Source of the DNA: an uncultured Solirubrobacterales bacterium | Lineage (GTDB): Bacteria; Actinomycetota; Thermoleophilia; Solirubrobacterales; Solirubrobacteraceae | DNA length: 64,000 bases | Direction: 5' to 3' | NCBI GenBank assembly: GCA_963718935.1 | Contig: OY970379.1 | Location: 2,770,108-2,834,107, forward strand | Shown: one piece after another, positions 1-64,000 of the stretch | How positions within the stretch are numbered: position 1 is the first letter of the stretch | How the letters are laid out: every line of letters begins with the position of its first letter | Notes under the pieces: generated by a model | What the model was told of the DNA's origin: nothing | Seen by the model: the letters and a program-made list of their open reading frames with translations, nothing else | The model's database searches: none | Program-made: the position numbers and the translations under genes

Positions 1-1420
1 AGTTGGCGATCCGGGTGAAGCTGACGACATCGAAAGGGTTGACCAGCCACGAGAGATACGCGATCGCGTCCTTGATCTCGGCCCGCTCGTAGAACTTGGT
101 GCCACCGATCACCTGATAGGCGATCTCCCGGCGCACGAGCGTGTCCTCGATCACCCGCGACATGGCGTTCGTGCGATACAGCACCGCGATCTCCGCGCGC
201 GCCGCACCCTCGTCCACCAAGCGCTCGATCTCGCCAACCACGGATCTGGCCTCGGCGTGCTCATCCTCGAGTTCGCGCACCCTGATCGGCTCGCCCTCGC
301 CAAGCTCGCTCCACAGGCGCTTGGCGATTCCGGCCCTGTTGTTGGCAATTACGGCGTTGGCGGCTGAAAGGATCGTCTGCGTCGAGCGATAGTTCTGCTC
401 GAGCTTGACGACCCTTGCGTCCGGAAAGTCGTCCTGGAAGTCGAGGATGTTACGAACGTCCGCGCCTCTGAACCCATAGATCGACTGCGAGTCGTCGCCT
501 ACGACGGCAAGGTTGCGATGGCCGACCGGAGCCGCATAAGACGGGCGCTCCGGCGGATTGGCTTGGTCTCGTCCGCCCTGCCCCCGGGATCGACCTGCCT
601 CGCCGCCAGCCGCCCGCGCCCGACCAAGCTGACCGCCGGTGAGCAGCCGCAGCAGCCGGTATTGGGCGTGGTTGGTGTCCTGGTACTCGTCTACCAAGAC
701 GTGCCTGAAAGCCTGCACGTAGCGCTCGCGTACCTCCGCATACAGCTCAAACGCGTTGACGGTCCTGAACAGGAGGTCATCGAAGTCCATCGCGTTCATC
801 CGCAACAGGTCGCGCTCGTAGGACTCGTACACCTCGGCGACCATCTCCTCGAAAGGCCCGCCGACCGTCTGCCTGTACTCAGCCGCCGACTGCAGCCGGT
901 TCTTGGCGGCGGAGATCTGGCTATGGATGGCGGCCGGGGTGTAGCGCTTGGGATCGATCCCAAGCTCATCGATGCACCTTTTGGTCAGGCGCCGCGCGTC
1001 GGCTTGGTCGTAGATCGTGAACTGCCTGGTGTATCCCAGGCGGTCCGCTTGGGCCCGCAGGATGCGGGCGCAGGCGGCGTGGAAGGTCATCAGCCACATG
1101 CCGCCGGCGCCTCGCCGCAGGAGCGCCTCCACACGGGAGCGCATCTCCGCTGCCGCCTTGTTCGTGAAAGTGATCGCCAGGATCTCGTTCGGCTGGGCCT
1201 GGCCGGTGTAGATCAGGAACGCGATCCTGTGCGTCAGCACCCTGGTCTTGCCACTGCCCGCGCCCGCGAGGATCAGGAGCGGGCCCTCGCCGTGGGTGAC
1301 CGCCTCGCGCTGAGGCTCGTTCAGGCCCGCCAGCAGCTCGTCGACCTTTGCCTCCTCCTCGGGTGGCGTCTGCCCCGGAGGGCGCGGAATCACGAGCTGG
1401 GCCTGGGCATCATCTGGCAT
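1..1420 (-). CDS. pcrA: ATP-dependent DNA helicase PcrA/UvrD, N-terminal part; runs off the window start
   Basis: Hand translation: LNEPQREAVTHGEGPLLILAGAGSGKTRVLTHRIA (Q motif + Walker A); DEYQDTN Walker B at ~670-700. ATG 1420 lies 7 nt after a TATGCT hexamer; alternative ATG 1432. Absent from the ORF track because it is truncated. Confidence 0.95.
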   Translation of the reverse strand, partial: MPDDAQAQLVIPRPPGQTPPEEEAKVDELLAGLNEPQREAVTHGEGPLLILAGAGSGKTRVLTHRIAFLIYTGQAQPNEILAITFTNKAAAEMRSRVEALLRRGAGGMWLMTFHAACARILRAQADRLGYTRQFTIYDQADARRLTKRCIDELGIDPKRYTPAAIHSQISAAKNRLQSAAEYRQTVGGPFEEMVAEVYESYERDLLRMNAMDFDDLLFRTVNAFELYAEVRERYVQAFRHVLVDEYQDTNHAQYRLLRLLTGGQLGRARAAGGEAGRSRGQGGRDQANPPERPSYAAPVGHRNLAVVGDDSQSIYGFRGADVRNILDFQDDFPDARVVKLEQNYRSTQTILSAANAVIANNRAGIAKRLWSELGEGEPIRVRELEDEHAEARSVVGEIERLVDEGAARAEIAVLYRTNAMSRVIEDTLVRREIAYQVIGGTKFYERAEIKDAIAYLSWLVNPFDVVSFTRIAN

Positions 1421-1508
1421 CGGATCCAGCATAGATGCGGACTCGGCGGGCTAGCGTCCCCTCCCGCCCTTCGCCTTCCGGTCCGTGTGCTCGGCCGGCG
1501 ATCGCGTG

Positions 1509-1922
1509 CTACTCAGAGGACCCGATCCGTTGCAGGACCGGGGCCTCCCCACGGGAGCCCTTCGGCTGGACCGAGGCGCGGTGGTAGCGCCTGGTCTTGG
1601 GGTCGCGCTCGAGCAGGCCCGCCGCGACGAGCGTGGTCACGTAGCGGAAGGTGGTGCTCGTCCCCAACCCGAGGATGCCCGCCAGCTCGTTGATGCCGAG
1701 CGTGCGGCCATCTTCGGGGAAACAGCTGAACACGATCAGGCCGGTCAGCAGCGAGCGCGAGATCAGGGGACCGTCTTTGTCGATCGAGCGGTACGCCTCG
1801 GCGAGCCGGGCATGGTCGGCAAGCCCGTTGAGCGCACCCGCCACCCCTCCCTCGCGCTTGGCCTGAAGCAAGACCTGATTGACCTGCGAACGAGAAAGCG
1901 TTATCGAGATCCCGTCGGTCAC
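1509..1922 (-). CDS. Small IclR-type winged-HTH protein lacking the IclR effector domain
   Basis: SRSLLTGLIVFSCF..GINELAGILGLGTSTTFRYVTTLVAAGLLERDPKTRRY matches the IclR N-terminal HTH. Start uncertain (GTG 1922 preferred; ORF extends to 1973). Confidence 0.8.
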   Translation of the reverse strand: MTDGISITLSRSQVNQVLLQAKREGGVAGALNGLADHARLAEAYRSIDKDGPLISRSLLTGLIVFSCFPEDGRTLGINELAGILGLGTSTTFRYVTTLVAAGLLERDPKTRRYHRASVQPKGSRGEAPVLQRIGSSE

Positions 1923-1949
1923 GATCGTGACATGCGGTCGAGAATTAGA

Positions 1950-1980
1950 GGGCCGGGTGCCGTGGGGTAGCACCCGGCCC
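1950..1980. repeat. 11-bp perfect inverted repeat GGGCCGGGTGC-N9-GCACCCGGCCC (hairpin or operator)
   Basis: Read directly; lies between the terpene synthase stop and the IclR-like gene start; no U-tract. Confidence 0.6.
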
Positions 1981-2104
1981 CATCTCTGGCGAGACTGGGA
2001 CTAACGGAACCCATGACCAGCCGCGTCGCGCCCGCACGCCGTATGTACACGGCGCCTCTCGCGCGGGCGCGACATCCGGCTTTCATGGCTGTCCTCGGTC
2101 ACCG

Positions 2105-3349
2105 TTACCGATCTTGACGTGGCAACGCCGGCCTCGCAAGTCCGCTGGCGGAGTATTCCTCTAGCGGATACCAGGGCCTGGCAAGTCCTCCGCCTGGCAG
2201 GCCCAGCGACGATGCCAGAGCGAAGCGGCGATCGGAAAGACGGTGCAGGAACCGGCGTGTGCTCAGAATGGCCATCGTGGGCGCTGACAGGCCGCCAATT
2301 GCGCCCAGAACCCGTTCGCTGGTCAAGCGTGCGCCGGGCAGCCAGGCCCGGCTGTCGGACAGGTAGAGGCCGACCATGCCGGCGAGGATAAGGGTGTGCT
2401 CGACTCCCACCGAGTCCGCCCGGGCGCGGGCGTCGAGCGTCAAGCGCTCCAGACGCGAGGCCATTTCCTGTTCGCTGGCATAGTGCGCCAGCAGGTTGTG
2501 CTGGGCGTGGGCGGCATCTTCCTCGCGGTCGATCAGGCTGTCGAGCAATGTGTGCAGCCCTCCGAGCCATGGCCAGTAGAGCGACTCGATCGCCTGGACG
2601 CGCTCGCGAGACAGAGTCCGGTCCGCGGCGGCCGAGAGCAGCGCGAGTGCGGTGAGCGACGACCCGGCCGCGGCCGCGAGCTCCCACCAGCGCCGTCCGT
2701 CATCCTGCGGCTGCTGCAGCTCGCCCCAGCAGGCGAGCGCCGCATAGCTCTCGCTCCCGGCGAGGTTGACGTAGCTCTGATAGAAGACGATTCGCCGAGC
2801 GTGTGCGCGAACCGGCGATGCCACGATCTCGTAGGAGGGCAACGCGGCGAGCATCGCGCGAACGCGCCGCACCAAGCCGGCCAGATAGCCACCGTCCCGG
2901 CGGCGCGTGCTGTGGGCGTAGTAGTCGATCTGCGGACTGTCCGGCGAGAGCGCCAACACGAGCGCGCTGTGCAGCTGGCGGGCATTGGCGGCCGGCTCCG
3001 CGCATGGCTGCTCCATCACGGCATCGACGTACTGGTAGATGCTTTGCAGCGCGATCAAGAGCCGCACCACCTCCGGTCGGCACTCCGAAGAGGCGAACGC
3101 CGCAAACGCCGCTGCGCCCTCGAGGCTGACCCAGTCTCGGCGAAAGCTCTCGAGCGCGAGCCGACGCAGCACCGGATCCGGGATCTCCGCAGCCTGTGCG
3201 CGCAACGTTCGCAACTCGTTACGCGCAAGCGGAACTATGTGCAGCCAGTAGCAACTGGCCGCCGCGACGAACGCGCTCCCCAACTGATGCCGATCGTCGA
3301 GCTGATGAGACACTCCCGATAGATTGCCACCCCTGGAGAGCTCGTACAA
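2105..3349 (-). CDS. DUF2600 / YtpB (tetraprenyl-beta-curcumene synthase)-like large-terpene synthase
   Basis: Colinear motifs with B. subtilis YtpB: LEG-A (CEGG), ALQSIYQYVD (AYQTISDYLD), LH-AL--AL, DYY, DGGYL--LV, WWELAAAAGSSL (WYEFSACAGSTL), YWPWLGGLHTLLDSLIDREED (YFPYIQGLHILLDYLIDQEED), GLYLSD. Start TTG 3349 or GTG 3313. Confidence 0.85.
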   Translation of the reverse strand: MYELSRGGNLSGVSHQLDDRHQLGSAFVAAASCYWLHIVPLARNELRTLRAQAAEIPDPVLRRLALESFRRDWVSLEGAAAFAAFASSECRPEVVRLLIALQSIYQYVDAVMEQPCAEPAANARQLHSALVLALSPDSPQIDYYAHSTRRRDGGYLAGLVRRVRAMLAALPSYEIVASPVRAHARRIVFYQSYVNLAGSESYAALACWGELQQPQDDGRRWWELAAAAGSSLTALALLSAAADRTLSRERVQAIESLYWPWLGGLHTLLDSLIDREEDAAHAQHNLLAHYASEQEMASRLERLTLDARARADSVGVEHTLILAGMVGLYLSDSRAWLPGARLTSERVLGAIGGLSAPTMAILSTRRFLHRLSDRRFALASSLGLPGGGLARPWYPLEEYSASGLARPALPRQDR

Positions 3350-3358
3350 CCGTTGTCC

Positions 3359-5920
3359 CTATCCCTCCTGAAACCCAGCCCGCGGGGACACCCTAGAGGC
3401 CGAATAGCCCGGTAGCGCAATCACGGCCAGCGCGATTCCGACGAGTAGCAGCAACGTGAACGCCACCTGCAGCCCACCGAAGCCGAAGGGCGCCGGGAAG
3501 CCGGAGCTGATCTGTAGATAGCGATCCGCCAGCGCGTGCGCAAAGACCCCCAGGACCACTCCGTCGACGCAGCCAATTCCGATTACGACGGCGCTCTCCA
3601 GCAGCAAGCTGCGCCACAACTGCCAGTGATCGAATCCCTGTGCCTGCAAGGCGGCCAGGCGGGCTCGTCGTTGATAGATGGCCGTCGACAGGGCGCTGGC
3701 GAGCGCGAGCGCGGCCACGACCAGGAGCAGCGTCGAGATGTCGCCAAGCGTCTTGAGCCCCTGATGCACACTTTGCTCGACTTCGGCGACCCGTTCCGCC
3801 GAGGTCTGAACGCGCAGCCCCGACTGGCCGGCGAGCAGCGTCTTGACGGCTTCCCTGCCCGCGATCGGCGTCACACCGGGCAGGAGGCTCAGCGACAGCG
3901 CGGTCGGAGCGCTCGTCCGCCAGTAGCGGCTGTAGTCGACCGTGTTGAGGATGATCGTCCCCGAAGGCCAGCCCATGTTTGTCGTGATCGCCGCGACCCG
4001 GAAAGGGACGAGTCCCGACGGTGTCGGAAGCATGAACGTGGAGCCCAGGCCAAGGCCGTGTTCCCCGGCGAAGCCGCTGGAGACAGTCGCCCATCCTCCC
4101 GCGCGCAGCCGCGCGTTGGCCTCGGCGAGATCGCCTTCGTGCAGTTGGCTTGAAAGCACCATCGAACGAGCGCTGCGGGGAACGGCGAGGATCCAGAGGC
4201 GATGGGTTCCGAGATCGACGAAGCCCCCTTGGTGGACTTGAACAGCACCGATGACCCCGCCGCCCGCCTTCAGCGCCCCCGGACGCTGCAGCCTGAAGCT
4301 ATCGGCGTCGAAGATATTGCCGTCGGGCGTCACCCACACTGGCGCCGAGCCCCACTCCTGAGCAATCGCCTCGTCCAATCCACGCAGCAAATCGTGGCGG
4401 GCGCCGCCCACGGAGACAGATCCGAAGACCGCCAGCGCGGCCACGCTGGCGAGCGCGATCGAACGCGTTGCGATCGCATCCATTTCGATTGCGGTCACGG
4501 CGAGCATCCCTCCGTGGTGCCGGCGAGCGACGTGTCGCAGAAGACTCGAGGCGGCTCTGAACAGAAGCGGGATCAGACAGACCGCGGCGAGCGCGAGCAG
4601 CACGCCGCCGAGGAGAGCAAGCGAGGCGTCGAAGGCAACCCCGACGCCAACGAGCGCGACCAGCGCCAGCCCGAGGGCGGCCAGTCCCAGCGCGGTGCGA
4701 CGGGTGATCGCTTGGCCCGGCTCCCCGTGCTCCTGCAGTACCGCATCGACCGGTCGCGCCGACCGTAGATCGAAGACGGGCGCCAACGAGACGAGCAGTG
4801 CCGCGGCGAGGCCACAGCCGAACGCCACGACGACGGTGCTCAGGTGCACGGTTTGGCTGGCGGTCACCGGGAACACGGTCGTCAGAAAGGTCGGCGTCTG
4901 ATGAAACAGGGTGCGCGCCAGCAGCTCGCCCGCGAAGATGCCGACGCAAGAGGCGAACGCACCGAGCACCAACGCCTGAAAGACAGCGATGCTGAGCACC
5001 TGACCGGTGTCAAAGCCCTGCACCCGCATGTCGGCGATCGCCCGCCGCCGCTCGGGCACGGTCAGCAGCATCGCGTTGAGGGCAAGCAGGAACCCGACCA
5101 TCGCGGCGATTGCCACGAACAGCGAGGTCGACTGGTCTACGGGCTTGGCGGCTGTCTCGGCGAGGGCCAGTTCTCGGTCCGCTGGCTCGACGTCGAGTGT
5201 CTGACCGGCGATGGAGCGCAGCTCGCTCTGAACCTGACGATAGGCGCCGGGCGCCGGCTCGACGAGGACCTCGCTGATCTGACCGCTCGCCCCAGAGATC
5301 CGCTGGGCATAGGGCAGCAGCGTCACCACGATCGTCGCGGAGGCGAGCGGTCCGATCGCGTCGGAGCTCAGCACGGCGCGCACGTCCACGGTATGGGCCA
5401 CACCGTCGACCACCAACGTCGTCGCCTGCCCCGCTTCAGCCCCGATCGCGGTCGCGAGGCTCTCCGGAACGCCCACCCCGTGCACCAGCAGCAACCCTTC
5501 GGCGCCCAGCCCCTTGGTGACCGTCCCACCGAGCGTGGTCAGGCCCGCACCGGCGCCGATGAACTGCACACGCTCACGCCGCGAGGGGCCCTCGATCACG
5601 GCGCTCTGGCGCAGCAGCGGGGCTGACGCGCGTACGCCCGGCAACGCGGCGATGCGCTCCGCAATCCGATGACTGAACGTGCTGGGCGAGCGCGCCACCA
5701 CCTGCAGGTCAGCCGAGCCGCCGAGTGCGTGAATATCGGCGTTCACCGAGCTGACGATGCTGCCGTTGGCGACGAGCACCCCAAACACGAGCGCTACGCC
5801 AACGGCGATGCCGGCGCCTGCCAGCAACTCTGTGACCGCGTGGTCGCGCAGGCGCCGTATATAGAGGCCGCACAGCACACTCAGACGAACACCGAAGACG
5901 AGTGGGTTCAGGCGCCTCAT
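3359..5920 (-). CDS. FtsX/MacB-family ABC permease with duplicated architecture
   Basis: 853 aa; two TM bundles with 'V.ERRR.IA.MRVQG' and 'IYQRRARLAALQAQG' FtsX-type motifs, two large extracytoplasmic loops; TGATG overlap with the upstream ATPase. Confidence 0.9.
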   Translation of the reverse strand: MRRLNPLVFGVRLSVLCGLYIRRLRDHAVTELLAGAGIAVGVALVFGVLVANGSIVSSVNADIHALGGSADLQVVARSPSTFSHRIAERIAALPGVRASAPLLRQSAVIEGPSRRERVQFIGAGAGLTTLGGTVTKGLGAEGLLLVHGVGVPESLATAIGAEAGQATTLVVDGVAHTVDVRAVLSSDAIGPLASATIVVTLLPYAQRISGASGQISEVLVEPAPGAYRQVQSELRSIAGQTLDVEPADRELALAETAAKPVDQSTSLFVAIAAMVGFLLALNAMLLTVPERRRAIADMRVQGFDTGQVLSIAVFQALVLGAFASCVGIFAGELLARTLFHQTPTFLTTVFPVTASQTVHLSTVVVAFGCGLAAALLVSLAPVFDLRSARPVDAVLQEHGEPGQAITRRTALGLAALGLALVALVGVGVAFDASLALLGGVLLALAAVCLIPLLFRAASSLLRHVARRHHGGMLAVTAIEMDAIATRSIALASVAALAVFGSVSVGGARHDLLRGLDEAIAQEWGSAPVWVTPDGNIFDADSFRLQRPGALKAGGGVIGAVQVHQGGFVDLGTHRLWILAVPRSARSMVLSSQLHEGDLAEANARLRAGGWATVSSGFAGEHGLGLGSTFMLPTPSGLVPFRVAAITTNMGWPSGTIILNTVDYSRYWRTSAPTALSLSLLPGVTPIAGREAVKTLLAGQSGLRVQTSAERVAEVEQSVHQGLKTLGDISTLLLVVAALALASALSTAIYQRRARLAALQAQGFDHWQLWRSLLLESAVVIGIGCVDGVVLGVFAHALADRYLQISSGFPAPFGFGGLQVAFTLLLLVGIALAVIALPGYSASRVSPRAGFQEG

Positions 5921-6621
5921 CAGGCGAGCGAGGCGTACAGCTCGAGGTCCAGCCCCTCGCTGAGCCGTCCGTCGCGCAAAGTGCAGACACGGTCGACGAA
6001 CGTCGTCGCCTGGGGGTCGTGGGTGACCAGCATGATCGGGATGTTCTGCTCGCGGCAGATCTCGGAGAGCAGCGCCAGGATCTCGCGACTGCGCTTGGAG
6101 TCAAGGTTGCCGGTCGGCTCGTCGGCCAGCAATATGCGCGGACTATTCGCGAGCGCGCGAGCAATCGCCACGCGCTGACGCTCACCCATCGACAGTTCGG
6201 CTGGCGTGTGACTCATCCGTTCCCCCAGCCCCACCCGCTCCAGCCACGGATGAGCCATCCGAGCGGCCTCCCCGAGACTCATCCCGAGCGCGAGCAGCTT
6301 CAGCGCGGCGTTGTCGAGCGCCGAGGCGCCTGGCATCAGTTGAAAGGATTGGAAGACGACGCCGGTCTGCTCGCGCCGGTAGCGCGCACTATCGCGCGCG
6401 CCCAGGTTGCTGATCTCGCGGCCTTCGAAGGAGACGCTGCCTTCGTCGGGCTGCATGATCGCGGCCGCGAGCAGCAGAAGCGTGCTCTTGCCTGATCCAC
6501 TCGGCCCGTACAGGGCCACGAACTCGCCCTGCGCGATGCTCAGCGAAACCCGATCTACGGCGTTGACGGTCTCCCCCGCGCCCACGTAGCGCTTTGAGAC
6601 CTCACACAGCTGGAGCGTCAC
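5920..6621 (-). CDS. ABC ATPase (LolD/MacB type), canonical motifs
   Basis: Walker A GPSGSGKS, signature LSMGERQR, Walker B ILLADEP, H-loop VTHD. Confidence 0.95.
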   Translation of the reverse strand: MTLQLCEVSKRYVGAGETVNAVDRVSLSIAQGEFVALYGPSGSGKSTLLLLAAAIMQPDEGSVSFEGREISNLGARDSARYRREQTGVVFQSFQLMPGASALDNAALKLLALGMSLGEAARMAHPWLERVGLGERMSHTPAELSMGERQRVAIARALANSPRILLADEPTGNLDSKRSREILALLSEICREQNIPIMLVTHDPQATTFVDRVCTLRDGRLSEGLDLELYASLA

Positions 6622-7361
6622 GACACACCGAGGCCGCCGCGTCGCTCGCTCAGACTGATCACCTTGCGGCGACTGTCGGCCGAATACAGCCGGCCGCCGT
6701 CGAGGCTCATGATCCGGATCCGGCTTCCCCCGCGCAGAGCTGCGACCTCTTCAGAGGCAATCACAAGCGAGCAGCCGATGCGCTTGGGCAGCGCGTGCAG
6801 AAGCGTGTACATCTCCCTGGCCTCGGCCGGTTTGGTTATGACCGCCGGCTCATCGACGAGCAGCAGTCCCGGTTCGCGCGCGATCGCCCGGGCCAGTTCG
6901 ACGCGCAGACGCTCGCCCAGCCCTAGCCTTGCGACCGATACGTAGGCGAGCTCGGACGCATCCACGTCGTGCAGCGCCCGCCGGGCACAGTCCTCGGCTC
7001 GGGCAATCGTCAGGCCCTCGCTGAAGAGCGGCATCGCGACATGCTCGATCGCGAGCCTCCCGTCCCCCAACCTCGAGTCGCCGCGGACAAGCGCAATTCC
7101 GCCGTGGCGTCTGGTGTGAGCACGCTGGTCGGGGCGCAGCTTGGAGAGCGAGCGCCCGCGCCAGAGCACCTCCCCCTCGTCTGGCGTGTCCAGGCCGGAC
7201 GCAAGGCGCAGCAACGTCGTCTTGCCGGCCCGGCGCGAGGCGAGCACGCCGAGGATCTCGCCTTCGTGGAGCTCGAAGGAGACCCGGTCCAGCACAGCCA
7301 GCGGACGCAGGCCGTCACGGAAGCGCTTGGTGACCTCGCGAAACTCGAGGAGCGCGCTCAT
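6618..7361 (-). CDS. ABC ATPase-like protein with degenerate motifs
   Basis: Walker A ASRRAGKT, signature LGLGERLR, Walker B LLVDEP, H-loop region ASEE. ATG 7361 overlaps the PadR stop (ATGA). Confidence 0.85.
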   Translation of the reverse strand: MSALLEFREVTKRFRDGLRPLAVLDRVSFELHEGEILGVLASRRAGKTTLLRLASGLDTPDEGEVLWRGRSLSKLRPDQRAHTRRHGGIALVRGDSRLGDGRLAIEHVAMPLFSEGLTIARAEDCARRALHDVDASELAYVSVARLGLGERLRVELARAIAREPGLLLVDEPAVITKPAEAREMYTLLHALPKRIGCSLVIASEEVAALRGGSRIRIMSLDGGRLYSADSRRKVISLSERRGGLGVS

Positions 7362-7945
7362 TGCCGTCGTTCGGCGAGAAACTCGTCGAGCACCTGGCAG
7401 GTTTCCCCGACCCACTCGGCTTCCGCCTTCAGCCGCTTGTCGACCGCCGACCGATGCAGGCTCATGACAGTTCCCAACCACGACACCCGCGGTGTTTCGG
7501 TCTCGGCGTTCTCTTCCATCTCTTCGATCAGATCTACCCGCAATTCGTTCAGCGCACGCAACAGCTCCGGGATCTCCTCCTCGGTGCAGAACGCCAGTCG
7601 CGCGTGAATGTCGGCGCGCACGATGCTCGCGGTCGGAGGCGCGACCAGCCAGTCCCGGCGCGCCTGTATGGCCCTTTCGGTCGGATAGAAGAATCGCCGC
7701 GTATATGGCGGCTCGTCGATCGTTCGCTCTTCAGACCAAACGAGGCCCGCGTCTTCGAGCTGTTTGAGCACGGGATAGATGTGCTTGGCCTGTACCCGCC
7801 AGGAAGCCCCCATGCGTCGGTTTATGCGCTTGGCGACCTCATATCCGTAGGTCGGACCCTCGAGCAGCACGGCCAACGCCGCCGCCTTGACAGGCGGCAT
7901 GGCTTCAGCGGTGGACGCCTCGTTGCGTGCCTTCATACTAGCCAT
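7358..7945 (-). CDS. PadR-family transcriptional regulator (long form with C-terminal helical domain)
   Basis: LAVLLEGPTYGYEVAK...IYPVLKQLEDAGLV...RRFFYPT..W; C-terminal AEAEW. Start could be ATG 7945, 7936 or 7900. Confidence 0.9.
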   Translation of the reverse strand: MASMKARNEASTAEAMPPVKAAALAVLLEGPTYGYEVAKRINRRMGASWRVQAKHIYPVLKQLEDAGLVWSEERTIDEPPYTRRFFYPTERAIQARRDWLVAPPTASIVRADIHARLAFCTEEEIPELLRALNELRVDLIEEMEENAETETPRVSWLGTVMSLHRSAVDKRLKAEAEWVGETCQVLDEFLAERRQ

Positions 7946-7959
7946 TCAGTCTCTACCAG

Positions 7960-7965
7960 ATATTA
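7960..7965 (-). promoter_or_regulatory. Candidate -10 element (TAATAT) for the padR operon in an AT-rich intergenic region
   Basis: TANNNT hexamer 14 nt upstream of ATG 7945; sequence match only. Confidence 0.3.
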
Positions 7966-8119
7966 GAACGTTAGTTACCCACTCGTTACGATCCTACAAA
8001 TCGGAATATGACGATGAACGCTCTCTTTGACAAGGGTCGTTTCTGACTACGCCCGATACGCCCGCCCCCACAAGGGCTGACTCCCAAGACGCATCCGGTC
8101 GTGTTGGCCTGTGCCCGCG

Positions 8120-8863
8120 CTAGCCCCCAGCCGGGTTCGGTCCGCGCACCGTGCGCAGCGATGTGACCTCGGCGACCTGCTCCTCGGGTTGCTCGCCCGA
8201 GAGCTCGCCGACAGCCCGTTCCAGGGCGCCAATCCTGCTCGCCAGACCCTGGATTGCCTCCGCGATCGGATCCGGCAGATGGATCCAGTCCGTGTCGGGA
8301 CCCTCCACGCGCCGCCCATCGATGCGGACGGGATGGCCGGGGTTGCCGACGACCGTGCAGTTCGCCGGCACATCCGTAATGACGACGCTGTTGGCGCCGA
8401 TCTTCGCGCCGTGCCCGATCGTGATCGGTCCGAGCAGCTTCGCGCCCGAGCCGATTGTGACGTTGTCCTGCACCGTCGGATGGCGCTTGCCGGTCGCGAA
8501 CCCGGTGCCGCCGAGCGTGACCCCCTGATAGAGCGTCACATCCTCGCCGACGTCGGCCGTCTCCCCGATCACGACGCCGGCGCCATGATCGATGAACAGC
8601 CCCGGTCCGATCCTGGCGGCCGGATGGATCTCGATGCCGGTCACCGCGCGGGCAGCCAGTGCGAGCGCACGTGGCGCCACCGGTACCCCGGCCTCGTGCA
8701 GCGCATGCGCCAAGCGATACGCCAGCAGGGCGTGGATTCCCGGCCAGGTCGCCAGGAGCTCGGCATCCCCGACCCCACGCGTGGCGGGGTCGCGCTCGCG
8801 CGCGGCGGCCACGTCGCGCCTTAGCTCGCCCACGAGCCGCCCCAGGGCGCCATCTCCGAACAT
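8120..8863 (-). CDS. cysE: Serine O-acetyltransferase
   Basis: ARERDPA, TWPGIHALLAYRLAH, TGIEIHPAARIG.GLFIDHG.GVVIGETA, TLYQGVTLGGTG..KRHP hexapeptide repeats; start set at ATG 8863. Confidence 0.95.
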   Translation of the reverse strand: MFGDGALGRLVGELRRDVAAARERDPATRGVGDAELLATWPGIHALLAYRLAHALHEAGVPVAPRALALAARAVTGIEIHPAARIGPGLFIDHGAGVVIGETADVGEDVTLYQGVTLGGTGFATGKRHPTVQDNVTIGSGAKLLGPITIGHGAKIGANSVVITDVPANCTVVGNPGHPVRIDGRRVEGPDTDWIHLPDPIAEAIQGLASRIGALERAVGELSGEQPEEQVAEVTSLRTVRGPNPAGG

Positions 8864-8937
8864 GCCCCAAGCGTAGCGCCGGCGCAAGCGGCCTCCCGAC
8901 GCGCTCACGGGCCTGGACGCCCCGCGCCCAGGCGAAC

Positions 8938-9879
8938 TCAGGGAGCGAAGAACGTCTGCGAAACGTAGCGCTCGCCCGAGTCGGGCATGATCGTCACGAT
9001 CCGCCGGCCCGAGCACTCCGGCCTGGCCGCGACGTTCAAGGCCGCCCACAGCGCCGCTCCACCGGAGATGCCGGCCAGCACGCCAGCGCGCCGTGCACAA
9101 GCCCAAGCGGTGCGGATCGCGTCGTCGTCGGAGACCGCGATCACCTCGTCCAAGAGCTCGCGGTCGAGCACCGGGGGCACGAAGCCCGCGCCGATGCCTT
9201 GGATCCGATGGGGGCCCGGCTGGCCGCCGGAGAGGACCGCCGAGCCCTTCGGCTCGACCCCCACGATCCACAGTCCAGGGTTGCGTTCGCGCAGATAGGA
9301 GCCAGCGCCGGTGATCGTCCCGCCCGTGCCGACGCCAGCGACGAGCACGTCCGGGCTCTCGCCGTCCAGAGCCCGCTCGATCTCAGGGCCTGTCGTGCGC
9401 CTGTGCACATCCGGGTTGGCCGGGTTCGAGAACTGGTCGGGCAGGAACACGTCGGGCTGGGTGGCCATCGCACGGGCGGCGGCGACCGCCTCGCCCATGC
9501 CGCCCATCGACTCGGTTATCTCGACCTTCGCTCCGTACAGTCGCAGCAGACTCTCACGCTCCCTGCTCATGCCTTGGGGCAGCGTCAGCACCAGCTCATA
9601 GCCCTTGGCGGCGCACACAAGCGCCAGCGCGATGCCCGTGTTGCCCGACGTCGCCTCGACAATCGTGGTCCGCCCCGGCTCGATCTTGCCCTCCCGCTCC
9701 GCCGCCTCGATCATCGCCACACCGATCCGATCCTTCACGGACCCGCCGGGGTTGCGCGACTCGAGCTTGGCCAAGAGCTGCGTCCCGCTCTCGGGGACGA
9801 CCCCCTCGAACATCTGGGGCAGCGCGATCAAAGGCGTGTCCCCCACCAGTTCAGCAATGTTGATCGGAATTCGGGACAT
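8938..9879 (-). CDS. cysK: Cysteine synthase A (O-acetylserine sulfhydrylase)
   Basis: AKLESRNPGGSVKDRIG (PLP Lys), EATSGNTG, GVGTGGT, PHRIQGIGAGF, DSGERY; start ATG 9879. Confidence 0.97.
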   Translation of the reverse strand: MSRIPINIAELVGDTPLIALPQMFEGVVPESGTQLLAKLESRNPGGSVKDRIGVAMIEAAEREGKIEPGRTTIVEATSGNTGIALALVCAAKGYELVLTLPQGMSRERESLLRLYGAKVEITESMGGMGEAVAAARAMATQPDVFLPDQFSNPANPDVHRRTTGPEIERALDGESPDVLVAGVGTGGTITGAGSYLRERNPGLWIVGVEPKGSAVLSGGQPGPHRIQGIGAGFVPPVLDRELLDEVIAVSDDDAIRTAWACARRAGVLAGISGGAALWAALNVAARPECSGRRIVTIMPDSGERYVSQTFFAP

Positions 9880-9941
9880 CCGCCCTCGACAATAGTGGGC
9901 ACGGTGAGGCAGCGCCCTCCGAGGCTTTCGGCTTCGCCTGC

Positions 9942-10260
9942 CGCGCGCGCGTGCGTGCGCACCGTTTGAGCTCCCGAGGCCCTCAGACGTCTTGGTTCGG
10001 CCGATTCGTGCGCGCGCGCGCACACGCACAGCTGGAGCTCCAGAGGCCTCAGACGTCTTGGTTCGGCCGACTTACGCGCGTGCGCACGCGTACGCACGCA
10101 CCGTGGAGCTCCAGAGGCCCTCAAACGTCTTGGTTCGGCCGACTTACGCGCGTGCGCACGCGTACGCACGCACCGTGGAGCTCCAGAGGCCCTCAAACGT
10201 CTTGGTTCGGCCGACTTACGCGTGCGCGTACGCGCAGGCACACACGGCGCGCGCGCGCGC
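9942..10260. repeat. Four-copy tandem repeat (periods 67, 71, 72 bp): ~40-bp core GAGCTCCAGAGGCCCTCARACGTCTTGGTTCGGCCGA plus purine-pyrimidine alternating tract
   Basis: Cores start at ~9968, 10035, 10106, 10178; 29-nt perfect RY alternation at 10073-10101 and 10145-10173. Confidence 0.95.
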
Positions 10261-10276
10261 CGAGACCCGCATTTTT

Positions 10277-10669
10277 CTAGATGTAGTACATGCTGGCGCC
10301 GGCCTCGCGCGACTCGCGCTCGATCACGTCGGCGATCGTCGTCTTGGCGAGCACCGCGCGCGCGGCGGCGGCCGCGTCGGCGAACACGCTCTCGGCGTCG
10401 CGCCCGACTGGCCCGTCGAGTAGCTCGACGATCTCGAGGACGCTCACCTCGGCGGGATCGCGCGCGAATCGATAGCCGCCCTTGACTCCGCGCTGGGAGC
10501 TGACGATCCCGGCGCGTCTGAGCGTCGCGAACAGTTGCTCCAAGAACTGCACCGGCATCTCGCGCCGCCGTGCAAGCTCGCCGATCGGCACGGGCTCAGA
10601 CCCACCGCTGCGACCAAGCTCGGCGAGGGCGTTCACGGCATACGGGGACTTGCTGGTGATCGAGATCAT
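10277..10669 (-). CDS. cymR: Rrf2-family regulator, CymR-like (no Fe-S cysteines)
   Basis: ITSKSPYAV.AL.EL..FLEQLF..LRRAG.V.S.RG.KGGY; no Cys; ends MYYI; directly upstream of cysK-cysE. Confidence 0.8.
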   Translation of the reverse strand: MISITSKSPYAVNALAELGRSGGSEPVPIGELARRREMPVQFLEQLFATLRRAGIVSSQRGVKGGYRFARDPAEVSVLEIVELLDGPVGRDAESVFADAAAAARAVLAKTTIADVIERESREAGASMYYI

Positions 10670-10690
10670 CGCCGAGGCGATGCTAGGGCA

Positions 10691-11959
10691 CTACAACCAG
10701 CCACGCTCGGTGGCGATCAAGACCGCCTGGGCGCGATCGACGGCGCCGAGCTTGCCATAGATGTTGTGCAGGTGGGTGCGAACCGTGCTCGTGGAAAGGG
10801 TCAGCTCGTGAGCGATCTGCTTATAGACCTTGCCTTCAGCCAGGCGCTGGAGTACGCCCAGCTCGCGGCTGGAGAGCGGCGAGGGATCGACATGGCGCTG
10901 GCGCTGATCGGCGGCGCTGGGCAGCTCGTACATGACCCGCCGCAGCTCCTGCGGGCCCAGGCCGAGCAGACGCGCGGTCTGCAGCATCTCTACCGGGGAG
11001 ACCGAGGCCCCACGTTCGTAGTGGGCCAGCATGTCAGCCAGGCGCACGATTGCGATCTCGCCGTCGACATCCGGGTTGTGGTGGCGCTCGACGACGGTGG
11101 CGATCGAACCGGGCAAGCCCCAACGGCGGATCAGGACGCCGCCGACAAGCGCGTGGTCGACGCCCAGCTCGCGGCGCTCCTGGTGAATGCGTTCCTCCGG
11201 AGTCTTTGCGCCACGGTGGACCTGGGCCGGATAGCCGGGATAGGCGTGCAGGAGCACAAGCTTGCCGACGTCGTGAAGCATGCTCGTGACGGTCAGCCGG
11301 TTGCGGTGGGCATAACCGACCTCCGCGGCGAGTCGATCGGCCGCTTGCTGGGTGGAGATGGCATGCAGCCGGAAACGCTCTGGTGCGGCCTCCCACACGC
11401 TGGAGCGCTCGAAGAAGTCGAAGGTCCTCATCTTGCCGGCAAGGGTCCGAACGGTCTTCTCGCCCAGCAGCTCGACGGCGGCGACGACCGTGTCGATGCG
11501 CCCGCGCGCCCCTTGGGCCTGGTTGGCGACGCGCAGTACCGCGATGCTGAGTGCTACGTCTGACTCGATCGCGGCCACGATGTCGGCGGTCGCGACGTTC
11601 TCTCCGTCGACGACGGCCAACAGCCGGTTGCGTGGCTCAGCCAGAGCCGGAAACGCCTCCAGAGCCTCGAACGCGTTGGTCAAGCGCCGGCCGTGGCCTT
11701 CGGCCTGGGGGCGGGCTGGCGACGGCGCTCGAGCCTCGGCGGGGCCGGCCTCGACAGCGGCGGCTTGGGGCGCAGCTGCGTCCTTGACGCGCCCGCTCGC
11801 GCCTGCTCCCGGCCGGCCGGGAGTGGTGTTCGGACCGGCGCCTCTGCGCGCCGACGGCGAAGCCGTGGTCCTAGGGGCAGTCCGTTTGCCTTTGGTCGCC
11901 GTCGCTGGCATTGTCGAGGTACTATCGGCGCCGCTCGAGGAATTATTGAGAGGACACAT
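10691..11959 (-). CDS. HDOD domain + C-terminal LuxR HTH regulator
   Basis: FPAL..IESDVAL...VLRVAN..IDTV..AV.LLG (HDOD), LHDVGK, LGVDHA.VG..L.RRWGLP; C-terminal LSSRELGVL..LAEG...KQIA.EL.LSTSTVRTHL.NIY.KLG (LuxR). SD GGGAG before ATG 11959. Confidence 0.9.
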   Translation of the reverse strand: MCPLNNSSSGADSTSTMPATATKGKRTAPRTTASPSARRGAGPNTTPGRPGAGASGRVKDAAAPQAAAVEAGPAEARAPSPARPQAEGHGRRLTNAFEALEAFPALAEPRNRLLAVVDGENVATADIVAAIESDVALSIAVLRVANQAQGARGRIDTVVAAVELLGEKTVRTLAGKMRTFDFFERSSVWEAAPERFRLHAISTQQAADRLAAEVGYAHRNRLTVTSMLHDVGKLVLLHAYPGYPAQVHRGAKTPEERIHQERRELGVDHALVGGVLIRRWGLPGSIATVVERHHNPDVDGEIAIVRLADMLAHYERGASVSPVEMLQTARLLGLGPQELRRVMYELPSAADQRQRHVDPSPLSSRELGVLQRLAEGKVYKQIAHELTLSTSTVRTHLHNIYGKLGAVDRAQAVLIATERGWL

Positions 11960-12027
11960 GCATCTCCCGCTCCCCCGGCCGGGTCGCGCTCCATGTAGCC
12001 CTCCGCGGACGCAGCCGCCGCGCGGTC

Positions 12028-13413
12028 TCAGCCGGCTCGTGCAGACTCAGATTCTAGCACAGATTCCAACATTCGGTCTATTCGTCTGAGGGTCTCCGGC
12101 TGTCCCAGCAGCACGACGCTCTCGAATATTCCGGGCGAAACGGTCGTTCCGGCGATCGCTACGCGCAGCGGCTGAAAGACCTCGCGTGGCTTGACCGCGA
12201 GTCGAGCGACCAGAGCTTCCAGAGCCCTTCCGACCTCGAACTCGCTGAACTCGTCGAGCTCCGCGAGGACCGCCCGCGCCTGACCGAGCCTCGCACGCCC
12301 GTCATCTCCCAGCCAGCGCTCCCTGGCCTTGGCGTCCTCAACGGGCTCCCCCAACAGTGGCCCGGCCAGCGGCCAGAAGTCGGCCAAAGTCGAGATCTTC
12401 TCCTGACTGATCGCCACCGCGCGGTCCAGTCGCGGATCCTGGGCGGCCCGCTCGTGCCCTTCTTCGCGCAGGCGCCCCGCGACGCGTTCGGTCAGCTCCT
12501 TGGCGGCCAGCCTTCGGATCCAGACGCCGTTGAGCCACTTGAGCTTGGCCTCGTCGAAGCGCGCCGGGTTGCGACTGACCTGATCCAGCTCGAAGCGCTC
12601 AACGAGCTCGGCGGTGCTGAGCACGGTTTCGTGCCCGTCGCCGGGACCCCAACCCAAGAGCGCCAAATAGTTGCGCACCGCCTCGGGCAGATAGCCGCTC
12701 TCGCGCAACTCCTGCACCGAGGCAGCGCCATGGCGCTTCGAGAGCTTCTTGCCGTCCGGCCCGTGCAGCAGCGGCAAATGCGCGTAGATGGGTTGGGGCG
12801 CGCCTAGCGCCTCCAGGACGAGCAGCTGCTTGGGGGTGTTCGAGAGGTGGTCCTCGCCGCGCACCACGTGCGTGATGCCGGCGTCGAGGTCGTCGATCGC
12901 GACGGCGAAGTTGTAGAGCGCCGACCCGTCGGCCCTGGCGATCACGGGATCGTCGAGATGGGCATGCGCGAAGACCGTGTCGCCGCGGACCGCGTCGTGC
13001 ACGACCGTCTCGCCTTCGTCGGGCACACGCAGGCGGACGGCGCCGTCGGCCTCGGCCTCACCGCGAAAACCGCGGTCGGCGCCGTTCAGCCGCTTGTACT
13101 CCTTGACGTCCTCTGCGATCGCGTTGCTGCGGTAGGCGTGGCCTTCTCGCAAGAGCCGCTCGAGCGCCTGGCGGTGGCGCTCGGCGCGCTCTGTCTGCAT
13201 GATCGGCCCTTCGTCCCAGTCGAGCTCGAGCCACTCGAGCGCGTCGATGATCTGCGCGACGTTCTCGGGTGTCGAGCGCTCACGGTCGGTGTCCTCGATA
13301 CGCAGGACCAGCTTGCCGCCGCTGTGGCGGGCGAGCAGCCAGTTGAACAGGGCGGTACGCGCACCGCCGATGTGCAGGGCGCCCGTGGGCGATGGCGCGA
13401 AGCGAACCTTCAT
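12028..13413 (-). CDS. gltX: Glutamyl-tRNA synthetase
   Basis: VRFAPSPTG.LHIGGARTALFNWL, LRIEDTD.ERS, HVVRGEDH.SNT, KLSKR; start ATG 13413. Confidence 0.96.
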   Translation of the reverse strand: MKVRFAPSPTGALHIGGARTALFNWLLARHSGGKLVLRIEDTDRERSTPENVAQIIDALEWLELDWDEGPIMQTERAERHRQALERLLREGHAYRSNAIAEDVKEYKRLNGADRGFRGEAEADGAVRLRVPDEGETVVHDAVRGDTVFAHAHLDDPVIARADGSALYNFAVAIDDLDAGITHVVRGEDHLSNTPKQLLVLEALGAPQPIYAHLPLLHGPDGKKLSKRHGAASVQELRESGYLPEAVRNYLALLGWGPGDGHETVLSTAELVERFELDQVSRNPARFDEAKLKWLNGVWIRRLAAKELTERVAGRLREEGHERAAQDPRLDRAVAISQEKISTLADFWPLAGPLLGEPVEDAKARERWLGDDGRARLGQARAVLAELDEFSEFEVGRALEALVARLAVKPREVFQPLRVAIAGTTVSPGIFESVVLLGQPETLRRIDRMLESVLESESARAG

Positions 13414-13471
13414 TGTCGAACCCTCATAGGATGCGCGGCATGCTAGCCGTCGTCGCCCCAGAGACCTCGAA

Positions 13472-14335
13472 ATGCTGATCGGCGCGCACGTATCCCCCGC
13501 GGGTGGCCTGCCAAAGGCGATCGAACGAGGGGTCGAGCGCGGCTGTGAGGCGATCCAGATCTTCAATCAGTCGCCGCGCATGTGGAAACCGACCGCCTAC
13601 ACCGAGGCAGACTTCGCCGCGTTCCGCCAGGCCATGTCCGACAGTCCGATCGAAGCGGTCCTGATCCACGCGGTCTACTTGCTGAACTGTGCCAGCGACG
13701 ATGCCGACATCCGCGCCAAATCGCTGGCTTCGCTGACGCACTCCCTGCGCGTCGGTCAGGCGATCGGCGCCGCCGGGGTGGTCCTGCATCCGGGCTCGGC
13801 CAAGACCGGCGACGTCGGCGAGGCGATTGAGCGCGCCGGCGAGACGATTGGGCAGGCCCTGGCCGACAGCGAAGGCTGTGAGCTTCATCTGGAGAACACG
13901 GCCGGCGCGGGCGGGACGCTCGGGCGCTCCTTCGAGGAGCTGCGGGCGCTGCTCGACGCGGCCGGCGGCGACGAGCGGCTCGGGGTGTGCTTGGACTCCT
14001 GCCACCTACTCGCCTCCGGCTATGACATCCGCACCGGCCCCGGCATGGCGTCGGTGCTGCGCGACGCCAACCGCAAGCTCGGCCGCGGGCGCGTCAGGTC
14101 GCTGCACTTGAACGACTCCCAGACCCCACTGGGCTCGAACCGCGATCGCCACGCCAACGTCGGCGAGGGCGAGCTCGGCGAGGAGGGCTGTATGGCGTTC
14201 CTGTCGGCCAAAGGACTACAGCGACTGCCGTGCGTGCTCGAGACCCCCGGCGAGGAACGAGCCGGTCCTTCGCGCCAAGAAGTCGAGCTTGCGATGGCCT
14301 TGCGTAAACAGGGTCTGGCGAGAGCCGGCGGCTGA
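13472..14335 (+). CDS. nfo: Endonuclease IV (AP endonuclease family 2)
   Basis: MLIGAHVS..GG, HAVYLLN, VLHPGS, LENTAG, CLDSCH, HLNDS, DRHANVGEG, LETP. Confidence 0.95.
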   Translation: MLIGAHVSPAGGLPKAIERGVERGCEAIQIFNQSPRMWKPTAYTEADFAAFRQAMSDSPIEAVLIHAVYLLNCASDDADIRAKSLASLTHSLRVGQAIGAAGVVLHPGSAKTGDVGEAIERAGETIGQALADSEGCELHLENTAGAGGTLGRSFEELRALLDAAGGDERLGVCLDSCHLLASGYDIRTGPGMASVLRDANRKLGRGRVRSLHLNDSQTPLGSNRDRHANVGEGELGEEGCMAFLSAKGLQRLPCVLETPGEERAGPSRQEVELAMALRKQGLARAGG

Positions 14336-14416
14336 CAAGAGGCCAGCCGGCGAGATGCCGGCCAAACGAGGCGCTGGCCGGCGCGTCCACGGACAGGCGG
14401 CGGCGGGCCCGAGCGC

Positions 14417-17400
14417 TCAGCCGGCGGCGGCCGCAGCCGGCTGCTCCCGATCCGGCAGGGCCGGGGCGAGCGCGTTGTCGAGCTCAGCCCGCAGACTGGG
14501 CGTATTTTGTACGCGGAATTCGTCACCCAGACGCAACCTGCGGACGCCGGCCGAGGTTTCGATGTCGAGCAGGATCTCGGCGGGGCCGGCATAGTCTTCG
14601 GCGAGCTGCTTGATGTCCTCGATCGCGCCGGCCCGCAGGTCAGCGGCCCGTGCGTGCGCGCACACTGGCTTGGCCAGGGTCACGGCCCGCTTGGCCTCGC
14701 TCTCGGCCTGGCCGCGCGCCTCTTCGATCTCCTGCTCGGACGGCGCGAAAACCTCGGCGCTCTGAACGACCAGACAGGTCTTGCCGGCTTCCTTGTGGTC
14801 GACCCGCCCGCGTACGAGCACAACCTGGTCGACGGCGAGCGCCGTCTCGTGCTCGGCCAACGCCTTGCCGAAGACCAACAGTTCGACGGCGCCACCGAGA
14901 TCGTCGAGCGTCGCGAACATCATCGGGTCGCCGGCCCGCGTGCGAATGCGCTTGGTCTCGACGACGATCCCGCCGACCGTGACCCAGTCCTTGTCGCGGC
15001 GCTCGGCGAGCGCTTGCAGCGGGCAGTCGGTGCGCGCGCGCATGATCTCTCGCAGGGGCTTGAGTGGATGCGCCGAGACGAACAGGCCGATCGCCTCCTT
15101 CTCGACCGCCAGCAGCTCGGCCTGCTCGAACTCCTCGCTTGGAATCGGCGGGTGGGTCGGCCGCGCGAACGCGTTGACGGGCCGCGCGGCGTCCGCCGTC
15201 GGCGTCTGCTCGGCTTCGGCGAGATCGAAGATCGAGCCCTGGCCGATCTGGGCGTCCTGCTGGATCTTCTGGCCGGCCGCCTGGGCCTGTTCGAGCACCG
15301 ACAACATGCCCTTGCGACTCGCTCCCGTCGAGCCGAACGCGCCGCACTTGACGAGCGCCTCGATCGCCTTCTTGTTGACCGCCCTGCTGTCCACGCGCTC
15401 GCAGAAGTCCCACAGCGAGACGAAGTCTCCGCCCTCTTCGCGGGCCCGTTTGATCGCCTCCACGGCCTGATAGCCGACGCCCTTGACAGCGTCAAGACCG
15501 AACCTGATGTTGCCGATCAAGCCCGCCGGCCCGGCCGACCCAGCTCCCTGGGCCGCGTGCCCCCCCGGTGTCCCGACCGTGAACTCGTGGTCTGAGAGGT
15601 TCACGTCGGGAGGCAATATCTCGATTCCCATCTCCTCGCAGCGGGCCACGAAGAACGGGACCTTGTCCTTTGTTGACATCACCGAAGAGATCAGCGCCGC
15701 CATGTACTCGGCCGGATGGTTTGCCTTCAGCCAGGCGGTGCGATACGCGATCAGTCCGTAGCAGGCGGCATGGCTCTTGTTGAACGAGTAGTCGGCCGAG
15801 CGTTCGTTGGTCTGCCACAGGAAGTCGATCGTGGCCTGGCTCGTCCCCGACGCGCGGCAGCCCTCCACGAACTCCGGCTTGAGCGCCGCCATCGCCGCGC
15901 GGTTCTTCTTGCCGATCGCCTTGCGCAGATCGTCGGCCTTGGCCCCCGAGAAGCCGGCCAGCTCCTTGGAGATCTGCATTGCCTGCTCCTGATAGAGGAT
16001 CACCCCCTTCGAGGACTGCAAGATCGGGCGCAAACGCTCGTCCGGGTATGCGATCGCCCCGGGGTTGTGCTTTCCCTTCGCGTATACCGGGATCTGATCC
16101 ATCGCCCCCGGCCGGTACAGCGCGTTCAGCGCCACAAGGTCGTCGAATTCGTCGGGCTTGACCTTCTTGAGGGCCTCTTTCATGCCTTCGGACTCGAACT
16201 GGAACACTCCGGTCGAGTCCCCGCGCGTCAGCATCTCGTACGTCGCTCGGTCGTCGAGGGGCAGGCTCGTCATGTCCGGGCGCACGCCGGTCGAGCGCTC
16301 GATGATGTCCAGGGCATCCTCGATCACATCGAGGTTGCGCAGACCCAAGAAGTCCATCTTGAGCAGGCCGATGTCCTCGATCGGCTTCATCGAAAACTGC
16401 GTGACCGTACGAAACGCGCGCTCGCCGTTCTCGTCCGCGCCGGCGTCGGCGAGCTGCAGGGGCACGATGTCGGTCAACGGACGGTCCGCGATCACCACCG
16501 CGGCGGCGTGGATCGAGCTGTTGCGCACGATTCCCTCAAGGCCCTGCGCCACCTCGACTATCCGCTTGGCCTCGGGCTCGGCATCGCAGGCCTTGCGCAA
16601 CGGTTCCCCCGCTTTCAGACATTCCTCGAAGGAGGGCGCCCTGCCCATGATCGGGTCCGGGATCAGCTTCGCCAGGCGATCGCCGGTGCCGTAGTCGAAG
16701 CCCAGCACCCGCGCCGCGTCGCGGGTGGCGGCGCGCGGGAACATCTTGCCGAACGTGACGATCTGCGCGACCGACTCGCGACCGTACTTGTCGGTCACGT
16801 ATTTCATGACCCGCTCGCGCCCGCGCACCGAGAAGTCGATGTCGATGTCCGGCATCGACACGCGCTCCGGGTTCAGGAAGCGCTCGAACAGGAGGTCGTA
16901 CCGCAGCGGGTCGACGTCGGTGATCGACAAGCAGTAAGCGACGATCGAGCCGGCCGCCGAACCGCGGCCCGGGCCCACGGCGATGCCGTTCTCCTTGGCG
17001 AACTTGACGAAATCCCAGACGATCAGGAAGTAGGCGTTGAAACCCATCCGGTCGATCACGCCCAGCTCCATCTCCACGCGCTCGATCGCCTCGGCCGGGA
17101 CCGGGTCGCCGTAGCGCAGCTTCACTCCTTCGAGCACGCGCGCGCGCAGATAATCGCGCTCGCCGGTCCCATCGGGGGTCTGGAAGCGCGGGATCAGCTG
17201 CTTGCCGAGCTCGATCTGCACCGAGCAGCGCTCGGCGATCTCGAGCGTGCTGGCGATCGCCTCCGGCCACTGCGCGAAGGCTTGGGTCATCTCGGCGTTG
17301 TCGCGCAAATAGAACTCGTTGTTGTCGAACGTCAGCTTCGGCGCCGCCAGGGTGCTCTTGGTCTGCACGCACAGCAGCGCGGTGTGGTGGTCGTAGTCCT

Positions 17401-18067
17401 CACGCCTCAGGTAGTGCACGTCGCCCGTGCCGACCAGGCTGCCGCCCAGTTCCCGCGCGATCCGGACGATCCCTTCGTTGCACTTCTCTTGGGGCGCCAG
17501 ACCGTTCTTCTGGACCTCGAAGTAGACGTTCTCAGGCCCGAAGATGGCGCGCAGGTCATCGGCGTGCGCGCGCGCGTCCTCGGGGCGATCCTCGAGCAGC
17601 CGCTGACAGAAGCGCGAGGCCAGGCAGCCGGTGAGCGCGATCACACCGTCCGAGTGGCGCTCGATCTGCGCGAGATCGACGGTCGGCTTGCCACGGTTCA
17701 GCCCTTCCAGGAAGCCCGCCGAAGAGAGCTTGACCAGGTTGCGGTAGCCCTCGTCGGTGGCGGCCAAGAGCGTCAGGTGATTGCGCTGGACCTTCGGCGC
17801 GCCGCCCTTTGTGGCGCCGTCGGAGCCGGCGGCGACGGCGTGGTCGTCGACGAGATAGATCTCACAGCCGACGATCGGCTTGACACCGTGCTTGGCGCAC
17901 GCCTTGTGCAGCTCGACCGCGCCATTCATCACGCCGTGGTCGGTCAGTCCCAGCGCTGGCTGACCGAACTCGGCGGCCCTGGCCGCCAAGGCCTCGATCT
18001 TGCAGGCGCCGTCGAGCAGCGAATACTCGGAGTGGACGTGCAGATGGGCGCAGGCCGGAACGGTCAC
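14417..18067 (-). CDS. dnaE: DNA polymerase III alpha subunit
   Basis: PHP HLHVHSEYSLLDGA, GPGRGSAAGS, LLFERFLNPERVSMPDIDIDF, KMDFLGLRNL, YSFNKSHA, OB fold; no intein seen. Confidence 0.98.
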   Translation of the reverse strand: MTVPACAHLHVHSEYSLLDGACKIEALAARAAEFGQPALGLTDHGVMNGAVELHKACAKHGVKPIVGCEIYLVDDHAVAAGSDGATKGGAPKVQRNHLTLLAATDEGYRNLVKLSSAGFLEGLNRGKPTVDLAQIERHSDGVIALTGCLASRFCQRLLEDRPEDARAHADDLRAIFGPENVYFEVQKNGLAPQEKCNEGIVRIARELGGSLVGTGDVHYLRREDYDHHTALLCVQTKSTLAAPKLTFDNNEFYLRDNAEMTQAFAQWPEAIASTLEIAERCSVQIELGKQLIPRFQTPDGTGERDYLRARVLEGVKLRYGDPVPAEAIERVEMELGVIDRMGFNAYFLIVWDFVKFAKENGIAVGPGRGSAAGSIVAYCLSITDVDPLRYDLLFERFLNPERVSMPDIDIDFSVRGRERVMKYVTDKYGRESVAQIVTFGKMFPRAATRDAARVLGFDYGTGDRLAKLIPDPIMGRAPSFEECLKAGEPLRKACDAEPEAKRIVEVAQGLEGIVRNSSIHAAAVVIADRPLTDIVPLQLADAGADENGERAFRTVTQFSMKPIEDIGLLKMDFLGLRNLDVIEDALDIIERSTGVRPDMTSLPLDDRATYEMLTRGDSTGVFQFESEGMKEALKKVKPDEFDDLVALNALYRPGAMDQIPVYAKGKHNPGAIAYPDERLRPILQSSKGVILYQEQAMQISKELAGFSGAKADDLRKAIGKKNRAAMAALKPEFVEGCRASGTSQATIDFLWQTNERSADYSFNKSHAACYGLIAYRTAWLKANHPAEYMAALISSVMSTKDKVPFFVARCEEMGIEILPPDVNLSDHEFTVGTPGGHAAQGAGSAGPAGLIGNIRFGLDAVKGVGYQAVEAIKRAREEGGDFVSLWDFCERVDSRAVNKKAIEALVKCGAFGSTGASRKGMLSVLEQAQAAGQKIQQDAQIGQGSIFDLAEAEQTPTADAARPVNAFARPTHPPIPSEEFEQAELLAVEKEAIGLFVSAHPLKPLREIMRARTDCPLQALAERRDKDWVTVGGIVVETKRIRTRAGDPMMFATLDDLGGAVELLVFGKALAEHETALAVDQVVLVRGRVDHKEAGKTCLVVQSAEVFAPSEQEIEEARGQAESEAKRAVTLAKPVCAHARAADLRAGAIEDIKQLAEDYAGPAEILLDIETSAGVRRLRLGDEFRVQNTPSLRAELDNALAPALPDREQPAAAAAG

Positions 18068-18100
18068 CGTGAGTTCGATGTTAGGCGCCGAGCCGGCGGC

Positions 18101-18697
18101 CTAACGAGCCTCACGCCGCTGTTTGCGGGCATACCGCAGGCGCCCGATCAAAGACATGCTGTGCTTGTGGGGCTTGGGCGCCGGCGTGGGCGCAGGCGCT
18201 TGCTGCGCGCGCGCACGCAAACGCTCGACGGCAGCGGCCAAGGCGTCGGCCATCTCCTCGCGCTGCGGCGCCGCGGGGACCACCGAGGAGGGCGCGATCG
18301 GCGCCGCCGGCCGCTCGGCGAGGCCACGCAGGCGAATCGTCACGTCCCTGAGCTCACCGACGGTCACGGCCATCCGGCGATGACTCTCGCGGATCGTCTC
18401 CAGCGCGCCCTCGACACGCTCCAAGCGCTCGACCAGCCCCGCCGTACGAATCGTGTCTCCTTCGGACTCTGTCAAGCGCTGCTGCAAGCTGAAGACGTGG
18501 GCTTCGAGCGTCCTGACGGTCGCCTCGGCCGCCTCGGCGCGGCGCAGGAGGATCTGCTCGGCGGGCTCGTTCGCGCGGCGCGCGCGGCGCTCGGCCAGTA
18601 GATCGGGCTCGTCCGGGCGCGGCGCACCGCCGCCGGGCACCGAAGGCGGCGGCGAAGAAGAACGTGGTGGCGGGGTTCCCTCGGCGATCGTGCTCAT
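18101..18697 (-). CDS. Hypothetical coiled-coil protein
   Basis: 198 aa with Pro-rich N-terminus and heptad-like central helix; fills the argG-dnaE gap on the operon strand; no family recognised. Confidence 0.55.
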   Translation of the reverse strand: MSTIAEGTPPPRSSSPPPSVPGGGAPRPDEPDLLAERRARRANEPAEQILLRRAEAAEATVRTLEAHVFSLQQRLTESEGDTIRTAGLVERLERVEGALETIRESHRRMAVTVGELRDVTIRLRGLAERPAAPIAPSSVVPAAPQREEMADALAAAVERLRARAQQAPAPTPAPKPHKHSMSLIGRLRYARKQRREAR

Positions 18698-18807
18698 CTG
18701 GGCTCGCCAGTGAGCCTACGGGCCCGGCCGGACAGTTCGGCAGCGCTCCCGATTGGGGCCGGGTGCGTGTGCGCGCGCGGGCACGCGCGCACGCGCGAAT
18801 CCTCGGG

Positions 18808-20099
18808 TCAGCGACTGTTGCGCAGGCGCCAGGCAAGGCGCGACTGCAACGAGAACAGCTCGATGAAGCCCGGTGACGCCGTCTGCGAGAAGAGACCGCC
18901 GGACTCGGCGAAGGAGGCGAGGGCCGCGTCGTAGACCGCGTTCGGCGAGGAGCGTTTGACGGGGCGCACATTGCCCTTGTAGAGCTTCAAGGAGATCGTG
19001 CCGGTGACCTGCTGGTTGACGGCGTCCATGTAGGCGTCGAGGTCCGAACGCAGCGGCTCCCACCAGAGTCCGGCATAGACGAGGTAGGCCCACTGGCGGT
19101 CCAGCTCGGGCTTGAACTGGTTCTGGTGGATCGTGCAGACCAAGCGCTCCAGCTCTTGGTGGGCGGTCAGCAGGATCGCGGCGGCGGGCGCCTCGTAGAT
19201 GTCGCGGACCTTCAGGCCGACGATGCGGTCCTCGATGTGGTCGACGATCCCGACGCCGTGCTTGGCGCCGATCCCGGCGGCCCGTTCGATCAGCTCGACC
19301 AGCTCCAGGCGCTCGCCGTTCAAGGCGACCGGCACGCCGGCCTCGAAGGCGACCTCGACCGTCTCGGGCTCGTCGGGGGCGCGCTCGGGCGGCGTGACGA
19401 GCTGGAAGACGTCCTCCTCGGGGGCGTGGCCAAGGTCCTCGATCCAGCGACCCTCCGAGGAGCGCCCCCACAGGTTGTCGTCGATCGAGTATGGCGGTCC
19501 GGACTCGGCTCCTTGTGAGGCCTTGATCGGGATGTTGTGCTCGCGGGCGTAAGCGATCTCCTCCTCGCGGCCCATCTGCCAGGAGCGCACCGGCGCGATC
19601 ACCTTCAGCTTGGGGGCGAGCGTCGCGATGGTCGCCTCGATGCGGACCTGGTCGTTGCCCTTGCCGGTACAGCCGTGGGCGATCGTGTCGCAGTTGCCGG
19701 CGAGGGCGTGCTGGACCGCCAACTTGGCGATCAGTGGGCGTCCGAGCGCGGTGAAAAGCGGATATCCACCCCCATACAGCGCATTGGCCTTGATCGCGGG
19801 GACCAGGTAGTCGCTCGCGAACTCCTGCCTGGCGTCGATCACGTGGCAGTCCAGGGCGCCGAGGCTTAGGGCCTTCTCGCGGATGACCTCGTAGTCCTCG
19901 CCGGGCTGGCCGAGGTTGACGGTCAGGCACACGACCTCGGCTTCGTAGGAGTCCTGGATCCACTTGAGCATCACGCTGGTGTCAAGACCGCCCGAGTAGA
20001 GCAAGAGCACGCGACCGACCTCGCCAGGGTCGGCCTCGTAGGAAGCGGTTTTTGGGGGAAAGCCCTGCAAGTGGGCGTCGTCGCGGTCTTCGTGCTCGC

Positions 20100-20103
<4 letters not shown>
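18808..20103 (-). CDS. argG: Argininosuccinate synthase
   Basis: LLYSGGLDTS, IAHGCTGKGNDQVR, YSIDDNLWGRSSEG, IEDRIVGLK.R.IYEAP. Confidence 0.97.
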
Positions 20104-21322
<1,219 letters not shown>

Positions 21323-21326
<4 letters not shown>

Positions 21327-22183
21327 GATGGCCCGGCCTCCCCCGCCTCGATCTTGGTGCCGATTCCTTCGTCGGTGAACAGCTCCAACAGCAGCGAATG
21401 GGCGACCCGCCCGTCGAGGATGTGCGCCGCCGAGACGCCCGCGCCGATAGCGTCGAGGCACGCTTGCAGCTTGGGGCGCATGCCGCCCTCCATGTTCTCG
21501 AGAGCGGCGCCGACATCCGCCGTCGACGCCTGCCCGATCAGGGAACCTGGATCGCCAGGGTCGCGCAGCCAGCCGGGGACATCGGTCAGGAAAATGACCT
21601 TGTAGGCGCCGAGCGCGCCGGCCACGGCGCCGGCGGCCTCGTCGGCGTTCACGTTGTGCGAGCGCCCGTCACGGTCGGCGCCGACCGAGGCGATCACGGG
21701 GATGTAGTCGGAGGAGACATGATTCAGGACGTCCACATCGACGTGGTCGATCGATCCGACGAAGCCGATGTCCTCGCCACCCGGGCCCGAGCGCCGCGCG
21801 ACCTTGAAGAGCGAGCCATCGTCGCCGCAGAGGCCGATCGCGGGCTGGCCGTGACGGTTGATGCGCTGGACGATCTCGGTGTTGACCTTGCCGACCAACA
21901 CCATCTTGGCCACCTCGACGGTCTCCTCGTCGGAGACCCTCAGGCCGCCGACGAACTCGACGGGCAGGCCGAGGCGCTTCATGTAGGCGGTGATGTCCGG
22001 GCCGCCGCCGTGCACCACGATCGGCTTGGCTCCTACGTACTTCAAGAGCACGACGTCACGCGCGAACTGGTCGCGCAGCTCCGGGTCCTCCATCGCGGCG
22101 CCGCCGTACTTGATCACGATCGTGTGGCCATGGAACTCCCTGATGTAAGGGAGCGCCTCCAGCAGCGTTCCTACGTCGCGCAC
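21323..22183 (-). CDS. argB: Acetylglutamate kinase
   Basis: EALPYI..F.G..IVIKYGG.AM, VHGGGP, NVNAD..A, GGMRPKL; GTG 22183 with SD GGAGG. Confidence 0.96.
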
Positions 22184-22214
22184 AGCGCCTCCGATCGTGT
22201 TGAGCCCCACGTGG

Positions 22215-23522
22215 TCATGTCGTGTACTCGGCGTTGACGCGGACATACTCGTAGCCGAGGTCCGAGAAGAAGACCTCGGTCTCGGCGCCCTCGCCAGGCA
22301 GCGTGATCTCGTATTCGATCTCATTGCCCTGGATGGCCTTTGCCAGTGCGTCCTCGTCGTAGGCGATCGCGGTCCCGGCCGAGCAGACCTGGATGCCCTC
22401 GATCGAGATGTCGAGCGGCAGTGGCACCGGAAACCAGTCGCGCCCGGCCAGCCCCGCGCCGGCGGCCTGGACGAGGCGCCCCCAGTTGGGATCGGCGCTG
22501 TGGAGGGCCGTTTTGACCAGCGGCGAGTTGGCGACCGAGCGGGCGACCGCCTCGACGCCCTCGGCATGCCCGCCGTTGACCACGACACGGCCAATGCGGC
22601 GGGCGCCCTCACCGTCGGCGACCATCATGATCCCGAGGGTCCGCAGCAGCGCGTCGAGGGCCTCGCCGAAGCGCAGCTCGTCCTCGGACTCGGGCTCGAC
22701 CAAGACGCCGGAGGCACCCGAGCACATCAGGACAGCGGTGTCGTTGGTCGAGAGCTGACCGTCGACCGAGCAGCGGTCGAACGAGCGCTTGACGCAGACC
22801 CCGAGCAGGAGGTCGGCGGTGTGGGGCTCGAGTTGGGCGTCGGCCTGGATGAAGCAGAGCATCGTGGCGAAGTTCGGCGAGATCATGCCCGCGCCCTTGC
22901 ACTGGGCGCTGAGCTGGACGGTCCCCGATGGGAGATCGACCTCGAGGCTGGCGCGCTTCTCGAAGGCGTCGGTCGTCTGGATCGCCTGCTGAAAGTCGCT
23001 GTCGCCCTCGCGGCGCAGCTTGGCGCTCGCGTCGAGGATCCCTTTGAGCGCCTTATCGACCGGCAGGTACCAGCTGATCCCGCCGGTCGAGCCGAGCAGG
23101 ATCTCCTCGGGCTCCAAGCTCAGCGCGATCGCCGTGGCGCCCTGGGTCTTGGCGGCGTCGTCCAGGCCGCGCTGGCCAGTCTCGGCGTTGGCGCATCCGG
23201 AGTTCACGAGCACGGCCCGCAGCCGATCAAGCCTGCAGCGCTCCCGGCTGAGCAGGACGGGCGCGGCCGGGGTCGCGGTCGCGGTGAAGCGCGCGGCGGA
23301 GACCGGCGAGTCGGAGTCGCAGACGAGGATGCCCAGATCGATGTTGCCGGACGGCTTGATCCCGCAGGCCACGCCCGCCGCCCTGAAGCCGCCAGGCAAC
23401 CCGGCGGTCGCCGGGTCCAGTTCGCGCACGTGCCCTGGCGCCGGCGTCCACCGCGACCTGAAGAACGGCTTGGGCGGACCGCCCGATGTCCGATCGCCCC
23501 AGACGTCGTTGCCGGCGCTCAT
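22215..23522 (-). CDS. argJ: Bifunctional ornithine acetyltransferase / N-acetylglutamate synthase
   Basis: GF.AAG..CGIK, VNSGCANA, KGAGMI.PNFATML (autocleavage Thr), DGQLSTNDT, DGEGA, SPLVKTA..ADPNWGR. Confidence 0.96.
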   Translation of the reverse strand: MSAGNDVWGDRTSGGPPKPFFRSRWTPAPGHVRELDPATAGLPGGFRAAGVACGIKPSGNIDLGILVCDSDSPVSAARFTATATPAAPVLLSRERCRLDRLRAVLVNSGCANAETGQRGLDDAAKTQGATAIALSLEPEEILLGSTGGISWYLPVDKALKGILDASAKLRREGDSDFQQAIQTTDAFEKRASLEVDLPSGTVQLSAQCKGAGMISPNFATMLCFIQADAQLEPHTADLLLGVCVKRSFDRCSVDGQLSTNDTAVLMCSGASGVLVEPESEDELRFGEALDALLRTLGIMMVADGEGARRIGRVVVNGGHAEGVEAVARSVANSPLVKTALHSADPNWGRLVQAAGAGLAGRDWFPVPLPLDISIEGIQVCSAGTAIAYDEDALAKAIQGNEIEYEITLPGEGAETEVFFSDLGYEYVRVNAEYTT

Positions 23523-23559
23523 GACGACCGCCGCCAGACAACCACAAGGAATCGTAGGC

Positions 23560-24633
23560 TCACAGCAATCCTTCCGTCTCGTCGAAGCCGAACATCAGGT
23601 TCAGGTTCTGGACGGCCTGCGAGGACGTGCCCTTCCAGAGGTTGTCGATCGCGGACAGCACGACGATCTTGCCGGTGTGGGGGTCGGCGGCGGCGAAGAT
23701 GCGGCAGTAGTTGGTCTGGCAGACGTCCCTCGTGCCGAGCCCGCCCTGCTCGATGACCTCGACGAATGGCTCGTGCGCGTACGCGTCGGCGTACAGCTCG
23801 GCAAGCTCGGAAGGCGCGACGGTCCGTGTGGTCGTCACATAGCAGCTGGCCAGCTCGCCCTGGTCGAGTGGGACCAGATGAGCTTGGAACTGGACGGGCA
23901 GCTCCGCGCCGAGCAGGGCCAGTTGCTCCTCGATCTCGGGGGTGTGCCGGTGGCAGGCGACCTTGTACGGGAGGATGTTCTCACCCGCGAACGACAGGTG
24001 CGTGGTCTCGTCGAACGTGCGCCCGGCCCCGGAGATGCCCTGCTTGGCGTCGATCACGACGTCCGCGATCAGGCCGGCTCGCGCCAGAGGGGCCAGACCG
24101 AGGACCGACGCCGTCGGATAGCAGCCGGGGTTGGCGACGATCGAGGCCCCGGCGATCTCGGCCCGGTGCAGCTCGGTCAGGCCGTAGGCAGCGTCGGCGA
24201 GCAGGTCGGGGCGCGGGTGCGGCCCGTACCACTGTTCGTAGATCGCCTGCTCGGAGAGCCTGAAGTCGGCGCTGAGGTCGATGACGCGAACGCCGCGTTC
24301 GCACAGCGCGGCGACCGTCGGCGCGGCGGCGGCGTGCGGGTAGGCCACGACGGCGGCGTCGAGGCTCCCGGACACGCCGGAGCCAGGGCTCGCCGCGGCG
24401 AGGATGCTGTCGAGGTCGAGCTCTTCGATCTGAAGCGGCACGCGATAACGGGGATACAGGTCATCCAGGCGCCGACCGACCTCCGAGCGGCCGGTTATCG
24501 CGGCCAGCTCGAAGCGGGGATGGCGCCAGAGCAGGTGCGCGGCCAGCGCCCCGGCGAAGCCGGTCGCGCCCGCAACGAGCACCCGCGGCGAGCCGGGAAC
24601 GAAGTTTTGGGGGGCGCCAATCTGCTCAGCCAC
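23560..24633 (-). CDS. argC: N-acetyl-gamma-glutamyl-phosphate reductase
   Basis: GATGFAG, IDLSADFRL, YGLTEL, ANPGCYPT, SGAGR, HRH.PEI, AIDNLWKG.S.QAVQN.N; start approximate. Confidence 0.95.
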   Translation of the reverse strand: MAEQIGAPQNFVPGSPRVLVAGATGFAGALAAHLLWRHPRFELAAITGRSEVGRRLDDLYPRYRVPLQIEELDLDSILAAASPGSGVSGSLDAAVVAYPHAAAAPTVAALCERGVRVIDLSADFRLSEQAIYEQWYGPHPRPDLLADAAYGLTELHRAEIAGASIVANPGCYPTASVLGLAPLARAGLIADVVIDAKQGISGAGRTFDETTHLSFAGENILPYKVACHRHTPEIEEQLALLGAELPVQFQAHLVPLDQGELASCYVTTTRTVAPSELAELYADAYAHEPFVEVIEQGGLGTRDVCQTNYCRIFAAADPHTGKIVVLSAIDNLWKGTSSQAVQNLNLMFGFDETEGLL

Positions 24634-27241
24634 CGCGCAGCTCACCCCCAAGGCCGGCGAGCGCGGCCAGCACCTGGTCGCGAGCCGGAGCCACGTCCTC
24701 GTCGGTGAGCGTCCTGTCGAGCGCCCGGAAGGACAGGCTCAGCGCGAGCGAGCGCCGGCCGGCGCCGATCTGCTCGCCGGTGTAGACGTCGAAGACCTCG
24801 ACGTCTTCGAGGGTCTCCCCGGCAGCGCGACGGACGGCATCCACGATCTCGCCGGCCGGCATCTCGGCGGGCAGGACGACGGCCAGGTCGAAACGCAAGG
24901 CCGGGAAGGCCCCATAAGGCCTGAAGGAGACGACCTCGGGCGCGACCTCGGCGAGCTTGGCGAGGTCGATCGCGAACGTCGCCGTACGTTCCAGATCCCA
25001 GGTAGCGGCAACCGTCGGGTGGACCTCACCGAGAAAGCCGAGCTCGACGGGCTCGGCGCCAGGCCCTTGGTCCTCGCTCTGGGCGCCCCGCCGGCCGGCG
25101 CCCGGCGCCCAAGCGAGTACGGCGGCGCAGCGGCCTGGATGCAGGAACGGCCAGCGCGACTCGGGGGCCGCGTGTAGCGTCCAGTCGACGGACAGGCGCT
25201 CGAGCAGGCCGCCGAGAAGAGCCTTGGCGGCGAAGAAGTCAGCCGATGCGCGCTCTCCGCGCCAGGAGCGCGGTCCGAGGCCGCCGGTCAAGAGGGCGCC
25301 TAGAGCATGGTGCTCGTCCGCAGGCGACTCGCCCCCGGCGCCCAGGGCGCCGCCTTCATCGCCTTCACCGCCAATACCGCCGCCGTCGGGGACTTCGACC
25401 GCGCGGTAGACCGTCCCGGACTCGAAGATCGCGATGTCGGGCCGGTTGCGCGCCACATTGTGGCGGGCTGCGTCCAGCAGCGAGCCGAGCAGGGTCGGCC
25501 TCATGATCGACTGATCCTCGGAGAGCGGGTTCTCGATCGTGACGACCTTGCGCAGCGGATGCTCGGCGGGCACGAGCAAACGGTCGAGCAGCGCGGACTC
25601 GGCGAAGCTCCAGCCGACGATCTCATACAGACCACGGCCCACCAGCGCGTCCTCGGCGGCGCGGCGCACGCGCTGCACGTGGCTAAGCCGGCCCGCGGCC
25701 CCCCTACGCGCGGGCAGAGTCGCGGGGAGCCGCTCCAGGCCGTCGATCCGGGCGACCTCCTCGATCAGGTCGATCTCCCTGGTTATGTCATCCCTGCGCA
25801 GGGCCGGCACGGTGACCTCCAGGCCGCCCTCGACGGGGTTCGTGGCGAAGTCGAGCGCGGCCATGATCTCGGCTTGACGCGCAAGCGGTACGCCCACGCC
25901 GAGGATCGCCCCCACCCGAGCCTCACGCAGCATGATCGTCGCGGGGGCCGGTCCGGGGCCACCGAGGTCGATCGTGCCCGGCGTCAGGCGCGCGCCGCAC
26001 AGCTCGATCATCAAGCGGCTTGCCACAGCCTGGGCGTGCAGGCACTGCTCGGGCTGAAGACCCTTCTCGAAGCGTGCCGACGCCTCGCTGCGCAGTCCGA
26101 GGCCCCACGAGCTGCGATGGATGTTCGGGCCGTTCCAGGTCGCGACCTCCATCAGGACCCGGGTCGTGTCGGGTCCGACCTCCGAGCGCGCGCCGCCCAT
26201 CAGGCCGGCGATCGAAGTTGGGCCCTCGGCGTCCTCGATCACGACCATCTCCTCGTCCAGAATCCTGGTCTGGCCGTCGAGCGTCTCGACCTGCTCGCCG
26301 GGGTCGGCCCTGCGGACGGCCAGCCTGGCCCCCGCGACCCGGTCGAGGTCGAAGGCGTGCAGCGGCTGGCCGGTCAACAGCATCACGTAGTTGGTGATGT
26401 CGACCACGTTGTTGATCGGCCGCTGGCCGGCCGCCGTCAGCCTCGCTTTCAGCCACAACGGCGAGGGCGCGATCGTGACGTCCTCGAACACCCTGGCCGT
26501 GAACCGCGGACAGAGGTCAGGGCAGTCGACCTCGATCTCGACGCCCGCGACCGGCCCTTCCGAGCCGGGATCATCGGACCACGGCTCGGGTGCCAGCGCA
26601 GCCCCGGTGGCCGCGCGCAGCTCGCGCGCGACCCCGTAGACGCCGAGGCAGTCGGGCCGATTAGGCGTTATCTCGAACTCGATCGTCACGCCCGCGATCG
26701 GCAGCACCTCGCCGAGGGCGGCTCCAGGGGTCAGGGTGGCCGGCGGGTCCAGCACAGGGCGGGCGACATCGGCCTCGGAGGCCAGACCAGCGCTGGCTGT
26801 GGAGCCGGCCCCCAGGTCGGCACCGTCGAGGACCATGATCCCGTCGCTGGAGTCCTCGATCTGAAGCTCGGCCGCGCTGAGGATCATCCCTTCGGAGCGG
26901 ACGCCTCTCAGCTTGGCGGCCTTCAGCTTGGACCCTCCGGGCATGACCGCGCCGGGCCGCGCCACCGCGACCGCCTGGCCGGCGGCGACGTTGGGCGCTC
27001 CGCAGACGATCGTCGCCGGCTCGGCTTGTCCGACGTCGACGGTGCAGACCTTCAGACGGTCGGCGTCCGGATGCTGCTCGGCGGCCAGCACCAAGCCGAC
27101 CACGAAGTTCTCAACCGACGGAACACCCTGGCGATGGATCGCCTCGACCTTGGTGCCGGTCATCGTCAGACGCTCCTCGATCGCCTCGACGCCCAGGCCG
27201 GGATCGCAGTATTCGAGCAGCCAGTCGAGGGGAACCTTCAT
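24626..27241 (-). CDS. pheT: Phenylalanyl-tRNA synthetase beta subunit
   Basis: HPDAD.L, VCGAPN, EITPNRPDCL, INNVVDITNYVML..GQPLHAFD, S.RFEKG, NPLSED.S.MR, FP....DLAVV, FR..DRTLTD. Confidence 0.97.
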   Translation of the reverse strand: MKVPLDWLLEYCDPGLGVEAIEERLTMTGTKVEAIHRQGVPSVENFVVGLVLAAEQHPDADRLKVCTVDVGQAEPATIVCGAPNVAAGQAVAVARPGAVMPGGSKLKAAKLRGVRSEGMILSAAELQIEDSSDGIMVLDGADLGAGSTASAGLASEADVARPVLDPPATLTPGAALGEVLPIAGVTIEFEITPNRPDCLGVYGVARELRAATGAALAPEPWSDDPGSEGPVAGVEIEVDCPDLCPRFTARVFEDVTIAPSPLWLKARLTAAGQRPINNVVDITNYVMLLTGQPLHAFDLDRVAGARLAVRRADPGEQVETLDGQTRILDEEMVVIEDAEGPTSIAGLMGGARSEVGPDTTRVLMEVATWNGPNIHRSSWGLGLRSEASARFEKGLQPEQCLHAQAVASRLMIELCGARLTPGTIDLGGPGPAPATIMLREARVGAILGVGVPLARQAEIMAALDFATNPVEGGLEVTVPALRRDDITREIDLIEEVARIDGLERLPATLPARRGAAGRLSHVQRVRRAAEDALVGRGLYEIVGWSFAESALLDRLLVPAEHPLRKVVTIENPLSEDQSIMRPTLLGSLLDAARHNVARNRPDIAIFESGTVYRAVEVPDGGGIGGEGDEGGALGAGGESPADEHHALGALLTGGLGPRSWRGERASADFFAAKALLGGLLERLSVDWTLHAAPESRWPFLHPGRCAAVLAWAPGAGRRGAQSEDQGPGAEPVELGFLGEVHPTVAATWDLERTATFAIDLAKLAEVAPEVVSFRPYGAFPALRFDLAVVLPAEMPAGEIVDAVRRAAGETLEDVEVFDVYTGEQIGAGRRSLALSLSFRALDRTLTDEDVAPARDQVLAALAGLGGELRGG

Positions 27242-27317
27242 GCTCGAGCCTCCATCCAGTCGGCTCCGCTGATGGGGTCGGCCGCCTTCCGGGCGGCCTT
27301 AACCGAACCTTCGGTCC

Positions 27318-28460
27318 TCATCCGAACTGCTCCAAAAAGCGCAGGTCATTTTCGTAGTAGAGCCTCAGGTCCGGGATGCCGTGCTTGAGCATCGCGATCC
27401 GCTCGACGCCCATCCCCCAGGCAAAACCCTGGACCCGCTCGGGGTCATAGCCTGGAGCGTTGGCCTCGGTGGTGGCTATGTATGAGTAGACGTTCGGGTC
27501 GACCTCACCCGCGCCGAGGATCTCTAGCCAGCCCTCGCCCTTGCACAGGTAGCAGCGCGAACCGTCGCGCAAGAAGCCGGCGCCAGAGCAGTGAAAGCAG
27601 GAGACGTCGACCTCGACCGAGGGCTCCGTGAAGGGAAAGAAATGGGGCCTCAGCCTGACCTCGCGCTCTGAGCCGAACAGCTCCTGGGCGAATACGAGCA
27701 GCGTGCCCTTCAGATCGGCCATCGTGATGTCCTCGTCGACGGCCAGGCCCTCGATCTGGTGGAACTGGGGCGTGTGCGTGGCGTCGGAGTCGGGCCTGTA
27801 GACGCGGCCGGGGATGACCACATATAGCGGCGGCGGTTTGGCCTCCATCGCCCTGATCTGCATCGGCGAGGTATGGGTCCGCAGGACGAGATCGTCGGGC
27901 TCGCCGAGCCGCGCGCTCGTCTTCGTCGGGTCCGCGCCGACGCCCTCGCCCGTTCCCTCGCCGCCTGGGCGGGCGACATAGAAGGTGTCGGTGCGTGCCC
28001 GGGCAGGGTGCGTGGGCGCATGGTTGAGGGCATCGAAGTTGTAGTGGACAGTCTCGACCTCGGGGCCTTCCATGACCGTGAAGCCGAGCCCCAAGAAGAC
28101 GTCTTCCAGTTCACGGCGGGTCGCGCTCAGAACGTGCAGTCGACCAATCGGCTCAGGCGGCGCGCCGGGCAGGGTCACGTCGACGGCGTCCTCGCGCAGA
28201 CTGCGCTGCAACTCGGCGGCGTCCAGCTCGTTCGCGCGCCGCTCGATCAGAGCCTCCAGCTCCTGGCGCGCCCGGTTGGCGGCCTGGCCGACCGAGCCCC
28301 GTTCCGCGGACGGCAGCTGGGCGACGCCCCGCAGCAACTGGGGCAGCTCGGCGCGGCGACCGAGATGATGGACACGCAGCCGCTCCAGCTCCTCGCTCGA
28401 GCTTGCCGCGGCGATCTCCGCCTCGGCCTGTGCGCGCAGTGCCTCGATCCGGTCGATCAT
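27318..28460 (-). CDS. pheS: Phenylalanyl-tRNA synthetase alpha subunit
   Basis: YNFDALN....HPAR...DTFY, LRTHTSP.Q, PGRVYR.D.DATHTPQFHQIEGL, RPHFFPFTEPS, G.AWGMG.ERIAML. Confidence 0.98.
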   Translation of the reverse strand: MIDRIEALRAQAEAEIAAASSSEELERLRVHHLGRRAELPQLLRGVAQLPSAERGSVGQAANRARQELEALIERRANELDAAELQRSLREDAVDVTLPGAPPEPIGRLHVLSATRRELEDVFLGLGFTVMEGPEVETVHYNFDALNHAPTHPARARTDTFYVARPGGEGTGEGVGADPTKTSARLGEPDDLVLRTHTSPMQIRAMEAKPPPLYVVIPGRVYRPDSDATHTPQFHQIEGLAVDEDITMADLKGTLLVFAQELFGSEREVRLRPHFFPFTEPSVEVDVSCFHCSGAGFLRDGSRCYLCKGEGWLEILGAGEVDPNVYSYIATTEANAPGYDPERVQGFAWGMGVERIAMLKHGIPDLRLYYENDLRFLEQFG

Positions 28461-29236
28461 GTGGGCCGGACCCTAGTCGATGTACGCTGGACGCCAGTCG
28501 ATGCGGGCCAGGCGCCGGACGAAGAGCGGGTCGTCTCGTAAAGCGCCACGGTCGCGGCCATCGCGGCGTTCAGAGACTCCCCGAGGATCGGGATCTGCGC
28601 AACGTGCTCGCACGCTTGGACGACCTCCTCTGGCAACCCTTCGCGCTCGGCGCCAACCAGGAGCGTGAGCGGTTCCCCGGCGATCCGTGCCGACACCTCG
28701 GCCAAGGGCTCGCCGGCGCCGGCCACCAGCGCGACCCGGACACCCGGCAATTCGGCTGTGTCGCGCGCGCGCGCGAGTGCGACCGCGAAGATCGTCCCCA
28801 TGCTCGCTCTTACCGCCTTCGGCGCGTGCGGATCGGCGCAGTCCGGCCCGAGCGCCACGCACGAGGCGCCGAAGGCGTGGGCCCCGCGCAGGACGGCGCC
28901 GACATTGCCGGGATCGCGCAGGCCGTGCAGGTATACGCACAAGGGGCCGATGGGCTCAGCCAACCAGCGCTGCTCGTAGACACCGATCGCACGCGTGCCC
29001 GAGCCGAGCGTCGAAGCGGCGGCGAGCGCGGGCTCGTCGACGTCGACGAAGTGCCCATCGCCGATGCTGGTGCCGGCCAGGCGATAGCCCTCGATCGCCG
29101 GGCGCCCGGCGTGCTCGGCGGCCGCGATCAGGTCCTCGCCCTCCGCGCTGAAGACGCCGGCCTGAGCGCGCCCGCGCTTGGTGTGCAGGCGGCGCAGCGC
29201 CTTCAGGCGCGGGTTTTGCTCGGAGGTGATGGTCAC
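28457..29236 (-). CDS. TrmH/SpoU-family RNA 2'-O-methyltransferase
   Basis: ITS.QNP..K, EGE.LI, DPGNVGA..R.A.AFG, KAVRASMG, GAEREGL, ESLNAAMAA. Confidence 0.93.
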   Translation of the reverse strand: MTITSEQNPRLKALRRLHTKRGRAQAGVFSAEGEDLIAAAEHAGRPAIEGYRLAGTSIGDGHFVDVDEPALAAASTLGSGTRAIGVYEQRWLAEPIGPLCVYLHGLRDPGNVGAVLRGAHAFGASCVALGPDCADPHAPKAVRASMGTIFAVALARARDTAELPGVRVALVAGAGEPLAEVSARIAGEPLTLLVGAEREGLPEEVVQACEHVAQIPILGESLNAAMAATVALYETTRSSSGAWPASTGVQRTSTRVRPT

Positions 29237-29329
29237 GGCTCGTGCTCTCTTCGTCCTGCCTCTTGCTCAGTCTGTCTTCGTCTGTCGGATCTGTCTTCGT
29301 CTGTGTCGAGAAAGGTCGGCGAAACCCAC

Positions 29330-29365
29330 AAAAAAAGGGCGCCGTCCCTTTCAGGTGCAGCGCCC
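29330..29365 (-). terminator. Intrinsic terminator after rplT
   Basis: Minus strand GGGCGC...CCT-GAA-AGG...GCGCCC followed by T7. Confidence 0.75.
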
Positions 29366-29391
29366 GGAGCGAGTCGGTTTCGGCGGCGTAT

Positions 29392-29757
29392 TCAGGCGGC
29401 CGACGCCGACGCCTCGCGGGCGGTCTCGGCGATACGTCGGAACGTGTCTGCGTCGCGAACGGCCATGTCCGCCAGGACCTTGCGGTCGAGCTCGATGCCA
29501 GCCAGGGTCAGGCCGTGCATCAGCTGGGAGTAGCTCATCCCGTTCTGCCGCGCCGCCGCGTTGATGCGGGTGATCCAAAGCCTGCGAAAGTCGCGCTTGC
29601 GGTTGCGCCGATCCCTGTACGCGTAGGAGTCGGCCTTCATCAAGGCCTCCTTCGCACGCTTGTAGTTCGAATGCGCCTCGCCGCGGAAGCCCTTCGTCAG
29701 CTCGAGCGTCGCGCGCCGCTTCTTGCGCGCGTGCAGAGAGCGCTTGACCCTCGTCAT
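29392..29757 (-). CDS. rplT: 50S ribosomal protein L20
   Basis: [43 protein letters not shown]. Confidence 0.98.
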
Positions 29758-29954
29758 TTGGAGACCCCCAGCAGCTTCTTGATACGCGGTTCGTCGTGCT
29801 TTGCGATCGCCACCGGGGTGCCCAGATGACGCTTCTTTTTGGGCGACTTCTTCTCGAGGATGTGGCTCGTGAAGGCGTGCCTGCCCCGCACCTTGCCCGA
29901 GGCGGTGATCTTGAAGCGCTTCTTGGCGCCCGAATGAGTCTTCATCTTCGGCAT
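29754..29954 (-). CDS. rpmI: 50S ribosomal protein L35
   Basis: [23 protein letters not shown]. Confidence 0.98.
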
Positions 29955-30022
29955 GGGAATCTAAGATCGAGAGGCTCCGCACGCCGACCTACGGTCGCCG
30001 TGCGCCACCCGCGAAGCGCTGA

Positions 30023-30910
30023 TTATGACACGGCGCCGTCAGACTCGCCGGCAGGCTCGGCGGTGTCGGCCTTGCCGGCAGGCTCAACGCCGTCGGATCC
30101 GCCAGCCGGCTCGGCGCCGTCGGATCCACCAACGACCTCGACGCGCTCCGACCCTGCGACGGACTCGGCGCCGTCGGACCCGCCAACGACCTCGGCCCCG
30201 CCGGACCTGGCGACCGGCTCGGAGCCCTCGGCCGGCTCGTCGGCCGAGCCGCCGTCGACGGCGGCTGGCGGCGGCTGAGCGGATGCGGCCACGGGGGGCG
30301 TGCCCGGCGGTCCCGCACCGTCAGGGGTCGAGTGGGCCTGCACGTCGACACGACCGGCGAGCACGGCTTTGGAGGGGGCCATCATCATCGTCATGTTGCG
30401 GCCTTCCTGCATCGGGCGCTGCTCGACGACACCGAGCTCGGACAGCTCTTCGGCGAGGCGGTCGAGGATCGCGGTGCCGCGCTCCGGATGGGTGACCTCA
30501 CGGCCCCTGAACATGATCGTGACCTTGACCTTGTCCTTGTGGCGCAGGAAGCGCTCGACGTGGTGCTTCTTGGTGTCGTAGTCGTGCTCCGCGATCTTGG
30601 GCCTGAACTTGATCTCGCGGACCGTGATCTGCTGCTGGTGCTTGCGGGCCTGCTTCTGCTTCTGGGCCTGCTCGTACTTGTACTTCGAGTAGTCGAGGAT
30701 CCGACAGACGGGCGGCCTGGCCTCGGGCGCGACCTCGACCAGGTCGAGCTCTCGTTCCTGCGCGAGCTTGAGGGCGTCGGGGGTCTTCAGAACGCCGACC
30801 TGGTTGCCCTCGTCGTCGATCACGCGCACCTCGGGCACGCGGATGCGCTCGTTGATCCTGGTCTGGTCCCGCTCGGGCGGGCGCCGGTCGAACCTGCGTG
30901 GTACCGGCAC
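30023..30910 (-). CDS. infC: Translation initiation factor IF-3 with long acidic repetitive C-terminal tail
   Basis: RINERIRVPEVRVI, LDLVEVAP..RPPVC.I.DY.KYKY, REIK.RP.I..HDY.TK, KVKVTIMFRGRE. Confidence 0.96.
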   Translation of the reverse strand: MPVPRRFDRRPPERDQTRINERIRVPEVRVIDDEGNQVGVLKTPDALKLAQERELDLVEVAPEARPPVCRILDYSKYKYEQAQKQKQARKHQQQITVREIKFRPKIAEHDYDTKKHHVERFLRHKDKVKVTIMFRGREVTHPERGTAILDRLAEELSELGVVEQRPMQEGRNMTMMMAPSKAVLAGRVDVQAHSTPDGAGPPGTPPVAASAQPPPAAVDGGSADEPAEGSEPVARSGGAEVVGGSDGAESVAGSERVEVVGGSDGAEPAGGSDGVEPAGKADTAEPAGESDGAVS

Positions 30911-30972
30911 TAGCTGTGGTCGACGCGCTTCAAGTCGGGTCTAGGCGCGAGTCCGTGAAGATTTGCGGGCAG

Positions 30973-33000
30973 TCAAGGGCGCGGAGTATAGCTCGCTTGC
31001 ATGCGCTCGCCAAAGTCAGGGAGCGACATCGCGCCGAGATCGCCGCCGTGGCGCTCGCGCACGGAGACTGTCTCCTGCTCGGACTCACGCTCGCCGACGA
31101 CCAGCATGTACGGAATCTTGCGCAGCTCGGCGTCCCTGATCTTGCGGCCGACCGACTCGCCGCGCTCGTCGAGCTCGACGTAAGCGCCCAGCTCGCGCAG
31201 GCGCTTGGCCACGCTCAAACCGTACTCGTTGAAACGATCGGCGACCGGCAGGACGATCGCCTGGACCGGCGCCAGCCACACGGGCAGCTCGCCGGCGTAG
31301 TGCTCGAGCATGATCCCGATGAAGCGCTCATAGGAGCCGAACGAGGCCCTGTGAATCATCACCGGGGTGTGCTCCGAGTTGTCCGCGCCGGTATAGGTCA
31401 GGCCGAAGCGTTTCGGCGTCGAGTAGTCCAGCTGGACTGTTCCCAACTGCCAGGAGCGCCCCAGGGAGTCGGTCATGTGCATGTCGATCTTGGGACCGTA
31501 GAAGGCGCCGTCGCCGGGGTTCAGCTCGTAGGCCAGGCCACGGTCTTCGAGCGCCCTGGCCAGGGCGCTCTCGGCGCGATCCCACATCTCCTCGTCGCCG
31601 ATCCGCTCTTCGGGGTTCACGGGCCTGGTCGAAAGCTCGAGGCGTACCTCGAGCTCGAACATGGCGTACGTCGAAAAGGCCAGCTCCAGGCAGCCCGACA
31701 CCTCATCTTGGACCTGGTCTTCGGCGCAGAAGATATGGGCATCGTCCTGGGCGAAGTGCCTGACGCGCAGCAGGCCGTGCAGGACGCCGGAGGCCTCGTT
31801 GCGGTGCAGCAGGCCGGGCTCTGAGTAGCGCACGGGCAGCTCGCGATAGGAGTGACGTTTGCTGGCATACAGATGGGCATGGCCAGGGCAGTTCATCGGC
31901 TTGACGCCCATCTCCCGGCCCTCGACGTCGAGCGTGAACATGTTCTGCTTGTACTTGCCCCAGTGCCCCGAGGTCTTCCACAGCTCGGCGTCGTAGATCA
32001 GGGGCGTCTTGACCTCGGTGTAGCCGCGCACCGCCGCCATCTCGCGCGAGATCGCGACCAGCCTATTCCATAGCCTGGTGCCCGCCGGCAGCCAGAAGGC
32101 CGAGCCTGGCGAGACGTCCGAGAAGGTGAACAGCTGAAGCTCGCGGCCGAGTTTGCGATGGTCGCGCAGCCGGGCCTGCTCCAAGCGCTCCAGGTGCTCT
32201 GCCAGTTCGGCCTTGTTGTGAAAAGCGGTCCCGTATACGCGGGTCAGCATCGTCCTGGTCGAGTCTCCGCGCCAGTAGGCGCCCGCCAGCGACTGCAGCT
32301 TGAAGGCGCCGATCGTCGCGGTGCTCCTGGCGTGCGGGCCGCGGCAGAGGTCGGTGAACGGGCCGTTCGTATACAGCGAGACCGTGTCCAAGCTCAGGCC
32401 TTTGGCTTTCGCGTCGGCCACGAGATCGTCGATCAGCTCGACCTTGTAGTCCTGGTGTTCGGCCACGAAGCGCTCGCGCGCCTGCCCGGGCGTGACGTCC
32501 TGACGCTCGAAGGGCTCGCCAGCCTTGATGTGGGTGAGCATCTGGGCTTCGATCGCGGGCAGATCGGCCTCGGTCGGGGCGCTGCCATCCGGGAACTCGA
32601 AGTCGTAGTAGAAGCCCTGTTCGATCGGCGGGCCGATCGATATCTTGACCCCCGGATACAGCTCCAAGACCGCGCTCGCAAGCACGTGGGCGGCGTCGTG
32701 TCTGATCAGCTCGAGCGCGGCCGGGCCGCTCTTGGCGGTAAGAATCGCGATATGGGCGCCGTCTGGCAGCGGCCTTGCCAGATCGCGGACCTCCCCGGCG
32801 CCATCGACGCCGGCGGCCGCGCTCGCACCCGGCGCCTCCCCCGTGCCCGGCGCCGATCCGCCCGCCGGCGGGTGGCTGACCTCGACCGCCAGCGCCGCCC
32901 GAGCGAGACCGGGCCCGATCGCCAAGGCGGCATCCTCGCCGGTGGCGCCATCTGGGAGCTTCAGCTCGTTTCCGTCCGGGAGCGTGACCGCGATCGACAT
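30973..33000 (-). CDS. thrS: Threonyl-tRNA synthetase
   Basis: TGS domain, RHDAAHVLA, GFYYDF, DLCRGPH, RDHRKLG.EL, KPMNCPGH, GLLRVR.F.QDD.H, FYGPKID, IHRA.FGS.ERF. Confidence 0.98.
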   Translation of the reverse strand: MSIAVTLPDGNELKLPDGATGEDAALAIGPGLARAALAVEVSHPPAGGSAPGTGEAPGASAAAGVDGAGEVRDLARPLPDGAHIAILTAKSGPAALELIRHDAAHVLASAVLELYPGVKISIGPPIEQGFYYDFEFPDGSAPTEADLPAIEAQMLTHIKAGEPFERQDVTPGQARERFVAEHQDYKVELIDDLVADAKAKGLSLDTVSLYTNGPFTDLCRGPHARSTATIGAFKLQSLAGAYWRGDSTRTMLTRVYGTAFHNKAELAEHLERLEQARLRDHRKLGRELQLFTFSDVSPGSAFWLPAGTRLWNRLVAISREMAAVRGYTEVKTPLIYDAELWKTSGHWGKYKQNMFTLDVEGREMGVKPMNCPGHAHLYASKRHSYRELPVRYSEPGLLHRNEASGVLHGLLRVRHFAQDDAHIFCAEDQVQDEVSGCLELAFSTYAMFELEVRLELSTRPVNPEERIGDEEMWDRAESALARALEDRGLAYELNPGDGAFYGPKIDMHMTDSLGRSWQLGTVQLDYSTPKRFGLTYTGADNSEHTPVMIHRASFGSYERFIGIMLEHYAGELPVWLAPVQAIVLPVADRFNEYGLSVAKRLRELGAYVELDERGESVGRKIRDAELRKIPYMLVVGERESEQETVSVRERHGGDLGAMSLPDFGERMQASYTPRP

Positions 33001-33135
33001 CTCAGGCGTTGCAGGCTACCCGGCGCCGGCGGATGAGCGCCGGTTCGCACCGGCCGATCGACTCGGCGGACGCCGATCGGTCCGAGCCAGAAACACCTGG
33101 TGACGACGCTCGTCTGCGGGTGAGAAGATCGAGAA

Positions 33136-33624
33136 ATGCGGATAGACGAGCAGCACCCAATCTCCATCAAGCTGTATCCGGCCCAGGTCGAGGAGGTCGT
33201 CAGGGCCGCCACCGGCAGCGCCGGACCGAGCATCTCGGCTTTGATCGCCGACACCCTCAGCGCGCCCCTGCCCAGCGCCGACCCGCGCACCGACGCGAAC
33301 TCGGGCGCCGAAGCCGAGCCCGGATCACCCGCCGGAACCAAGGCCGCTGAAGGGAGCTCGCGCCGAGAAGTCAGGCCGAGCGGGCATCTGAGGCAGAGGA
33401 TGCCGATCGGCGAGATCGACCCAAGGTTGTCGCGCTCGCTGTTCAGAGGCCTGTCGATCCTGACGTGCTTCACCCCCGACGGCAAGCCGCGCGGTGTCGT
33501 CGAAATCGCCGACGAGCTGGGCATGAGCCCCTCGACGACCCATCGCTACGCCCTGACCCTGGTCGAGCTCGGGCTGTTGCGGCGCAGCCCGACGACGCGC
33601 AAGTACAGCCTGCCGACGCCCTAG
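33136..33624 (+). CDS. Small IclR-type winged-HTH protein lacking effector domain (paralog of 1509-1922)
   Basis: LSRSLFRGLSILTCF..GVVEIADELGMSPSTTHRYALTLVELGLL.R.P.TRKY. Confidence 0.8.
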   Translation: MRIDEQHPISIKLYPAQVEEVVRAATGSAGPSISALIADTLSAPLPSADPRTDANSGAEAEPGSPAGTKAAEGSSRREVRPSGHLRQRMPIGEIDPRLSRSLFRGLSILTCFTPDGKPRGVVEIADELGMSPSTTHRYALTLVELGLLRRSPTTRKYSLPTP

Positions 33625-34403
33625 AAAAGGAGCGACTCGAGCCCGATCACCGGCGAAGTCTCAAGGTCGCCTACGCGCCTCACGGCCAAAAGGACGCCCG
33701 GCATGAAGGCATCCCTACCGGTCGTGTCGTGCCTGATCGTCAGCGTCTGGCCGACATCGCCGAGGATCACCTCCTGGTTGGCGACCAGGCCCGGCAGACG
33801 CACCGAGTGGATCGGCGGCGCCTGCGAGCCGGTCGCCTCTGCCATCAGCTCCGCCGTCAGCTTGGCTGTGCCGCTGGGCGCGTCGAGCTTCTGGTCGTGA
33901 TGCAGCTCGATGATCTCGGCCTTCGCCATCCTGGCGGCCGCGATCGCCGCGAAACGCATCATCAGGACTGCGCCGATCGCGAAGTTCGGGACGATCAATA
34001 CGTTCGCGGCGGGCCTGCCCGCGCCGGCCCCCTTCGCGCGCGCGCCGGGCGCAGGCTCGTCCGCGATCGCCGGGCTGTCCGCGGCGGGCATGTCCGCGGC
34101 GGGCCCCCACGCGCGCGCGTGGGTCGCCGATCCGAGCTCTGCCACCAGCGCCTCCACGTCGAAGCCGGTCGTGCCGACGACCACGTGCACGCCGGCTTCT
34201 ACACACGCCAGCACGTTCGCGAGGGCCGTGTCGGGCCTCGTAAAGTCGACGACCACGTCGGCGCCGGCCAAGGCCTGCTCCAAGCCGACCCCCAGCACCG
34301 GGTCGGCCTTGGCGACGAGCTCCATGTCCGGGGCGCTCTCGAGCGCGGCGCACGTCGTCGCGCCCATCTTGCCGGCGGCGCCCGCGACCGCGACCTTGAT
34401 CAC
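33621..34403 (-). CDS. dapB: 4-hydroxy-tetrahydrodipicolinate reductase
   Basis: IKVAVAGAAGKMG, VVVDFT, VVGTTG, PNFAIGAVL, EIIELHH..K.DAPSGTA, IHSVRL.G..A.QEV, IRHD; GTG 34403. Confidence 0.96.
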   Translation of the reverse strand: MIKVAVAGAAGKMGATTCAALESAPDMELVAKADPVLGVGLEQALAGADVVVDFTRPDTALANVLACVEAGVHVVVGTTGFDVEALVAELGSATHARAWGPAADMPAADSPAIADEPAPGARAKGAGAGRPAANVLIVPNFAIGAVLMMRFAAIAAARMAKAEIIELHHDQKLDAPSGTAKLTAELMAEATGSQAPPIHSVRLPGLVANQEVILGDVGQTLTIRHDTTGRDAFMPGVLLAVRRVGDLETSPVIGLESLLF

Positions 34404-34473
34404 CGCGCGCCACCCTTGCGGACGTCCACCCACGCGCGCGCGCCACCAACGCAAGCGGCGGTGCTCGAGCCGC

Positions 34474-35799
34474 TCACGCCGCCACCTTGCCGAGCGGCGC
34501 GAGCGCCTTCAAGAAAACCCCTTCGTCGGCGCCGACCCCAGCGGCCGAAAGGGCGTCGGGAGCGAACAGCTCGCCGGCCAGCTCCTTCAGGTCCTCGATC
34601 GTGACCGCGTCGATGCGCTCGAAGATCTCCTCGACCGAGTAGATCGGCAGGCCTCCGAGCAGTGACGACCCGAGCCGGTTCATGCGTGCCGAGGTCGACT
34701 CCAACGACAGCGCGACCCTGCCCTTCAGGTTCTCGCGCGAGCGCTCCAGCTCGGCCGCTGTCGCCGGCTTCTCGATCGCGCGCTCCAACTCGTTTGCGAT
34801 CGTGGCGACCGCCTCGCTGAGGTTGTCCGGGCGCGTGCCCACGTACACGCCGACCTCGCCGGTCTGTTCGTATTGGGCCGAGAACGTGAACACCGAGTAG
34901 GCCAGGCCCTTACGCTCGCGCACCTCCTGGAAGAGCCTCGACGAGGAGGTGCCCCCGAGGATGCCTTCCAATACCCGCAGCGCGAAGCGGCGCTCGTCGT
35001 GCCTGCCGATGCCTGGGCCACCCAAGCAGAAGTGGTACTGCTCGGTGTCCTTCGCCAAGAACTTGACCCTGCGCTCGAACGCCGGCTCGCTCCACGCCGG
35101 GCGGCCCTCAACGAACGTCCCGGGCACACCCCCGCCGTCGTTCTCACCCGCGCCCGCCGGCCCCGCCGCGTCGTGGCGATCCGGGCCCGCGGCCGAAGCC
35201 AGCTCGACCAGGGTGTCGTGATCGACAGACCCGGCCGCGGCGATAACGACATCGCCCGGCAGATAGCGCGCCTCGTGGAAAGCTTTCAATCGCTCGAGCG
35301 TAACGGCGCCCACGACCGCGGCGTCGCCGATCACCGCCCGACCCAGAGGGTGCTCCCCGAAGACCGCGCCGCCGAGCACGTCGAACACGCGGTCCTGCGG
35401 GTCGTCCTCGTACATGGCGATCTCCTCCAGCACGACCTCGCGCTCGGCCTCCAGCGATTCCAGGCGCGGCTCGAAGACCATCTCGGCGGCCGCCTCGAAC
35501 GCGCGCTTCAGGTGCCTGTCCATGACCCTCGTGTACAGCGAGGTCGTCTCGCGGTCGGTGCCGGCGTTGACCTCGGCGCCCATCCCGTCGAACAGCTCGT
35601 CGATCTCGTGCGACTTATAGCTGTCGGTGCCCCTGAACAGCATGTGCTCGAGCAGATGACTCAGCCCTGCCTGCTCCTCGGACTCCATCGCCGAGCCCGT
35701 GCCGATCCAGAAGCCAAGGGCGACCGAGCGCACGCCCTCGATCCGCTCGGACACGACCCTTACCCCGCTCGGCAGAGTGCTCGTCTGGTGCCCGCTCAC
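34474..35799 (-). CDS. M16 (pitrilysin-like) zinc peptidase
   Basis: GLSHLLEHMLFRGT (HxxEH), ER.VVLEEI.M.ED.P, LGG..SSRLFQEVRE.KGLAYSV; start approximate. Confidence 0.93.
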   Translation of the reverse strand: MSGHQTSTLPSGVRVVSERIEGVRSVALGFWIGTGSAMESEEQAGLSHLLEHMLFRGTDSYKSHEIDELFDGMGAEVNAGTDRETTSLYTRVMDRHLKRAFEAAAEMVFEPRLESLEAEREVVLEEIAMYEDDPQDRVFDVLGGAVFGEHPLGRAVIGDAAVVGAVTLERLKAFHEARYLPGDVVIAAAGSVDHDTLVELASAAGPDRHDAAGPAGAGENDGGGVPGTFVEGRPAWSEPAFERRVKFLAKDTEQYHFCLGGPGIGRHDERRFALRVLEGILGGTSSSRLFQEVRERKGLAYSVFTFSAQYEQTGEVGVYVGTRPDNLSEAVATIANELERAIEKPATAAELERSRENLKGRVALSLESTSARMNRLGSSLLGGLPIYSVEEIFERIDAVTIEDLKELAGELFAPDALSAAGVGADEGVFLKALAPLGKVAA

Positions 35800-35903
35800 C
35801 CGCGTCTCACCGCCATCGCCCGACCGTCGTCCGGACGCGTGGCGCGATCGCGCCACGCGCTTTGGCGGCGCCGGCCGATCGGCCGGCGCCGCCGAGATGC
35901 CTC

Positions 35904-38288
<2,385 letters not shown>

Positions 38289-38416
38289 TCTGCCTTCCTA
38301 TATTCCGCCGTCGGATCGGGACGCGGCGCGCCCCTGGCGGATCGTTTTCTCATCTCTTGTTCCGAACCAGCGCAGCTTAGCGAACACGTACGCCACCGGC
38401 CACCGTCGGCGCGAGC

Positions 38417-38439
38417 GGGCGGGCGGGCGGGCGGGCGGG
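38417..38439 (+). repeat. (GGGC)6 tetranucleotide run, G-quadruplex consensus
   Basis: GGG runs at 38417, 38421, 38425, 38429, 38433, 38437 with single-C loops. Confidence 0.8.
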
Positions 38440-38453
38440 CGCCCTATTCGGGC

Positions 38454-38930
38454 TCAGCCGGCCGCTGCGACCTTCGCCGCGGCCAGTCCTTCGCGCAGCA
38501 GATCCAGGCCCGGCAGCTCGGCCGGCGTCGGCGCCTGATAGCTCCAGCCCACGACGCCGTCTTGGCCGACGATCACCAGGGCGCGCTGCGCAAAGCCACC
38601 ATCGTGCAGCGCCCCGAACGCTTCGCACGCCGCGCCCTTCGGCTCGAAGTCCGACAGTCCTTGAATGCTCACGCCGAGCTTCTCTCTGAAGGCCCGCTGC
38701 GCATAAGCGCTATCGCACGAGACCCCATAGATCTGCGTCCCACCGGCCGTCAGCTCGGCCAGCGCCTCGTCGTAGACCTGCAACTGGTCTGTACACACCG
38801 GGCTGAACGCGAACGGATAGAAGACCAGGATCGTCGTCTGGCCTTGCAAGTCGGCCTCGGTAAAGCCCTCTCCGTTTTCGCGGATCAGCCGGAACGCCGG
38901 GACCTCGGCGCCGGGCTCGATCACCGCCAT
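38454..38930 (-). CDS. AhpC/TSA-family peroxiredoxin (AhpE-like, probably 1-Cys)
   Basis: G...P.F.L, FYPFAFSPVCTDQL (PxxxT/SxxC), GVSCDS.YAQRAF, LSDF.PKG, R.LVIV...G.V. Confidence 0.88.
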   Translation of the reverse strand: MAVIEPGAEVPAFRLIRENGEGFTEADLQGQTTILVFYPFAFSPVCTDQLQVYDEALAELTAGGTQIYGVSCDSAYAQRAFREKLGVSIQGLSDFEPKGAACEAFGALHDGGFAQRALVIVGQDGVVGWSYQAPTPAELPGLDLLREGLAAAKVAAAG

Positions 38931-38942
38931 TTCAGAAAGCCC

Positions 38943-39048
38943 GTGAGACGGACGTCGACCAAGCGGAGCACGAACGCAGGGAACGTGGCGTACTCAGTAC
39001 GCGAGCGACTGAGGACACAGCTCCGCGCAGTGTCCACGTTCGTCTCAC
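38943..39048 (-). other. Highly structured intergenic element between rpsO and the peroxiredoxin gene (candidate cis-regulatory RNA)
   Basis: Complementary pairs read by eye: GUGAGACGAACGU/ACGUCCGUCUCAC, GAACGUG/CACGUUC, GACAC/GUGUC, CUCAGU/ACUGAG, GCGGAGC/GCUCCGC. Confidence 0.45.
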
Positions 39049-39317
39049 TTGCGCAGGCCGAGCTCTTTGATCAGAGCGCGATAGCCCTCTAGATCGGTGC
39101 GTTGCATGTAGTCCAAAAACCGCCTGCGCCGGCCGACCAGCATCAACAGGCCCCTCCGCGAGTGGTGGTCTTTCTTCTGCTCGCGCAAGTGCTCGGTCAG
39201 GTGGTTGATGCGCTCGGTCAGCAGGGCAACCTGAACCCTGGTGTTGCCGGTGTCGCGCTCGTCGCCACCGAACTTGGCGGCGATCTCGCGCTTGCGCTCT
39301 GCGGTTATGGCGGCCAT
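39045..39317 (-). CDS. rpsO: 30S ribosomal protein S15
   Basis: DTG.T.VQVALLT.RI..LTEHL...[19 protein letters not shown]. Confidence 0.98.
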
Positions 39318-39366
39318 TTGCGCGCCAACGGTAGCAGGTGCGGTATGGAATTCCGGTCGCGCCCGC

Positions 39367-40260
39367 TCAGCCCCGAGCGATCAGCTCCCGGGTATGGGCC
39401 ACGTCCTCGTGCATCTGCTCGATCAGGTCCTCCGCGGTGTCAAAGCGCCGCTCGCCGCGCAGCCGCGCCAGGAAGTCCAGACGCAGGTTCGTTCCGTACA
39501 GGTCGCCGTCGAAGTCCAGTAGGTGGGCCTCGATCAGCTCGCCCCGGCCGGTCGCGAACGTCGGGCGCACGCCGATGCTGACGGCGGCGGGCGTCGCGCC
39601 GTTGGCCAGGCACGCGTAGACGCCGTGGCCCGGGCAGGCCAGCGCCTCCTCGGGCACGAGGTTCGCCGTCGGAAAGCCGAGCTCGCGCCCGCGCTCGTCG
39701 CCGTGCACGACCTCGCCGCGCAGCTGAAACGGAGCGCCCAAGAAGCGCGCGGCCTGATCGACCTCGCCCGCTCCGACCAATCCCCTGATATGGCTCGAGG
39801 AGACGATCTCGCCGTCGATTTCGAGCAGCGGTCGCACAACCGTCTGAAAGCGACCGTCCGCGGCGAGCAGTTCGGGGTCGCCCTGGGCGCGGTGTCCGAA
39901 CCTGAAGTTCTCGCCGATCGCGACCCGTTCCGCGCCGAGCGCGCCGACAAGCACGTCGGCTATGAACACCTCGGCCGAGCGAGCCGCGAAGTCGGCGTCG
40001 AACGGGATCACGATCAGCTCCTCGACGCCCAAGCCCTCGATCAGCTCGGCCTTGGCCTCGAGCGTCGTCAACAGCTTCGGGGTGTGTCGCGGCGCCACGA
40101 CCGAGACCGGATGTGGCTCGAAGGTGAGCACGCTGTCCGAGCCCTCGATCACCGCGCGATGCCCGAAGTGCACGCCGTCGAAGGTGCCGACAGCCACGCT
40201 GCGCCCGGGCCGCTGGGCCGCTTCCACGGACGGCAGGTCGGGCAGCCAGATGACCTTCAC
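39367..40260 (-). CDS. ribF: Bifunctional FAD synthetase / riboflavin kinase
   Basis: [60 protein letters not shown]. Confidence 0.96.
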
Positions 40261-40271
40261 GGAAGCACAGC

Positions 40272-40979
40272 CTAGTGGTCTTGGCCTGGCGGACGCACGG
40301 CCTCGTGGTCTTGGCCAGCGTCCGACAGGAGCGCGAGAGTCTGCTCCAGCTCGATCAGCGGCGGATCTCTCCAGTCAGAGCCCTTTGGCGGCGGCGGCAC
40401 CGCGTCCTTCACCGAGAACGGTCCGATCGCGGTGCGACGAAGCTCGAGGCAGTAGGCGTCGTTCAGGTCCGCGATCAGCGAACGCACGTATGTGCCCGAC
40501 GAGCATTCGATCTCGTATCTCGCCAGATCGCCTTCGCGCCAGGTCTGCTCGAAGCGGTTCACCTCGACGGTGCGCTCGGGCAACTCGAACTCCTCGCCCG
40601 CCCGCGCGCGGGCATAGGCGCGCCGGCCACCGACCTTCACCGCCGAATGGCGAGGCGGACGCTGTTTGACCTGACCGGTCGGCAGTGCCGGCGGGTCTGG
40701 CGGGACACGTCCGGTGACGGCGATCTCGCCCTCTGGATCGCCCGTACTCGAAATTGCACCCAGCCGAGCAAGCGTCTCGTATCGCTTGGTGAGCGCCATC
40801 ACCCGGGCCTGGATCTTCGTCGCGCGCCCTACCAGCACGACCAGCAGGCCGGTCGCGAACGGGTCGAGCGTGCCCGCGTGGCCGACCTTGACCTGTCCGC
40901 CGAGCCCACGCTTGACGAGGGCCACCACATCGTGTGAGGTGATCCCGGCCGGCTTGTCGATCAGCAAAATGCCGTTCAC
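40272..40979 (-). CDS. truB: tRNA pseudouridine(55) synthase, compact form
   Basis: GILLIDKPAGITSHDVV, KVGHAGTLDPFATG, SAVKVGGRRAY, CSSGTYVRSL, LRRT.IG.F. Confidence 0.95.
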   Translation of the reverse strand: MNGILLIDKPAGITSHDVVALVKRGLGGQVKVGHAGTLDPFATGLLVVLVGRATKIQARVMALTKRYETLARLGAISSTGDPEGEIAVTGRVPPDPPALPTGQVKQRPPRHSAVKVGGRRAYARARAGEEFELPERTVEVNRFEQTWREGDLARYEIECSSGTYVRSLIADLNDAYCLELRRTAIGPFSVKDAVPPPPKGSDWRDPPLIELEQTLALLSDAGQDHEAVRPPGQDH

Positions 40980-42070
40980 GCCGAAGCGGGCGCCAGCGCC
41001 GGCGCCGGCCGCAACTGCGCCGCCAGCTCACGGCGCAGAAACTCGATCAGCGCGTCCGGCTCGAGCATTGTCGTAAAGCCGGCGGCGCGGCGATGCCCGC
41101 CGCCGCCCTGGGCACGCGCGATCTTGGAGACGTCGACATCGTCGTCGGTCGCGCGCAGCGACACTTTGCGCCGTACCCCCTCCGCGCGGGCGCGCCCCTC
41201 CTCGCCCGATTCCCCGTCAGCGCCGCCGGGCCCATGGGCGCCGCCGCCGCCATCGCCAAGCTCACGCACGAGCGCCGCCAGCTTCGTGCCCTGGACGGCG
41301 CGCAGATGATCGATGATGCCCTCCGCGAAGCTGTCGTCCGCGCCCGTCCGCTCGAAGTCCGCTGCGCTCAACGCCGCTACGGTCAGGGCGCCCGCGTCGA
41401 AGCGCCGCATTCCCTCGAGCGCCCGCGCCAGCAGCGCGAGCTTGGCCTCGGGCATGTCCTCGTACAGGCGCCTGTACACGTCTTGCACGTCCACCCCGGC
41501 CGCGATCAGCTCACCCGCCATCTCATGGGCGCGCGGAGTCGTGTTCTCGTACATGAACCGGCCCGTGTCGGTGATCAGGCCGATATACAGCGCCCGCGCC
41601 ACCTCAGGCGTCGGGCCGACGCCAAGTCCATGCATCAGGTCCCAAACGATCTCGGCCGTACACGACGCCCGCGGGACGACGTAGTCGAGCGTGCCGAACC
41701 TGGTGTTGTCGTGATGGTGGTCGATGTTCAGCAGATGCCTGCCCTCCTGCAACACGCTCGCCGAGTTGCGGTCGATGTTGCCGCAATCCAGGAACACGAC
41801 CGTGCGTCCGGCGATGTCGGCGGGCGGCTCGGCGATCAGGCCGTCGAGCTTCAGGAACCGGTACTCGAGCGGCAGCGGCAAGTCGTCCTCGGCGATGAAC
41901 ATCTGGGAGTCCTTGCCCAGCGCGCTCAGCAAGCCCTGCATCCCGACCAGCGAGCCGAGCGCGTCGCCGTCTGGACTCTCGTGAGCTGCCAGCACAAAGC
42001 GCGAGTCCTCTCGAATCCGAGCGAGCACGCGCTCGCGTGTCGCCTCCGTGCTCTCTCTGTCCGCGCTCAC
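40976..42070 (-). CDS. nrnA: DHH/DHHA1 phosphoesterase (NrnA-like nanoRNase/pAp phosphatase)
   Basis: H.SPDGDALGS, LDCG, IDHH, LY.GL.TDTG.F, GGGH..AAG. Confidence 0.92.
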   Translation of the reverse strand: MSADRESTEATRERVLARIREDSRFVLAAHESPDGDALGSLVGMQGLLSALGKDSQMFIAEDDLPLPLEYRFLKLDGLIAEPPADIAGRTVVFLDCGNIDRNSASVLQEGRHLLNIDHHHDNTRFGTLDYVVPRASCTAEIVWDLMHGLGVGPTPEVARALYIGLITDTGRFMYENTTPRAHEMAGELIAAGVDVQDVYRRLYEDMPEAKLALLARALEGMRRFDAGALTVAALSAADFERTGADDSFAEGIIDHLRAVQGTKLAALVRELGDGGGGAHGPGGADGESGEEGRARAEGVRRKVSLRATDDDVDVSKIARAQGGGGHRRAAGFTTMLEPDALIEFLRRELAAQLRPAPALAPASA

Positions 42071-42435
42071 GCGCCCTCGGTCTCGATCTCGTCCAGCAGG
42101 GCGTCGACGCGCAATGCTCGGTCGGTCGTGCCGTCGTATGCGAACTCGAGCGCCGGTGTGCGCTTGAGCTTCAGCTCCGTCGCGATCCTGCCCTGCAGGT
42201 AGCCGTGGGCGCTGCGCAAACCGTCGAGCGCCTGCTCACGCTCGTCCTCCGGCGAGGGCCTGCCGTCCTCGCCGAGCACGCTCACGTACACACGCGCATG
42301 GCGCAGGTCTGCGCTTGTCCTGACGTCTGTCACGGTCACGAATCCGATTCGAGGGTCCTTCAGCTCTCCAATGATCGCGTCGCCGAGCACCTGTCTGAGC
42401 GCCTCGTCCACGCGACGCATGCGTCCCGAACTCAT
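42067..42435 (-). CDS. rbfA: Ribosome-binding factor A
   Basis: KDPRIGFVTVT.V..S.DLRHA.VYVS, LK.TP.L.F..D. Confidence 0.96.
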   Translation of the reverse strand: MSSGRMRRVDEALRQVLGDAIIGELKDPRIGFVTVTDVRTSADLRHARVYVSVLGEDGRPSPEDEREQALDGLRSAHGYLQGRIATELKLKRTPALEFAYDGTTDRALRVDALLDEIETEGA

Positions 42436-42488
42436 CCTATCCCTCCGACCGAACCGTCGCCGCCGCGAGGCTGTATAGAGCGCCCTGT

Positions 42489-44885
42489 TTAGGAAAGCTC
42501 GCGCTCTTGCAGGCGCGTCTCATAAGTCTCCAGGATGTCGCCCTCGCGCAGATCCTGGAAGTTGGTGAGCACGATCCCGCACTCGAAGCCGGCCGCGACC
42601 TCGCGCACGTCCTCCTCGAAGCGGCGCAGGCTGGCGATGGTCGTGTCGTAGATGACCGTCCCCTCGCGCACGACCCGTACCCGCGCGCCGCGCGTGACCT
42701 TGCCCTCGGTCACGTACGAGCCCGCGATCGTGCCGATGCGCGACGCTTTGAACAGCTGCCTGATCTCGGCCTGCCCCAGCGGCGTCTCGACCTCGGTCGG
42801 CTCGAGCATCCCCTGCATGGCCGCCCGCAGCTCCTCGATCGCGCGATAGATGACCGAGTAGGACCTGATCTCGACGCCCTCGCGCTCGGCCACCTGTCTG
42901 GCTTCGCCGACGGGCCTGACGTTGAACGCCAGGATCAGGCCGCGCGAGGCCGCTGCCAGCATCACGTCGGACTCGTTGATGCCGCCGACGCCGCGGTGGA
43001 TGATGTTTACGTTGACCTCCTGCTGAGGCAGCTTTGCGATCTCGTCCTCGATCGCCTCCAGCGAGCCGGCTACGTCGGCCTTGACGACCAGCCCCAGCTC
43101 CTTGACGGCGCCCTCCTGGGCGAGCTTGAAGACGTCCTCCAGCGAAACCTTGCGCCCCGAGCGCCTGGCCAACGCCTCCGTCTTCAGGCGGTTCGCGCGC
43201 TCGCCCGCCAGCTGGCGAGCGCGGCGCTCGTTCTCGACCACCCGCACGAGCTCGCCGGCCTCCGGCACGCCGTCGAAGCCGAGCACCTCGACGGGCTGGC
43301 CGGGCATGGCGCCCTTAACCCTGGCGCCTGTGAAGTCGTGCATCGCGCGCACGCGCCCGAAGTGCGCTCCCGCGACCAGCGCGTCGCCGACACGCAGCGT
43401 GCCGCGACCGATCAGGACCGTGACCACCGGCCCCCGACCGGGGTCCAGCTTTGACTCGATCACCGTGCCCGAGGCGAGCGCGTCGCTGTTAGCGCGCAGC
43501 TCCTCTAGGTCAGTGACGACCTGGATCGTGTCGAGCAACGAATCCAGGCCCTGCCTGGTCTTGGCGCTGACGTCGACGAACTCGATGTCCCCACCCCACT
43601 CCGACGGCTGCAGGCCGTGCTGGGTCATCTCGGTGCGCACCCGCTCGGGCTGAGCGCCCTCCTTGTCGATCTTGTTGACCGCGACAACGATCGGCACGTC
43701 GGCCGCCTTGGCGTGGTCGATCGCCTCTTCGGTCTGCGGCTTGACGCCGTCGTCGGCGGCGACCACGATCACAGCCAGGTCGGTCACCTTCGCTCCGCGC
43801 GCCCTCATCGCCGTGAATGCCTCGTGGCCGGGCGTGTCCAGGAAGGTGATCTCCTTGCCGCCGTGCTTGACCTGGTAGGCGCCGATGTGCTGAGTGATGC
43901 CCCCCGCCTCGCCGGCCGCCACCTCGGTCTCGCGGATAGCGTCCAGGAGCGAGGTCTTGCCGTGGTCGACGTGCCCCATGATCGTCACGACCGGCGGGCG
44001 CTCGATGAGATCCTCCTCGGCGTCTTCGAAGACCGGCTCGACCTCGACGTCGTCGGCGGCGTGAACGATCTCGATCCGCTTGTCGAACTCGTCGGCCAGA
44101 ACCTGGATCGCGTCGTCGGAAAGGGTCTGCGTCAGGGTCGCCATCTCACCGAGCGTCATCAGCTTCTTGATCACCTCCGGCACCGGCGCGCCGAGGTACT
44201 CGGCCACGTCCTTGACGGTCGAGCCAGAGTTGATGCGCACGAGATCGGTCTGGAGAATCGCTGCCGTGTCGATCGGCGCGATCGTCTCGTCATAGGTGCC
44301 GCGCCTGCGCCGGCCGCGTCGCGGACGGCGCTGTGGCTGATTGGCCGGCCCGCCCTGCTGTCTACGCGAAGCCTGCGAGTCGATCACCACACGCCGACGC
44401 CCTCCCGGCGCGCCGCTCACCGGCGCCCGCTCGCCCGTTCTCGAGTCGCGTGTCGGGCGTACCCGCTCGGCCGGAGTGCCGGCCGCGCCCTGCTCGCCGT
44501 CGGGCTGTGCGGGAGCGGGCGCCTGCCCGGCCTTCGGCTGAGCGGTCGCCGGCGGCTCGGGCTGGGATGACTGGGGCGACGGCGGCTGCTCGGGGGCCGT
44601 CGCCGGTGCCTCGGGGGGCGTCCGGGCGGCACCGTTGGACGCCTCGACCGACACGGGCTCCGGCTCGGGCACGGCGGGCGCGGATCGCGGGGGCGTCGCG
44701 GTCGCTGTAGCCGTCGCCGCCGGGGCGGCGCCGCCGCCGTCGCCCAAGACGCTCAATGCGGCCGACTCCTCGATCGAAGAGGAAGCCGTCTTCGCCTCCA
44801 CGCCGGCGGCATGCAGCTTCTCGAGCAACTCCTTGCTGGAGAGGCCCTGCTCCTTCGCTATCTCGTGCACGCGCTTACGACTCAT
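42489..44885 (-). CDS. infB: Translation initiation factor IF-2
   Basis: [63 protein letters not shown]. Confidence 0.98.
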
Positions 44886-45195
44886 CTCGGTTCACCGATT
44901 CTAGGAGTTGATCGGGCGGGGCCACAGCACAGCGCAGCGCTCGCGCGAGCGCCCCCTTGCGCAGCGCGAGCGCCGCGCAGTCGCGCGAGGGCTCGCCCGC
45001 TGACTCCTCGCGGCAGAGATAGGCGCCACGACCAGGCATCGTGCCTTGGCGGTCGAGCACCGCCCGCCGCCGGCGCGTGTGAGGCTCGGGCACCAGCGCA
45101 ATCCTGACCAGCTCTGGCTTGGGTGCGCTGCGTCCGCAGCCGACGCATCGGCGTCGCGGTTGACGCGCCGTGCCAAGAGCCGCCCCGCGGGCTAT
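44875..45195 (-). CDS. ylxR: YlxR/RnpM-family RNA-binding protein; no canonical start upstream of the conserved N-terminal motif
   Basis: Extending ORF 44875-45093 upstream in frame gives ..PRRRCVGCGRSAPKPELVRIA..GRGAYLC..C...AL.K.ALARALR; canonical position between nusA and infB. Start drawn at candidate ATA 45195. Confidence 0.8.
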   Translation of the reverse strand: MARGAALGTARQPRRRCVGCGRSAPKPELVRIALVPEPHTRRRRAVLDRQGTMPGRGAYLCREESAGEPSRDCAALALRKGALARALRCAVAPPDQLLESVNRDES

Positions 45196-46700
45196 GGCGT
45201 CGGCTCCTCGGCGGCGGCCTCCTCGACGGACTCCTCGGCGATCGGAGCGGGCGCCGAGGTGGCGGACTCCGGAGCCGGGGTCGAGATGGACGGCTCGTTT
45301 GCGGCGGCGAAGGAGTCGTCCTCGATCGCAGCATCCCCCTCGGGTGCCTGGTCGGTCTCGGCGTCGTGGGCAAGCGCGAGCGCATCGCGCGCCTCCTCGG
45401 CGCCTGCGTCCGCTCCTCCGGTCGACCCGTCCGCCTGGGCGTGCAGGTCCGTGATGTTGTCGCTGGCGATCTCCGCCAGCGCCTGATGACTCTCCAGGCC
45501 GCAGTAGCGTGATCCCGGAAGCGAGGCGTTCGGACAGCGCCTGCCGTTCGAGAGGATCGCCGAGCAGCGGCCCGAGACCTCCTCCTCCTCGTAAGCGTGC
45601 TCGGCCTCCTCGGCGGCGAACTCCGTCTCCGAGCGGATGTCCACACGCCAGCCTGTCAGGCGCGCCGCCAGCCGGGCATTCTGGCCCTCGCGGCCGATCG
45701 CCAGCGAGAGCTGGTCGTCGGGAACGATCACGGTCGCCTGCTTGGCCTCGTCGTCGACCAGCACCTCGCGCACGCGCGCCGGCGAGAGGGCCTTGGCGAC
45801 GAACCGGGCCGGCTCGTCGTTGTGAGGGATGATGTCGATCTTCTCGCCCCTCAGCTCCGAGACCACCATCCGCACGCGCGAGCCGCGCGGGCCCACGCAG
45901 GCGCCAACCGGGTCCACGCCATCGGTGTTGGACACGACCGCGATCTTCGAGCGATAACCGGGCTCGCGTGCGACGTTCGCAATTTCCACCAGGCCGTCGG
46001 CGATCTCGGGGACCTCGAGCTCGAACAGCTTCTTGATCAGCTCGGGATCGCGCCTGGAGACAATGATCGAAGGTCCCTTGGTCGAGGGCGAGACCTCCTT
46101 GATGACGGCCTTGATCCGTTGTGAATGGTCGTAGCGCTCGCCGTCGACCTGCTCCGACTTGGGGAGCAGCGCCTCGACGCGTTCGCGTAGCTGCACGAGC
46201 GTGTACCGAGAGTCCGATTGCTGCACGATGCCTGTGATCAGCTCGCCGACGCGGTCGCGGTACTCCTCGTACATCATGTCCCGCTCGGCCTCTCTGATGC
46301 GCTGCAGGATCACCTGCTTGGCGGTCTGCGCGGCGATCCGCCCGAAGTCGTCGGGGGTGACGTCCTGCTCATCGATCTGGTCGCGGTATTCGGCGAACTT
46401 GGCCGGATCGATTTCCGGTTCCTCCGGTTCGCGCATCTCCCCCGTCTCGGGATCGATCGTCGTTTCCTCGTCGATCGTCTCGACGATCAGGTGCGCCTCC
46501 AGACGCTCGGGGATTTTCAGTTCGATCACCCTGAAGTCGGCCGTCTCGCGGTCCATCTCCACGCGCGCGTACTTGGCCGAACCCGGCTGCTTCTTGTAGG
46601 CGGACAAGAGCGCGTCCTCGAGCGCAACCATCAGCTTCTCGGGCTCGATCCCCTTCTCGCGCGCCAGCGCATGCATCGCCTCGAGTATTTCGCGTGACAT
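45192..46700 (-). CDS. nusA: Transcription factor NusA with C-terminal Cys/His motif and acidic tail
   Basis: [22 protein letters not shown]1, SR....[53 protein letters not shown]. Confidence 0.97.
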
Positions 46701-46714
46701 GAGTGACGGACTCC

Positions 46715-47209
46715 TTACTCTTCGACCAAATTCGAACGACGGATCTCGGTATACGGGATCGTGACGATCCCGTCCGCGGCGGCGAGCGTCACCTCCTGAT
46801 CGGAGGCGCCGACAAGCTCGCCGGTGAAGTTGCCCCTCGGACGGCGATGACGAACCGACCGTCCGGGATCAGCCGACCGTCCGGGAGCGGCCTGTCCGGG
46901 AGCTGCCTGTCCGGGAGCTGCCTGTCCGGGAGCTGCCAATACCCGGGCCCGACGTCCGATGAAGCGCCGGAAGTGAGCCGGCTTGGTCAGCGGGCGCTCT
47001 GTGCCCGGTGAGGAGACCTCCAACGAGTAGCGCTCGCGCAGCTCGTTCAAGCACGCGCTCACGCGCTCGCACACCTCAACGGTGACACCCTCGGGATGAT
47101 CGATGAAGACGCGCAGTTGACGGCCACCGACCACCTCGGCCAGCAGAACCTCGACATCGGGCTCGCTGTCGGCCAGGCGCTTTTCGATATCGGCTTGCAG
47201 CGCTGTCAT
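46715..47209 (-). CDS. rimP: Ribosome maturation factor RimP with short tandem-repeat insertion
   Basis: LRVFID.P.GVT...C..VS, YSLEVSSPG.ERPL, F.GEL; start ATG 47209. Confidence 0.92.
   Translation of the reverse strand: MTALQADIEKRLADSEPDVEVLLAEVVGGRQLRVFIDHPEGVTVEVCERVSACLNELRERYSLEVSSPGTERPLTKPAHFRRFIGRRARVLAAPGQAAPGQAAPGQAAPGRSADPGRSVRHRRPRGNFTGELVGASDQEVTLAAADGIVTIPYTEIRRSNLVEE
46861..46938. repeat. 15-bp in-frame VNTR GTCCGGGAGCTGCCT x4 (APGQA repeats) inside rimP
   Basis: Units at 46879, 46894, 46909, 46924, plus a related unit at 46861. Confidence 0.9.
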
Positions 47210-47292
47210 CTGTGTTTGCTCACCTCTTCCCGTCTCATTCGCTTCGTTGCCGTCTGCTCGCGCTCCGGTGCCTGCGATCCGGTTCGTGGCGT

Positions 47293-47318
47293 AAAAAAAG
47301 CGGGCTTGCGCCCACTCT
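47293..47318 (-). terminator. Leader terminator/attenuator of the rimP-nusA-infB operon
   Basis: Minus strand GAGUGGGC-GCAA-GCCCGCUU-UUUUU (GNRA loop, U tract) ~85 nt upstream of rimP and downstream of a candidate promoter. Confidence 0.8.
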
Positions 47319-47367
47319 CGGTACTGCCACCGGCGTTCGCACACCGGCTCGAAAGCTCTCTCGATCG

Positions 47368-47376
47368 AGGATAGCA
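47368..47376 (-). promoter_or_regulatory. Extended -10 (TGC-TATCCT) for the rimP operon
   Basis: TGn-TANNNT match just upstream of the leader hairpin. Confidence 0.5.
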
Positions 47377-47417
47377 TCGGGACGGCGGCCCATCATCCCG
47401 TCGGGGTCCCGCGGCCG

Positions 47418-48695
47418 TCATCGGCTCGCACCGAGGCCCGCCGTCCGCGGCGGACGCTCGCGCCCCTCGGCGCGTAGACGCTCGACGGCATCGAGGATCG
47501 CCTCGGCGACCCGGGCCTTGGCGGCGCGCGGCACGTGGCGCTCGCCGGCGGCCGTCACGATCGTGACCTCGTTGTCATCGACCTCGAAGCCGATGTCCGG
47601 CCGCGAAACGTCGTTGACGACGACAGCGTCGAGACCCTTGCCGACGAGCTTGGCGCGGCCCTGCTCGAGCGCGCGCTCACCGTGCTCGGCGGCGAACCCG
47701 ATCAGCGTCTGGTCGGCGCGTCTGTGAGTCGCCAGCTCTGAGATCACGTCGACGGTCGGTTCCAGCTCGACGCTCAGGCCCTCACGACCGGCCTTCTTGA
47801 TCTTGCCGGCCGCGGGCGCGGCCGGCCTGAAGTCGGCGACGGCGGCCGCCATCAAGAGCACATCAGCGGCTGGGAACTCGAGCGTGCAGGCCTCGCGCAG
47901 CTCGGCCGCCGTGCGCACCTCGCGCCAGGCGACGCCGGCCGGCGCCGGCAACGCGACGTTGGCGGCGATCACCGTCACCTCGGCGCCGCGCCCCCGCGCG
48001 GCCTTGGCGAGCGCAAGACCCATCCGCCCCGACGAGCTGTTGCCAACGAACCGAACGCTGTCGATCGGCTCGCGCGTGCCGCCCGCGGTCACGAGCACCT
48101 TGAGGCCGCTCCAAGGCCCCACGCCGTCGAGGGCCGCTTCGCAGGCGCGCATGATCCGGGCCGGGTCGGCCAGACGACCGACGCCGTGCTCGCCGTAGGA
48201 GGCCAGACGCCCGACGTCGGGCTCCACGATGTGGCTTCCCCGCGCGCGCAGCGTGTCCAGGTTGGCCTGGGTCGCCGGATGCTCGTACATGCGGTCGTTC
48301 ATCGCCGGCGCGACCACGAGCGGACAGCGCGCCGCCAGGGCGCAGCTGCTCAACAGGTTGTCGGCCAGACCGTTCGCCAGCTTGGCGATCGTGTTGGCCG
48401 TGGCCGGCGCGATCAGGTACAGCTCGGCGCCGTCCACCAACTCCAGGTGGCTGATTGGCTCGTGCTCGGGCAGCGGCTGCCCGGGGAAAGCCCCCCTCGA
48501 GGGGTCGCGCTCGAACTCACTGACCAGCACCGGCGCGCCCGTCAGCGCCTCGAAGGACGCCGCGCCGACGAAACGCCTGCTCGTGAGCGTCTGCACGACC
48601 CTTACCGAGTGCCCGGCCGCCGTCGCCAGGCGCACCAGCTCGAGCGCCTTGTACGCGGCGATGCCGCCGCTGACGCCGAGCAAGATCTTTGACAT
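47418..48695 (-). CDS. coaBC: Bifunctional phosphopantothenoylcysteine decarboxylase/ligase
   Basis: ILLGVSGGIAAYKA, PATAN.IAKLA.G.ADNLL, APAMN..MY.HP, VTAGGTRE.ID.VRF.GN.SSG.MG, AAVADFRP, GFAAE. Confidence 0.97.
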   Translation of the reverse strand: MSKILLGVSGGIAAYKALELVRLATAAGHSVRVVQTLTSRRFVGAASFEALTGAPVLVSEFERDPSRGAFPGQPLPEHEPISHLELVDGAELYLIAPATANTIAKLANGLADNLLSSCALAARCPLVVAPAMNDRMYEHPATQANLDTLRARGSHIVEPDVGRLASYGEHGVGRLADPARIMRACEAALDGVGPWSGLKVLVTAGGTREPIDSVRFVGNSSSGRMGLALAKAARGRGAEVTVIAANVALPAPAGVAWREVRTAAELREACTLEFPAADVLLMAAAVADFRPAAPAAGKIKKAGREGLSVELEPTVDVISELATHRRADQTLIGFAAEHGERALEQGRAKLVGKGLDAVVVNDVSRPDIGFEVDDNEVTIVTAAGERHVPRAAKARVAEAILDAVERLRAEGRERPPRTAGLGASR

Positions 48696-48757
48696 GACCT
48701 AGGTTTTAGAGTGGCCGAGCCCACCTCGCAAGCCCCGGCCGAGGCGTTGCGGCGAAC

Positions 48758-48985
48758 TCAGCGGTAGGTGTACTTGATCTTTCCGGCGGCTACCTCCTCG
48801 AGGGCGATCGTGAGGTAGTTCTTGGAGGCCGTCTCGACCATCGGCGGCGGGAACTCGTCGAAGGTGCCCTCGCCGAGGTTGTGGTAGTAGCTGTTGATCT
48901 GGCGAGCGCGCTTGGCCGCCACGAGCACGCTGGCGTAGTTGGAGTCGACGTTGTCGAGCAGCTTGTCGATGCGGGGTGAGATCAC
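48758..48985 (-). CDS. rpoZ: RNA polymerase omega subunit
   Basis: P.ID.LL..VDS.Y..V..AAKRARQIN.YY, IAL.E..AGK; GTG 48985. Confidence 0.93.
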   Translation of the reverse strand: MISPRIDKLLDNVDSNYASVLVAAKRARQINSYYHNLGEGTFDEFPPPMVETASKNYLTIALEEVAAGKIKYTYR

Positions 48986-49179
48986 TTGGCTTCGGCCTTT
49001 CTCGGGTTGAAGCTTCGATTGTAGTGGCGGCCACTCCAAACGCGTAGGTGGCTTGCTGGCTGGCTGGCCACTCGCGTGCGCGCGCGAGTCGGGCGTCGGG
49101 CCGGCGATCCTCACATGACCCGGCTCGGCCGGCCAGACCGGGAGGGCGCACGACGAGCGCGCTCTTGAAAGTCGGTGCG

Positions 49180-49207
49180 CTGCGCGCGCGTACGTACGCG
49201 CGCGCAG
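49180..49207. repeat. 28-bp perfect palindrome CTGCGCGCGCGTAC|GTACGCGCGCGCAG
   Basis: Read directly; gmk-rpoZ intergenic; almost entirely RY-alternating. Confidence 0.9.
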
Positions 49208-49223
49208 ATCGGCGTTTTGCGAA

Positions 49224-49778
49224 TCAGTCCAACTCCCCCTCGACGATCTCCGTCAGCTGGGCGAGCGCGTCCTCCAGGCGGTCGTTGACGACCACGTGGG
49301 CGAACTCGGGCTGGGCGGCGAGCTCACCCTCGGCGACCCCCAAGCGGCGCTCGACCTCGGCACCGTCGTCGGTCCCACGTCCGACCAGACGGGTACGCAG
49401 GGCCGCAAGCGACGGCGGGGCGATGAACACCTGGATCGCCTCCGGCAGGGCGACGCGCACCTGCCTGGCGCCCTGGACCTCGATCTCGAGGACGACCGGC
49501 ACTCCGGCCCGCACACGGTCCTCGAGCTCGGAGCGCAGCGTTCCGTAGCTGCGACCGGCGTAGTCGGCGTGCTCGACGAAGGCGCCTTCGTCGACCCTGC
49601 GGTCGAACTCGGCGCGGCTCAGGAAGTGGTAGTCGACCCCGTCGCGCTCTCCCGGTCGAGGTGGACGGGTCGTCGCCGACACCGACAGCTGCAGCCGGGG
49701 CACCCGCTCCATCAAGCCTCTGATCAGCGTCCCCTTGCCGACCCCGGAGGGGCCCGTTATGACGAACAAGCGTGCGAT
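49224..49778 (-). CDS. gmk: Guanylate kinase
   Basis: FVITGPSGVGKGT, SVSATTR.PRPGE.DG.DYHF, YGT, LEIEVQGARQV, FIAPPS, RL.GRGTD, VVND.L; start uncertain (TTG 49769, ATC 49778 or TTG 49850). Confidence 0.95.
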   Translation of the reverse strand: MARLFVITGPSGVGKGTLIRGLMERVPRLQLSVSATTRPPRPGERDGVDYHFLSRAEFDRRVDEGAFVEHADYAGRSYGTLRSELEDRVRAGVPVVLEIEVQGARQVRVALPEAIQVFIAPPSLAALRTRLVGRGTDDGAEVERRLGVAEGELAAQPEFAHVVVNDRLEDALAQLTEIVEGELD

Positions 49779-49892
49779 GGCCTTGACCCTAATGTCGCTA
49801 CCGGCTGGAGCCGCGGTCGTGACCGGGACGACCTGCCGTAACCGGTGCAAGCGAAGCGAACGCAGGCGAGAAGGTCGCCACCGAGCTCTAGA

Positions 49893-50237
49893 TCAGCGGC
49901 GCAAAAGCGAGATCAGCTCGCTGCGCTGGCGATCGGAGAGACCGCCGATCGTCTTGCTCGGCGAGATCCGGCAGTGGGCCAGGATCTTGTTGGTCTTGAC
50001 GCGACCGTACTTGGGGACCGCCAGCAGCATGTCGAAGACCTTCGCGGTCTCGAGGTACTCGGGCGGGTTCAACAGCAGCGCGTGGATCGACAGGCGACCG
50101 GCCTTCAGATCGCGCTTGAGCTGGGCCCGCTTGGTGCGAATGCGGTTCGCCCGGGCAAGCGCGTCCATGCGCTGGTTCAGGGACCGCTCGGGGGCCACAG
50201 TGTGCTTTTGAGGAGCCAAGTCGGTCGCCGTCGCCAT
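49893..50237 (-). CDS. mihF: Actinobacterial integration host factor (mIHF/sIHF)
   Basis: RS..QR..AL..AN..R..RA.LK..LK.G, AKV..ML.AVP.YG.VK...I...CRIS.S..IGGL..RQR..L; directly upstream of gmk as typical in Actinobacteria. Confidence 0.9.
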   Translation of the reverse strand: MATATDLAPQKHTVAPERSLNQRMDALARANRIRTKRAQLKRDLKAGRLSIHALLLNPPEYLETAKVFDMLLAVPKYGRVKTNKILAHCRISPSKTIGGLSDRQRSELISLLRR

Positions 50238-50409
50238 GGGCGGCGAGTCTACACGCCGCGCGACGACGATCAAGGGAAACGCGATTAATTCATCTAAACC
50301 TCGACCTGAGGTTCACCTATGTCGAGGTTCCTGGACGGTGGTGTTGCTCGTTTGCAGGGGTTTTTATCTTCGCATCATTTGGCTGTCCAGCCAGCCCGCC
50401 TGCTTGAGA

Positions 50410-51525
50410 CTAGGCGTCGCGCGAGCCGATCGCGACGCTTCGATCGGCTCGGCCGACAAGCTCCTGGATCGACGCAAAACCGGCCTCGTGGACGCGGCGT
50501 GCCAGGTATCTGTTGACCCGCGCGGGCCAGCCCGGCCCGCCGTAGACGAAGCCGGTGTAGGCCTGCACGAGCGTCGCGCCGGCAGCGATCCGCTCCCAGG
50601 CGTCCTCGGGCGTCGAGACTCCGCCGACCGAGATCAGGACCAGGCGGTCGCCGACGCGATCGTATAGCCGCCGCAGGACCGCGACCGCCCGCCCCCGCAG
50701 CGGCGGGCCCGAGATCCCTCCGCCCTCGATCGCGGCCACCTCGGCGGGTCGCGAGAGGACACCTCGATCGATGGTCGTGTTCACGGCGACGATCCCGTCC
50801 AGCCCAAGCTCGACCGCGAGATCCGCGATCGCGTCCACGTCCTCGTCGGGAAGATCGGGGGCGATCTTGACAAGCAGCGGCGTCTGGAGGCCTGCGTCTG
50901 TCAGCTCCCGACGCACCTCGAGAAGCAGCGGTCGCAGCGAGTCGACCGTCTGCATGTCGCGCAGGCCGGGCGTGTTGGGCGAGCTGACGTTGACGACCAG
51001 GTAGTCGCAGACCGGCGCCAGCTGGCGCACGCTCGCTCGGTAGTCCGCCCCGGCGGACTCGACCGGCGCCGACATGCTCTTGCCGATGTTCGCTCCTACG
51101 ACCAAACCGCCAGGCCGGCGAGCGCCCAGACGTGCGGCGACGGTCTGAGCGCCCGGGTTGGGGAAGCCCATCCGATTCAGGAGCGCCCGGTCGCCCAGGA
51201 TTCGGAACACGCGTGGCCGCGGGTTGCCCGCCTGGGGACGGGCCGTGACGGTGCCGACCTCGACGTGCCCGAAGCCGAGCAGCCCCAGGCCGTCGAACCA
51301 GTCGCCGCCCTTGTCCAGGCCGGCCGCGACCCCGAGCGGTCCGGCAAAGGTCAAGCCGAGCGCCCGGACGCACAGCGCCGGGTCGTGCGGCGCCAAACGT
51401 CGACGCAGCACGGTCGGGCAGCCGGGAATGCGCAAGACGGCGCGCATGGCCAGGACCGCGAGGTTGTGCGCGCCCTCGACGGGAAGCCGCCGCAGCAGCA
51501 GGTCGAACAGGGCGCGGTAGATCAC
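50410..51525 (-). CDS. pyrD: Quinone-dependent (class 2) dihydroorotate dehydrogenase
   Basis: GL.F..P.G.AAGLDK, GFG.VEVGTVT..PQ.GNP.PR.FR, LNRMGFPN.G, NIGK, NVSSPNTPGLR..Q, KIAPDL, NTT, GG.SG.PL, SVGG, AGA.LVQ.YT; GTG 51525. Confidence 0.95.
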   Translation of the reverse strand: MIYRALFDLLLRRLPVEGAHNLAVLAMRAVLRIPGCPTVLRRRLAPHDPALCVRALGLTFAGPLGVAAGLDKGGDWFDGLGLLGFGHVEVGTVTARPQAGNPRPRVFRILGDRALLNRMGFPNPGAQTVAARLGARRPGGLVVGANIGKSMSAPVESAGADYRASVRQLAPVCDYLVVNVSSPNTPGLRDMQTVDSLRPLLLEVRRELTDAGLQTPLLVKIAPDLPDEDVDAIADLAVELGLDGIVAVNTTIDRGVLSRPAEVAAIEGGGISGPPLRGRAVAVLRRLYDRVGDRLVLISVGGVSTPEDAWERIAAGATLVQAYTGFVYGGPGWPARVNRYLARRVHEAGFASIQELVGRADRSVAIGSRDA

Positions 51526-51622
51526 GGGCGGCGGGTAATCGGACCCGAGACCGAGTACCCCCGTGGGCCGCGGCGCCCGGCAATTGCCGTCGCTTCCATG
51601 GACGTCGCCCTCGCGGGCGCGC

Positions 51623-54600
51623 TCACGGGTGCAACTCCTGCAGGCACAAGACCTCGGGCTCGCCGCCGGCATGAGCCCGGGCGATGGCGCGGGCGGCGGA
51701 GACCCCGGCCGCAAGGGTTGTCAGGCATGGGATCCCGTGGGCGACCGCCGCGCGCCTGATCTCCCAACCATCGGTCCTCGCGCCCGAGCCCGTCGGCGTG
51801 TTGACCACCAGGTGCACGTCGCCGCGCTCGATCCAGTCGAGCACGTGGGGCGAGCCCTCGCCGATCTTGTTCAGGCGCTGCACGGGCACCCCCATGCGCG
51901 CGATCGCCTCGGCGGTGCCGCGCGTGGCGACGATCCGAAAGCCGACGTCGTGCAGTGTCTGGGCGACCGCGAAGGCGCCGGCCTTGTCGGAGTCGGTGAC
52001 CGTGATGAAGGCCGTGCCCTCGTTGGGCAGAGGCACGCCCGCGGCGGCCTGAGCCTTGGCGAACGCGGTCGGAAAGTCGCGGGCGATGCCCATGACCTCC
52101 CCGGTCGAGCGCATCTCGGGGCCAAGCACCGCGTCGGAGCCCTCGAAACGGTCGAACGGCAGGACCGCCTCCTTGACCGAGACGTGATCGCCGCGCCCGA
52201 GACCTTCGGCCTCTCCGGGGAGGCCCAGGTCGGCGATCCGCTCACCGAGCATGATCCGGCAGGCGAGCTTGGCAAGGGGCAAGCCGACGGCCTTGGAGAC
52301 GAAAGGCACGGTGCGCGAGGCTCGCGGGTTGGCCTCGATCACGTACAGCTCGCCGGCATAAACGGCGTACTGCACGTTGAGCAGGCCGACCACGCCGATC
52401 GCAAGCGCAAGCTCGCGCGTGGCGCCACGGATCTGCTCGAGCATCTCCTCGCCGAGCGAATGTGGGGGCAGCACGCAGGCGCTGTCGCCGGAGTGCACAC
52501 CGGCCTCCTCGACGTGCTGCATGATCCCGCCGACCCACACGTCCTTGCCGTCGCACAAGGCATCCACGTCGACCTCCGTCGCGTTCTCGAGGAAGCGGTC
52601 CAGGAAGATCGCCGGGCTTTGGTTGCCGGCGGGACCGACCGGATGGGTCCTGCCGTTCGGGGCGCTGGCGCCGCCGTTCGGATCGGCGAGGTCGTCCGGG
52701 TCGGGCGGCGGCTCGCGGCTGAGGTAGTCGGCGAGCCCCGCATTCGAGTAGACGATCTCCATCGCCCGACCGCCGAGCACATAAGAGGGGCGCACGAGCA
52801 ACGGATAGCCGACGTCATCGGCCCTGGCCAGGGCCTCGCCCACCGAGCGCGCGGTCGCGTAAGGCGGCGCCTTGTAACCGAGCTTGGCAAGCAGCTCGCC
52901 GAAGCGGGAGCGGTCCTCGGCGAGGTCGATCGCGTCGACGCTCGTGCCCAGCAGCGGGACTCCCGCCTCGACCAGGCCGGCCGCGAGCTTCAATGGAGTC
53001 TGGCCACCGAACTGGACGATCACGCCCTCCGGCCGCTCGACCTCGACCACGGCGAGCACGTCCTGGAGCGTCAACGGCTCGAAGTAGAGCCGGTCGGAGG
53101 TGTCGTAGTCGGTTGAGACGGTCTCTGGGTTGCAGTTGATCATGACCGCGTCGCGTCCCGACTCGCGTACGGTCATCGCGGCGTGTACGCAGCAGTAGTC
53201 GAACTCGATCCCCTGGCCGATCCGGTTCGGTCCGGCGCCGAGGATCACGACCGACGGGCGCTCCCCGCGCACGACCTCGTGGGCCGGCTCGCCGCGCTCT
53301 GAGCCGGAGTAGTAGTAGGGGGTGCGCGCCGGGAACTCGGCGGCGCAGGTGTCGACCGATCGGAACGCAAGCTGCCCGGCGAACGGCGCGTCGGGGTCGA
53401 GGGCGAGCGAAAGCAGCTCGCGCAGGAACCACATGTCGATCGAGGTGCGCTCGTGGACGGCCTCGACGTCGACACCGCGCGCCAGCAACTCGAGGATCGT
53501 CTCGTAGCGGTCCGGGCTGGGGATCTCAAGGCTCGCCAGCAGATCCTCGTCGGACACTTCGCCCAGGCACGGGGGCTTGTCCAACTCGCGCGAGCGCAGC
53601 GCCTTGGCGAAGGCCTGGCCGAACGTCCTGCCGATCGCCATCGCCTCGCCGACGGACTTCATGTGGGTGGTCAACGTCGAGTCGGTGCCCGGGAACTTCT
53701 CGAAAGCGAAACGTGGCCACTTGACGACGACGTAGTCGATCGTCGGCTCGAAGCAGGCGGGGGTGACGCCGGTGATGTCGTTGTCGATCTCTTGGAGGGT
53801 GTAGCCGACCGCCAGGCGCGCGGCGATCTTGGCGATCGGAAAGCCGGTGGCCTTGGAGGCGAGCGCCGAAGAGCGCGACACGCGGGGGTTCATCTCGATC
53901 ACCAAGATCTGCTCGGTCTCGGGGTTCACCGCGAACTGGACGTTCGAGCCGCCGGTCTCCACGCCGACCGCCCGGATCACCGCGATCGCCTGGTCGCGCA
54001 GGCGCTGGTAGACGCGATCGGTGAGGGTCTGCTGGGGGGCGACCGTTACAGAGTCGCCGGTGTGGACGCCCATCGGGTCGACGTTCTCGATCGAGCAGAC
54101 GATCACGACGTTGTCGGCGTTGTCGCGCATCACCTCCAGCTCGAACTCGCCCCAGCCGAGGACCGATTGGTCGAGCAGGATCTGGCCGATCGGAGATGCC
54201 TCGATCCCGCGCGCCACGATGCGCTCGAACTCGTCCTTGGTGCGAGCGATCCCGCCACCGCGCCCGCCGAGCGTGTAGGCGGGCCTCACGATGCAGGGCA
54301 GGCCGAGCCCTGGCAGCGCGTCGATGGCCTGCTCGAGGTTCGTGGCGATCGCGCTGGCGGGCATCTCGAGGCCCGCGTCGCGCATCGTCGCGGCGAAGCG
54401 TTCGCGATCCTCGGCGCAGGCGATCGCGTCGTAGTCGGCGCCGATCAGCTCGACGTCGTACTTGGTAAGGGTGCCGTCGTCGTGCAAAGCCTTGGCCAGG
54501 TTCAGGGCGGTCTGGCCTCCCAGCGTGGGCAGGAGCGCGTCGGGGCGCTCGCGCGCGATCACCTGGGCGACCGGACCGGGTAGCAGCGGCTCGACGTAGG

Positions 54601-54790
54601 TGGCGTCGGCGAAGCCGGGGTCGGTCATGATCGTCGCCGGGTTGGAGTTGACGAGCACGATCTGAAAGCCCTCTTCGCGCAGAACCTTGCAGGCCTGAAC
54701 TCCGGAGTAGTCGAACTCCGCGGCCTGACCGATCACGATCGGACCGGAGCCGAGGATCATGATCTTGTCGATGTCCTTGCGCTTCGGCAC
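51623..54790 (-). CDS. carB: Carbamoyl-phosphate synthase large subunit
   Basis: [82 protein letters not shown] domain. Confidence 0.98.
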
Positions 54791-55951
54791 TTATGCAGCC
54801 GTCCGGATGCGCTCTAGGAAACGGTCGAACAGGTAGAGGCTGTCGTGGGGCCCAGGCCCGGCCTCTGGGTGGTACTGGACGGTCCCGCCGGGCACCTCCA
54901 ACAGCTCGAGGCCCTCGACGGTGCGGTCATACAGGTTGACGTGCGAAAGGGCGGCCTCGCCGAAGTCGGTCTGCCAGCGTACGGGCTCGTCGCCCTCGAT
55001 CGTGCGAGCGCCGCCCGGGCCGAGCGCGGCGAAGCCGTGGTTCTGGGAGGTGATCTCGATGCGTCCGGTCTGAAGGTCCTTGACCGGGTGATTGGCGCCG
55101 TGGTGGCCGAACGGGAGCTTGAAAGTCTGAAGGCCGACCGCCCGGCAGAGCAGCTGATGGCCAAGGCAGATACCCCAGACGGGCTTTACGCCGACGAGTT
55201 CGCGTACGGTCTGCACGACGTAGTCGAGCGCGCCCGGATCGCCGGGGCCGTTCGACAGGAAAACGGCGTCGGGGTCCTCGGCCAGGAGGTCGGCGGCCGA
55301 GCTGTTGCACGGGTGCAGGCTGAGACGGACGCCACGGCTGAGCAGCTCGGAGACCATCGACCGCTTGATGCCGGTGTCGAGCACCGCGATTCGCGGCCCA
55401 GCGGCGGCCTCATCACCGTGGTGGCTGACGTCGGCGGGCGTGACGCGGGCGGCGAGGTCCTGGCCGGCCATCGGCGGCTCGGCCGCGATCAGGTCGTGAG
55501 CGTCGCGCTCGGACATCTCGGCCGGGAAGACTCCCCCGCGCATGGCGCCGCGCTCGCGAATGTGAATCACGAGGGCACGCGTGTCGACCCCACTGATCGC
55601 CGGGATGCCGCAGTCGCTGAGCCACTGCAGCCAGCCGCCCTCGGCCGCGGGCGCGTCCTCGCGGTCGCACGCTTCGCGCATGATCGCGGCCCTGGCCCAG
55701 GCCCTGTCTGACTCCATCGCTTCGGCGCTGACGCCGTAGTTGCCGATGTGAGGATAGGTGTAAGCGATCAGCTGGCCCGCGAACGACGGGTCGGTGAAGG
55801 ACTCCTGATAGCCGGACATGCCGGTCGTAAAGACGATCTCGCCGACGGCGTGACCGGCGGCGCCGCAGGCTTCGCCGTCATAGCGTGCGCCGTCCTCGAG
55901 CAGCACGTACGCGCGCGCGCGCCGGACGATCTTCGATCGGTCGGGACTCAC
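54791..55951 (-). CDS. carA: Carbamoyl-phosphate synthase small subunit
   Basis: LEDG, GEIVFTTGMSGYQE..TDPSF.GQ, SNGPGDP, GICLGHQ, FGHHG.NHPV, TSQNHGF, QYHPEA.PGPHD. Confidence 0.97.
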   Translation of the reverse strand: MSPDRSKIVRRARAYVLLEDGARYDGEACGAAGHAVGEIVFTTGMSGYQESFTDPSFAGQLIAYTYPHIGNYGVSAEAMESDRAWARAAIMREACDREDAPAAEGGWLQWLSDCGIPAISGVDTRALVIHIRERGAMRGGVFPAEMSERDAHDLIAAEPPMAGQDLAARVTPADVSHHGDEAAAGPRIAVLDTGIKRSMVSELLSRGVRLSLHPCNSSAADLLAEDPDAVFLSNGPGDPGALDYVVQTVRELVGVKPVWGICLGHQLLCRAVGLQTFKLPFGHHGANHPVKDLQTGRIEITSQNHGFAALGPGGARTIEGDEPVRWQTDFGEAALSHVNLYDRTVEGLELLEVPGGTVQYHPEAGPGPHDSLYLFDRFLERIRTAA

Positions 55952-55967
55952 AGAGAAGCAACCACCA

Positions 55968-56531
55968 TCAGATGATCAGCTTCTGGACCGTCTTGAACTC
56001 CGGGGCGCCAGCGCCTTCGAGCAGCTCGAACAAAGCGGACTCGACCGTCGAGACGACGGCGCCGGCGCGCTGCAGGCGCTCGAGGCCGCGCTCGTAGTCG
56101 AGCTCGTGGCGCGAGCCGACGGCGTCGGCGGGGACGTGCACTTCGACGCCTTTGTTGAGCAGGTCGTGGACGGTCTGGCTGACGCAGACGTGGGTCTCGA
56201 TCCCGCAGACAATCGCCTGGCCGCGGCCTTCAAGGTCAAAGCCGTCGGCTCTGGCGGCCGAGAAGACGGTCTTCTCTATCAAGCGCTCGGCCGGGGCGTC
56301 GGTCTGGGGCTCGCCACCATGCGCGGGCTCGGCCAAGCCGACCTCGGGCGCGGTATGGCCGAGCCCTTTGGGGTACTGCTCAGAGACGAGGATCGGCAGG
56401 CCGAGGATGCGGGCGGCCTGGACCAGCTTGTTGGCGGCGGCGGCGACCGACGCGAAAGAGGCGTAGGGGCGGAAACCCTCTTGAATGTCCACGACGATGA
56501 GCGCCGCCCGGTCGCGTTCGAGCAGGCCCAT
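55968..56531 (-). CDS. Isochorismatase/cysteine hydrolase family protein (YcaC/ISOC-like)
   Basis: VVDIQE, SEQYPKGLG.T, EKT.FSA, GIETHVCV.QT, ADAVGSR; D-K-C triad; TGATG-coupled to pyrC. Confidence 0.9.
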   Translation of the reverse strand: MGLLERDRAALIVVDIQEGFRPYASFASVAAAANKLVQAARILGLPILVSEQYPKGLGHTAPEVGLAEPAHGGEPQTDAPAERLIEKTVFSAARADGFDLEGRGQAIVCGIETHVCVSQTVHDLLNKGVEVHVPADAVGSRHELDYERGLERLQRAGAVVSTVESALFELLEGAGAPEFKTVQKLII

Positions 56532-57874
56532 CAGGCGGCCACCACCGAGAAGACACGCTCACGGTAGGCGATCACGCCGGCGGCGACGGTCAACAGGACG
56601 CGACCACGCAGGCGGCGCCCGGCGAAGCAGCAGTTCTCGGAGCGGCTCTCCCAGCCGCGCTCGCCGGCTAGATACTCGGCGTCGAGGTCGATCAGGGTGA
56701 GGTTGGCGGGCTCGGAGAGGGCGATCGTGGGGATCGGCAGGTCAAAGAGGGCGGCGCCGGCGGTCATTCGCTCGACGAGGACGCCGAGGTCGAGCTCACC
56801 GGTCAGGACGAGGCCTGTGTACAGCGCGGCGAAGGCGGTCTCCAGGCCGGTGGTCCCGAAGGGTGCCTGCTCGAAGGGGACTTCCTTCTCCTCGCGCGCG
56901 TGGGGTGCGTGGTCGGTGGCGACGCAGTCGATCGTGCCATCGCGGAGACCCGCGATCAGGGCCAGCCGATCGTCGTCGCCCGCGAGTGGCGGGTTCATCT
57001 TCATGCGGGTGTCAAGCGTTCGGACCGAATCGTCGGTGAGCAGGAGGTGGTGCGGCGTGACCTCGCCGCTGACCTTGACGCCGGCGGCCTTGGCGGAGGC
57101 GAGCGCGCGCACGGAGGCGGCGCAGCTGAGGTGCTGGAAATGGACGCGGGCGTTCTCGAAGGCGGCGAGTTCGGCGTCGCGGGCGACCATCGTGGACTCG
57201 CTGACAGACGGAACGCCGGCGATGCCGAGCGCGGCGCTGACGGCGCCCTCGCGCATCGACGCGCCGCGGGAGAGCGTGGGGTCCTCCTCGTGCAGGACGA
57301 TGATTCCGCCGCAGAGCCGCTGGTATTGGAGGGCCTTGCGCAGAGTGCCGGCGCTCGCGACGGGCATGCCGTCGTCGGTGAAGCCGATGGCGCCTTCCGA
57401 GCGCAGGGTGGCCATCTCGGTCAGCTCCTGGCCGGCGAGGTCGCGAGTGATGGCGGCCAGGAACCCGACGGGGACGCGCGCATCGCGGGCGGCGGCGTCG
57501 CGCACGGAACGCAGGAGCGGCGGGGAGTCGATCGGCGGGTCGGTGTTGGGCATCGCGATGACCGCGCCGTAACCACCGGCGGCGGCGGCGCGGGTGCCGG
57601 TCTCGATGTCCTCCTTGTGCTCCTGACCGGGAGTGCGCAGGTGTACGTGGGGATCGAAGAAGGCGGGCATCAGCGCGCGGCCGCGGCCCTCGACGGTCTC
57701 AGCGCCATCGGCTGGCGCGATCGTGTCGGCGTCGGCGATCTCCGCGATGAGGCCGTCGCGGACGAGGACGTCACGGCGCGCGTCCAGCCCGGTGCGGGGA
57801 TCGAGCGCGTGGACGTCTTTCAGCAGCAGCTCGGCGGGCGCTCCGGGTCCTTTGACGAGCGGCTCGAATCCCAT
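56531..57874 (-). CDS. pyrC: Dihydroorotase (type I)
   Basis: DPHVHLRTPG.E.KE.I.TG..AAAAGG, MPNT.P, TDDG, HEED, QHLS, EVTPHHL, KMNPPL, TDHAPH, PFG.TGLET. Confidence 0.96.
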   Translation of the reverse strand: MGFEPLVKGPGAPAELLLKDVHALDPRTGLDARRDVLVRDGLIAEIADADTIAPADGAETVEGRGRALMPAFFDPHVHLRTPGQEHKEDIETGTRAAAAGGYGAVIAMPNTDPPIDSPPLLRSVRDAAARDARVPVGFLAAITRDLAGQELTEMATLRSEGAIGFTDDGMPVASAGTLRKALQYQRLCGGIIVLHEEDPTLSRGASMREGAVSAALGIAGVPSVSESTMVARDAELAAFENARVHFQHLSCAASVRALASAKAAGVKVSGEVTPHHLLLTDDSVRTLDTRMKMNPPLAGDDDRLALIAGLRDGTIDCVATDHAPHAREEKEVPFEQAPFGTTGLETAFAALYTGLVLTGELDLGVLVERMTAGAALFDLPIPTIALSEPANLTLIDLDAEYLAGERGWESRSENCCFAGRRLRGRVLLTVAAGVIAYRERVFSVVAA

Positions 57875-58848
57875 TACGCCAATTGGGGCTCGGGTACGGG
57901 GCGGGGAGCGTGGGCGCCGGCCGGACCGGGAGACCCTCCCTCCGGTCGCATCCCCGAACCGGCGAGCAGCTCGTAGAGGACGGCCATGCGCACGACGACG
58001 CCGGCCTCGACCTGGGCGGTGATCAGGGCCTGCGGCGAGTCGACGACCTCGCCGGAAAGCTCGACGCCGCGATTGACGGGGCCGGGGTGCATCAGGAGCT
58101 GGCGAGCGGACAGGCGCCGGCCGTTGATCTGATAGCGGCTTGCGTACTCGCGCAGGGAGGGCACCAAAGCCTCGGTCTGGCGCTCGTGTTGCATGCGCAG
58201 CGCGTAGACGACGTCGGCGCGAGCCAGCTCGTCAAGGGAGTAGCGGACGTCGCAGCCGAGCGTCTCGATCTCGCGCGGGATCAGGGTGGGCGGCCCGGCG
58301 ACGGTGACGTGGGCGCCGAGGCGCTGGAAGGCGATGATGTTCGAGCGGGCGACCCGCGAGTGGGCGACGTCGCCGACGATCCAGATCTCGGCGCCGTCGA
58401 TCGAGCCGAGGCGCCGGTGCAGGGTGTAGACGTCGAGCAGGGCCTGGGTCGGGTGCTCGTGCTTGCCGTCGCCGGCGTTGACGATCGCGGCAGGGCACCA
58501 GCGCGAGACCAGCTCGGCGGCACCGGCCCAAGGTGTGCGCAGGACGATCGCGTCGGGCTTGTGGGCGCTGAGCGTCTGGACTGTGTCCTTCAGGGACTCG
58601 CCCTTCTCGACGGAAGAGCCGCTGGACGCGAAGTTGACGACGTCCGCGGACAGGCGCTTTGCGGCCAGCTCGAAGGAGCTGCGCGTGCGCGTGGAGGCCT
58701 CGTAGAAGAGGTTCAGGACCATCAGGCCGCGCAGAGCCGGCACCTTCTTGATCTCCCGATCGGAGACCTCCGCGAAACGGAAGGCCTGGGCGACGATCTT
58801 CTCGATCGCGGGCCGGTCGAGTTCCTCGATCGAGAGCAGGTGATTCAT
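57874..58848 (-). CDS. pyrB: Aspartate carbamoyltransferase catalytic subunit
   Basis: LFYEASTRTRSSF, SS..KGESL.DT, NAGDG.HEHPTQALLD, GD..HSRVARSN, LRMQ.ER, MHPGP.NRG.E. Confidence 0.97.
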   Translation of the reverse strand: MNHLLSIEELDRPAIEKIVAQAFRFAEVSDREIKKVPALRGLMVLNLFYEASTRTRSSFELAAKRLSADVVNFASSGSSVEKGESLKDTVQTLSAHKPDAIVLRTPWAGAAELVSRWCPAAIVNAGDGKHEHPTQALLDVYTLHRRLGSIDGAEIWIVGDVAHSRVARSNIIAFQRLGAHVTVAGPPTLIPREIETLGCDVRYSLDELARADVVYALRMQHERQTEALVPSLREYASRYQINGRRLSARQLLMHPGPVNRGVELSGEVVDSPQALITAQVEAGVVVRMAVLYELLAGSGMRPEGGSPGPAGAHAPRPVPEPQLA

Positions 58849-59420
58849 GGAGTGAGGGCTTTCTCGGGAACGACAGAGGCGATCGTGACCTCATCGACGC
58901 TGTCAAGCTCGCAAACACGCACACGGACATGCTCGGCGCGGGAGGTCGGCAGGTTCTTGCCGACGTAGTCGGGCCTGATCGGCAGCTCGCGGTGACCGCG
59001 ATCGACGAGCACCGCGAGCTGGACCTTCGCGGGGCGCCCGTAGTCGAACAGGGCCTCGATCGCGGCCCTGACGGTGCGCCCGGTATAGAGGACGTCGTCG
59101 ACGATGACGACGGTCAGGCCGGTGACGTCGAAGTCGATGTGGGAGGCATGCACGACCGGCGCGGCGGGCCTGCGGAGGACGTCGTCGCGGTAGAAGCCGA
59201 TGTCGAGGTCGCCGAGCGGGACCTCGCGGCCGAGCAGATCCTGGAGGATGTCGCGCAGGCGCCGCGCCAGGTGGGCGCCGCGGCGGTGGATGCCGACGAG
59301 CGCGAGACCGGACGGATCGTCTGCGCTTTGAGGGTTGCGCTCGACGATCTCGTGGGCGATACGGGTCAGGGCCCGCCGCAGGTCGTCCTCGCCGAGGACC
59401 GTCTTCTCGGTGTCGTGCAC
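58845..59420 (-). CDS. pyrR: PyrR regulator / uracil phosphoribosyltransferase
   Basis: RAL.RIAHEI.E, GI..RG, LDI..YRDD, VVIVDDVLYTGRT.RAA..AL...GRP, L.DRGHRELPIR.DYVGKN.PT. Confidence 0.97.
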   Translation of the reverse strand: MHDTEKTVLGEDDLRRALTRIAHEIVERNPQSADDPSGLALVGIHRRGAHLARRLRDILQDLLGREVPLGDLDIGFYRDDVLRRPAAPVVHASHIDFDVTGLTVVIVDDVLYTGRTVRAAIEALFDYGRPAKVQLAVLVDRGHRELPIRPDYVGKNLPTSRAEHVRVRVCELDSVDEVTIASVVPEKALTP

Positions 59421-59429
59421 TTTTGGGGT

Positions 59430-59465
59430 CTTCCTTCCTGGCCTCTCGGGACCTGGTTAAAGGAG
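59430..59465 (-). promoter_or_regulatory. PyrR RNA binding site overlapping the pyrR ribosome-binding region
   Basis: Minus strand CCUUUAA-CC-AGGUCCCGAGAGGCC-AGGAAGG resembles the PyrR consensus (CUUUAA...RUCCnGnGAGGy); the 3' arm is the SD-like GGAAGG, as in translational repression in mycobacteria. -10 candidate TACAGT at 59474-59479. Confidence 0.8.
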
Positions 59466-59479
59466 CTGCTTCGACTGTA

Positions 59480-60451
59480 TCAGCCGGCGGGGACCGGCTC
59501 GGGCGGAGGAGCCTCGCGGGCGCGACGCTCAGACCAGCGCACCAGCTTCGGTAGGCCGCGCTCGGGAAACGGGATCTCGATCGTGTCGTAGTCGCGAGGA
59601 GCCTCAGTCTGGACGAACACTTGGCGCGCCTCATCACTGAGCTCGCCTCCGGGATAGCGGCTGGAGATGTGGGTCAGCGCCAGCATCCGGACATCGGCCT
59701 CGCGCGCGACTTCAGCCGCCTGGCGGGCGGTGCTGTGGCAGGTGAGACGCGCCCGGTCGGCATTGTCCTCGACGAACGTCGACTCGTGTACGAGCACGTC
59801 CGCTTCGTGGGCGGCGACGATCAGGGACTCGCAAGGCGCGGTGTCCCCGGAGATGACGATCTTGCGACCGGGCCGCTCCGGTCCGAGGACCTGGTCGGGG
59901 CGTACAGCGCCTACGCTCTCGCCGCGCTGCAGGCGCCCGAAGTCCGGACCGGGCTGGACGCCGAGCGAGACGGCGAGGTCCGGGTCTAGGTGGCCCGGCC
60001 GGGGATCCTCGATCAGGGCATAGCCGTAGGCCTCCCCTTTGTGCCTGACCGGGATCGTGGCGACCACGTAGCCGTCACCCTGGACCGACTCGGCCGGGGC
60101 CAGCTCGACGACATTCAACTCGTAGGGCAGCCTGCCGTAGATGAAGCGCGTCTGCTCCATCAGGCTGGTCAAGCCCCGCGGGCCGTACACGCTGAGCGGC
60201 TGGGTCCGCTCGCGCAAGCCAAACGACTTGAGCATCCCGGGCAGTCCCAACCAGTGGTCGGCATGAAAGTGGGTGATCCAGACCGAGTCGAGGTCGAGCA
60301 GACCGACCGACTTGATCAGCTGGCGCTGGGTCCCCTCGCCGCAGTCGATCAAGATCGTCTCCCCGCCCCGCCTGATCAGGATCGCGGGCAGGCCACGACG
60401 GGCGCTCGGAACCGAGCCGCCGGTGCCCGCGAAGAACAGGGACATGTCCAT
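59480..60451 (-). CDS. rnz: Ribonuclease Z
   Basis: F.GT.GSVPS.RR, LIDCGEGTQRQ, ITHFHADH..GLPG, exosite G..PGP..G.L..G, SGDT.PC, HESTF, HST, LTHIS.RY. Confidence 0.95.
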   Translation of the reverse strand: MDMSLFFAGTGGSVPSARRGLPAILIRRGGETILIDCGEGTQRQLIKSVGLLDLDSVWITHFHADHWLGLPGMLKSFGLRERTQPLSVYGPRGLTSLMEQTRFIYGRLPYELNVVELAPAESVQGDGYVVATIPVRHKGEAYGYALIEDPRPGHLDPDLAVSLGVQPGPDFGRLQRGESVGAVRPDQVLGPERPGRKIVISGDTAPCESLIVAAHEADVLVHESTFVEDNADRARLTCHSTARQAAEVAREADVRMLALTHISSRYPGGELSDEARQVFVQTEAPRDYDTIEIPFPERGLPKLVRWSERRAREAPPPEPVPAG

Positions 60452-60454
60452 GGT

Positions 60455-60469
60455 CCGCTACGGTAGCGG
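60455..60469. promoter_or_regulatory. Palindrome CCGCTAC-G-GTAGCGG carrying -10-like hexamers on both strands (TACGGT +, TACCGT -)
   Basis: Occupies the 28-nt gap between divergent rnz and tRNA. Confidence 0.55.
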
Positions 60470-60479
60470 CACCGCGCCA

Positions 60480-60552
<73 letters not shown>

Positions 60553-60571
60553 TAGCGAAGGAGGACCTGCG

Positions 60572-61522
60572 GTGCGAGATGGCGTAAGAGAGTTCGAGCT
60601 GATAGTCCGGACCATGCGCACCGAGCGTCTCGCGGGTGAGGTCGCCAATGCTCTTGAAGATGCCGGTATCGCGACGATCCTGCTCAAGGGCTCCGTTCTC
60701 GGCCAGTGGCTTTACCCAGGCCAGGTGCGTGTCTACGGCGACGCAGACCTTCTGGTAAGTCCCGCCTCCTGGGAGCGGTCTCTGATCGTTCTCGACTCGC
60801 TTGGTTTCGAGAAACATCCCCGATCGACCGAACGCACACAGTTCGGGCCCACCCATGCAAGGACTCTCATGCGTGACGGCCTCTGCGTCGACTTGCATCG
60901 TGCGCTTCCCGGCCTCAGGGGTGACAGCGAAATGATCTGGCAGTCGCTGCTGGCTCGCGCCAGGTGGCAAGACATCGCCGGTGTCGAGGTCCGTGTGCCC
61001 GACCGTGCGCTCCTCTTGCTGCACGTCGCGCTGCACGCGGCACAGCACGCACGGGAGCCGATTTCGAAGACCTTCGAGGATCTGAGACGGGCGATCGCGA
61101 TCGCGTCAGAAGACCAGTGGCGACGCGCGCTCGAGCTGGCCTATATGTATGAAGGCGTTGCGGGATTCGCCAGCGGTTTGCGGATGCTGCCAGAGGGAGA
61201 GCAGCTCTTGAACAACCTGGACGTCGAAGTACTGCCCTCGCTTCAGCACGAGCTTCGCCGTCACAGCGATCCGATCGTCGAGGAGATTGGCGGTCTGCTC
61301 TGGGCGCCAGGCAACCTGAGATCCAAGATCACCACCATGATGGGAATGCTCTTTCCGAGCCCCGAGTACATGCGCGATTGGTCGACTCTCGCTAAGCGCG
61401 GCAAGCGCGGGCTCGCCGCCTCTTACGTTTGGCGCTTGCTCTGGGCTATCGGTCATACCCCGCGGGCCGCCCTCGCAGCTTGTCGTGTGCATCGCCAGAC
61501 CACGGGAAAATGGTCAGTTTGA
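60572..61522 (+). CDS. Nucleotidyltransferase-family protein (NTP_transf_5-like, the type found in RiPP-associated clusters)
   Basis: L..AGI..ILLKG..L...LYP...R.YGDADLLV (KG...DxD), VDLH, LLLH.ALHA.H, DL; SD GGAGGA then GTG 60572. Confidence 0.85.
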   Translation: MRDGVREFELIVRTMRTERLAGEVANALEDAGIATILLKGSVLGQWLYPGQVRVYGDADLLVSPASWERSLIVLDSLGFEKHPRSTERTQFGPTHARTLMRDGLCVDLHRALPGLRGDSEMIWQSLLARARWQDIAGVEVRVPDRALLLLHVALHAAQHAREPISKTFEDLRRAIAIASEDQWRRALELAYMYEGVAGFASGLRMLPEGEQLLNNLDVEVLPSLQHELRRHSDPIVEEIGGLLWAPGNLRSKITTMMGMLFPSPEYMRDWSTLAKRGKRGLAASYVWRLLWAIGHTPRAALAACRVHRQTTGKWSV

Positions 61523-62530
61523 CATCAGCATGTGCCGTCCTTGATTCCGTGAATGCCGCGTCTCGTCCTGAAGCGCAAGACGTATGAGCGATTCGATCGC
61601 AGCGCGGCCGGCGACGGGCGCGCTGCGCACCGTGCCGTCCGATGCGAGGAGGATGGCGGAGGGGGTTGCGTTGATTCCGTATGCGTGCATGACGGTTGCT
61701 TGCTCGTCGACGAGCACGTCAGTCAGGGCGTGCTCACGCGCGAGCGCCTCGGCTTGCGTGGCCTCCACCGGGGCTACCAAGGTGAGGGCTAGGCGTTCGG
61801 TTACGGTGTCATGCCAACGCGCGAGTTCAGGCAGGAGCGTCGCGCAGGGTCCGCATCCGGGGCTTACGAATGTGAGTAGGCAGGCCCGGTCATCGGCCAG
61901 GAGGTCCTGAAGGCTGACGACGGGTCCCGCCGCGGATGGCAGAGAGAACTGTGGCGCCAGCGCTCCGATTTGCCGGGGCGCGGTGACCGCTCGGCCGTCG
62001 GTCGAGCGTAGCCGGCGGTTCTCGCGCCACAGAAGCACAGATGTCGTTGTCGCGAGAGTTGCCAGTGAGGCGGTCGCGATCAGCCAGAGGTCAGTCGCGT
62101 TGGTGTCGGCCGCCCATGAGGTAAGCGAGGGACCCGGGCCCGCGAGCGCCACGTATGCGGCCGGCAGTGCCAGCACGAGATTGCGGGCGACCGTCATCCA
62201 GCTTGCGGGCTCGGAGTGCAACTGGCCGAAGCAGTGGCAATCCGGGGCTTCACCGCGGCGCAGCACTCGTGTGAGCCCCGCGACGAACAGCGCGAGGAGA
62301 ACCAGGCCGCCCACGGCCCCCCAGCGAGCCGTAGTCGGAAACAACAGCGCCGTCGCCACCACGAGCTCGGCCGCGGGCAAGAGCAGCACCAGCGGATCGG
62401 CAAGGCGGTCCGGCACATCGAAATCCGCCAGTGCCTGCCGCGTACCCGAGCGGTCGACGAGCTTTGCTACCCCCGCGACGATGAACACCGCGGCAAGAAA
62501 GAGCCGAACTATCACCAGCGCGTCGTTCAT
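61514..62530 (-). CDS. MauE/DoxX membrane domain fused to a thioredoxin-like (MauD/TlpA) domain
   Basis: R..LAAVF..AG.AKL.D, ELVVA..LL, RG...DCHCFG, ARN..L; then G..AP.F.L, FVSPGCGPC, Y.I..TPSA.L...DG; start ATG 62530 preferred. Confidence 0.9.
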   Translation of the reverse strand: MNDALVIVRLFLAAVFIVAGVAKLVDRSGTRQALADFDVPDRLADPLVLLLPAAELVVATALLFPTTARWGAVGGLVLLALFVAGLTRVLRRGEAPDCHCFGQLHSEPASWMTVARNLVLALPAAYVALAGPGPSLTSWAADTNATDLWLIATASLATLATTTSVLLWRENRRLRSTDGRAVTAPRQIGALAPQFSLPSAAGPVVSLQDLLADDRACLLTFVSPGCGPCATLLPELARWHDTVTERLALTLVAPVEATQAEALAREHALTDVLVDEQATVMHAYGINATPSAILLASDGTVRSAPVAGRAAIESLIRLALQDETRHSRNQGRHMLMSN

Positions 62531-62550
62531 GATCCAAATGTACAACAGCT

Positions 62551-63357
62551 ATGGTCCCCTGTGTGGCAGGTGAAAGCGCAGAGACGGTGGCAGTCGAGGC
62601 GTTTGGTGTGACCGTAGCGGTCACCGCCGATTCTCAGCACTTCGCGGCTGTTTCCGATTTCCTGCCTCCGCGCGCCCGTCCGGCGAGCCACCCGCCTGAG
62701 CATGGCCGCTTCGCGCTCGTCAAGGACACAGATGACGCGCTTATGAGCGTCGTGTGCGACGAACAGCCGATCGCGGGCCCGTTTGACCTGCGACTGGCGC
62801 TCGGCATCCTTGACGCCGAGCTGCGCATGTACATCGCGCTGCATGCTCCCGACCATATTTTCGTCCACGCTGGAGTTGTTGGAGTAGGAGAGCACGCGAT
62901 CGTGCTTCCGGGCAGGAGCTTCGCCGGAAAGACCACCCTCGTGGCCGCGCTCGTGCAAGCGGGCGCGGAATACTGGTCTGACGAGTACGCCGTGCTCGAC
63001 GCCGACGGCCTCGTTCACCCCTACCCCAAGCCTTTGTCGGTGCGCATCAACGACACCCGCGAGACCGACGAGCAGCCTGTCGAGAGCCTCGGCGGACGAG
63101 CCGGCGATCGACCCCTGCCCATCGCTGTGATCGCGTTCACGAACTACAGCCCCGGAGTCACATTTGCGCTCCGCCCCTGCACCACCGGAGAAGGTGCCGT
63201 CAAACTGCTGGAGCACTCGGTCGCCGCGCGCTCGCGCCCGGAACAGGTACTCGCAGCTGTGCGGCGCGCCGCGACCGACGCCCTGGTTCTCGAGGGAGAC
63301 CGCGGAGACGCCGACGAAGCCGCCAGCGCGCTGTTGTCACCGCAGCCTGCGAGTTGA
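62551..63357 (+). CDS. HPr-kinase-like P-loop kinase
   Basis: FVHAGVV....AIVLPGRSFAGKTTLVAALV..G..Y.SDEYAVL..DG.V.PYP.PL: HAG + Walker A + SDE pattern of HPrK-related kinases. Confidence 0.85.
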   Translation: MVPCVAGESAETVAVEAFGVTVAVTADSQHFAAVSDFLPPRARPASHPPEHGRFALVKDTDDALMSVVCDEQPIAGPFDLRLALGILDAELRMYIALHAPDHIFVHAGVVGVGEHAIVLPGRSFAGKTTLVAALVQAGAEYWSDEYAVLDADGLVHPYPKPLSVRINDTRETDEQPVESLGGRAGDRPLPIAVIAFTNYSPGVTFALRPCTTGEGAVKLLEHSVAARSRPEQVLAAVRRAATDALVLEGDRGDADEAASALLSPQPAS

Positions 63358-63471
63358 CAAAGCGCGTCAGGTCGACGCACGCGCCCGCTCACAGCGAGAT
63401 CGCGGACACCGGCTAATTGGGGGCCGCCCATCACGGGATGTCCGACTAGGGACCGTTGTCGTCGTCGCCCG

Positions 63472-63644
63472 TTATGCCCGGCTCTCGGGCGCCACCATCA
63501 GATCAGAGTCAGTAGGTACGCACATCCCGGGATAGAGCCACTTGGCGAGCAGGCCTTGAGCACAAGCACCTCGATTCCCTCAATTTGATCGAACGCACCC
63601 GCGACCTCGGCCCTGAACGCATCGACCGCGAATTTACGCGCCAG
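63472..63644 (-). pseudogene. Frameshifted remnant of a second nucleotidyltransferase
   Basis: Minus strand: ARKFAVDAFRAEVAGAFDQIEGIEVLVLK, then in another frame LLAKWLYPG..DSDLMVAPE (a third frame gives DVRTY); parallels EVANALEDAGIATILLKGSVLGQWLYPGQVRVYGDADLLVSP of 60572-61522; flanked by in-frame stops. Confidence 0.75.
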
Positions 63645-63723
63645 TTAGGAATAACGCTCAAGAATCATGTTCATCACAGATAAGAGACACTCGCCCCACC
63701 TTGCGATCCGCACGCGGCGGCCG

Positions 63724-64000
63724 CTACACAGCCATCATTCCCGCCGTTTCTTTGAACACACCTTTACGCGTACTACCAGCGCATGTCGTTGTGCAAGTAA
63801 AGCCTGTGCTCTGGGTGACCGCTTCACCATTTTCGCAGCAACAGCAGACTGCATCTGCGCTAACACAGCGATTTTCGGTCTTACAGTTGATGTTTTCGCC
63901 CGAGCTGGCCATAGCTGGCGTTGCGGCGACTGCGGAGACGACTAGCGGCGCGGCGGCGGCGGCGGCACCGTAACGCCCGACCCGGACGATCGCTTCCCGG
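63724..64000 (-). CDS. Cys-rich exported peptide / RiPP-like precursor, 5' end beyond the window
   Basis: Frame open to the window edge: REAIVRVGRYGAAAAAAPLVVSAVAATPAMA-SSGENINCKTENRCVSADAVCCCCENGEAVTQSTGFTCTTTCAGSTRKGVFKETAGMMAV*; 8 Cys. Confidence 0.75.
   Translation of the reverse strand, partial: REAIVRVGRYGAAAAAAPLVVSAVAATPAMASSGENINCKTENRCVSADAVCCCCENGEAVTQSTGFTCTTTCAGSTRKGVFKETAGMMAV

Follow-up and report, generated by a model that had tools for sequence, protein, structure and literature searches.

Five genes lying side by side on the minus strand of a 64,000-nt stretch of Solirubrobacterales DNA (hereafter the window), encoding a PadR-type regulator, two ABC ATPases, an FtsX-type permease and a DUF2600 protein (Table 1), form one operon as judged from their arrangement, and the pairing of such a putative terpene synthase with an ABC transporter is almost invariant over more than 140 related loci. 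Comparative sequence data suggest that the operon probably belongs to a pathway, so far unstudied, by which long-chain terpene lipids are made and handled. The 'make-export-sense' module of the original prediction stands as the leading inference, with a credible rival in envelope stress; in the form tentatively favoured here, which is a real possibility rather than a firm assignment, the cassette would be a YbbAP-type Type VII ABC machine with a cytoplasmic class IB synthase as its dedicated partner, the one making a hydrophobic compound and the other extracting it. Solirubrobacterales are among the commonest soil actinobacteria and, to our knowledge, hardly any large (C25-C35) head-to-tail terpenes or class IB synthases have been described outside Bacillus; besides, we know of no account of the physiological role of YbbP-type transporters before 2025. 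As had been anticipated, no published description of a terpene synthase-ABC operon was found in the literature.

Table 1. Positions of the cassette genes and of the associated regulatory features in the window
Feature	Position	Strand	Remarks
PadR gene	7945..7358	minus	first gene of operon
ABC ATPase 1 (ABC1) gene	7361..6618	minus	247 aa
ABC ATPase 2 (ABC2) gene	6621..5920	minus	233 aa
FtsX permease gene	5920..3359	minus	853 aa
DUF2600 gene	3349..2105	minus	414 aa from TTG 3349, or 402 aa from GTG 3313
Small IclR-type HTH-only protein	1509..1973	minus	154 aa; 131 nt downstream of DUF2600, same strand
Promoter-like region upstream of padR	8005..8043	minus	TTGTCA (8033..8028), 17-nt spacer, CATATT (8010..8005)
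Candidate operator CGAT-N7-ATCG	7989..8003	minus	directly 3' of -10 hexamer

The first three junctions are overlaps that can be read directly from the sequence, namely ATGA between padR and ABC1 (7361..7358), GTGA between ABC1 and ABC2 (6621..6618) and TGATG between ABC2 and the permease gene (5922..5918). At the fourth, the permease stop codon TAG (3361..3359) is followed after 9 nt (GGACAACGG) by the TTG start of the DUF2600 gene at 3349, or after a 45-nt gap by the GTG start at 3313 adopted in the public gene call (P0001, 402 aa); whichever start is used, a terminator and a promoter do not fit between the two genes. No promoter or terminator match was found at this junction, and the terminator search within the operon returned three weak matches only, all located in coding sequence and at chance level. 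Among related genome loci with the cassette, the median intergenic gaps are -4, -4, -4 and about 45 nt. A look for public sequencing runs covering 2105..7945 listed none. The single operon of five minus-strand frames claimed in the original prediction is thus upheld, as are the gene families it named, with Pfam matches for all five genes, and the placement of the host in the Thermoleophilia and Solirubrobacterales. The dN/dS ratios indicate purifying selection on all five genes, and with values of 0.1-0.26 they rule out reading either the Gln-variant synthase or the degenerate ATPase described below as a pseudogene.

The DUF2600 identity was confirmed by a profile match far above the cut-off (Pfam PF10776, 1.7e-70, 237.9 bits vs. 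25, profile positions 1-314 of 328), and comparison of the profile with the Bacillus enzyme BalTS (PDB 5yo8) gives 1.6e-61. The AlphaFold model (pLDDT 84) matches 6loo/5yo8 in Foldseek with an E-value of 3e-18, a target-normalised TM-score of 0.88 and an rmsd of 2.6-2.8 A, and the protein is, as modelled, a homologue of class IB ('large') terpene synthases with the BalTS alpha-domain fold. BalTS and BsuTS (YtpB) (PMC5939612) resemble it in Pfam family, alpha-helical class I-like fold, second Asp-rich motif, the Gly of the G-helix kink and length, but identity is only about 26% and the window protein additionally bears a C-terminal tail of about 45 aa that is disordered, residues 384-414 included, and in which a YP[LIF]x[DE] motif is conserved in the window's subclade. 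Motif 1 also differs, reading QYVDAVME (Q106, D109, E113) where the Bacillus enzymes have the three Asp residues of DYLDNLxD: the first Asp is changed to Gln, the Asn to Ala and the third Asp to Glu. That Glu is found in 80/80 genome loci; the first position is D in 69 of them and Q in the 11 of the window's subclade, and it is N in 30 of 150 cluster representatives, giving [DNQ]YxDxxxE across the clade. Motif 2, DSLIDREED (D270, D274, D278), agrees with DY(F,L,W)IDxxED apart from a Tyr to Ser change, and its three Asp residues are kept in 80/80 loci. BalTS G208 aligns with G229 inside an invariant GSS, and in alignment A1 the residues D109, E113, D270, D274, D278 and G229 are all invariant, so that five of the six acidic metal-binding positions are conserved; dN/dS is 0.15-0.26. 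No signal peptide was found in the DUF2600 protein, which is therefore presumed cytoplasmic. The Rosetta-stone search found no fusion of DUF2600 with transporter parts; a single DUF2600-HTH_3 fusion (P0414) was encountered, which may be a gene-calling artefact.

On the transporter side, the two ATPases are not the twins that they had been taken for, since they are encoded by two distinct genes whose products are about 31% identical to each other, ABC1 being degenerate and ABC2 canonical. ABC1 (ABC_tran, 3e-20) retains the Walker B DEP motif, while its Walker A reads ASRRAGKT, the Q-loop Gln is missing, the signature is LGLGE and the H-loop His is replaced by Glu (ASEE). These departures are themselves conserved among 76 loci (Walker A Arg in 75/76, ASE[ED] in 73/75), dN/dS is 0.10-0.19, and ABC1 is, by its motifs, a conserved degenerate ATPase subunit. 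ABC2 (ABC_tran, 1.4e-34) matches the NCBIfam models of LolD (2e-62) and YbbA (3e-52), both under the equivalog cut-offs, as well as the DevA model; with all its catalytic motifs invariant among the 76 loci, it is by these signatures a canonical ATPase of the LolD/FtsE/MacB/YbbA kind.

The permease combines two FtsX stretches (Pfam, 7e-26) with a MacB_PCD-like domain and is predicted, from the hydropathy profile and the secondary structure of the model, to have 10 TM helices, with extracytoplasmic domains between TM1-2 (about residues 57-262) and TM7-8 (about residues 508-722). In Foldseek, the AlphaFold model (pLDDT 78) has E. coli YbbAP (9ge6/9ge7) as its top match, with an E-value of 8e-20 over 888 columns, followed by LolE, MacB, BceAB and HrtB; one 10-TM permease with two MacB-like extracytoplasmic domains is the layout of the YbbAP subtype, and the protein is, as modelled, a YbbP-type Type VII ABC permease. 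As a correction to the MacB/LolCDE-type transporter originally predicted, the permease is specifically of the YbbP type and not a MacB or LolC/E protomer. The likeness to the E. coli YbbAP-TesA system (PDB 9ge6-9ge8; PMC12646458) encompasses the 10 TM helices, the MacB-like domains at TM1-2 and TM7-8, the TM5-6 linker, an ATPase of the LolD/YbbA kind and the genomic pairing with a lipid-acting enzyme. However, this enzyme is the periplasmic SGNH hydrolase TesA rather than a cytoplasmic class IB synthase, YbbA forms a homodimer whereas the window cassette has two different ATPase genes, one of them degenerate, and the cassette further stands apart by its PadR and IclR regulators, its monoderm actinobacterial host and a sequence identity of about 14%. 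LolCDE, HrtBA and DevBCA share the mechanotransmission fold and extract acyl chains, heme or glycolipid from the outer leaflet, but they consist of separate 4-TM protomers, work with periplasmic or outer-membrane partners, and no cargo-producing enzyme like the present one is encoded in their operons.

The pairing of synthase and transporter is best appreciated across relatives. The whole cassette, in the same order and on the same strand, is present in 74/75 species-genome loci with enough flank, and the sole exception (L068) retains an FtsX remnant. A second order (type 2), ABC-FtsX-DUF2600, is found in L019 and L026, where DUF2600 is only 32-34% identical to the window protein, as well as in L081 and L082, and a third, DUF2600-ABC-FtsX, in 43 metagenome loci; both the type-2 and the DUF2600-first cassettes have a single ATPase gene each. 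In the type-2 loci L081 and L082, hpnG/hpnH lie about 3 kb from the cassette, which is a lead only. In the metagenomes, DUF2600 adjoins such a transporter in 66/71 decidable loci, with two gene orders there. Overall, the adjacency holds in three gene orders and down to about 32% DUF2600 identity, the opposite of the rare adjacency that the original prediction had named as evidence against itself, and a coupled function is suggested because the linkage survives gene reordering and deep divergence. Among the matches listed in three homologue searches, all cassette loci belong to Solirubrobacterales, and their genomes often hold several cassettes, each paralogue with its own regulator; no second cassette was found elsewhere in the 64,000-nt window. 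By sequence resemblance rather than gene context, the 150 best of 1416 DUF2600 sequence clusters are all nearer to Solirubrobacterales proteins than to BalTS, and nearly all sampled DUF2600 members adjoin a YbbP-type ABC transporter. This context differs from that in Bacillus, as the original prediction held: there the gene lies in ytpAB (10.1101/2024.01.17.576085), the partner of YtpB being the hydrolase ytpA and not an ABC transporter, while DUF2600 in Solirubrobacterales has several paralogues per genome. An evolutionary survey regarded YtpB as Firmicute-restricted (PMC7306690).

The surroundings of the cassette are otherwise plain. Its neighbours in the window are housekeeping genes (cysK/cysE, Rrf2, gltX, dnaE, argGDB, pcrA), and clustering of the flanks of 80 genome loci yielded no recurrent prenyl diphosphate synthase, cyclase, P450 or other tailoring family, so that the cassette does not have the make-up of a canonical terpene biosynthetic gene cluster. 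Neither was any secreted TesA-like hydrolase recurrent in these 80 flanks, where it could have been an extracytoplasmic partner. An Rfam search of the whole window returned no riboswitch or leader but only a tRNA at 60480..60552. An anti-phage defence reading was discarded, as PADLOC yielded generic ATPase matches only. Acidobacterial pairs of PadR (TIGR03433) and ADOP (TIGR03434) likewise have a PadR next to a duplicated FtsX permease of about 800 aa, but the window proteins score far under the respective cut-offs (30 vs. 102 bits and 31 vs. 622 bits). ADOP permeases are 'orphans' without adjacent ATPases, and the pairs are without a DUF2600 partner.

According to the reading favoured here, the synthase would ionise, with Mg2+, a long all-trans polyprenyl diphosphate drawn from primary metabolism, since the cassette is self-contained and carries no prenyl synthase. 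The likeliest substrate would be the C35 heptaprenyl diphosphate of the menaquinone-7 pool, MK-7 being the menaquinone of cultured Solirubrobacterales. The product, presumably a very hydrophobic beta-prene or curcumene-like hydrocarbon, would partition into the membrane, and the two extracytoplasmic domains of the permease would take it out of the outer leaflet and pass it on to the wall or to the exterior, driven by the asymmetric ATPase pair with its one catalytic and one degenerate subunit, much as LolCDE, HrtBA and YbbAP are thought to handle lipid cargo; PadR, together with the downstream IclR regulator in most loci, would adjust expression when a hydrophobic ligand is sensed. According to one proposal, YbbAP draws hydrophobic compounds out of the membrane for its partner enzyme (PMC12646458), and such a division of labour is supported by the permease model matching YbbAP best and by the class IB fold, invariant metal and G-helix residues and low dN/dS of the synthase. 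Several points count against it, namely the cytoplasmic location of DUF2600, when Type VII transporters normally work with extracytoplasmic partners (PMC12646458), the production of C35 terpenes in Bacillus without any exporter, the several paralogous cassettes with their own regulators, which look more like inducible detoxification than biosynthesis, and the change of the first motif 1 Asp to Gln in the window's subclade (11/80 loci), given that mutating any of the six Asp residues of BalTS abolished activity (PMC5939612).

The strongest alternative, unlikely as it is, follows the logic of BceAB and Bcr modules in envelope stress and antibiotic protection: the transporter would shield polyprenyl diphosphate carriers, or free them, from the antibiotics binding them, the synthase would drain heptaprenyl diphosphate or remodel the stressed membrane, PadR would induce the operon on membrane perturbation and the different antibiotics would be divided among the paralogues. 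Cell-wall antibiotics induce ytpAB of B. subtilis by way of sigma-M, and loss of ytpB results in bacitracin sensitivity via heptaprenyl diphosphate accumulation, with an interplay with the FtsX-family BceAB (10.1101/2024.01.17.576085; PMC7038271; PMC5939612 ref 12); yet this accumulation did not inhibit BceAB (PMC7038271). BceAB, already met among the Foldseek matches, has the same 10-TM fold, with a lipid site close to the position that corresponds to the YbbAP pocket (PMC12646458), a polyprenyl diphosphate connection and multiple paralogous modules comparable to the several cassettes per genome, but BceB has one extracytoplasmic domain (TM7-8) instead of two and signals via BceRS, whereas the flanks of the cassette contain no recurrent histidine kinase or response regulator. 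Operons that open with a repressor gene are typical of inducible detoxification, and Bcr operons also unite a regulator, an ABC transporter and an enzyme removing diphosphate from polyprenyl diphosphate; BcrAB is, however, a different ABC type, BcrC/BcrD are membrane phosphatases acting outside the cell, and neither BceAB nor Bcr modules include a terpene synthase. Antibiotics against lipid carriers bind their targets outside the cell while the synthase is cytoplasmic, and a generic drain of heptaprenyl diphosphate needs no strict one-to-one co-duplication with each transporter. Finally, the hypervariable extracytoplasmic domains expected of Bce-like drug sensing are ruled out, these domains being only moderately less conserved than the TM helices, including among paralogues.

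It is more doubtful still that DUF2600 is not a terpene synthase here but a cytoplasmic lipid-binding or regulatory subunit, or an enzyme of altered chemistry (prenyl transfer, diphosphate hydrolysis), docked on the ATPases or the permease and coupling the prenyl diphosphate status of the membrane to transport. Terpene-synthase folds have reportedly been repurposed elsewhere (10.1101/2020.03.31.014811), the tight linkage would fit a physical complex and the conserved motif of the disordered tail could be a docking peptide. The fusion to HTH_3 would point the same way if it were not an artefact, as would the clade-wide departure of motif 1 from DYLDNLxD, but Asn or Gln with Asp and Glu is the ordinary Mg-binding set of canonical class I NSE/DTE motifs, applied here by inference. 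The near-complete set of acidic positions, the invariant G-helix Gly and the close fold match to ligand-bound BalTS also argue for a synthase. As for a merely incidental adjacency, with the DUF2600 gene just downstream of an unrelated PadR-regulated efflux operon, the gap instead of an overlap at the FtsX-DUF2600 junction and the ABC-FtsX pairs without DUF2600 in the same genomes (e.g. L012, L013, L016) would agree with it, but it is extremely improbable and, on the comparative data above, in effect refuted by the linkage across genomes, metagenomes and gene orders and by a junction free of promoter or terminator matches.

Should the favoured reading of synthesis coupled to extraction hold, the cassette might represent a functionally new class among Type VII ABC systems, a more speculative proposal, one whose dedicated partner makes the cargo in the cytoplasm and in which heptaprenyl or other long prenyl diphosphates are turned into hydrocarbons delivered to the cell surface; its diverged copies would then equip Solirubrobacterales with a set of large terpenes, secreted or placed on the surface, for which no one has yet searched. 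As a second, independent pairing of a YbbP-type transporter with a lipid enzyme, the cassette lends weight to the notion of a 'membrane extractor plus enzyme' and carries it over to monoderms. It also offers concrete, clonable targets in the search for new large terpenes, a means of testing active removal of terpene hydrocarbons from membranes and a Type VII system in which to study an asymmetric ATPase pair.

Regarding regulation, the PadR protein (PF03551, E 5e-12, 46 bits vs. a cut-off of 27) has 195 aa and is of the long subtype, which also carries a C-terminal domain. Among solved structures, B. subtilis PadR (5x11, 9e-8) is its best match, and 1yg2 is a further relative. Its gene is present in 74/75 genome loci with enough flank, with dN/dS of 0.06-0.14, and the padR-headed operon is probably self-repressed. 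The sole sigma-70-like match in 1300..8400 (8033..8005) lies just upstream of padR, where chance alone would give 0.6. The block GAAACGACCCTTG (8043..8031) lies ahead of this promoter match and runs into it, and close relatives have the short palindrome AACGnnCGTT in its place; the same layout recurs before padR in about 12 related loci, with GGAAACGnnCnTTGyC followed after about 17 nt by TAGGAT. No PadR-type operator ATGT-N8-ACAT with at most 1 mismatch is present in 7946..8110, window-wide matches being at chance level, and the repeat finder returned no inverted repeats of at least 8 nt in 7930..8130. The palindrome CGAT-N7-ATCG might tentatively be considered as the operator of the padR promoter, a block ATTCCGAyyTrTnGnATCG over it being kept in L001, L004, L007 and L018; other short palindromes in this promoter are candidates only. 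At the other end of the operon, the small IclR-type protein (HTH_IclR, 2e-10) is without the IclR_C domain in Pfam, and its gene is probably transcribed as a unit of its own. A full-length IclR regulator takes this position downstream of DUF2600 in most related loci, exemplified by L002 and L012 with HTH_IclR plus IclR_C. Beyond the five genes, only the IclR family recurs around the 80 genome loci (41 full-length members, 10 short ones), and an IclR-type regulator is, by this clustering, the sixth recurrent member of the cassette.

The operon architecture and the gene families of the cassette can be read directly from the sequence. The five minus-strand genes and the overlaps claimed for them lie exactly where they had been placed, and Pfam agrees with every family assigned, DUF2600 included.

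Coordinates of the cassette genes and of the regulator gene that follows them in the window
Feature	Coordinates	Strand	Evidence
padR	7945..7358	-	PadR Pfam 5e-12
First ABC ATPase (ABC1)	7361..6618	-	ABC_tran Pfam match
Second ABC ATPase (ABC2)	6621..5920	-	ABC_tran Pfam match
FtsX permease, 853 aa	5920..3359	-	Two FtsX stretches and a MacB-like periplasmic core domain (Pfam)
DUF2600 gene	3349..2105	-	Pfam DUF2600 1.7e-70
Short HTH-only IclR-type gene, 154 aa	1973..1509	-	No IclR_C effector domain

Read on the minus strand, the padR/ABC1 junction is ATGA at 7361..7358, the ABC1/ABC2 junction is GTGA at 6621..6618 and the ABC2/permease junction is TGATG at 5922..5918, after which the permease stop TAG (3361..3359), nine bases and TTG 3349 of DUF2600 follow one another. 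The predicted 9-nt gap thus stands when counted from TTG 3349 but widens to 45 nt from GTG 3313, where public annotation begins the gene (P0001, 402 aa); the alignment of relatives favours neither start and the conclusion is the same either way. In a promoter and terminator scan of 1300-8400, TTGTCA-17-CATATT at 8033..8005, directly upstream of padR, was the only sigma-70-like promoter match, and no credible terminator was found within the operon. The upstream flank is of a housekeeping kind, i.e. Rrf2-cysK-cysE and, farther out, an HDOD-LuxR regulator, gltX, dnaE and argG/D/B, and the downstream flank is a PcrA/UvrD-type helicase gene extending past the left end of the window. The cassette bears no sign of recent transfer apart from a slightly lower third-position GC (0.76-0.84 for the genes of 2105..7945, against 0.81-0.91 for most neighbouring housekeeping genes of 10277..60451). 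A tRNA gene at 60480..60552 (+) is the sole Rfam match within the 64-kb window.

Linkage and evolutionary constraint are likewise directly observed. Pattern scanning with each GTDB species represented by one genome gave 348 relatives, of which the best 80 loci, all from Solirubrobacterales MAGs, were inspected by tblastn with the proteins of the window, gene starts in these loci being approximate. Where at least 4.75 kb was available upstream, PadR, ABC1, ABC2, FtsX and DUF2600 occur in the same order and on the same strand in 74 of 75 loci, with median intergenic distances of -4, -4, -4 and about 45 nt, and the five loci that run into contig ends present the expected partial cassette. The sole locus without the full cassette, L068 (9662..11104), has undergone decay or rearrangement, since what is left of the permease gene, a 107-aa 3' remnant, still abuts DUF2600. 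Among these best 80 of 348 loci, the identity of DUF2600 to the window protein ranges from 80% down to 43%, and purifying selection acts on each of the five genes (dN/dS 0.06-0.26 in four close pairs). In all, 68 assemblies are represented among the 80 loci, and 11 of them contribute two or three cassettes each, which is a minimum given that the matches kept were the best 80 of 348. ABC-FtsX pairs related to those of the cassette also exist without DUF2600 in the same genomes (L012, L013, L016), and the dependence between DUF2600 and the transporter is asymmetric. All DUF2600 gene contexts sampled belong to Solirubrobacterales, as this order filled every homologue search. The locus L077 is labelled 'uncultured proteobacterium' and the protein P0133 'Polyangiaceae', yet the cassette and the sequence, respectively, are typical of Solirubrobacteraceae, and both source records were probably mislabelled or misbinned.

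Besides the window-like five-gene cassette (type 1), two other gene orders were encountered. The type-2 cassette, composed of ABC, FtsX (840 aa) and DUF2600 (366 aa) without PadR and ABC1, is present in L019, L026, L081 and L082; its DUF2600 proteins in the first two are 32-34% identical to the window protein, and this form counts more than 2000 relatives, also labelled Solirubrobacteraceae. The other order emerged when metagenomes were scanned using a third subclade, with Asn as first motif residue, as the seed; among the best 80 of 359 loci, 23 follow the window order, 43 the order DUF2600, ABC, FtsX and 5 neither, the remaining 9 being too short to judge. A YbbP-type transporter is therefore kept beside DUF2600 in 66 of the 71 decidable metagenome loci, and the rare adjacency elsewhere that would have refuted the original prediction is clearly not what the scans show. 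This linkage outlasts deep divergence and gene reordering, and nothing argues more strongly for a joint function of enzyme and transporter. In the DUF2600-first order (L085 9839..14524, L098 9956..14419, L121 8213..12604 and a further 40 metagenome loci), DUF2600 precedes one ABC ATPase gene and the permease gene, PadR is absent, and the cassette is followed by a convergent ORF pair of about 250-283 aa and 162-182 aa with no Pfam match. In L084 (2306..4551) and L087 (4260..6585), which are among the few loci where no transporter adjoins DUF2600, a DAGK_cat lipid kinase gene (YegS/DgkB-like) lies directly upstream on the same strand. L019 (5333..19862) has one cassette of type 1 and one of type 2, oppositely oriented and separated by about 4 kb, in which lie a phage-type integrase (13377..14558, -) and two or three regulators of the IclR family. 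In L081 (1..2753) and L082 (1..2629), genes for the hopanoid side chain are found about 3 kb away from the type-2 cassette, namely HpnH (520 bits vs a cut-off of 225), accompanied by a phosphorylase resembling HpnG and by a membrane protein of flippase-like type; this proximity, seen in two syntenic loci only, may point to a connection between the cassette and membrane lipids of terpenoid nature.

Sequence searches with the permease returned only weak matches, to LolC/LolE/MacB. The hydropathy profile and the AlphaFold model (pLDDT 78) both indicate ten TM helices, with beta-rich extracytoplasmic domains between TM1-2 and TM7-8, and the top Foldseek matches of this model are the E. coli Type VII transporter YbbAP (9ge6 and 9ge7), matched from end to end, then LolE, MacB, BceAB and HrtB. 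The predicted topology is exactly that of YbbP (McAndrew et al., PMC12646458). The two ATPases are not the twins they had been taken for: ABC2 is a canonical LolD/YbbA-like ATPase, whereas in ABC1 the P-loop Ser of Walker A is replaced by Arg, the Q-loop Gln is absent and the H-loop His is replaced by Glu, with Walker B kept and a signature L[GSA]x[SGA]E across loci (LGLGE in the window, 6618..7361, -). As these departures are conserved over 76 loci and under purifying selection, ABC1 would be the non-catalytic or regulatory half of an asymmetric ATPase pair. Type-2 and DUF2600-first cassettes possess one ATPase gene each, and to our knowledge no other Type VII (FtsX-family) system has such an asymmetric pair.

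Regarding regulation, the window PadR is of the long subtype, with B. subtilis PadR as closest solved relative. In the closer relatives of the window, a GGAAACGnnCnTTG block, palindromic in several loci, shares bases with the -35 hexamer, and a second block, TAGGAT-TCCGAyCTrTyGTAT, takes up the -10 hexamer and the bases that follow it, its window version including CGAT-N7-ATCG at 8003..7989; judged from sequence, both are candidate operators. The classical PadR site ATGT-N8-ACAT is absent from the padR promoter region. Upon clustering of all flank ORFs, the sole further recurrent neighbour was an IclR-family regulator gene (41 full-length and 10 short HTH-only copies) downstream of DUF2600 on the same strand, at an estimated median distance of about 263 nt; most related loci have the full-length form at this position. 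A second short HTH-only protein of IclR type, also devoid of the IclR_C effector domain, is encoded in the window at 33136..33624 (+; 162 aa), and genes of 136-137 aa resembling the short ones lie near the type-2 cassettes of L081 and L082.

Tentatively, the best-supported reading of the cassette is a Type VII membrane extractor paired with the enzyme making its cargo. With the substrate, product, cargo and ligand that we infer, the synthase would ionise a long polyprenyl diphosphate from primary metabolism, the hydrocarbon product would pass into the bilayer, and the extracytoplasmic domains of the permease would expel it, with PadR and IclR setting expression. No recurrent prenyl synthase, cyclase or P450 was found near the cassette by flank ORF clustering at the best 80 of 348 genome loci. 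In Bacillus, cell-wall antibiotics switch on ytpAB, cells that have lost ytpB become more sensitive to bacitracin via heptaprenyl-PP accumulation, and the FtsX-family BceAB handles antibiotics bound to polyprenyl-PP (10.1101/2024.01.17.576085; PMC7038271). An envelope-stress or antibiotic-protection module after this example is the main rival and would suit multi-copy, regulator-headed modules; it seems less likely than the extractor reading, and strict one-to-one co-duplication of enzyme and transporter, extracytoplasmic domains that are not hypervariable and the cytoplasmic location of the enzyme all fit it poorly. Sequence prediction found neither signal peptide nor TM helix in the DUF2600 protein, which should consequently be cytoplasmic or peripheral. 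While terpene synthase and YbbP-type transporter are each of a known kind, novelty appears to lie in their obligate pairing, in a partner that is cytoplasmic, in the asymmetry of the two ATPases and in the lineage-wide expansion; in line with the original prediction, full-text searches found no description of the cassette or of DUF2600 in Actinobacteria.

As for the synthase, the DUF2600 family profile matches the Bacillus large-terpene synthase BalTS (PDB 5yo8) at 1.6e-61, and the AlphaFold model of the window protein (pLDDT 84) can be superposed both on BalTS and on 6loo, its complex with a substrate analogue (TM 0.88, rmsd 2.6-2.8 A), ordinary class I synthases ranking far behind. In BalTS, mutation of any of six Asp residues abolishes activity (Fujihashi et al., PMC5939612). 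The second motif, DSLIDREED, is retained with D270, D274 and D278 invariant, as is the G-helix kink glycine G229. The first motif, QYVDAVME, departs from the strict class IB motif; its third acidic residue is Glu in 80/80 genome loci, and its first residue is Asp in 69/80 and Gln in the 11 loci of the window's subclade (D in 95 and N in 30 of 150 cluster representatives). Asn or Gln together with Asp and Glu is a normal Mg-binding set of canonical NSE/DTE motifs; this likeness and a dN/dS of about 0.2 suggest an active enzyme, and DUF2600 acting as a binding or regulatory subunit, or with altered chemistry, seems quite improbable. The family comprises 1416 clusters at 50% identity, 639 with E <= 1e-30; the top 150 of the 1416 all outscore BalTS against the Solirubrobacterales profile, and 146 of these 150 are nearest to the type-1 proteins of the comparison set. 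The disordered C-terminal tail of the window protein (residues 384-414; 2105..2200, -) carries WYPLEEYSASGL. At the extreme C-terminus, YP[LIF]x[DE] occurs in 7/70 type-1 proteins, all of the window's subclade, and elsewhere in these proteins once in about 21,000 positions; this tail may be a docking peptide. One cluster representative (P0414) joins DUF2600 to an HTH_3 domain of XRE type at the C-terminus, either a genuine fusion of sensor and regulator or a product of read-through in gene calling.

Follow-up and report, generated by a model that had tools for sequence, protein, structure and literature searches.

What would a nucleotidyltransferase, a membrane thioredoxin, an HprK-like kinase and a Cys-rich peptide produce together? 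We addressed this question in the window, i.e., the whole 64,000-nucleotide stretch analyzed, in which positions 60614-64000 contain a nucleotidyltransferase (NTase) gene, a MauE-thioredoxin (MauE-Trx) fusion gene, a gene for a kinase of the HprK/PEPCK fold, an NTase relic and a Cys-rich gene represented by its 3' end. The NTase, fusion, kinase and 8-Cys frame were each located where an earlier note had placed them, and the family it had given was right for all four. The tRNA-Arg gene (anticodon CCG; 60480..60552, forward strand; ARAGORN) is probably a neighbor bordering the cassette, outside the cassette itself. GC content changed from approximately 0.70 upstream to 0.58-0.66 over the cassette. 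Judging from sequence, this conserved four-gene cassette of a soil actinobacterium, apparently undescribed, appears to produce Cys-rich peptides of high variability and to export them.

The NTase (60614..61522, forward strand) matched NTP_transf_5 (PF14907, E 1.7e-21); an alternative start of its reading frame at 60494 was rejected as spurious because it overlaps the tRNA. Its motifs LKG, R.Y.D.DL.V and VDLH showed at least 95% conservation (n = 40 homologues), and it was 95% identical to the copy in the syntenic relative L012 and approximately 48% identical to the canonical cassette NTase. Using tblastn with the NTase of locus L002, we confirmed the decayed second NTase of the earlier note as a relic of the canonical gene at approximately 63475..63659 on the reverse strand (combined E 2e-09); residues 7-41 and 43-69 of the L002 protein were matched in two different frames, and about 65 N-terminal codons are left, with one stop and one frameshift. 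The relic lies in the slot of the NTase in the gene order canonical among relatives (precursor, NTase, kinase, MauE-Trx). By sequence comparison, the NTase at 60614..61522 is a paralogue standing in for the decayed copy.

The kinase (62551..63357, forward strand) is a P-loop peptide/protein kinase related to HprK-related kinase A (TIGR04352, E 3.8e-18); its score of 65.6 bits falls short of the cutoff of 200. Its alignment with a Sphingomonas HprK-related kinase A gave an hhalign probability of 98.3%, with a catalytic core 43% identical. The AF2 model (pLDDT 77) matched PEPCK and HprK/P structures in Foldseek (1kkm, 1kkl, 1knx and 1ko7; E 3e-5 to 1e-3), and in the homologue alignment neither the P-loop (PGRSFAGKTT) nor the motif WSDEY varied. 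The MauE-Trx fusion (61514..62545, reverse strand; start codon TTG at 62545 or ATG at 62530) combines a MauE/DoxX membrane domain (PF07291, E 1.2e-30) with an AhpC/thioredoxin-fold domain (PF00578, E 2e-11). Five transmembrane (TM) helices were predicted in the MauE domain, which also matched HvfX weakly, and the Trx domain matched ResA- and MauD-type redoxins. The motifs PDCHCFGQ (CxC) and CGPC (CxxC) were at least 95% conserved (n = 36 homologues).

Translation of the Cys-rich frame yielded a hypervariable core of 60 aa with 8 Cys in a C-C-CCCC-C-C pattern (63724..63906, reverse strand; stop codon at 63724-63726). It is preceded by the end of a leader resembling a twin-arginine signal (63907..64000, reverse strand; ..REAIVRVGRYGAAAAAAPLVVSAVAATPAMA), as aligned with full-length homologues in alignment A1. 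The gene crosses the window end, and its start codon and RRE domain lie beyond 64000. In the syntenic relatives L001 and L012 (92-93% DNA identity), the Cys-rich frame forms the C-terminus of a 185-195-aa protein. A short peptide with a signal peptide was thus rejected: full-length relatives are approximately 190-aa proteins composed of an N-terminal PqqD/RRE domain, an internal Tat-like signal and the hypervariable core. The earlier note was correct about 8 Cys, all found after AMA|SS, but not about the shortness of the peptide or the N-terminal place of its signal.

The AF2 model of the N-domain (pLDDT 80-92) showed a beta-beta-beta-alpha-alpha-alpha arrangement. Its top Foldseek matches in the PDB were RRE domains, with TbiB1 (5v1u) the best (E 4e-4) and LynD (4v1v), lasso B1 (6jx3), TigE, ThcOx, CteB, MccB and SuiB as further matches. 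The alignments covered approximately 83 residues, including the three-stranded sheet. PF05402 was weak on these precursors and recorded for many distant members. The predicted fold identifies the N-domain as a PqqD-type RRE; the earlier note had called for a search for such a domain, and it is present, fused to the precursor itself. The alignments likewise reveal a strongly conserved twin-arginine signal-like segment ending in AxA, which consists of SRREAIxR, an Ala-rich stretch and ATPAMA|SS and is invariant in relatives. [ST]RR ahead of a hydrophobic stretch was found in 141 of the 150 representatives.

In alignment A1, residues 1-128 were near-invariant and everything beyond AMA|SS was hypervariable. 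The median identity among precursor relatives was 81% for the leader and 30% for the core, against a shuffled baseline of 21.5%. Although DNA identity between the window and L012 was 98.9% in the leader and 92.8% in the flanks, the window core had no DNA match to the near-identical L012 and L001; it was homologous to the core of P0181, and no Pfam family matched it. Cores of relatives were 55-70 aa long, with 10 Cys in 90/115 and 8 in 17/115, and Cys counts were even in 110 and odd in 23 of 137 distant representatives. The single conserved feature of the mature end was Ser/Thr at +2 past AMA|SS (Ser in at least 90% of the Solirubrobacterales clade; Ser/Thr in 83 of the 137 distant members). 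Exchange of the core while the leader stays the same suggests a role in antagonism or signaling, under diversifying selection.

A word-indexed search returned 639 precursor homologues, and the precursor profile matched 5,744 clusters at 50% identity; all family members checked were annotated as hypothetical. Co-occurrence of the partner genes, a check suggested in the earlier note, was borne out: the four genes occurred as a set at 31 of 47 Solirubrobacterales loci, and also on a plasmid of Gemmatirosa (Gemmatimonadota) and in further metagenome clades (L055-L071). Among the loci compared, the cassette is near-universal within this bacterial family and no one-off island. Tandem and orphan precursor genes occur elsewhere in the same genomes. 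The precursor homologues, the core homology to P0181 and the repeated co-occurrence of the partner genes place the cassette far beyond chance.

The literature search found no paper describing the precursor family or the cassette, as the word "undescribed" in the earlier note implied; however, the trio of kinase, NTase and PqqD protein is already catalogued in NCBIfam as HPr-rel-A. This system is defined by comparative genomics only, as kinase A (TIGR04352), a PqqD family chaperone (TIGR04353) and an adjacent PF14907 NTase, and our search found no paper on it either. Therefore, the locus is a variant of the HPr-rel-A cassette and not the merger of lasso and mau toolkits that had been proposed.

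We consider it somewhat probable, at slightly better than even chances, that the genes of this locus are dedicated to maturing and exporting secreted peptides that are ribosomally made, hypervariable and rich in disulfides, which would make the cassette a RiPP-like relative of the HPr-rel-A system. The cis-fused RRE would dock the kinase and the NTase, two cytoplasmic enzymes without an RRE of their own. The kinase would phosphorylate a Ser or Thr, for which the conserved +2 residue is the best candidate, and the NTase may build further on this phosphate, as happens in pseudomycoidin, a lasso peptide; in lasso precursors, the C-terminal Ser is phosphorylated by a homologue of HPr kinase, and the phosphate receives a hexose from an NTase (PMC8498205). 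MauE-Trx would handle the 4-5 putative disulfides of the core at the cytoplasmic face; lasso disulfides are made by a DoxX and thioredoxin pair (PMC7168211). Tat may then export the peptide through a loop mechanism with the RRE staying inside, and signal peptidase would cleave AMA|SS to free the peptide; RiPPs with signal peptides are known in the bufferins (PMC11626156). Tandem and orphan precursors could be served in trans.

Several observations were counted against this explanation. Neither the kinase nor the PqqD score (the latter 13.4 against 35) comes near its NCBIfam equivalog cutoff. CGPC is the motif classically seen in reducing thioredoxins, and Gemmatirosa has CAHC in its place. The Tat model TIGR01409 scored below its cutoff, and the signal lies approximately 95 residues from the N-terminus, an atypical position for Tat. 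Within 8 kb of many precursor arrays in distant clades, none of the three partner genes (kinase, NTase and MauE-Trx) was present, and MauE-Trx was missing from some cassettes despite Cys-rich cores. The C-terminal Ser targeted by lasso kinases lacks conservation, and a few members carry Cys-poor tails of approximately 100 aa, resembling a general cargo-export module more than a peptide-modification pathway.

The same cassette and product could instead involve a Sec-type signal or signal-anchor, with the core translocated unfolded and then oxidized or isomerized outside by an outward-facing MauE-Trx with the build of a VKOR-Trx fusion or of a DsbB/DsbA pair. MauE-Trx is laid out much like bacterial VKOR-Trx fusions, with a redox core of four TM helices plus a fifth helix and a Trx domain, and ResA- and MauD-type redoxins are usually extracytoplasmic. 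The sub-cutoff Tat score also suits this possibility, as do the Cys-rich clades without MauE-Trx, in which general periplasmic oxidases may suffice. However, our own hydropathy and positive-inside count, made with no validated predictor, gave a K+R bias of 266 versus 29 over 27 homologues, a pattern repeated in Gemmatirosa; the CxC loop and Trx domain are thus predicted to be cytoplasmic, contrary to the periplasmic MauD picture. This placement would fit Tat export of an already folded peptide. In addition, the RR pair varies little, if at all (alignments A1 and A3), in a family with a mean column identity of only 25%, and the h-region is rich in Ala/Gly/Ser, which is typical of Tat signals and unlike Sec signals or anchors. 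We therefore regard extracytoplasmic folding as fairly unlikely.

Alternatively, the kinase and NTase may act on the leader/RRE or on each other as an export or processing checkpoint that would work in cis much as Tat proofreading chaperones do, or may serve in immunity or regulation; a disulfide-rich bacteriocin or effector would then be secreted unmodified. The RRE and signal are conserved, the cores share almost no feature that an enzyme could recognize, and the same leader also precedes cargo of unrelated kinds, namely Ig-like tails and Dicty_CTDC repeats. The distant arrays without adjacent enzymes agree with a checkpoint, and the canonical HPr-rel-A cassette of Sphingomonas also adjoins a protein with a Tat-type signal. 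Nevertheless, RREs are known to present peptides to modifying enzymes, Ser/Thr at +2 is conserved, and peptide side chains are the targets of those relatives of the kinase and the NTase that have been characterized (PMC8498205). We consider a checkpoint unlikely.

It is very improbable that the protein of approximately 190 aa serves, tethered to the membrane, as a winged-helix regulator or an anti-sigma-like sensor whose variable Cys-rich sensor domain lies outside the cytoplasm, with neighbors that are unrelated redox and signaling genes. Its two halves are separated by a single hydrophobic segment, and the N-domain weakly matched GntR, MarR, ArsR and HTH_47 models below threshold; however, DNA-binding winged-helix structures aligned over approximately 44 residues only (E > 0.4), about half the length of the RRE alignments. 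The invariant AxA, the hypervariability and the tandem and orphan copies are ill-suited to a sensor, and the precursor is tightly linked to the PqqD-dependent enzyme pair of HPr-rel-A. Finally, tailoring of a lasso cluster outside the window, or derivation of the fusion from a mau cluster, is hardly credible even though these enzyme families were first characterized in those settings: on syntenic contigs reaching 10 kb past the window, two precursor genes are followed by a RES/Xre pair, and an Asn-synthase-like cyclase, a transglutaminase-like protease and an ABC exporter are all absent; around the cassette loci, neither a lasso cyclase nor a protease nor a transporter is recurrent and no other family exceeds 8/47, confirming the missing cyclase and B2 protease of the earlier note; mauA, mauB and mauG are absent; the window core, as previously stated, has no Trp for tryptophan tryptophylquinone (TTQ); and the fusion scored 39.8 against the MauD cutoff of 188.6 (TIGR02661, E 3e-10).

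Our preferred reading, the maturation and export cassette, can be compared with known systems. The cores resemble knottins and other disulfide-rich peptides in being small, Cys-dense and hypervariable, and the 25-35-aa tails of distant members show the C-C-CC-C-C spacing typical of knottins; the window core differs in its pattern and lack of a Pfam match. The methylamine dehydrogenase small subunit is small, Cys-rich and exported via a long twin-arginine leader, and MauE and MauD accompany it much as a MauE protein and MauD-like redoxin accompany the precursor here; unlike in mau clusters, the substrate is hypervariable, there is no Trp for TTQ and the partner mau genes are missing. For phosphorylated and phosphoglycosylated lasso peptides (paeninodin with a kinase, pseudomycoidin with a kinase and an NTase), as proposed here, an HPr-kinase homologue and an NTase modify a ribosomally made precursor in the presence of an RRE of the PqqD/B1 type (PMC8498205), whereas our cassette lacks the cyclase, B2 protease and conserved C-terminal Ser, has a core of 55-70 aa with 4-5 putative disulfides instead of about 20 aa, and carries a built-in putative export signal instead of relying on an ABC transporter. 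The DoxX plus thioredoxin pairs of class I, i.e., disulfide-containing, lasso peptide clusters, for example HumE/HumF of humidimycin, are likewise dedicated DoxX/MauE-type and thioredoxin-fold proteins encoded beside a Cys peptide, with an assigned role in disulfide formation (PMC7168211), but here they form one fused polypeptide of predicted cytoplasmic orientation with 8-12 Cys in the peptide versus 4. Bufferins and other MNIO RiPPs also have long Cys-containing precursors in which a general export signal replaces a dedicated transporter, and a DoxX-family gene is frequent in their clusters (PMC11626156), recalling the HvfX match; they differ in their N-terminal Sec signal, MNIO enzyme with DUF2063 partner and thiooxazole chemistry, as opposed to an internal Tat-like signal behind a cis RRE and a kinase and NTase. 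By family models, the closest catalogued relative is the uncharacterized HPr-rel-A system: both link a PqqD-like domain, an HprK-related P-loop kinase and an NTP_transf_5 enzyme, and the Sphingomonas cassette is preceded by the gene for its twin-arginine-signal protein. In our cassette, at scores far under the equivalog cutoffs, the PqqD domain is fused ahead of the putatively exported substrate, a MauE-Trx gene is added and the substrate tail is hypervariable and Cys-rich.

The genes at 60614–64000 form a real and conserved RiPP-like cassette, apparently undescribed and composed of a precursor, a nucleotidyltransferase (NTase), a kinase and a MauE-thioredoxin fusion (MauE-Trx). Upstream of tRNA-Arg(CCG) (60480–60552), the region 56531–60451 encoded housekeeping proteins by translation, namely a dihydroorotase-like protein, an aspartate carbamoyltransferase-like protein, a PyrR-like protein and an RNase Z-like metallo-beta-lactamase; the Pfam labels of a syntenic contig concurred with a pyrimidine operon plus an RNase Z-like gene. 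Past the tRNA lay the NTase (60614–61522, + strand), MauE-Trx (61514–62545, − strand), the kinase (62551–63357, + strand) and a relic of a second nucleotidyltransferase (approximately 63475–63659, − strand), which corresponded to residues 7–69 of the canonical gene and carried a stop and a frameshift. The last feature was a Cys-rich frame on the − strand, which ended at 63724, continued past the window end and read ..REAIVRVGRYGAAAAAAPLVVSAVAATPAMA|SSGENINCKTENRCVSADAVCCCCENGEAVTQSTGFTCTTTCAGSTRKGVFKETAGMMAV. The earlier note had called all five of these from the DNA, and every call was confirmed by Pfam and NCBIfam matches, tblastn for the relic, and translation. No further copies of the cassette genes were found elsewhere in the window, where positions 1–56000 were checked.

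The earlier note had described the Cys-rich frame as an exported 8-Cys peptide lacking Trp for a TTQ cofactor. The eight Cys, arranged as C-C-CCCC-C-C, and the absence of Trp were both seen in the translation; the short peptide did not hold, as the frame was the C-terminus of a 185–195-aa precursor, present as two tandem genes on the syntenic contigs L001 and L012. The sequence past 64000 was inferred from these two relatives, whose DNA was 92–93% identical to that of the window. A word-indexed search gave 639 matches to the precursor, all unnamed or termed "hypothetical protein", with lengths of 185–200 aa, cores of 55–70 aa and variable C-terminal residues; the window core was homologous to that of one of them (P0181). 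In the precursor alignment of the Solirubrobacterales clade, residues 1–128 were near-invariant and the sequence was hypervariable from "ATPAMA|SS" onward. Leaders had a median pairwise identity of 81% and cores one of 30%, with a shuffled baseline of 21.5%; the cores (n = 115) contained 10 Cys in 90 cases and 8 Cys in 17. A spurious open reading frame was rejected as a reading of the Cys-rich frame. The DNA around 63435–63906 was compared with that of L012 around 10975–11404. The flanks were 92.8% identical and a 93-nt leader-coding stretch was 98.9% identical, whereas neither the segment encoding the core nor the NTase relic showed detectable DNA similarity. The near-identical leader beside an unalignable core suggests an exchange of cores while the leader stays constant, and resembles replacement of the cassette through recombination at the leader.

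The precursor profile matched 5,744 clusters at 50% identity (2,855 of them at E ≤ 1e-10), and the layout of RRE, RR signal and Cys-rich part persisted in distant members. Look-ups of their clusters returned neither names nor taxonomy. The tails of distant representatives had a median of 68 aa and a median of 10 Cys, with an even Cys count in 110 and an odd count in 23. Because the distant-family alignment was too diverged to scan metagenomes by pattern, a sub-clade alignment was used instead. Pfam matched no family to the six Cys-rich cores tested, and a match of cores to HPE1_fam_CxxC of NCBIfam (E 0.01–0.04, below cutoff) was judged to be Cys-composition noise. Some homologues (P0228, P0234, P0241, P0243 and P0245) carried the near-invariant leader with a Cys-poor tail of ~100 aa and weak Ig-like matches, and another clade, of the P0379 type, carried the leader with Dicty_CTDC Cys repeats (PF00526, E 9e-29). 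These other kinds of tail on the same leader indicate that the leader may be a general cargo module.

Structure modelling identifies the N-terminal domain of the precursor as an RRE. The earlier note had suggested looking beyond 64000 for a PqqD/RRE domain, and AF2 and Foldseek located one in relatives as the N-domain of the precursor itself, fused and not stand-alone. The AF2 model of this domain was beta-beta-beta-alpha-alpha-alpha (pLDDT 80–92), and its best Foldseek matches in the PDB were RREs: TbiB1 with leader peptide (5v1u/5v1v, E 4e-4), the LynD heterocyclase and lasso B1 (6jx3), with further RRE matches to TigE, ThcOx, CteB, MccB and SuiB. Such a fold ahead of a hydrophobic segment could also be read as a membrane-bound wHTH regulator; however, DNA-binding winged helices matched over only ~44 residues at E > 0.4 and the RREs matched far better, and this reading was therefore rejected. 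Pfam PqqD matches to the RRE were weak in the clade of the window (E 5e-4) and were recorded for many distant members. The TIGR04353 PqqD model scored 13.4 bits (E 0.12) against the N-domain of a full-length homologue, short of its 35-bit cutoff, and hhalign gave a weak alignment with a Sphingomonas PqqD (59% probability, E 9e-5).

Behind the RRE, the precursor contained the segment S-R-R-E-A-I-x-R (SRREAIGR), followed by an Ala/Gly/Ser-rich stretch and ATPAMA (A-x-A). The segment looked like a Tat signal, with a [ST]-R-R-x-hydrophobic-hydrophobic motif, an h-region of weak hydrophobicity and an AxA site. The RR pair was invariant or nearly so in both the Solirubrobacterales and the distant-family alignments, the latter having a mean column identity of 25%, and [ST]RR with a hydrophobic stretch occurred in 141 of 150 representatives. 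The curated Tat model TIGR01409 scored 10.2 bits, below its cutoff of 16.7, and the motif was not N-terminal but began near residue 96, after a folded domain; because of this score and the internal position, we only infer Tat export. In thylakoid work on the loop mechanism, domains N-terminal to a Tat signal reportedly remain on the cis side; therefore, an RRE placed before the Tat signal is not implausible.

The NTase matched PF14907 (E 1.7e-21), and its LKG, D-x-D and VDLH motifs were at least 95% conserved in both paralogue types. The kinase matched TIGR04352 (HprK-related kinase A, HprK_rel_A) at E 3.8e-18 and 65.6 bits, below the 200-bit cutoff, with the match limited to the catalytic core (residues 68–165). 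This core was 43% identical to a Sphingomonas HprK-related kinase A (hhalign 98.3%, E 2e-14). Pfam matched no family to the kinase, and PDB sequence searches with the kinase and the NTase gave nothing useful; therefore, the kinase fold was established by AF2 (pLDDT 77) and Foldseek, which matched PEPCK and HprK/P structures (1kkm, 1kkl, 2qmh, 1knx, 1ko7 and 1jb1; E 3e-5 to 1e-3). The P-loop PGRSFAGKTT and the WSDEY motif were invariant, and homologues 80–92% identical to the kinase occurred in many Solirubrobacteraceae metagenome-assembled genomes. The MauE domain of the fusion matched PF07291 (E 1.2e-30; 106.9 bits, cutoff 27), while the MauD equivalog TIGR02661 (E 3e-10) reached 39.8 bits, below its cutoff of 188.6. 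Conserved motifs of MauE-Trx were CxC (PDCHCFGQ) and CxxC (CGPC; CAHC in Gemmatirosa). In 27 homologues, 266 Lys and Arg residues fell in loops 1-2 and 3-4 and after TM5 vs. 29 elsewhere. By our own hydropathy plot and positive-inside count, a crude method for topology, the CxC loop and Trx domain are predicted to face the cytoplasm, which we regard as a lead.

The starts of the kinase and MauE-Trx genes were divergent, back to back and 5–20 nt apart (62530–62563), and a short divergent gap of 20–45 nt was kept in almost all related loci. So short a gap implies leaderless transcripts or promoters inside the neighbouring gene. A promoter and terminator scan performed no better than chance, and a sequencing-run search matched two soil DNA runs only, with 5% of the words, and no RNA runs.

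The earlier note had proposed a neighbourhood co-occurrence search, and the linkage of the genes was borne out. Using one genome per species, with partners located by tblastn, we found 47 precursor loci, all in Solirubrobacterales, and all three partners lay within 10 kb of the precursor in 31 of them. The usual order was Pre(+) NTase(+) Kinase(−) MauE-Trx(+), where Pre is the precursor, with up to four tandem precursors per locus; the window and L012 shared a variant arrangement, with a decayed canonical NTase and a 48%-identical paralogue at the opposite end. Orphan precursors with none of the partners within 10 kb made up 11 of the 47 loci, mostly in genomes with a full cassette elsewhere. 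In a clustering of all flanking open reading frames, every other family was confined to 8 or fewer of the 47 loci, and no lasso cyclase, protease or transporter recurred at them. The four cassette genes were also adjacent on a megaplasmid of Gemmatirosa kalamazoonensis (Gemmatimonadota) and in several metagenome clades, while in some distant clades the kinase, precursor and NTase occurred but MauE-Trx was missing. With a distant precursor as query, a plasmid search gave no match.

Several observations concerned variation around the cassette. GC content fell from ~0.70 to 0.58–0.66 directly past tRNA-Arg(CCG) (60250–64000), and in other genomes the cassette was surrounded by transposases and toxin-antitoxin genes. 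The GC drop and these surroundings indicate that the cassette may be mobile or recombination-prone, yet it is near-universal in the bacterial family. A RES toxin/Xre-family antitoxin pair lay just past both precursor genes in L001 (12623–13641) and L012 (8691–9709), the closest relatives, by analogy with which such a pair is probably present shortly past the end of the window as well. Some loci (L039, 2829–14869; L034, 10681–10986; L048, 10705–10827) had either duplicated cassettes in which kinase pieces were broken or an intact precursor accompanied by mere fragments of NTase and MauE-Trx, which points to frequent decay and rearrangement. A clade of ~0.55 GC (L080, L101, L104, L108, L112, L114, L115 and L121) had two or three tandem RRE-RR-signal precursors near locus position 8000, with tails of 25–35 aa in knottin-like C-C-CC-C-C spacing; the neighbourhood was a conserved one of housekeeping genes, and neither a kinase nor an NTase nor MauE-Trx lay within 8 kb. 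At locus L054 (7001–14827), a distant precursor lay beside two NTase and two kinase-like genes without MauE-Trx, in a polysaccharide-like region rich in glycosyltransferase and Asn-synthase genes. On the Methylobacterium tardum plasmid NZ_CP097485, a stretch similar to kinase residues 104–221 (9323–9733) coincided with a gene whose annotation is PqqD family peptide modification chaperone and which may be a PqqD-kinase fusion.

We propose a mechanism that builds on the domain architecture, conservation pattern, enzyme folds and motifs, and gene linkage established here; its steps on chemistry, cleavage and export route are a proposal. The cis RRE would bring the kinase and NTase to the precursor in the cytoplasm, where a Ser or Thr would be phosphorylated and perhaps extended further. 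The likeliest phosphosite would be position +2 from the cleavage site, occupied by Ser in at least 90% of the Solirubrobacterales clade and by Ser or Thr in 83 of the 137 distant members. MauE-Trx would handle four or five disulfides, possibly before export, and the folded core would exit via Tat, with signal peptidase cutting at AMA|SS to release it. It is possible, although we think it rather unlikely, that the system both makes ribosomal natural products of a new class and uses Tat in a new way, in which a precursor with an RRE before an internal signal is phosphorylated, maybe glycosylated or nucleotidylated, oxidatively folded at the cytoplasmic face by an inward-facing MauE-Trx, exported folded and released by signal peptidase. 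If so, thousands of hypervariable knottin-like peptides would be made by soil Actinomycetota, Gemmatimonadota and other phyla. As far as our literature search found, the precursor would be the first with a built-in RRE and, among RiPP-like precursors, also the first to bear a Tat-type signal. Since the cores are extremely diverse, small, Cys-dense and in part knottin-spaced within a 5,744-cluster family, uncultured soil bacteria would offer many stable peptide scaffolds that are so far untapped. The system would also be a natural one in which to study cytoplasmic vs. extracytoplasmic disulfide formation and Tat quality control.

Finally, we compared the cassette with known systems. A mau cluster could account for the MauE-Trx gene, but the MauD score was below cutoff, no mau structural genes (mauA, mauB or mauG) occurred in any neighbourhood and the window core lacks Trp; it was therefore rejected. 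As for lasso tailoring, on lasso precursors a relative of the kinase phosphorylates a C-terminal Ser and a relative of the NTase adds a hexose to the phosphate (PMC8498205), and in class I lasso clusters DoxX and thioredoxin pairs are assigned to disulfide formation (PMC7168211). However, as the earlier note had stated for the window, no Asn-synthetase-like lasso cyclase was present among the genes called within 10 kb in L001–L003, and no transglutaminase-like leader peptidase (B/B2) in the same neighbourhoods or recurring at the 47 loci. Lasso precursors are ~40–60 aa with a core of ~15–25 aa and, where a kinase is present, a C-terminal Ser, and the cassette precursors fit none of these; with no cyclase or B2 protease in these neighbourhoods, lasso tailoring was rejected.

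The RiPP-like reading of the earlier note came close, and its corrections concern the precursor architecture and a link to the HPr-rel-A system. With respect to the definition of RiPPs, the family has a conserved leader with a variable core (81% vs. 30%) and, by AF2 and Foldseek, a PqqD-like RRE in the pathway; signal peptides are rare in RiPPs, bufferins being the first to use Sec (PMC11626156). Knottins are defined by six Cys in C-C-CC-C-C with I-IV/II-V/III-VI connectivity, and this spacing was present in short-tailed distant precursors such as those of L088, L101 and L121; the window core had eight Cys as C-C-CCCC-C-C. The literature search found no paper on the HPr-rel-A system, HprK-related kinase A or TIGR04352/TIGR04353, and no relevant paper on MauE with PqqD, PF14907 or a PqqD/Tat-signal precursor. 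Our reading would supply the first concrete substrate and a testable role for this catalogued, unstudied cassette. As annotated by NCBI, the HPr-rel-A system on a Sphingomonas plasmid comprises a PqqD chaperone, an HprK-related kinase A and a PF14907 NTase (E 1e-46). On the Sphingomonas parapaucimobilis plasmid NZ_CP155749, a gene for a hypothetical protein of 161 aa that bears a twin-arginine signal (TSRRMLMLGAVGASTVIAVRPALAQ; 5017–5502 of the extracted locus L052) directly precedes the canonical cassette, and by this position the unfused system may also act on a Tat substrate. The window cassette shares the PF14907 NTase with the Sphingomonas one and differs in that PqqD is fused onto the exported substrate and MauE-Trx is added. 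Given the homology of the kinase core, the weak RRE/PqqD alignment and the PF14907 NTase, the window system is best seen as a variant of the uncharacterised HPr-rel-A cassette.

Follow-up and report, generated by a model that had tools for sequence, protein, structure and literature searches.

A putative family of RRE-fused precursors with a Tat-like leader and variable cysteine-rich cores, read from a Solirubrobacterales locus

MauA, the small subunit of methylamine dehydrogenase, is rich in disulfides and carries a twin-arginine signal; it is accompanied by the membrane protein MauE and the MauD-type thioredoxin-fold protein, and MauE and MauD are thought to make or shuffle the disulfides of the Tat-exported MauA. 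Cone-snail toxins combine a conserved signal and leader with hypervariable mature peptides that follow few cysteine frameworks and have many paralogues per genome. Class-independent mining of RiPPs relies chiefly on RRE domains, which are normally regarded either as enzyme parts or as free-standing chaperones.

The closest characterised system to the locus described here is the LPP family of RiPPs from Bacillota, in which Ser3 of the core is polyphosphorylated before a signal-peptidase-type cleavage (Popov et al., Nat Commun 2026; PMC13381572). [quoted passage not shown] The paeninodin-type lasso peptides have the PadeK/PsmK kinase, PsmN and a B1 RRE (PMC9266682), and for the bufferins, which are MNIO-modified RiPPs, Sec signal peptides are described along with an RRE-like domain and a DoxX gene (PMC11626156). 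The TMcin membrane RiPPs (PMC13252029) were set aside as unrelated, and no description of the precursor architecture outlined below was found in full-text searches of the literature.

The window analysed here, a stretch of 64,000 nucleotides from an uncultured Solirubrobacterales bacterium, ends inside a gene whose family, found in soil actinobacteria, is very large and uncharacterised and resembles the phosphorylated RiPPs but is of a different design. The features at this end of the window are the following:

60480..60552, plus strand: tRNA-Arg(CCG) (ARAGORN, Rfam)
60614..61522, plus strand: NTP_transf_5 nucleotidyltransferase-like protein (PF14907, 77.4 bits)
61514..62545, minus strand: fusion of a MauE/DoxX membrane domain and a TlpA/ResA-like thioredoxin domain that has a CGPC site (PF07291, 106.9 bits)
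62551..63357, plus strand: HprK-related P-loop kinase-like protein, 268 aa (partial match to TIGR04352 HprK_rel_A, E 3.8e-18)
63475..63662, minus strand: decayed 5′ remnant of a second NTP_transf_5 gene, interrupted by a frameshift and an in-frame stop and covering residues ~6-69 (tblastn with the proteins of loci L003 and L001)
63727..63906, minus strand: core of the precursor, 60 aa with 8 Cys, SSGENINCKTENRCVSADAVCCCCENGEAVTQSTGFTCTTTCAGSTRKGVFKETAGMMAV; stop codon at 63724-63726
63907..63999, minus strand: precursor leader, REAIVRVGRYGAAAAAAPLVVSAVAATPAMA, truncated at the window edge so that only the second R of the RR is visible

Translation of 63724-63999 on the minus strand gives REAIVRVGRYGAAAAAAPLVVSAVAATPAMASSGENINCKTENRCVSADAVCCCCENGEAVTQSTGFTCTTTCAGSTRKGVFKETAGMMAV up to the stop codon in a frame open up to the window edge, in agreement with the sequence-only reading, which had regarded the listed peptide as merely the tail of such a frame; that reading was otherwise accurate, but it left out an RYG between REAIVRVG and the Ala run. 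On the minus strand base 64000 is a C, which, as had been proposed, fits an Arg codon with C as its third base; in all relatives the leader starts with SRREAI. The leader contains an Ala-rich uncharged stretch, ends in P-A-M-A and is directly followed by the SSGE that begins the core, where the cysteine spacing is exactly C-x5-C-x6-CCCC-x13-C-x3-C, as first noted; the core has a computed pI of 5.1 and a mass of 6165 Da. A search with the 91-aa fragment gave a relative at E = 4e-31, and the profile of the family matched 5838 representative proteins at E ≤ 1e-3, thus the ORF is not a chance one. At E ≤ 1e-10 the profile retrieves 3148 representative proteins in which the RR is invariant and the architecture is shared, from a library that carries no genomic context. 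The full-length relatives, so far from Solirubrobacterales genomes only, are of about 185 aa and unite an N-domain, the leader and the core in a single ORF. Together with the overall explanation given below, we see about an even chance that the window ORF is the 3′ two-thirds of an approximately 185-codon gene for such a three-part precursor; neither the N-domain nor the start codon is within the window, and the N-terminal part is known from the relatives alone.

The earlier suggestion that an RRE may be fused upstream is borne out in these relatives, as 51 of 53 N-domains from full-length proteins match PF05402 (PqqD) at E ≤ 0.01. The N-domain of the positional orthologue (L023:10591-10866) scores 23.8 bits against a gathering score of 23.4, and several others, at 18.7-23.2 bits, are just under it. 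The RRE fold is a winged helix of three strands and three helices to which the leader peptide binds as an additional strand. In the AlphaFold model of a full-length relative, the N-domain is a winged helix (strand-strand-helix-helix-helix) with a pLDDT of 87-94, while the values are below 50 for the leader and 87-92 for the core; docking of the leader onto the RRE domain is not predicted. A Foldseek search with the N-domain ranks the lasso RRE TbiB1 (5v1u, 72 columns, TM 0.48) and CteB (5why) among its best neighbours, amid generic winged-helix matches, none of them at E ≤ 1e-3, and a sequence-profile search of the PDB gave nothing significant. That a PqqD-like RRE domain probably forms the N-terminus of the precursor, as read from the sequences of the relatives, is largely supported.

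The leader is near-invariant among 53-119 relatives, following SRREAIxRxxRYGAAAAAxxxIVSATAATPAMA over 33-40 aa, with S-R-R-E-A-I at the start, an Ala-rich uncharged stretch that includes P-L-I/V-V-S, and T-P-A-M-A at the end. In the distant members the RR is likewise invariant and P-L-x-x-S nearly so. Among the 146 top representatives, the RR is followed by at least 13 uncharged residues in 143 and by a small-x-small site in 138, with a median of 34 aa from the RR to the site and a median tail of 67 aa with 10 Cys after it. Tat signals combine S/T-R-R-x-hydrophobic-hydrophobic, a weakly hydrophobic uncharged stretch and an A-x-A about 25-35 residues after the RR, and the leader of the family agrees with this pattern. 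The part of the proposed Tat-like leader that concerns the invariant RR, the Ala-rich uncharged stretch and the P-A-x-A thus holds across the superfamily, but the RR is situated some 97 residues into the protein (median position 97), where normal signal peptides are not located, and Pfam and NCBIfam scans of the relatives at E ≤ 1 reported no Tat-signal family or HMM. In 70% of the copies a Met is present eight residues upstream of the RR, and translation starting there could place the signal at the N-terminus. Altogether, the leader appears to have the anatomy of a twin-arginine signal peptide, from which we infer that the precursor may be exported and cleaved. A nucleotide-level constraint on the leader, such as a recombination signal or an RNA structure, was rejected, the synonymous codon diversity being 0.32 in the leader versus 0.28 in the N-domain.

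As had been expected from the window alone, the homologues share the leader and diverge in the core, which in the 118 relatives compared has little in common beyond the cysteines. The residues +1 to +4 after A-M-A are SSGE in 68 and SSEE in 14 of the 118, after which conservation collapses, and the C-termini are not conserved either. The number of Cys per core is mostly even, with 8 in 62 and 10 in 43 of the cores, and the cores group into a few related cysteine frameworks. Modelled with AlphaFold, which had been proposed as a way to the disulfide topology, the window core is predicted to be a compact strand-strand-helix-strand fold with a pLDDT of 82-89, for which Foldseek found no structural neighbour in the PDB (best E = 7); a weak NCBIfam match to the HPE1 CxxC domain (E 0.044) was dismissed. 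The change in codon usage from leader to core noted in the window is evident as a GC of 0.75 and GC3 of 0.74 in the leader versus 0.52 and 0.52 in the core, with a GC3 of 0.91 in pyrB of the same window. It is a general feature, since in 61 family copies the mean GC3 is 0.77 in the leader, 0.71 in the N-domain and 0.49 in the core.

The clearest case of core replacement is the syntenic locus L023, which is 92% identical to the window over the neighbouring genes. The window leader is 98.9% identical to L023:10882-10974 over 93 nt, to the last base of the AMA (window 63907), and homology between the two cores is undetectable, stopping exactly at the AMA codon; the positional orthologue, L023:10591-11145, is full length. 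The core had been described as exchangeable, which is consistent with the unrelated core behind the same leader in L023, but the few related cysteine frameworks show that it is not freely exchangeable random sequence. The window-type core recurs in other assemblies, in P0299 behind an intact N-domain, and it is under purifying selection, with a dN of 0.11, a dS of 0.67 and a dN/dS of 0.17 in comparison with the L001 copy. The 12 alignable core pairs all have a dN/dS of 0.17-0.89, so where this can be tested the data do not support positive selection behind the diversity of the cores. The median dS of the cores (0.56) exceeds that of the upstream part (0.24), which points to mosaic ancestry or to homogenisation of the upstream part. 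The gene tables examined contain no reverse transcriptase of a diversity-generating retroelement.

The genes next to the precursor form a cassette for which the tRNA-Arg(CCG), the only match in an Rfam scan, is a boundary, with a GC of ~0.70 in the pyrimidine-operon region versus 0.55-0.67 in the cassette. The NTP_transf_5 protein is 47% identical to its L001 and L003 counterparts over nearly the full length and likely starts at the ATG at 60614; the listed ORF start at 60494 overlaps the tRNA. The MauE/DoxX-thioredoxin protein, with the ATG at 62530 probably being its true start, exceeds the PF07291 (MauE) cut-off of 27 bits by a wide margin and also matches AhpC-TSA, Redoxin and Thioredoxin. 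Its match to MauD (TIGR02661) is below the threshold, at 39.8 versus 188.6 bits, and the fusion is therefore MauD-like rather than an equivalog. The best PDB matches of the fusion are Etrx, ResA and DsbE, and five hydrophobic segments are predicted in it; the charge bias puts the thioredoxin domain in the cytoplasm, whereas the closest solved relatives are extracytoplasmic. The HprK-like protein matches TIGR04352 over residues 68-165 only, with 65.6 bits against a cut-off of 200, and has no Pfam match and no PDB sequence match; its gene adjoins precursors in loci L001, L003 and L057-L059. All three genes are present in 28 of the 42 fully flanked loci and none in 12, and the cassette is retained around distant members as well. 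The gene tables of L001, L003 and L057-L059 contain no conserved dedicated peptidase or exporter in the cassette, and no radical-SAM, LanM, YcaO or MNIO enzymes. An anti-phage defence role was rejected, with no PADLOC match for any of the four proteins.

The NTP_transf_5 remnant occupies the position where many relatives have an intact NTP_transf_5 gene directly after the precursor, and an antisense translation across this region is conserved in 18 loci. Both the listed 50-aa ORF (63509-63661) and a conserved downstream stretch of 180 nt, considered as a gene or an RNA element, are this remnant. A promoter and terminator scan near the precursor gene gave nothing exceeding the shuffled background. 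In an exact scan of metagenome contigs with the window DNA only the L001-type allele was found, an exact look-up of the window pyrB product returned no match, and in a sequencing-run search the soil metagenomes contained at most 11% of the window words.

The explanation that appears to accommodate these observations best, held at the even level of confidence already attached to the gene reading, is that of an RRE-fused, Tat-like exported, cleaved and disulfide-rich precursor with a modifying cassette. The RRE domain would remain in the cytoplasm and serve as an in-cis docking platform for the HprK-like kinase and the NTP_transf_5 enzyme, with the Ser-Ser just past A-M-A as a likely modification site by analogy with the LPP RiPPs. 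The RR/hydrophobic segment would double as leader and export signal, and a cut by a type-I signal peptidase after A-M-A would release an acidic peptide of about 6.2 kDa, the four disulfides of which may be formed or shuffled by the MauE/DoxX-thioredoxin protein, as for MauA; antagonism, signalling and metal binding are candidate roles of such peptides. The cores would be replaced as units via recombination with the breakpoint at the leader/core junction, which would leave several different cores per genome behind one common leader. For the precursor itself we infer export, cleavage and phosphorylation in this manner.

The internal position of the RR/hydrophobic segment, with 21 uncharged residues that are long enough to span a membrane, would also suit an uncleaved single-pass (type II) membrane protein, in which the Ala-rich stretch is an anchor, the acidic winged helix is cytoplasmic and the Cys-rich part is a sensor or adhesin that stays at the surface. 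The distant members P0170, P0197 and P0212 have long Pro/Thr-rich C-terminal tails that resemble wall-spanning linkers, as might be expected from such a protein. However, the P-A-x-A with small residues at −3/−1 is present superfamily-wide, which an anchor would not need, the hydrophobicity is modest with a Kyte-Doolittle peak of ~2.0 in a 15-residue window, and the conserved SSGE after the site, with the collapse of conservation behind it, and a recombination breakpoint exactly at the predicted cleavage site also speak for processing, as does the retention of leader and core by truncated copies without most of the N-domain; we regard the anchor as unlikely. A conventional cytoplasmic RiPP, with an RRE-bound leader, cysteines modified to thioethers or heterocycles, for example, and exit by a route other than Tat or Sec, would explain why the P-L-I-V-S within the hydrophobic region is far more conserved than usual signal-peptide cores and resembles the PxL part of the lasso and LPP leader motifs (PMC13381572), and RRE, kinase and NTP-transferase all count among the classic components of RiPP systems (PMC9266682). 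Yet the five loci lack the modifying enzymes named above and a conserved transporter, the even Cys counts and confident compact folds suit disulfide mini-proteins, and the redox protein conserved with them is a fusion of the thiol-disulfide oxidoreductase type, which together make this alternative quite improbable.

The window copy might also be a non-functional, unexpressed remnant that is truncated just past 64000, given that the L001, L002 and L056 copies with the most similar core have an in-frame stop removing the first half of the N-domain and that a pseudogene remnant adjoins the window copy. Against this, the low dN relative to dS of the core indicates purifying selection, the leader is intact and nearly identical to that of a full-length orthologue, and P0299 has the same core type behind an intact N-domain, whereas the truncated copies themselves retain a start codon with the Met eight residues before the RR, from which an ordinary N-terminal signal peptide would arise. 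Decay of the window copy is therefore very unlikely.

Extending the exported precursor to the whole family, we tentatively put forward, as a rather doubtful but possible generalisation, a previously unrecognised and very large class of secreted disulfide-rich mini-proteins made from "self-chaperoning" precursors. In such a class the RRE would be within the substrate and one segment would be both the RiPP leader and a Tat-type signal, while the kinase and NTP-transferase, acting on the invariant Ser of P-L-I-V-S or on the Ser-Ser after A-M-A, would gate export and cleavage until the core is oxidised and folded by the MauE-thioredoxin protein; cores shuffled at the junction would change the repertoire of each soil actinobacterium by a cone-snail-like logic. 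Here the RRE-bearing protein appears to be the substrate itself, so that present mining pipelines and annotation, which call it "hypothetical" or "peptide chaperone", overlook candidate products by the thousands, corresponding to the 3148 representative clusters at E ≤ 1e-10. If true, the model would also link RiPP leader recognition with general protein export by Tat and signal peptidase, two fields that rarely meet, carry the kinase/NTP-transferase chemistry of Bacillota over to Actinomycetota, and give a function to MauE/DoxX-thioredoxin fusions. The cores, at 40-70 residues, would amount to a natural collection of compact scaffolds stabilised by disulfides, with predicted folds and no solved structural relative, and a breakpoint that coincides exactly with the predicted cleavage site would be a clean case of modular evolution of a secreted peptide repertoire.

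The LPPs and the window family have in common an HprK-like kinase and an NTP-transferase near the precursor, matched by domain type, as well as an RRE, a signal-peptidase-I-type site and one to three precursor genes per cluster, with a conserved N-terminal part and variable C-termini. The modified Ser of the LPPs is 2-3 residues past the cleavage site, where the window family has Ser-Ser after A-M-A. The designs differ in that the RRE is discrete in the LPPs and fused to the precursor N-terminus here, the leader is YxxPxVLxHQxIxFETxxS there and an RR, an Ala-rich stretch and AxA here, and neither the SipW-like peptidase nor the MsbA-like exporter is found in the L001, L003 and L057-L059 tables. 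Unlike the LPPs, the window family also has compact 8-10-Cys cores, as predicted, a MauE/DoxX-thioredoxin gene and Actinomycetota (Solirubrobacterales) hosts. The HPr-rel-A system (TIGR04352/TIGR04353) likewise has a PqqD-like protein next to an HprK-related kinase, and the distant member P0295, at 35.6 bits, passes the TIGR04353 cut-off of 35 and is so named by JGI, with P0290 at 23.7 bits, while the window clade has no match to TIGR04353 at E ≤ 0.01 to 1 and the kinase partners of distant members score 58-63 bits against TIGR04352, below the cut-off of 200. TIGR04353 is a 74-aa PqqD domain only and is called a chaperone, whereas in the window family the same polypeptide carries the leader and the core, and the PqqD protein is therefore the substrate itself.

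Like the window family, the paeninodin-type lasso clusters combine a PqqD-like RRE with an HprK-like kinase and a nucleotidyltransferase-like protein, but the Asn-synthetase-like cyclase and the transglutaminase-like B2 protease are absent from the gene tables of the five loci, and the target of the lasso kinases is a C-terminal Ser, while conservation is lacking at the C-termini of the window family. The bufferins likewise have Cys-containing precursors that fold like small proteins, with a general-secretion signal peptide serving as the leader or next to it, and their clusters also encode an RRE-like domain and a DoxX-type protein; the window family differs by the Tat-like internal signal, the in-cis RRE and the kinase with NTP-transferase, and the bufferin genes for MNIO (DUF692) and DUF2063 are absent from the five gene tables, as are Pfam matches of the precursors to DUF2282 or BUF_6/12Cys. 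In the MauA system MauE and MauD are separate, whereas here a single polypeptide unites MauE with the thioredoxin domain, and unlike MauA the window family has a hypervariable multi-copy substrate and an RRE domain, with no quinone-cofactor machinery and no large subunit. The likeness to cone-snail toxins is in the evolutionary pattern alone, as the window family is bacterial and has no homology to the toxins, and its diversity appears to arise via cassette replacement at the leader/core junction, with a dN/dS below 1 in the alignable pairs.

The open frame at the window edge is a real gene, as the sequence-only reading had correctly proposed. Its stop codon lies at 63724-63726 (minus strand), the frame stays open up to the edge, and minus-strand translation of bases 63999 to 63727 yields leader and core as REAIVRVGRYGAAAAAAPLVVSAVAATPAMASSGENINCKTENRCVSADAVCCCCENGEAVTQSTGFTCTTTCAGSTRKGVFKETAGMMAV. 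Re-translation returned the same frame and exactly the cysteine spacing reported for the core, whereas the earlier peptide had skipped the residues RYG. The compositional break between leader and core is real as well, with a GC3 of 0.74 in the leader versus 0.52 in the core and 0.91 in the neighboring pyrB.

Searching with the 91-residue window fragment brought up 14 proteins, the best at E = 4e-31 and 78% identity, and scanning a single genome from each species gave 52 loci, all from Solirubrobacterales or Solirubrobacteraceae MAGs, a taxonomic range that is a lower bound because the scan relied on a single peptide pattern. These loci hold 65 precursor ORFs, at most three per locus, and some genomes carry several loci. 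The ORFs encode 180-200 residues in three parts: an N-domain of about 95 residues with the pattern MHEHGSLPRARxDGLLEETVGEELLLYDxxSHTAHCLSPIAACVWRHCDGERD...LVADALHELREKDLL, a leader with the consensus SRREAIxRxxRYGAAAAAxxxIVSATAATPAMA, almost without variation, and a core of 40-75 residues with little in common but cysteines. The RRE suspected to be fused upstream would lie beyond the window edge and is found in the relatives as a PqqD-like N-domain; 51 of 53 N-domains match PF05402, and the positional orthologue in L023, the locus syntenic with the window, passes the gathering score. AlphaFold confidently predicts a strand-strand-helix-helix-helix fold, for which Foldseek gives no significant match, with TbiB1 (a lasso RRE) and the CteB RRE among the best neighbors. 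The computed net charge of -5 and pI of 5.3 argue against DNA binding.

The precursor family is very large and uncharacterised. A word-indexed search found at least 683 close members, every one named 'hypothetical', and an exhaustive profile search retrieved 3148 representative proteins at E ≤ 1e-10, a number that rises to 5838 at E ≤ 1e-3. The three-part architecture persists in distant members, whose Cys-rich tails span 30-220 residues, some with Pro/Thr-rich ends. Three distant proteins (P0170, P0197 and P0212) carry long Pro/Thr/Ser-rich C-terminal tails beyond the Cys-rich part, resembling wall-spanning or glycosylated linkers, and another, P0293, has a short core with the C-C-CC-C-C spacing of knottins.

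The leader has what would be the anatomy of a Tat signal: S-R-R-E-A-I and additional arginines precede an uncharged, Ala-rich stretch of about 21 residues, with Pro at position -4 and Ala at positions -3 and -1. In distant members the RR is invariant and P-L-x-x-S nearly so; of 146 top representatives, 143 have 13 or more uncharged residues after RR, and 138 have a small-x-small site, at a median distance of 34 residues from RR. These features uphold the proposed Tat-like/AxA leader with caveats. Three points count against a simple signal peptide: the RR motif lies about 97 residues from the precursor N-terminus, the hydrophobic stretch is much more conserved than usual for signal peptides, and no Tat HMM match to the leader was reported in Pfam and NCBIfam scans. 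Synonymous diversity is alike in leader (0.32) and N-domain (0.28), and the constraint therefore acts at the protein level. The leader is read, from its sequence, as a segment specifically recognised by several partners, that is, a putative combined leader and export signal; its docking onto the RRE in cis is unsupported by AlphaFold (leader pLDDT below 50). In some copies (L001:9971-10387, identical in L002, L052 and L056; L054:9989-10387; L033:8666-9187) at least the first half of the PqqD-like domain is gone, with leader and core intact. They retain either a start codon or the conserved Met located eight residues upstream of RR; starting there, they would have an ordinary N-terminal signal peptide.

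The neighbors of the precursor gene in the window are as follows.

Neighboring features of the precursor gene
63475-63662, minus: decayed 5′ remnant of an NTP_transf_5 gene (about residues 6-69, in-frame stop and frameshift)
62551-63357, plus: HprK-related kinase-like protein, partial TIGR04352 match
61514-62545, minus: MauE/DoxX domain fused to a thioredoxin domain, CGPC site
about 60614-61522, plus: intact NTP_transf_5 protein
60480-60552, plus: tRNA-Arg(CCG)
47418-59420, minus: housekeeping block (PyrR-like phosphoribosyltransferase, ATCase, amidohydrolase, isochorismatase, carA, carB, gmk, coaBC)

The proposal of a conserved leader with an exchangeable core is borne out by L023, which is 92% identical to window positions 60000-63435 and has, among its precursor genes, a positional counterpart of that in the window. 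The two leaders are 98.9% identical over 93 nt, up to base 63907, where the AMA codon ends; over the next 180 nt similarity is undetectable, and it returns in the NTP_transf_5 remnant. The window core, together with about 30 nt past the stop, is instead 79% identical (dN 0.11, dS 0.67) to a copy found both in another MAG and in contigs from soil metagenomes (L001, L002, L056), where the N-domain is truncated; the same core stands behind an intact N-domain in the relative P0299. Pervasive positive selection on the cores is unsupported, as dN/dS is below 1 in the 12 alignable pairs. With a median core dS of 0.56, about twice the upstream value of 0.24, the pattern suggests that ancient core lineages have been shuffled behind an N-domain and leader that became homogenised.

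Eight cysteines occur in 62 of 118 cores and ten in 43, and three related frameworks are represented: C..CCxC..C..CxxxC..C (A, 64 cores), CCQC..CxC... (B, 43) and the window type CCCC (C, 7). Alignment of A and C cores gives six invariant Cys columns, including a strand CxC and a helix CxxxC, and AlphaFold predicts strand-strand-helix-strand for both the relative P0015 (pLDDT 87-92) and the window core (82-89), a fold for which Foldseek found no structural neighbor in the PDB. With a median pI of 5.1 the cores are slightly acidic, and 82 of the 118 have SSGE or SSEE directly past A-M-A. Core GC3 is low throughout the family loci, for example L001-L055 (mean 0.49, range 0.26-0.67; host housekeeping genes about 0.9), and the drop is restricted to the core, the N-domain and leader of the same genes having 0.71 and 0.77. 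The drop is explained neither by amino-acid composition nor by the dN/dS values obtained.

The full cassette of NTP_transf_5, MauE-thioredoxin and HprK-like genes is present in 28 of the 42 close loci with complete 10-kb flanks, and another 12 of the 42 hold orphan precursors without any cassette gene; all three genes also adjoin the precursors in three distant loci. Their order and orientation differ among loci. In L003, precursors at 10001-10477 (plus) and 13589-14158 (minus) flank the cassette as an inverted pair, likewise in L029, L047 and L048, and such repeats (about 400 nt, roughly 80% identical) are a possible cause of the cassette inversions observed between loci. In the unrelated loci L001 and L003, dnaG and the genes for an HTH_38 protein and an EryCIII-like UDP-glycosyltransferase are found close to the cassette, and in L001 a methyltransferase and an alpha/beta hydrolase also adjoin the precursor. 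These genes may serve in additional tailoring and are present in only 3-9 loci. In the window, GC falls past the tRNA-Arg from about 0.70 to 0.55-0.67, and the tRNA lies between the housekeeping block (GC about 0.70, GC3 about 0.9) and the compositionally island-like cassette side (60553-64000, GC3 0.72-0.76). L023 has the same junction; no integrase was seen at that of the window. The remnant directly downstream of the precursor stems from a second NTP_transf_5 gene, and the intact one is only 47% identical to its L001 and L003 counterparts and oppositely oriented, so the cassette has apparently undergone replacement or inversion compared with the usual arrangement, in which NTP_transf_5 follows the precursor. 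Upstream of the L023 precursors (6227-9709) lie genes for an arylsulfotransferase (ASST), an ICMT-family methyltransferase and a RES-domain toxin, and by analogy the DNA immediately outside the window may carry comparable genes. The MauE-thioredoxin fusion has five hydrophobic segments with K+R loop counts of 0/4/1/2/0/5, the loop counted as 2 having two further arginines within adjacent predicted helices. By charge bias, its thioredoxin domain and conserved D-C-H-C loop would be cytoplasmic, although the nearest solved relatives of the thioredoxin domain (Etrx, ResA, DsbE) are extracytoplasmic.

Among known systems, MauA with MauE/MauD is a partial parallel to the precursor and the MauE-thioredoxin protein. 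One distant member, labelled 'PqqD family protein of HPr-rel-A system' by JGI, barely passes TIGR04353, and the window's clade reaches the cut-off of neither TIGR04353 nor TIGR04352; NCBIfam calls the HPr-rel-A family a 'peptide chaperone', not a substrate. Further partial parallels are the bufferins (PMC11626156), RiPPs with a Sec signal whose clusters include an RRE-like domain and a DoxX gene, and paeninodin-type lasso tailoring (PMC9266682). The closest characterised system is that of the linear polyphosphorylated peptides (LPPs), RiPPs of Bacillota whose precursors have conserved N-termini and variable C-termini (PMC13381572). Both combine an RRE with a kinase and an NTP-transferase, have serines after a signal-peptidase-type site, and encode several variable precursors. 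In contrast to the LPPs, the RRE is here fused to the predicted substrate, the leader is Tat-like, the cores are predicted to be disulfide-rich, a MauE-thioredoxin gene belongs to the set, and no dedicated peptidase or exporter appears in the gene tables of five cassette loci. Full-text literature searches returned no description of this architecture, which is a new variant among the kinase/NTP-transferase-associated RiPP-like systems.
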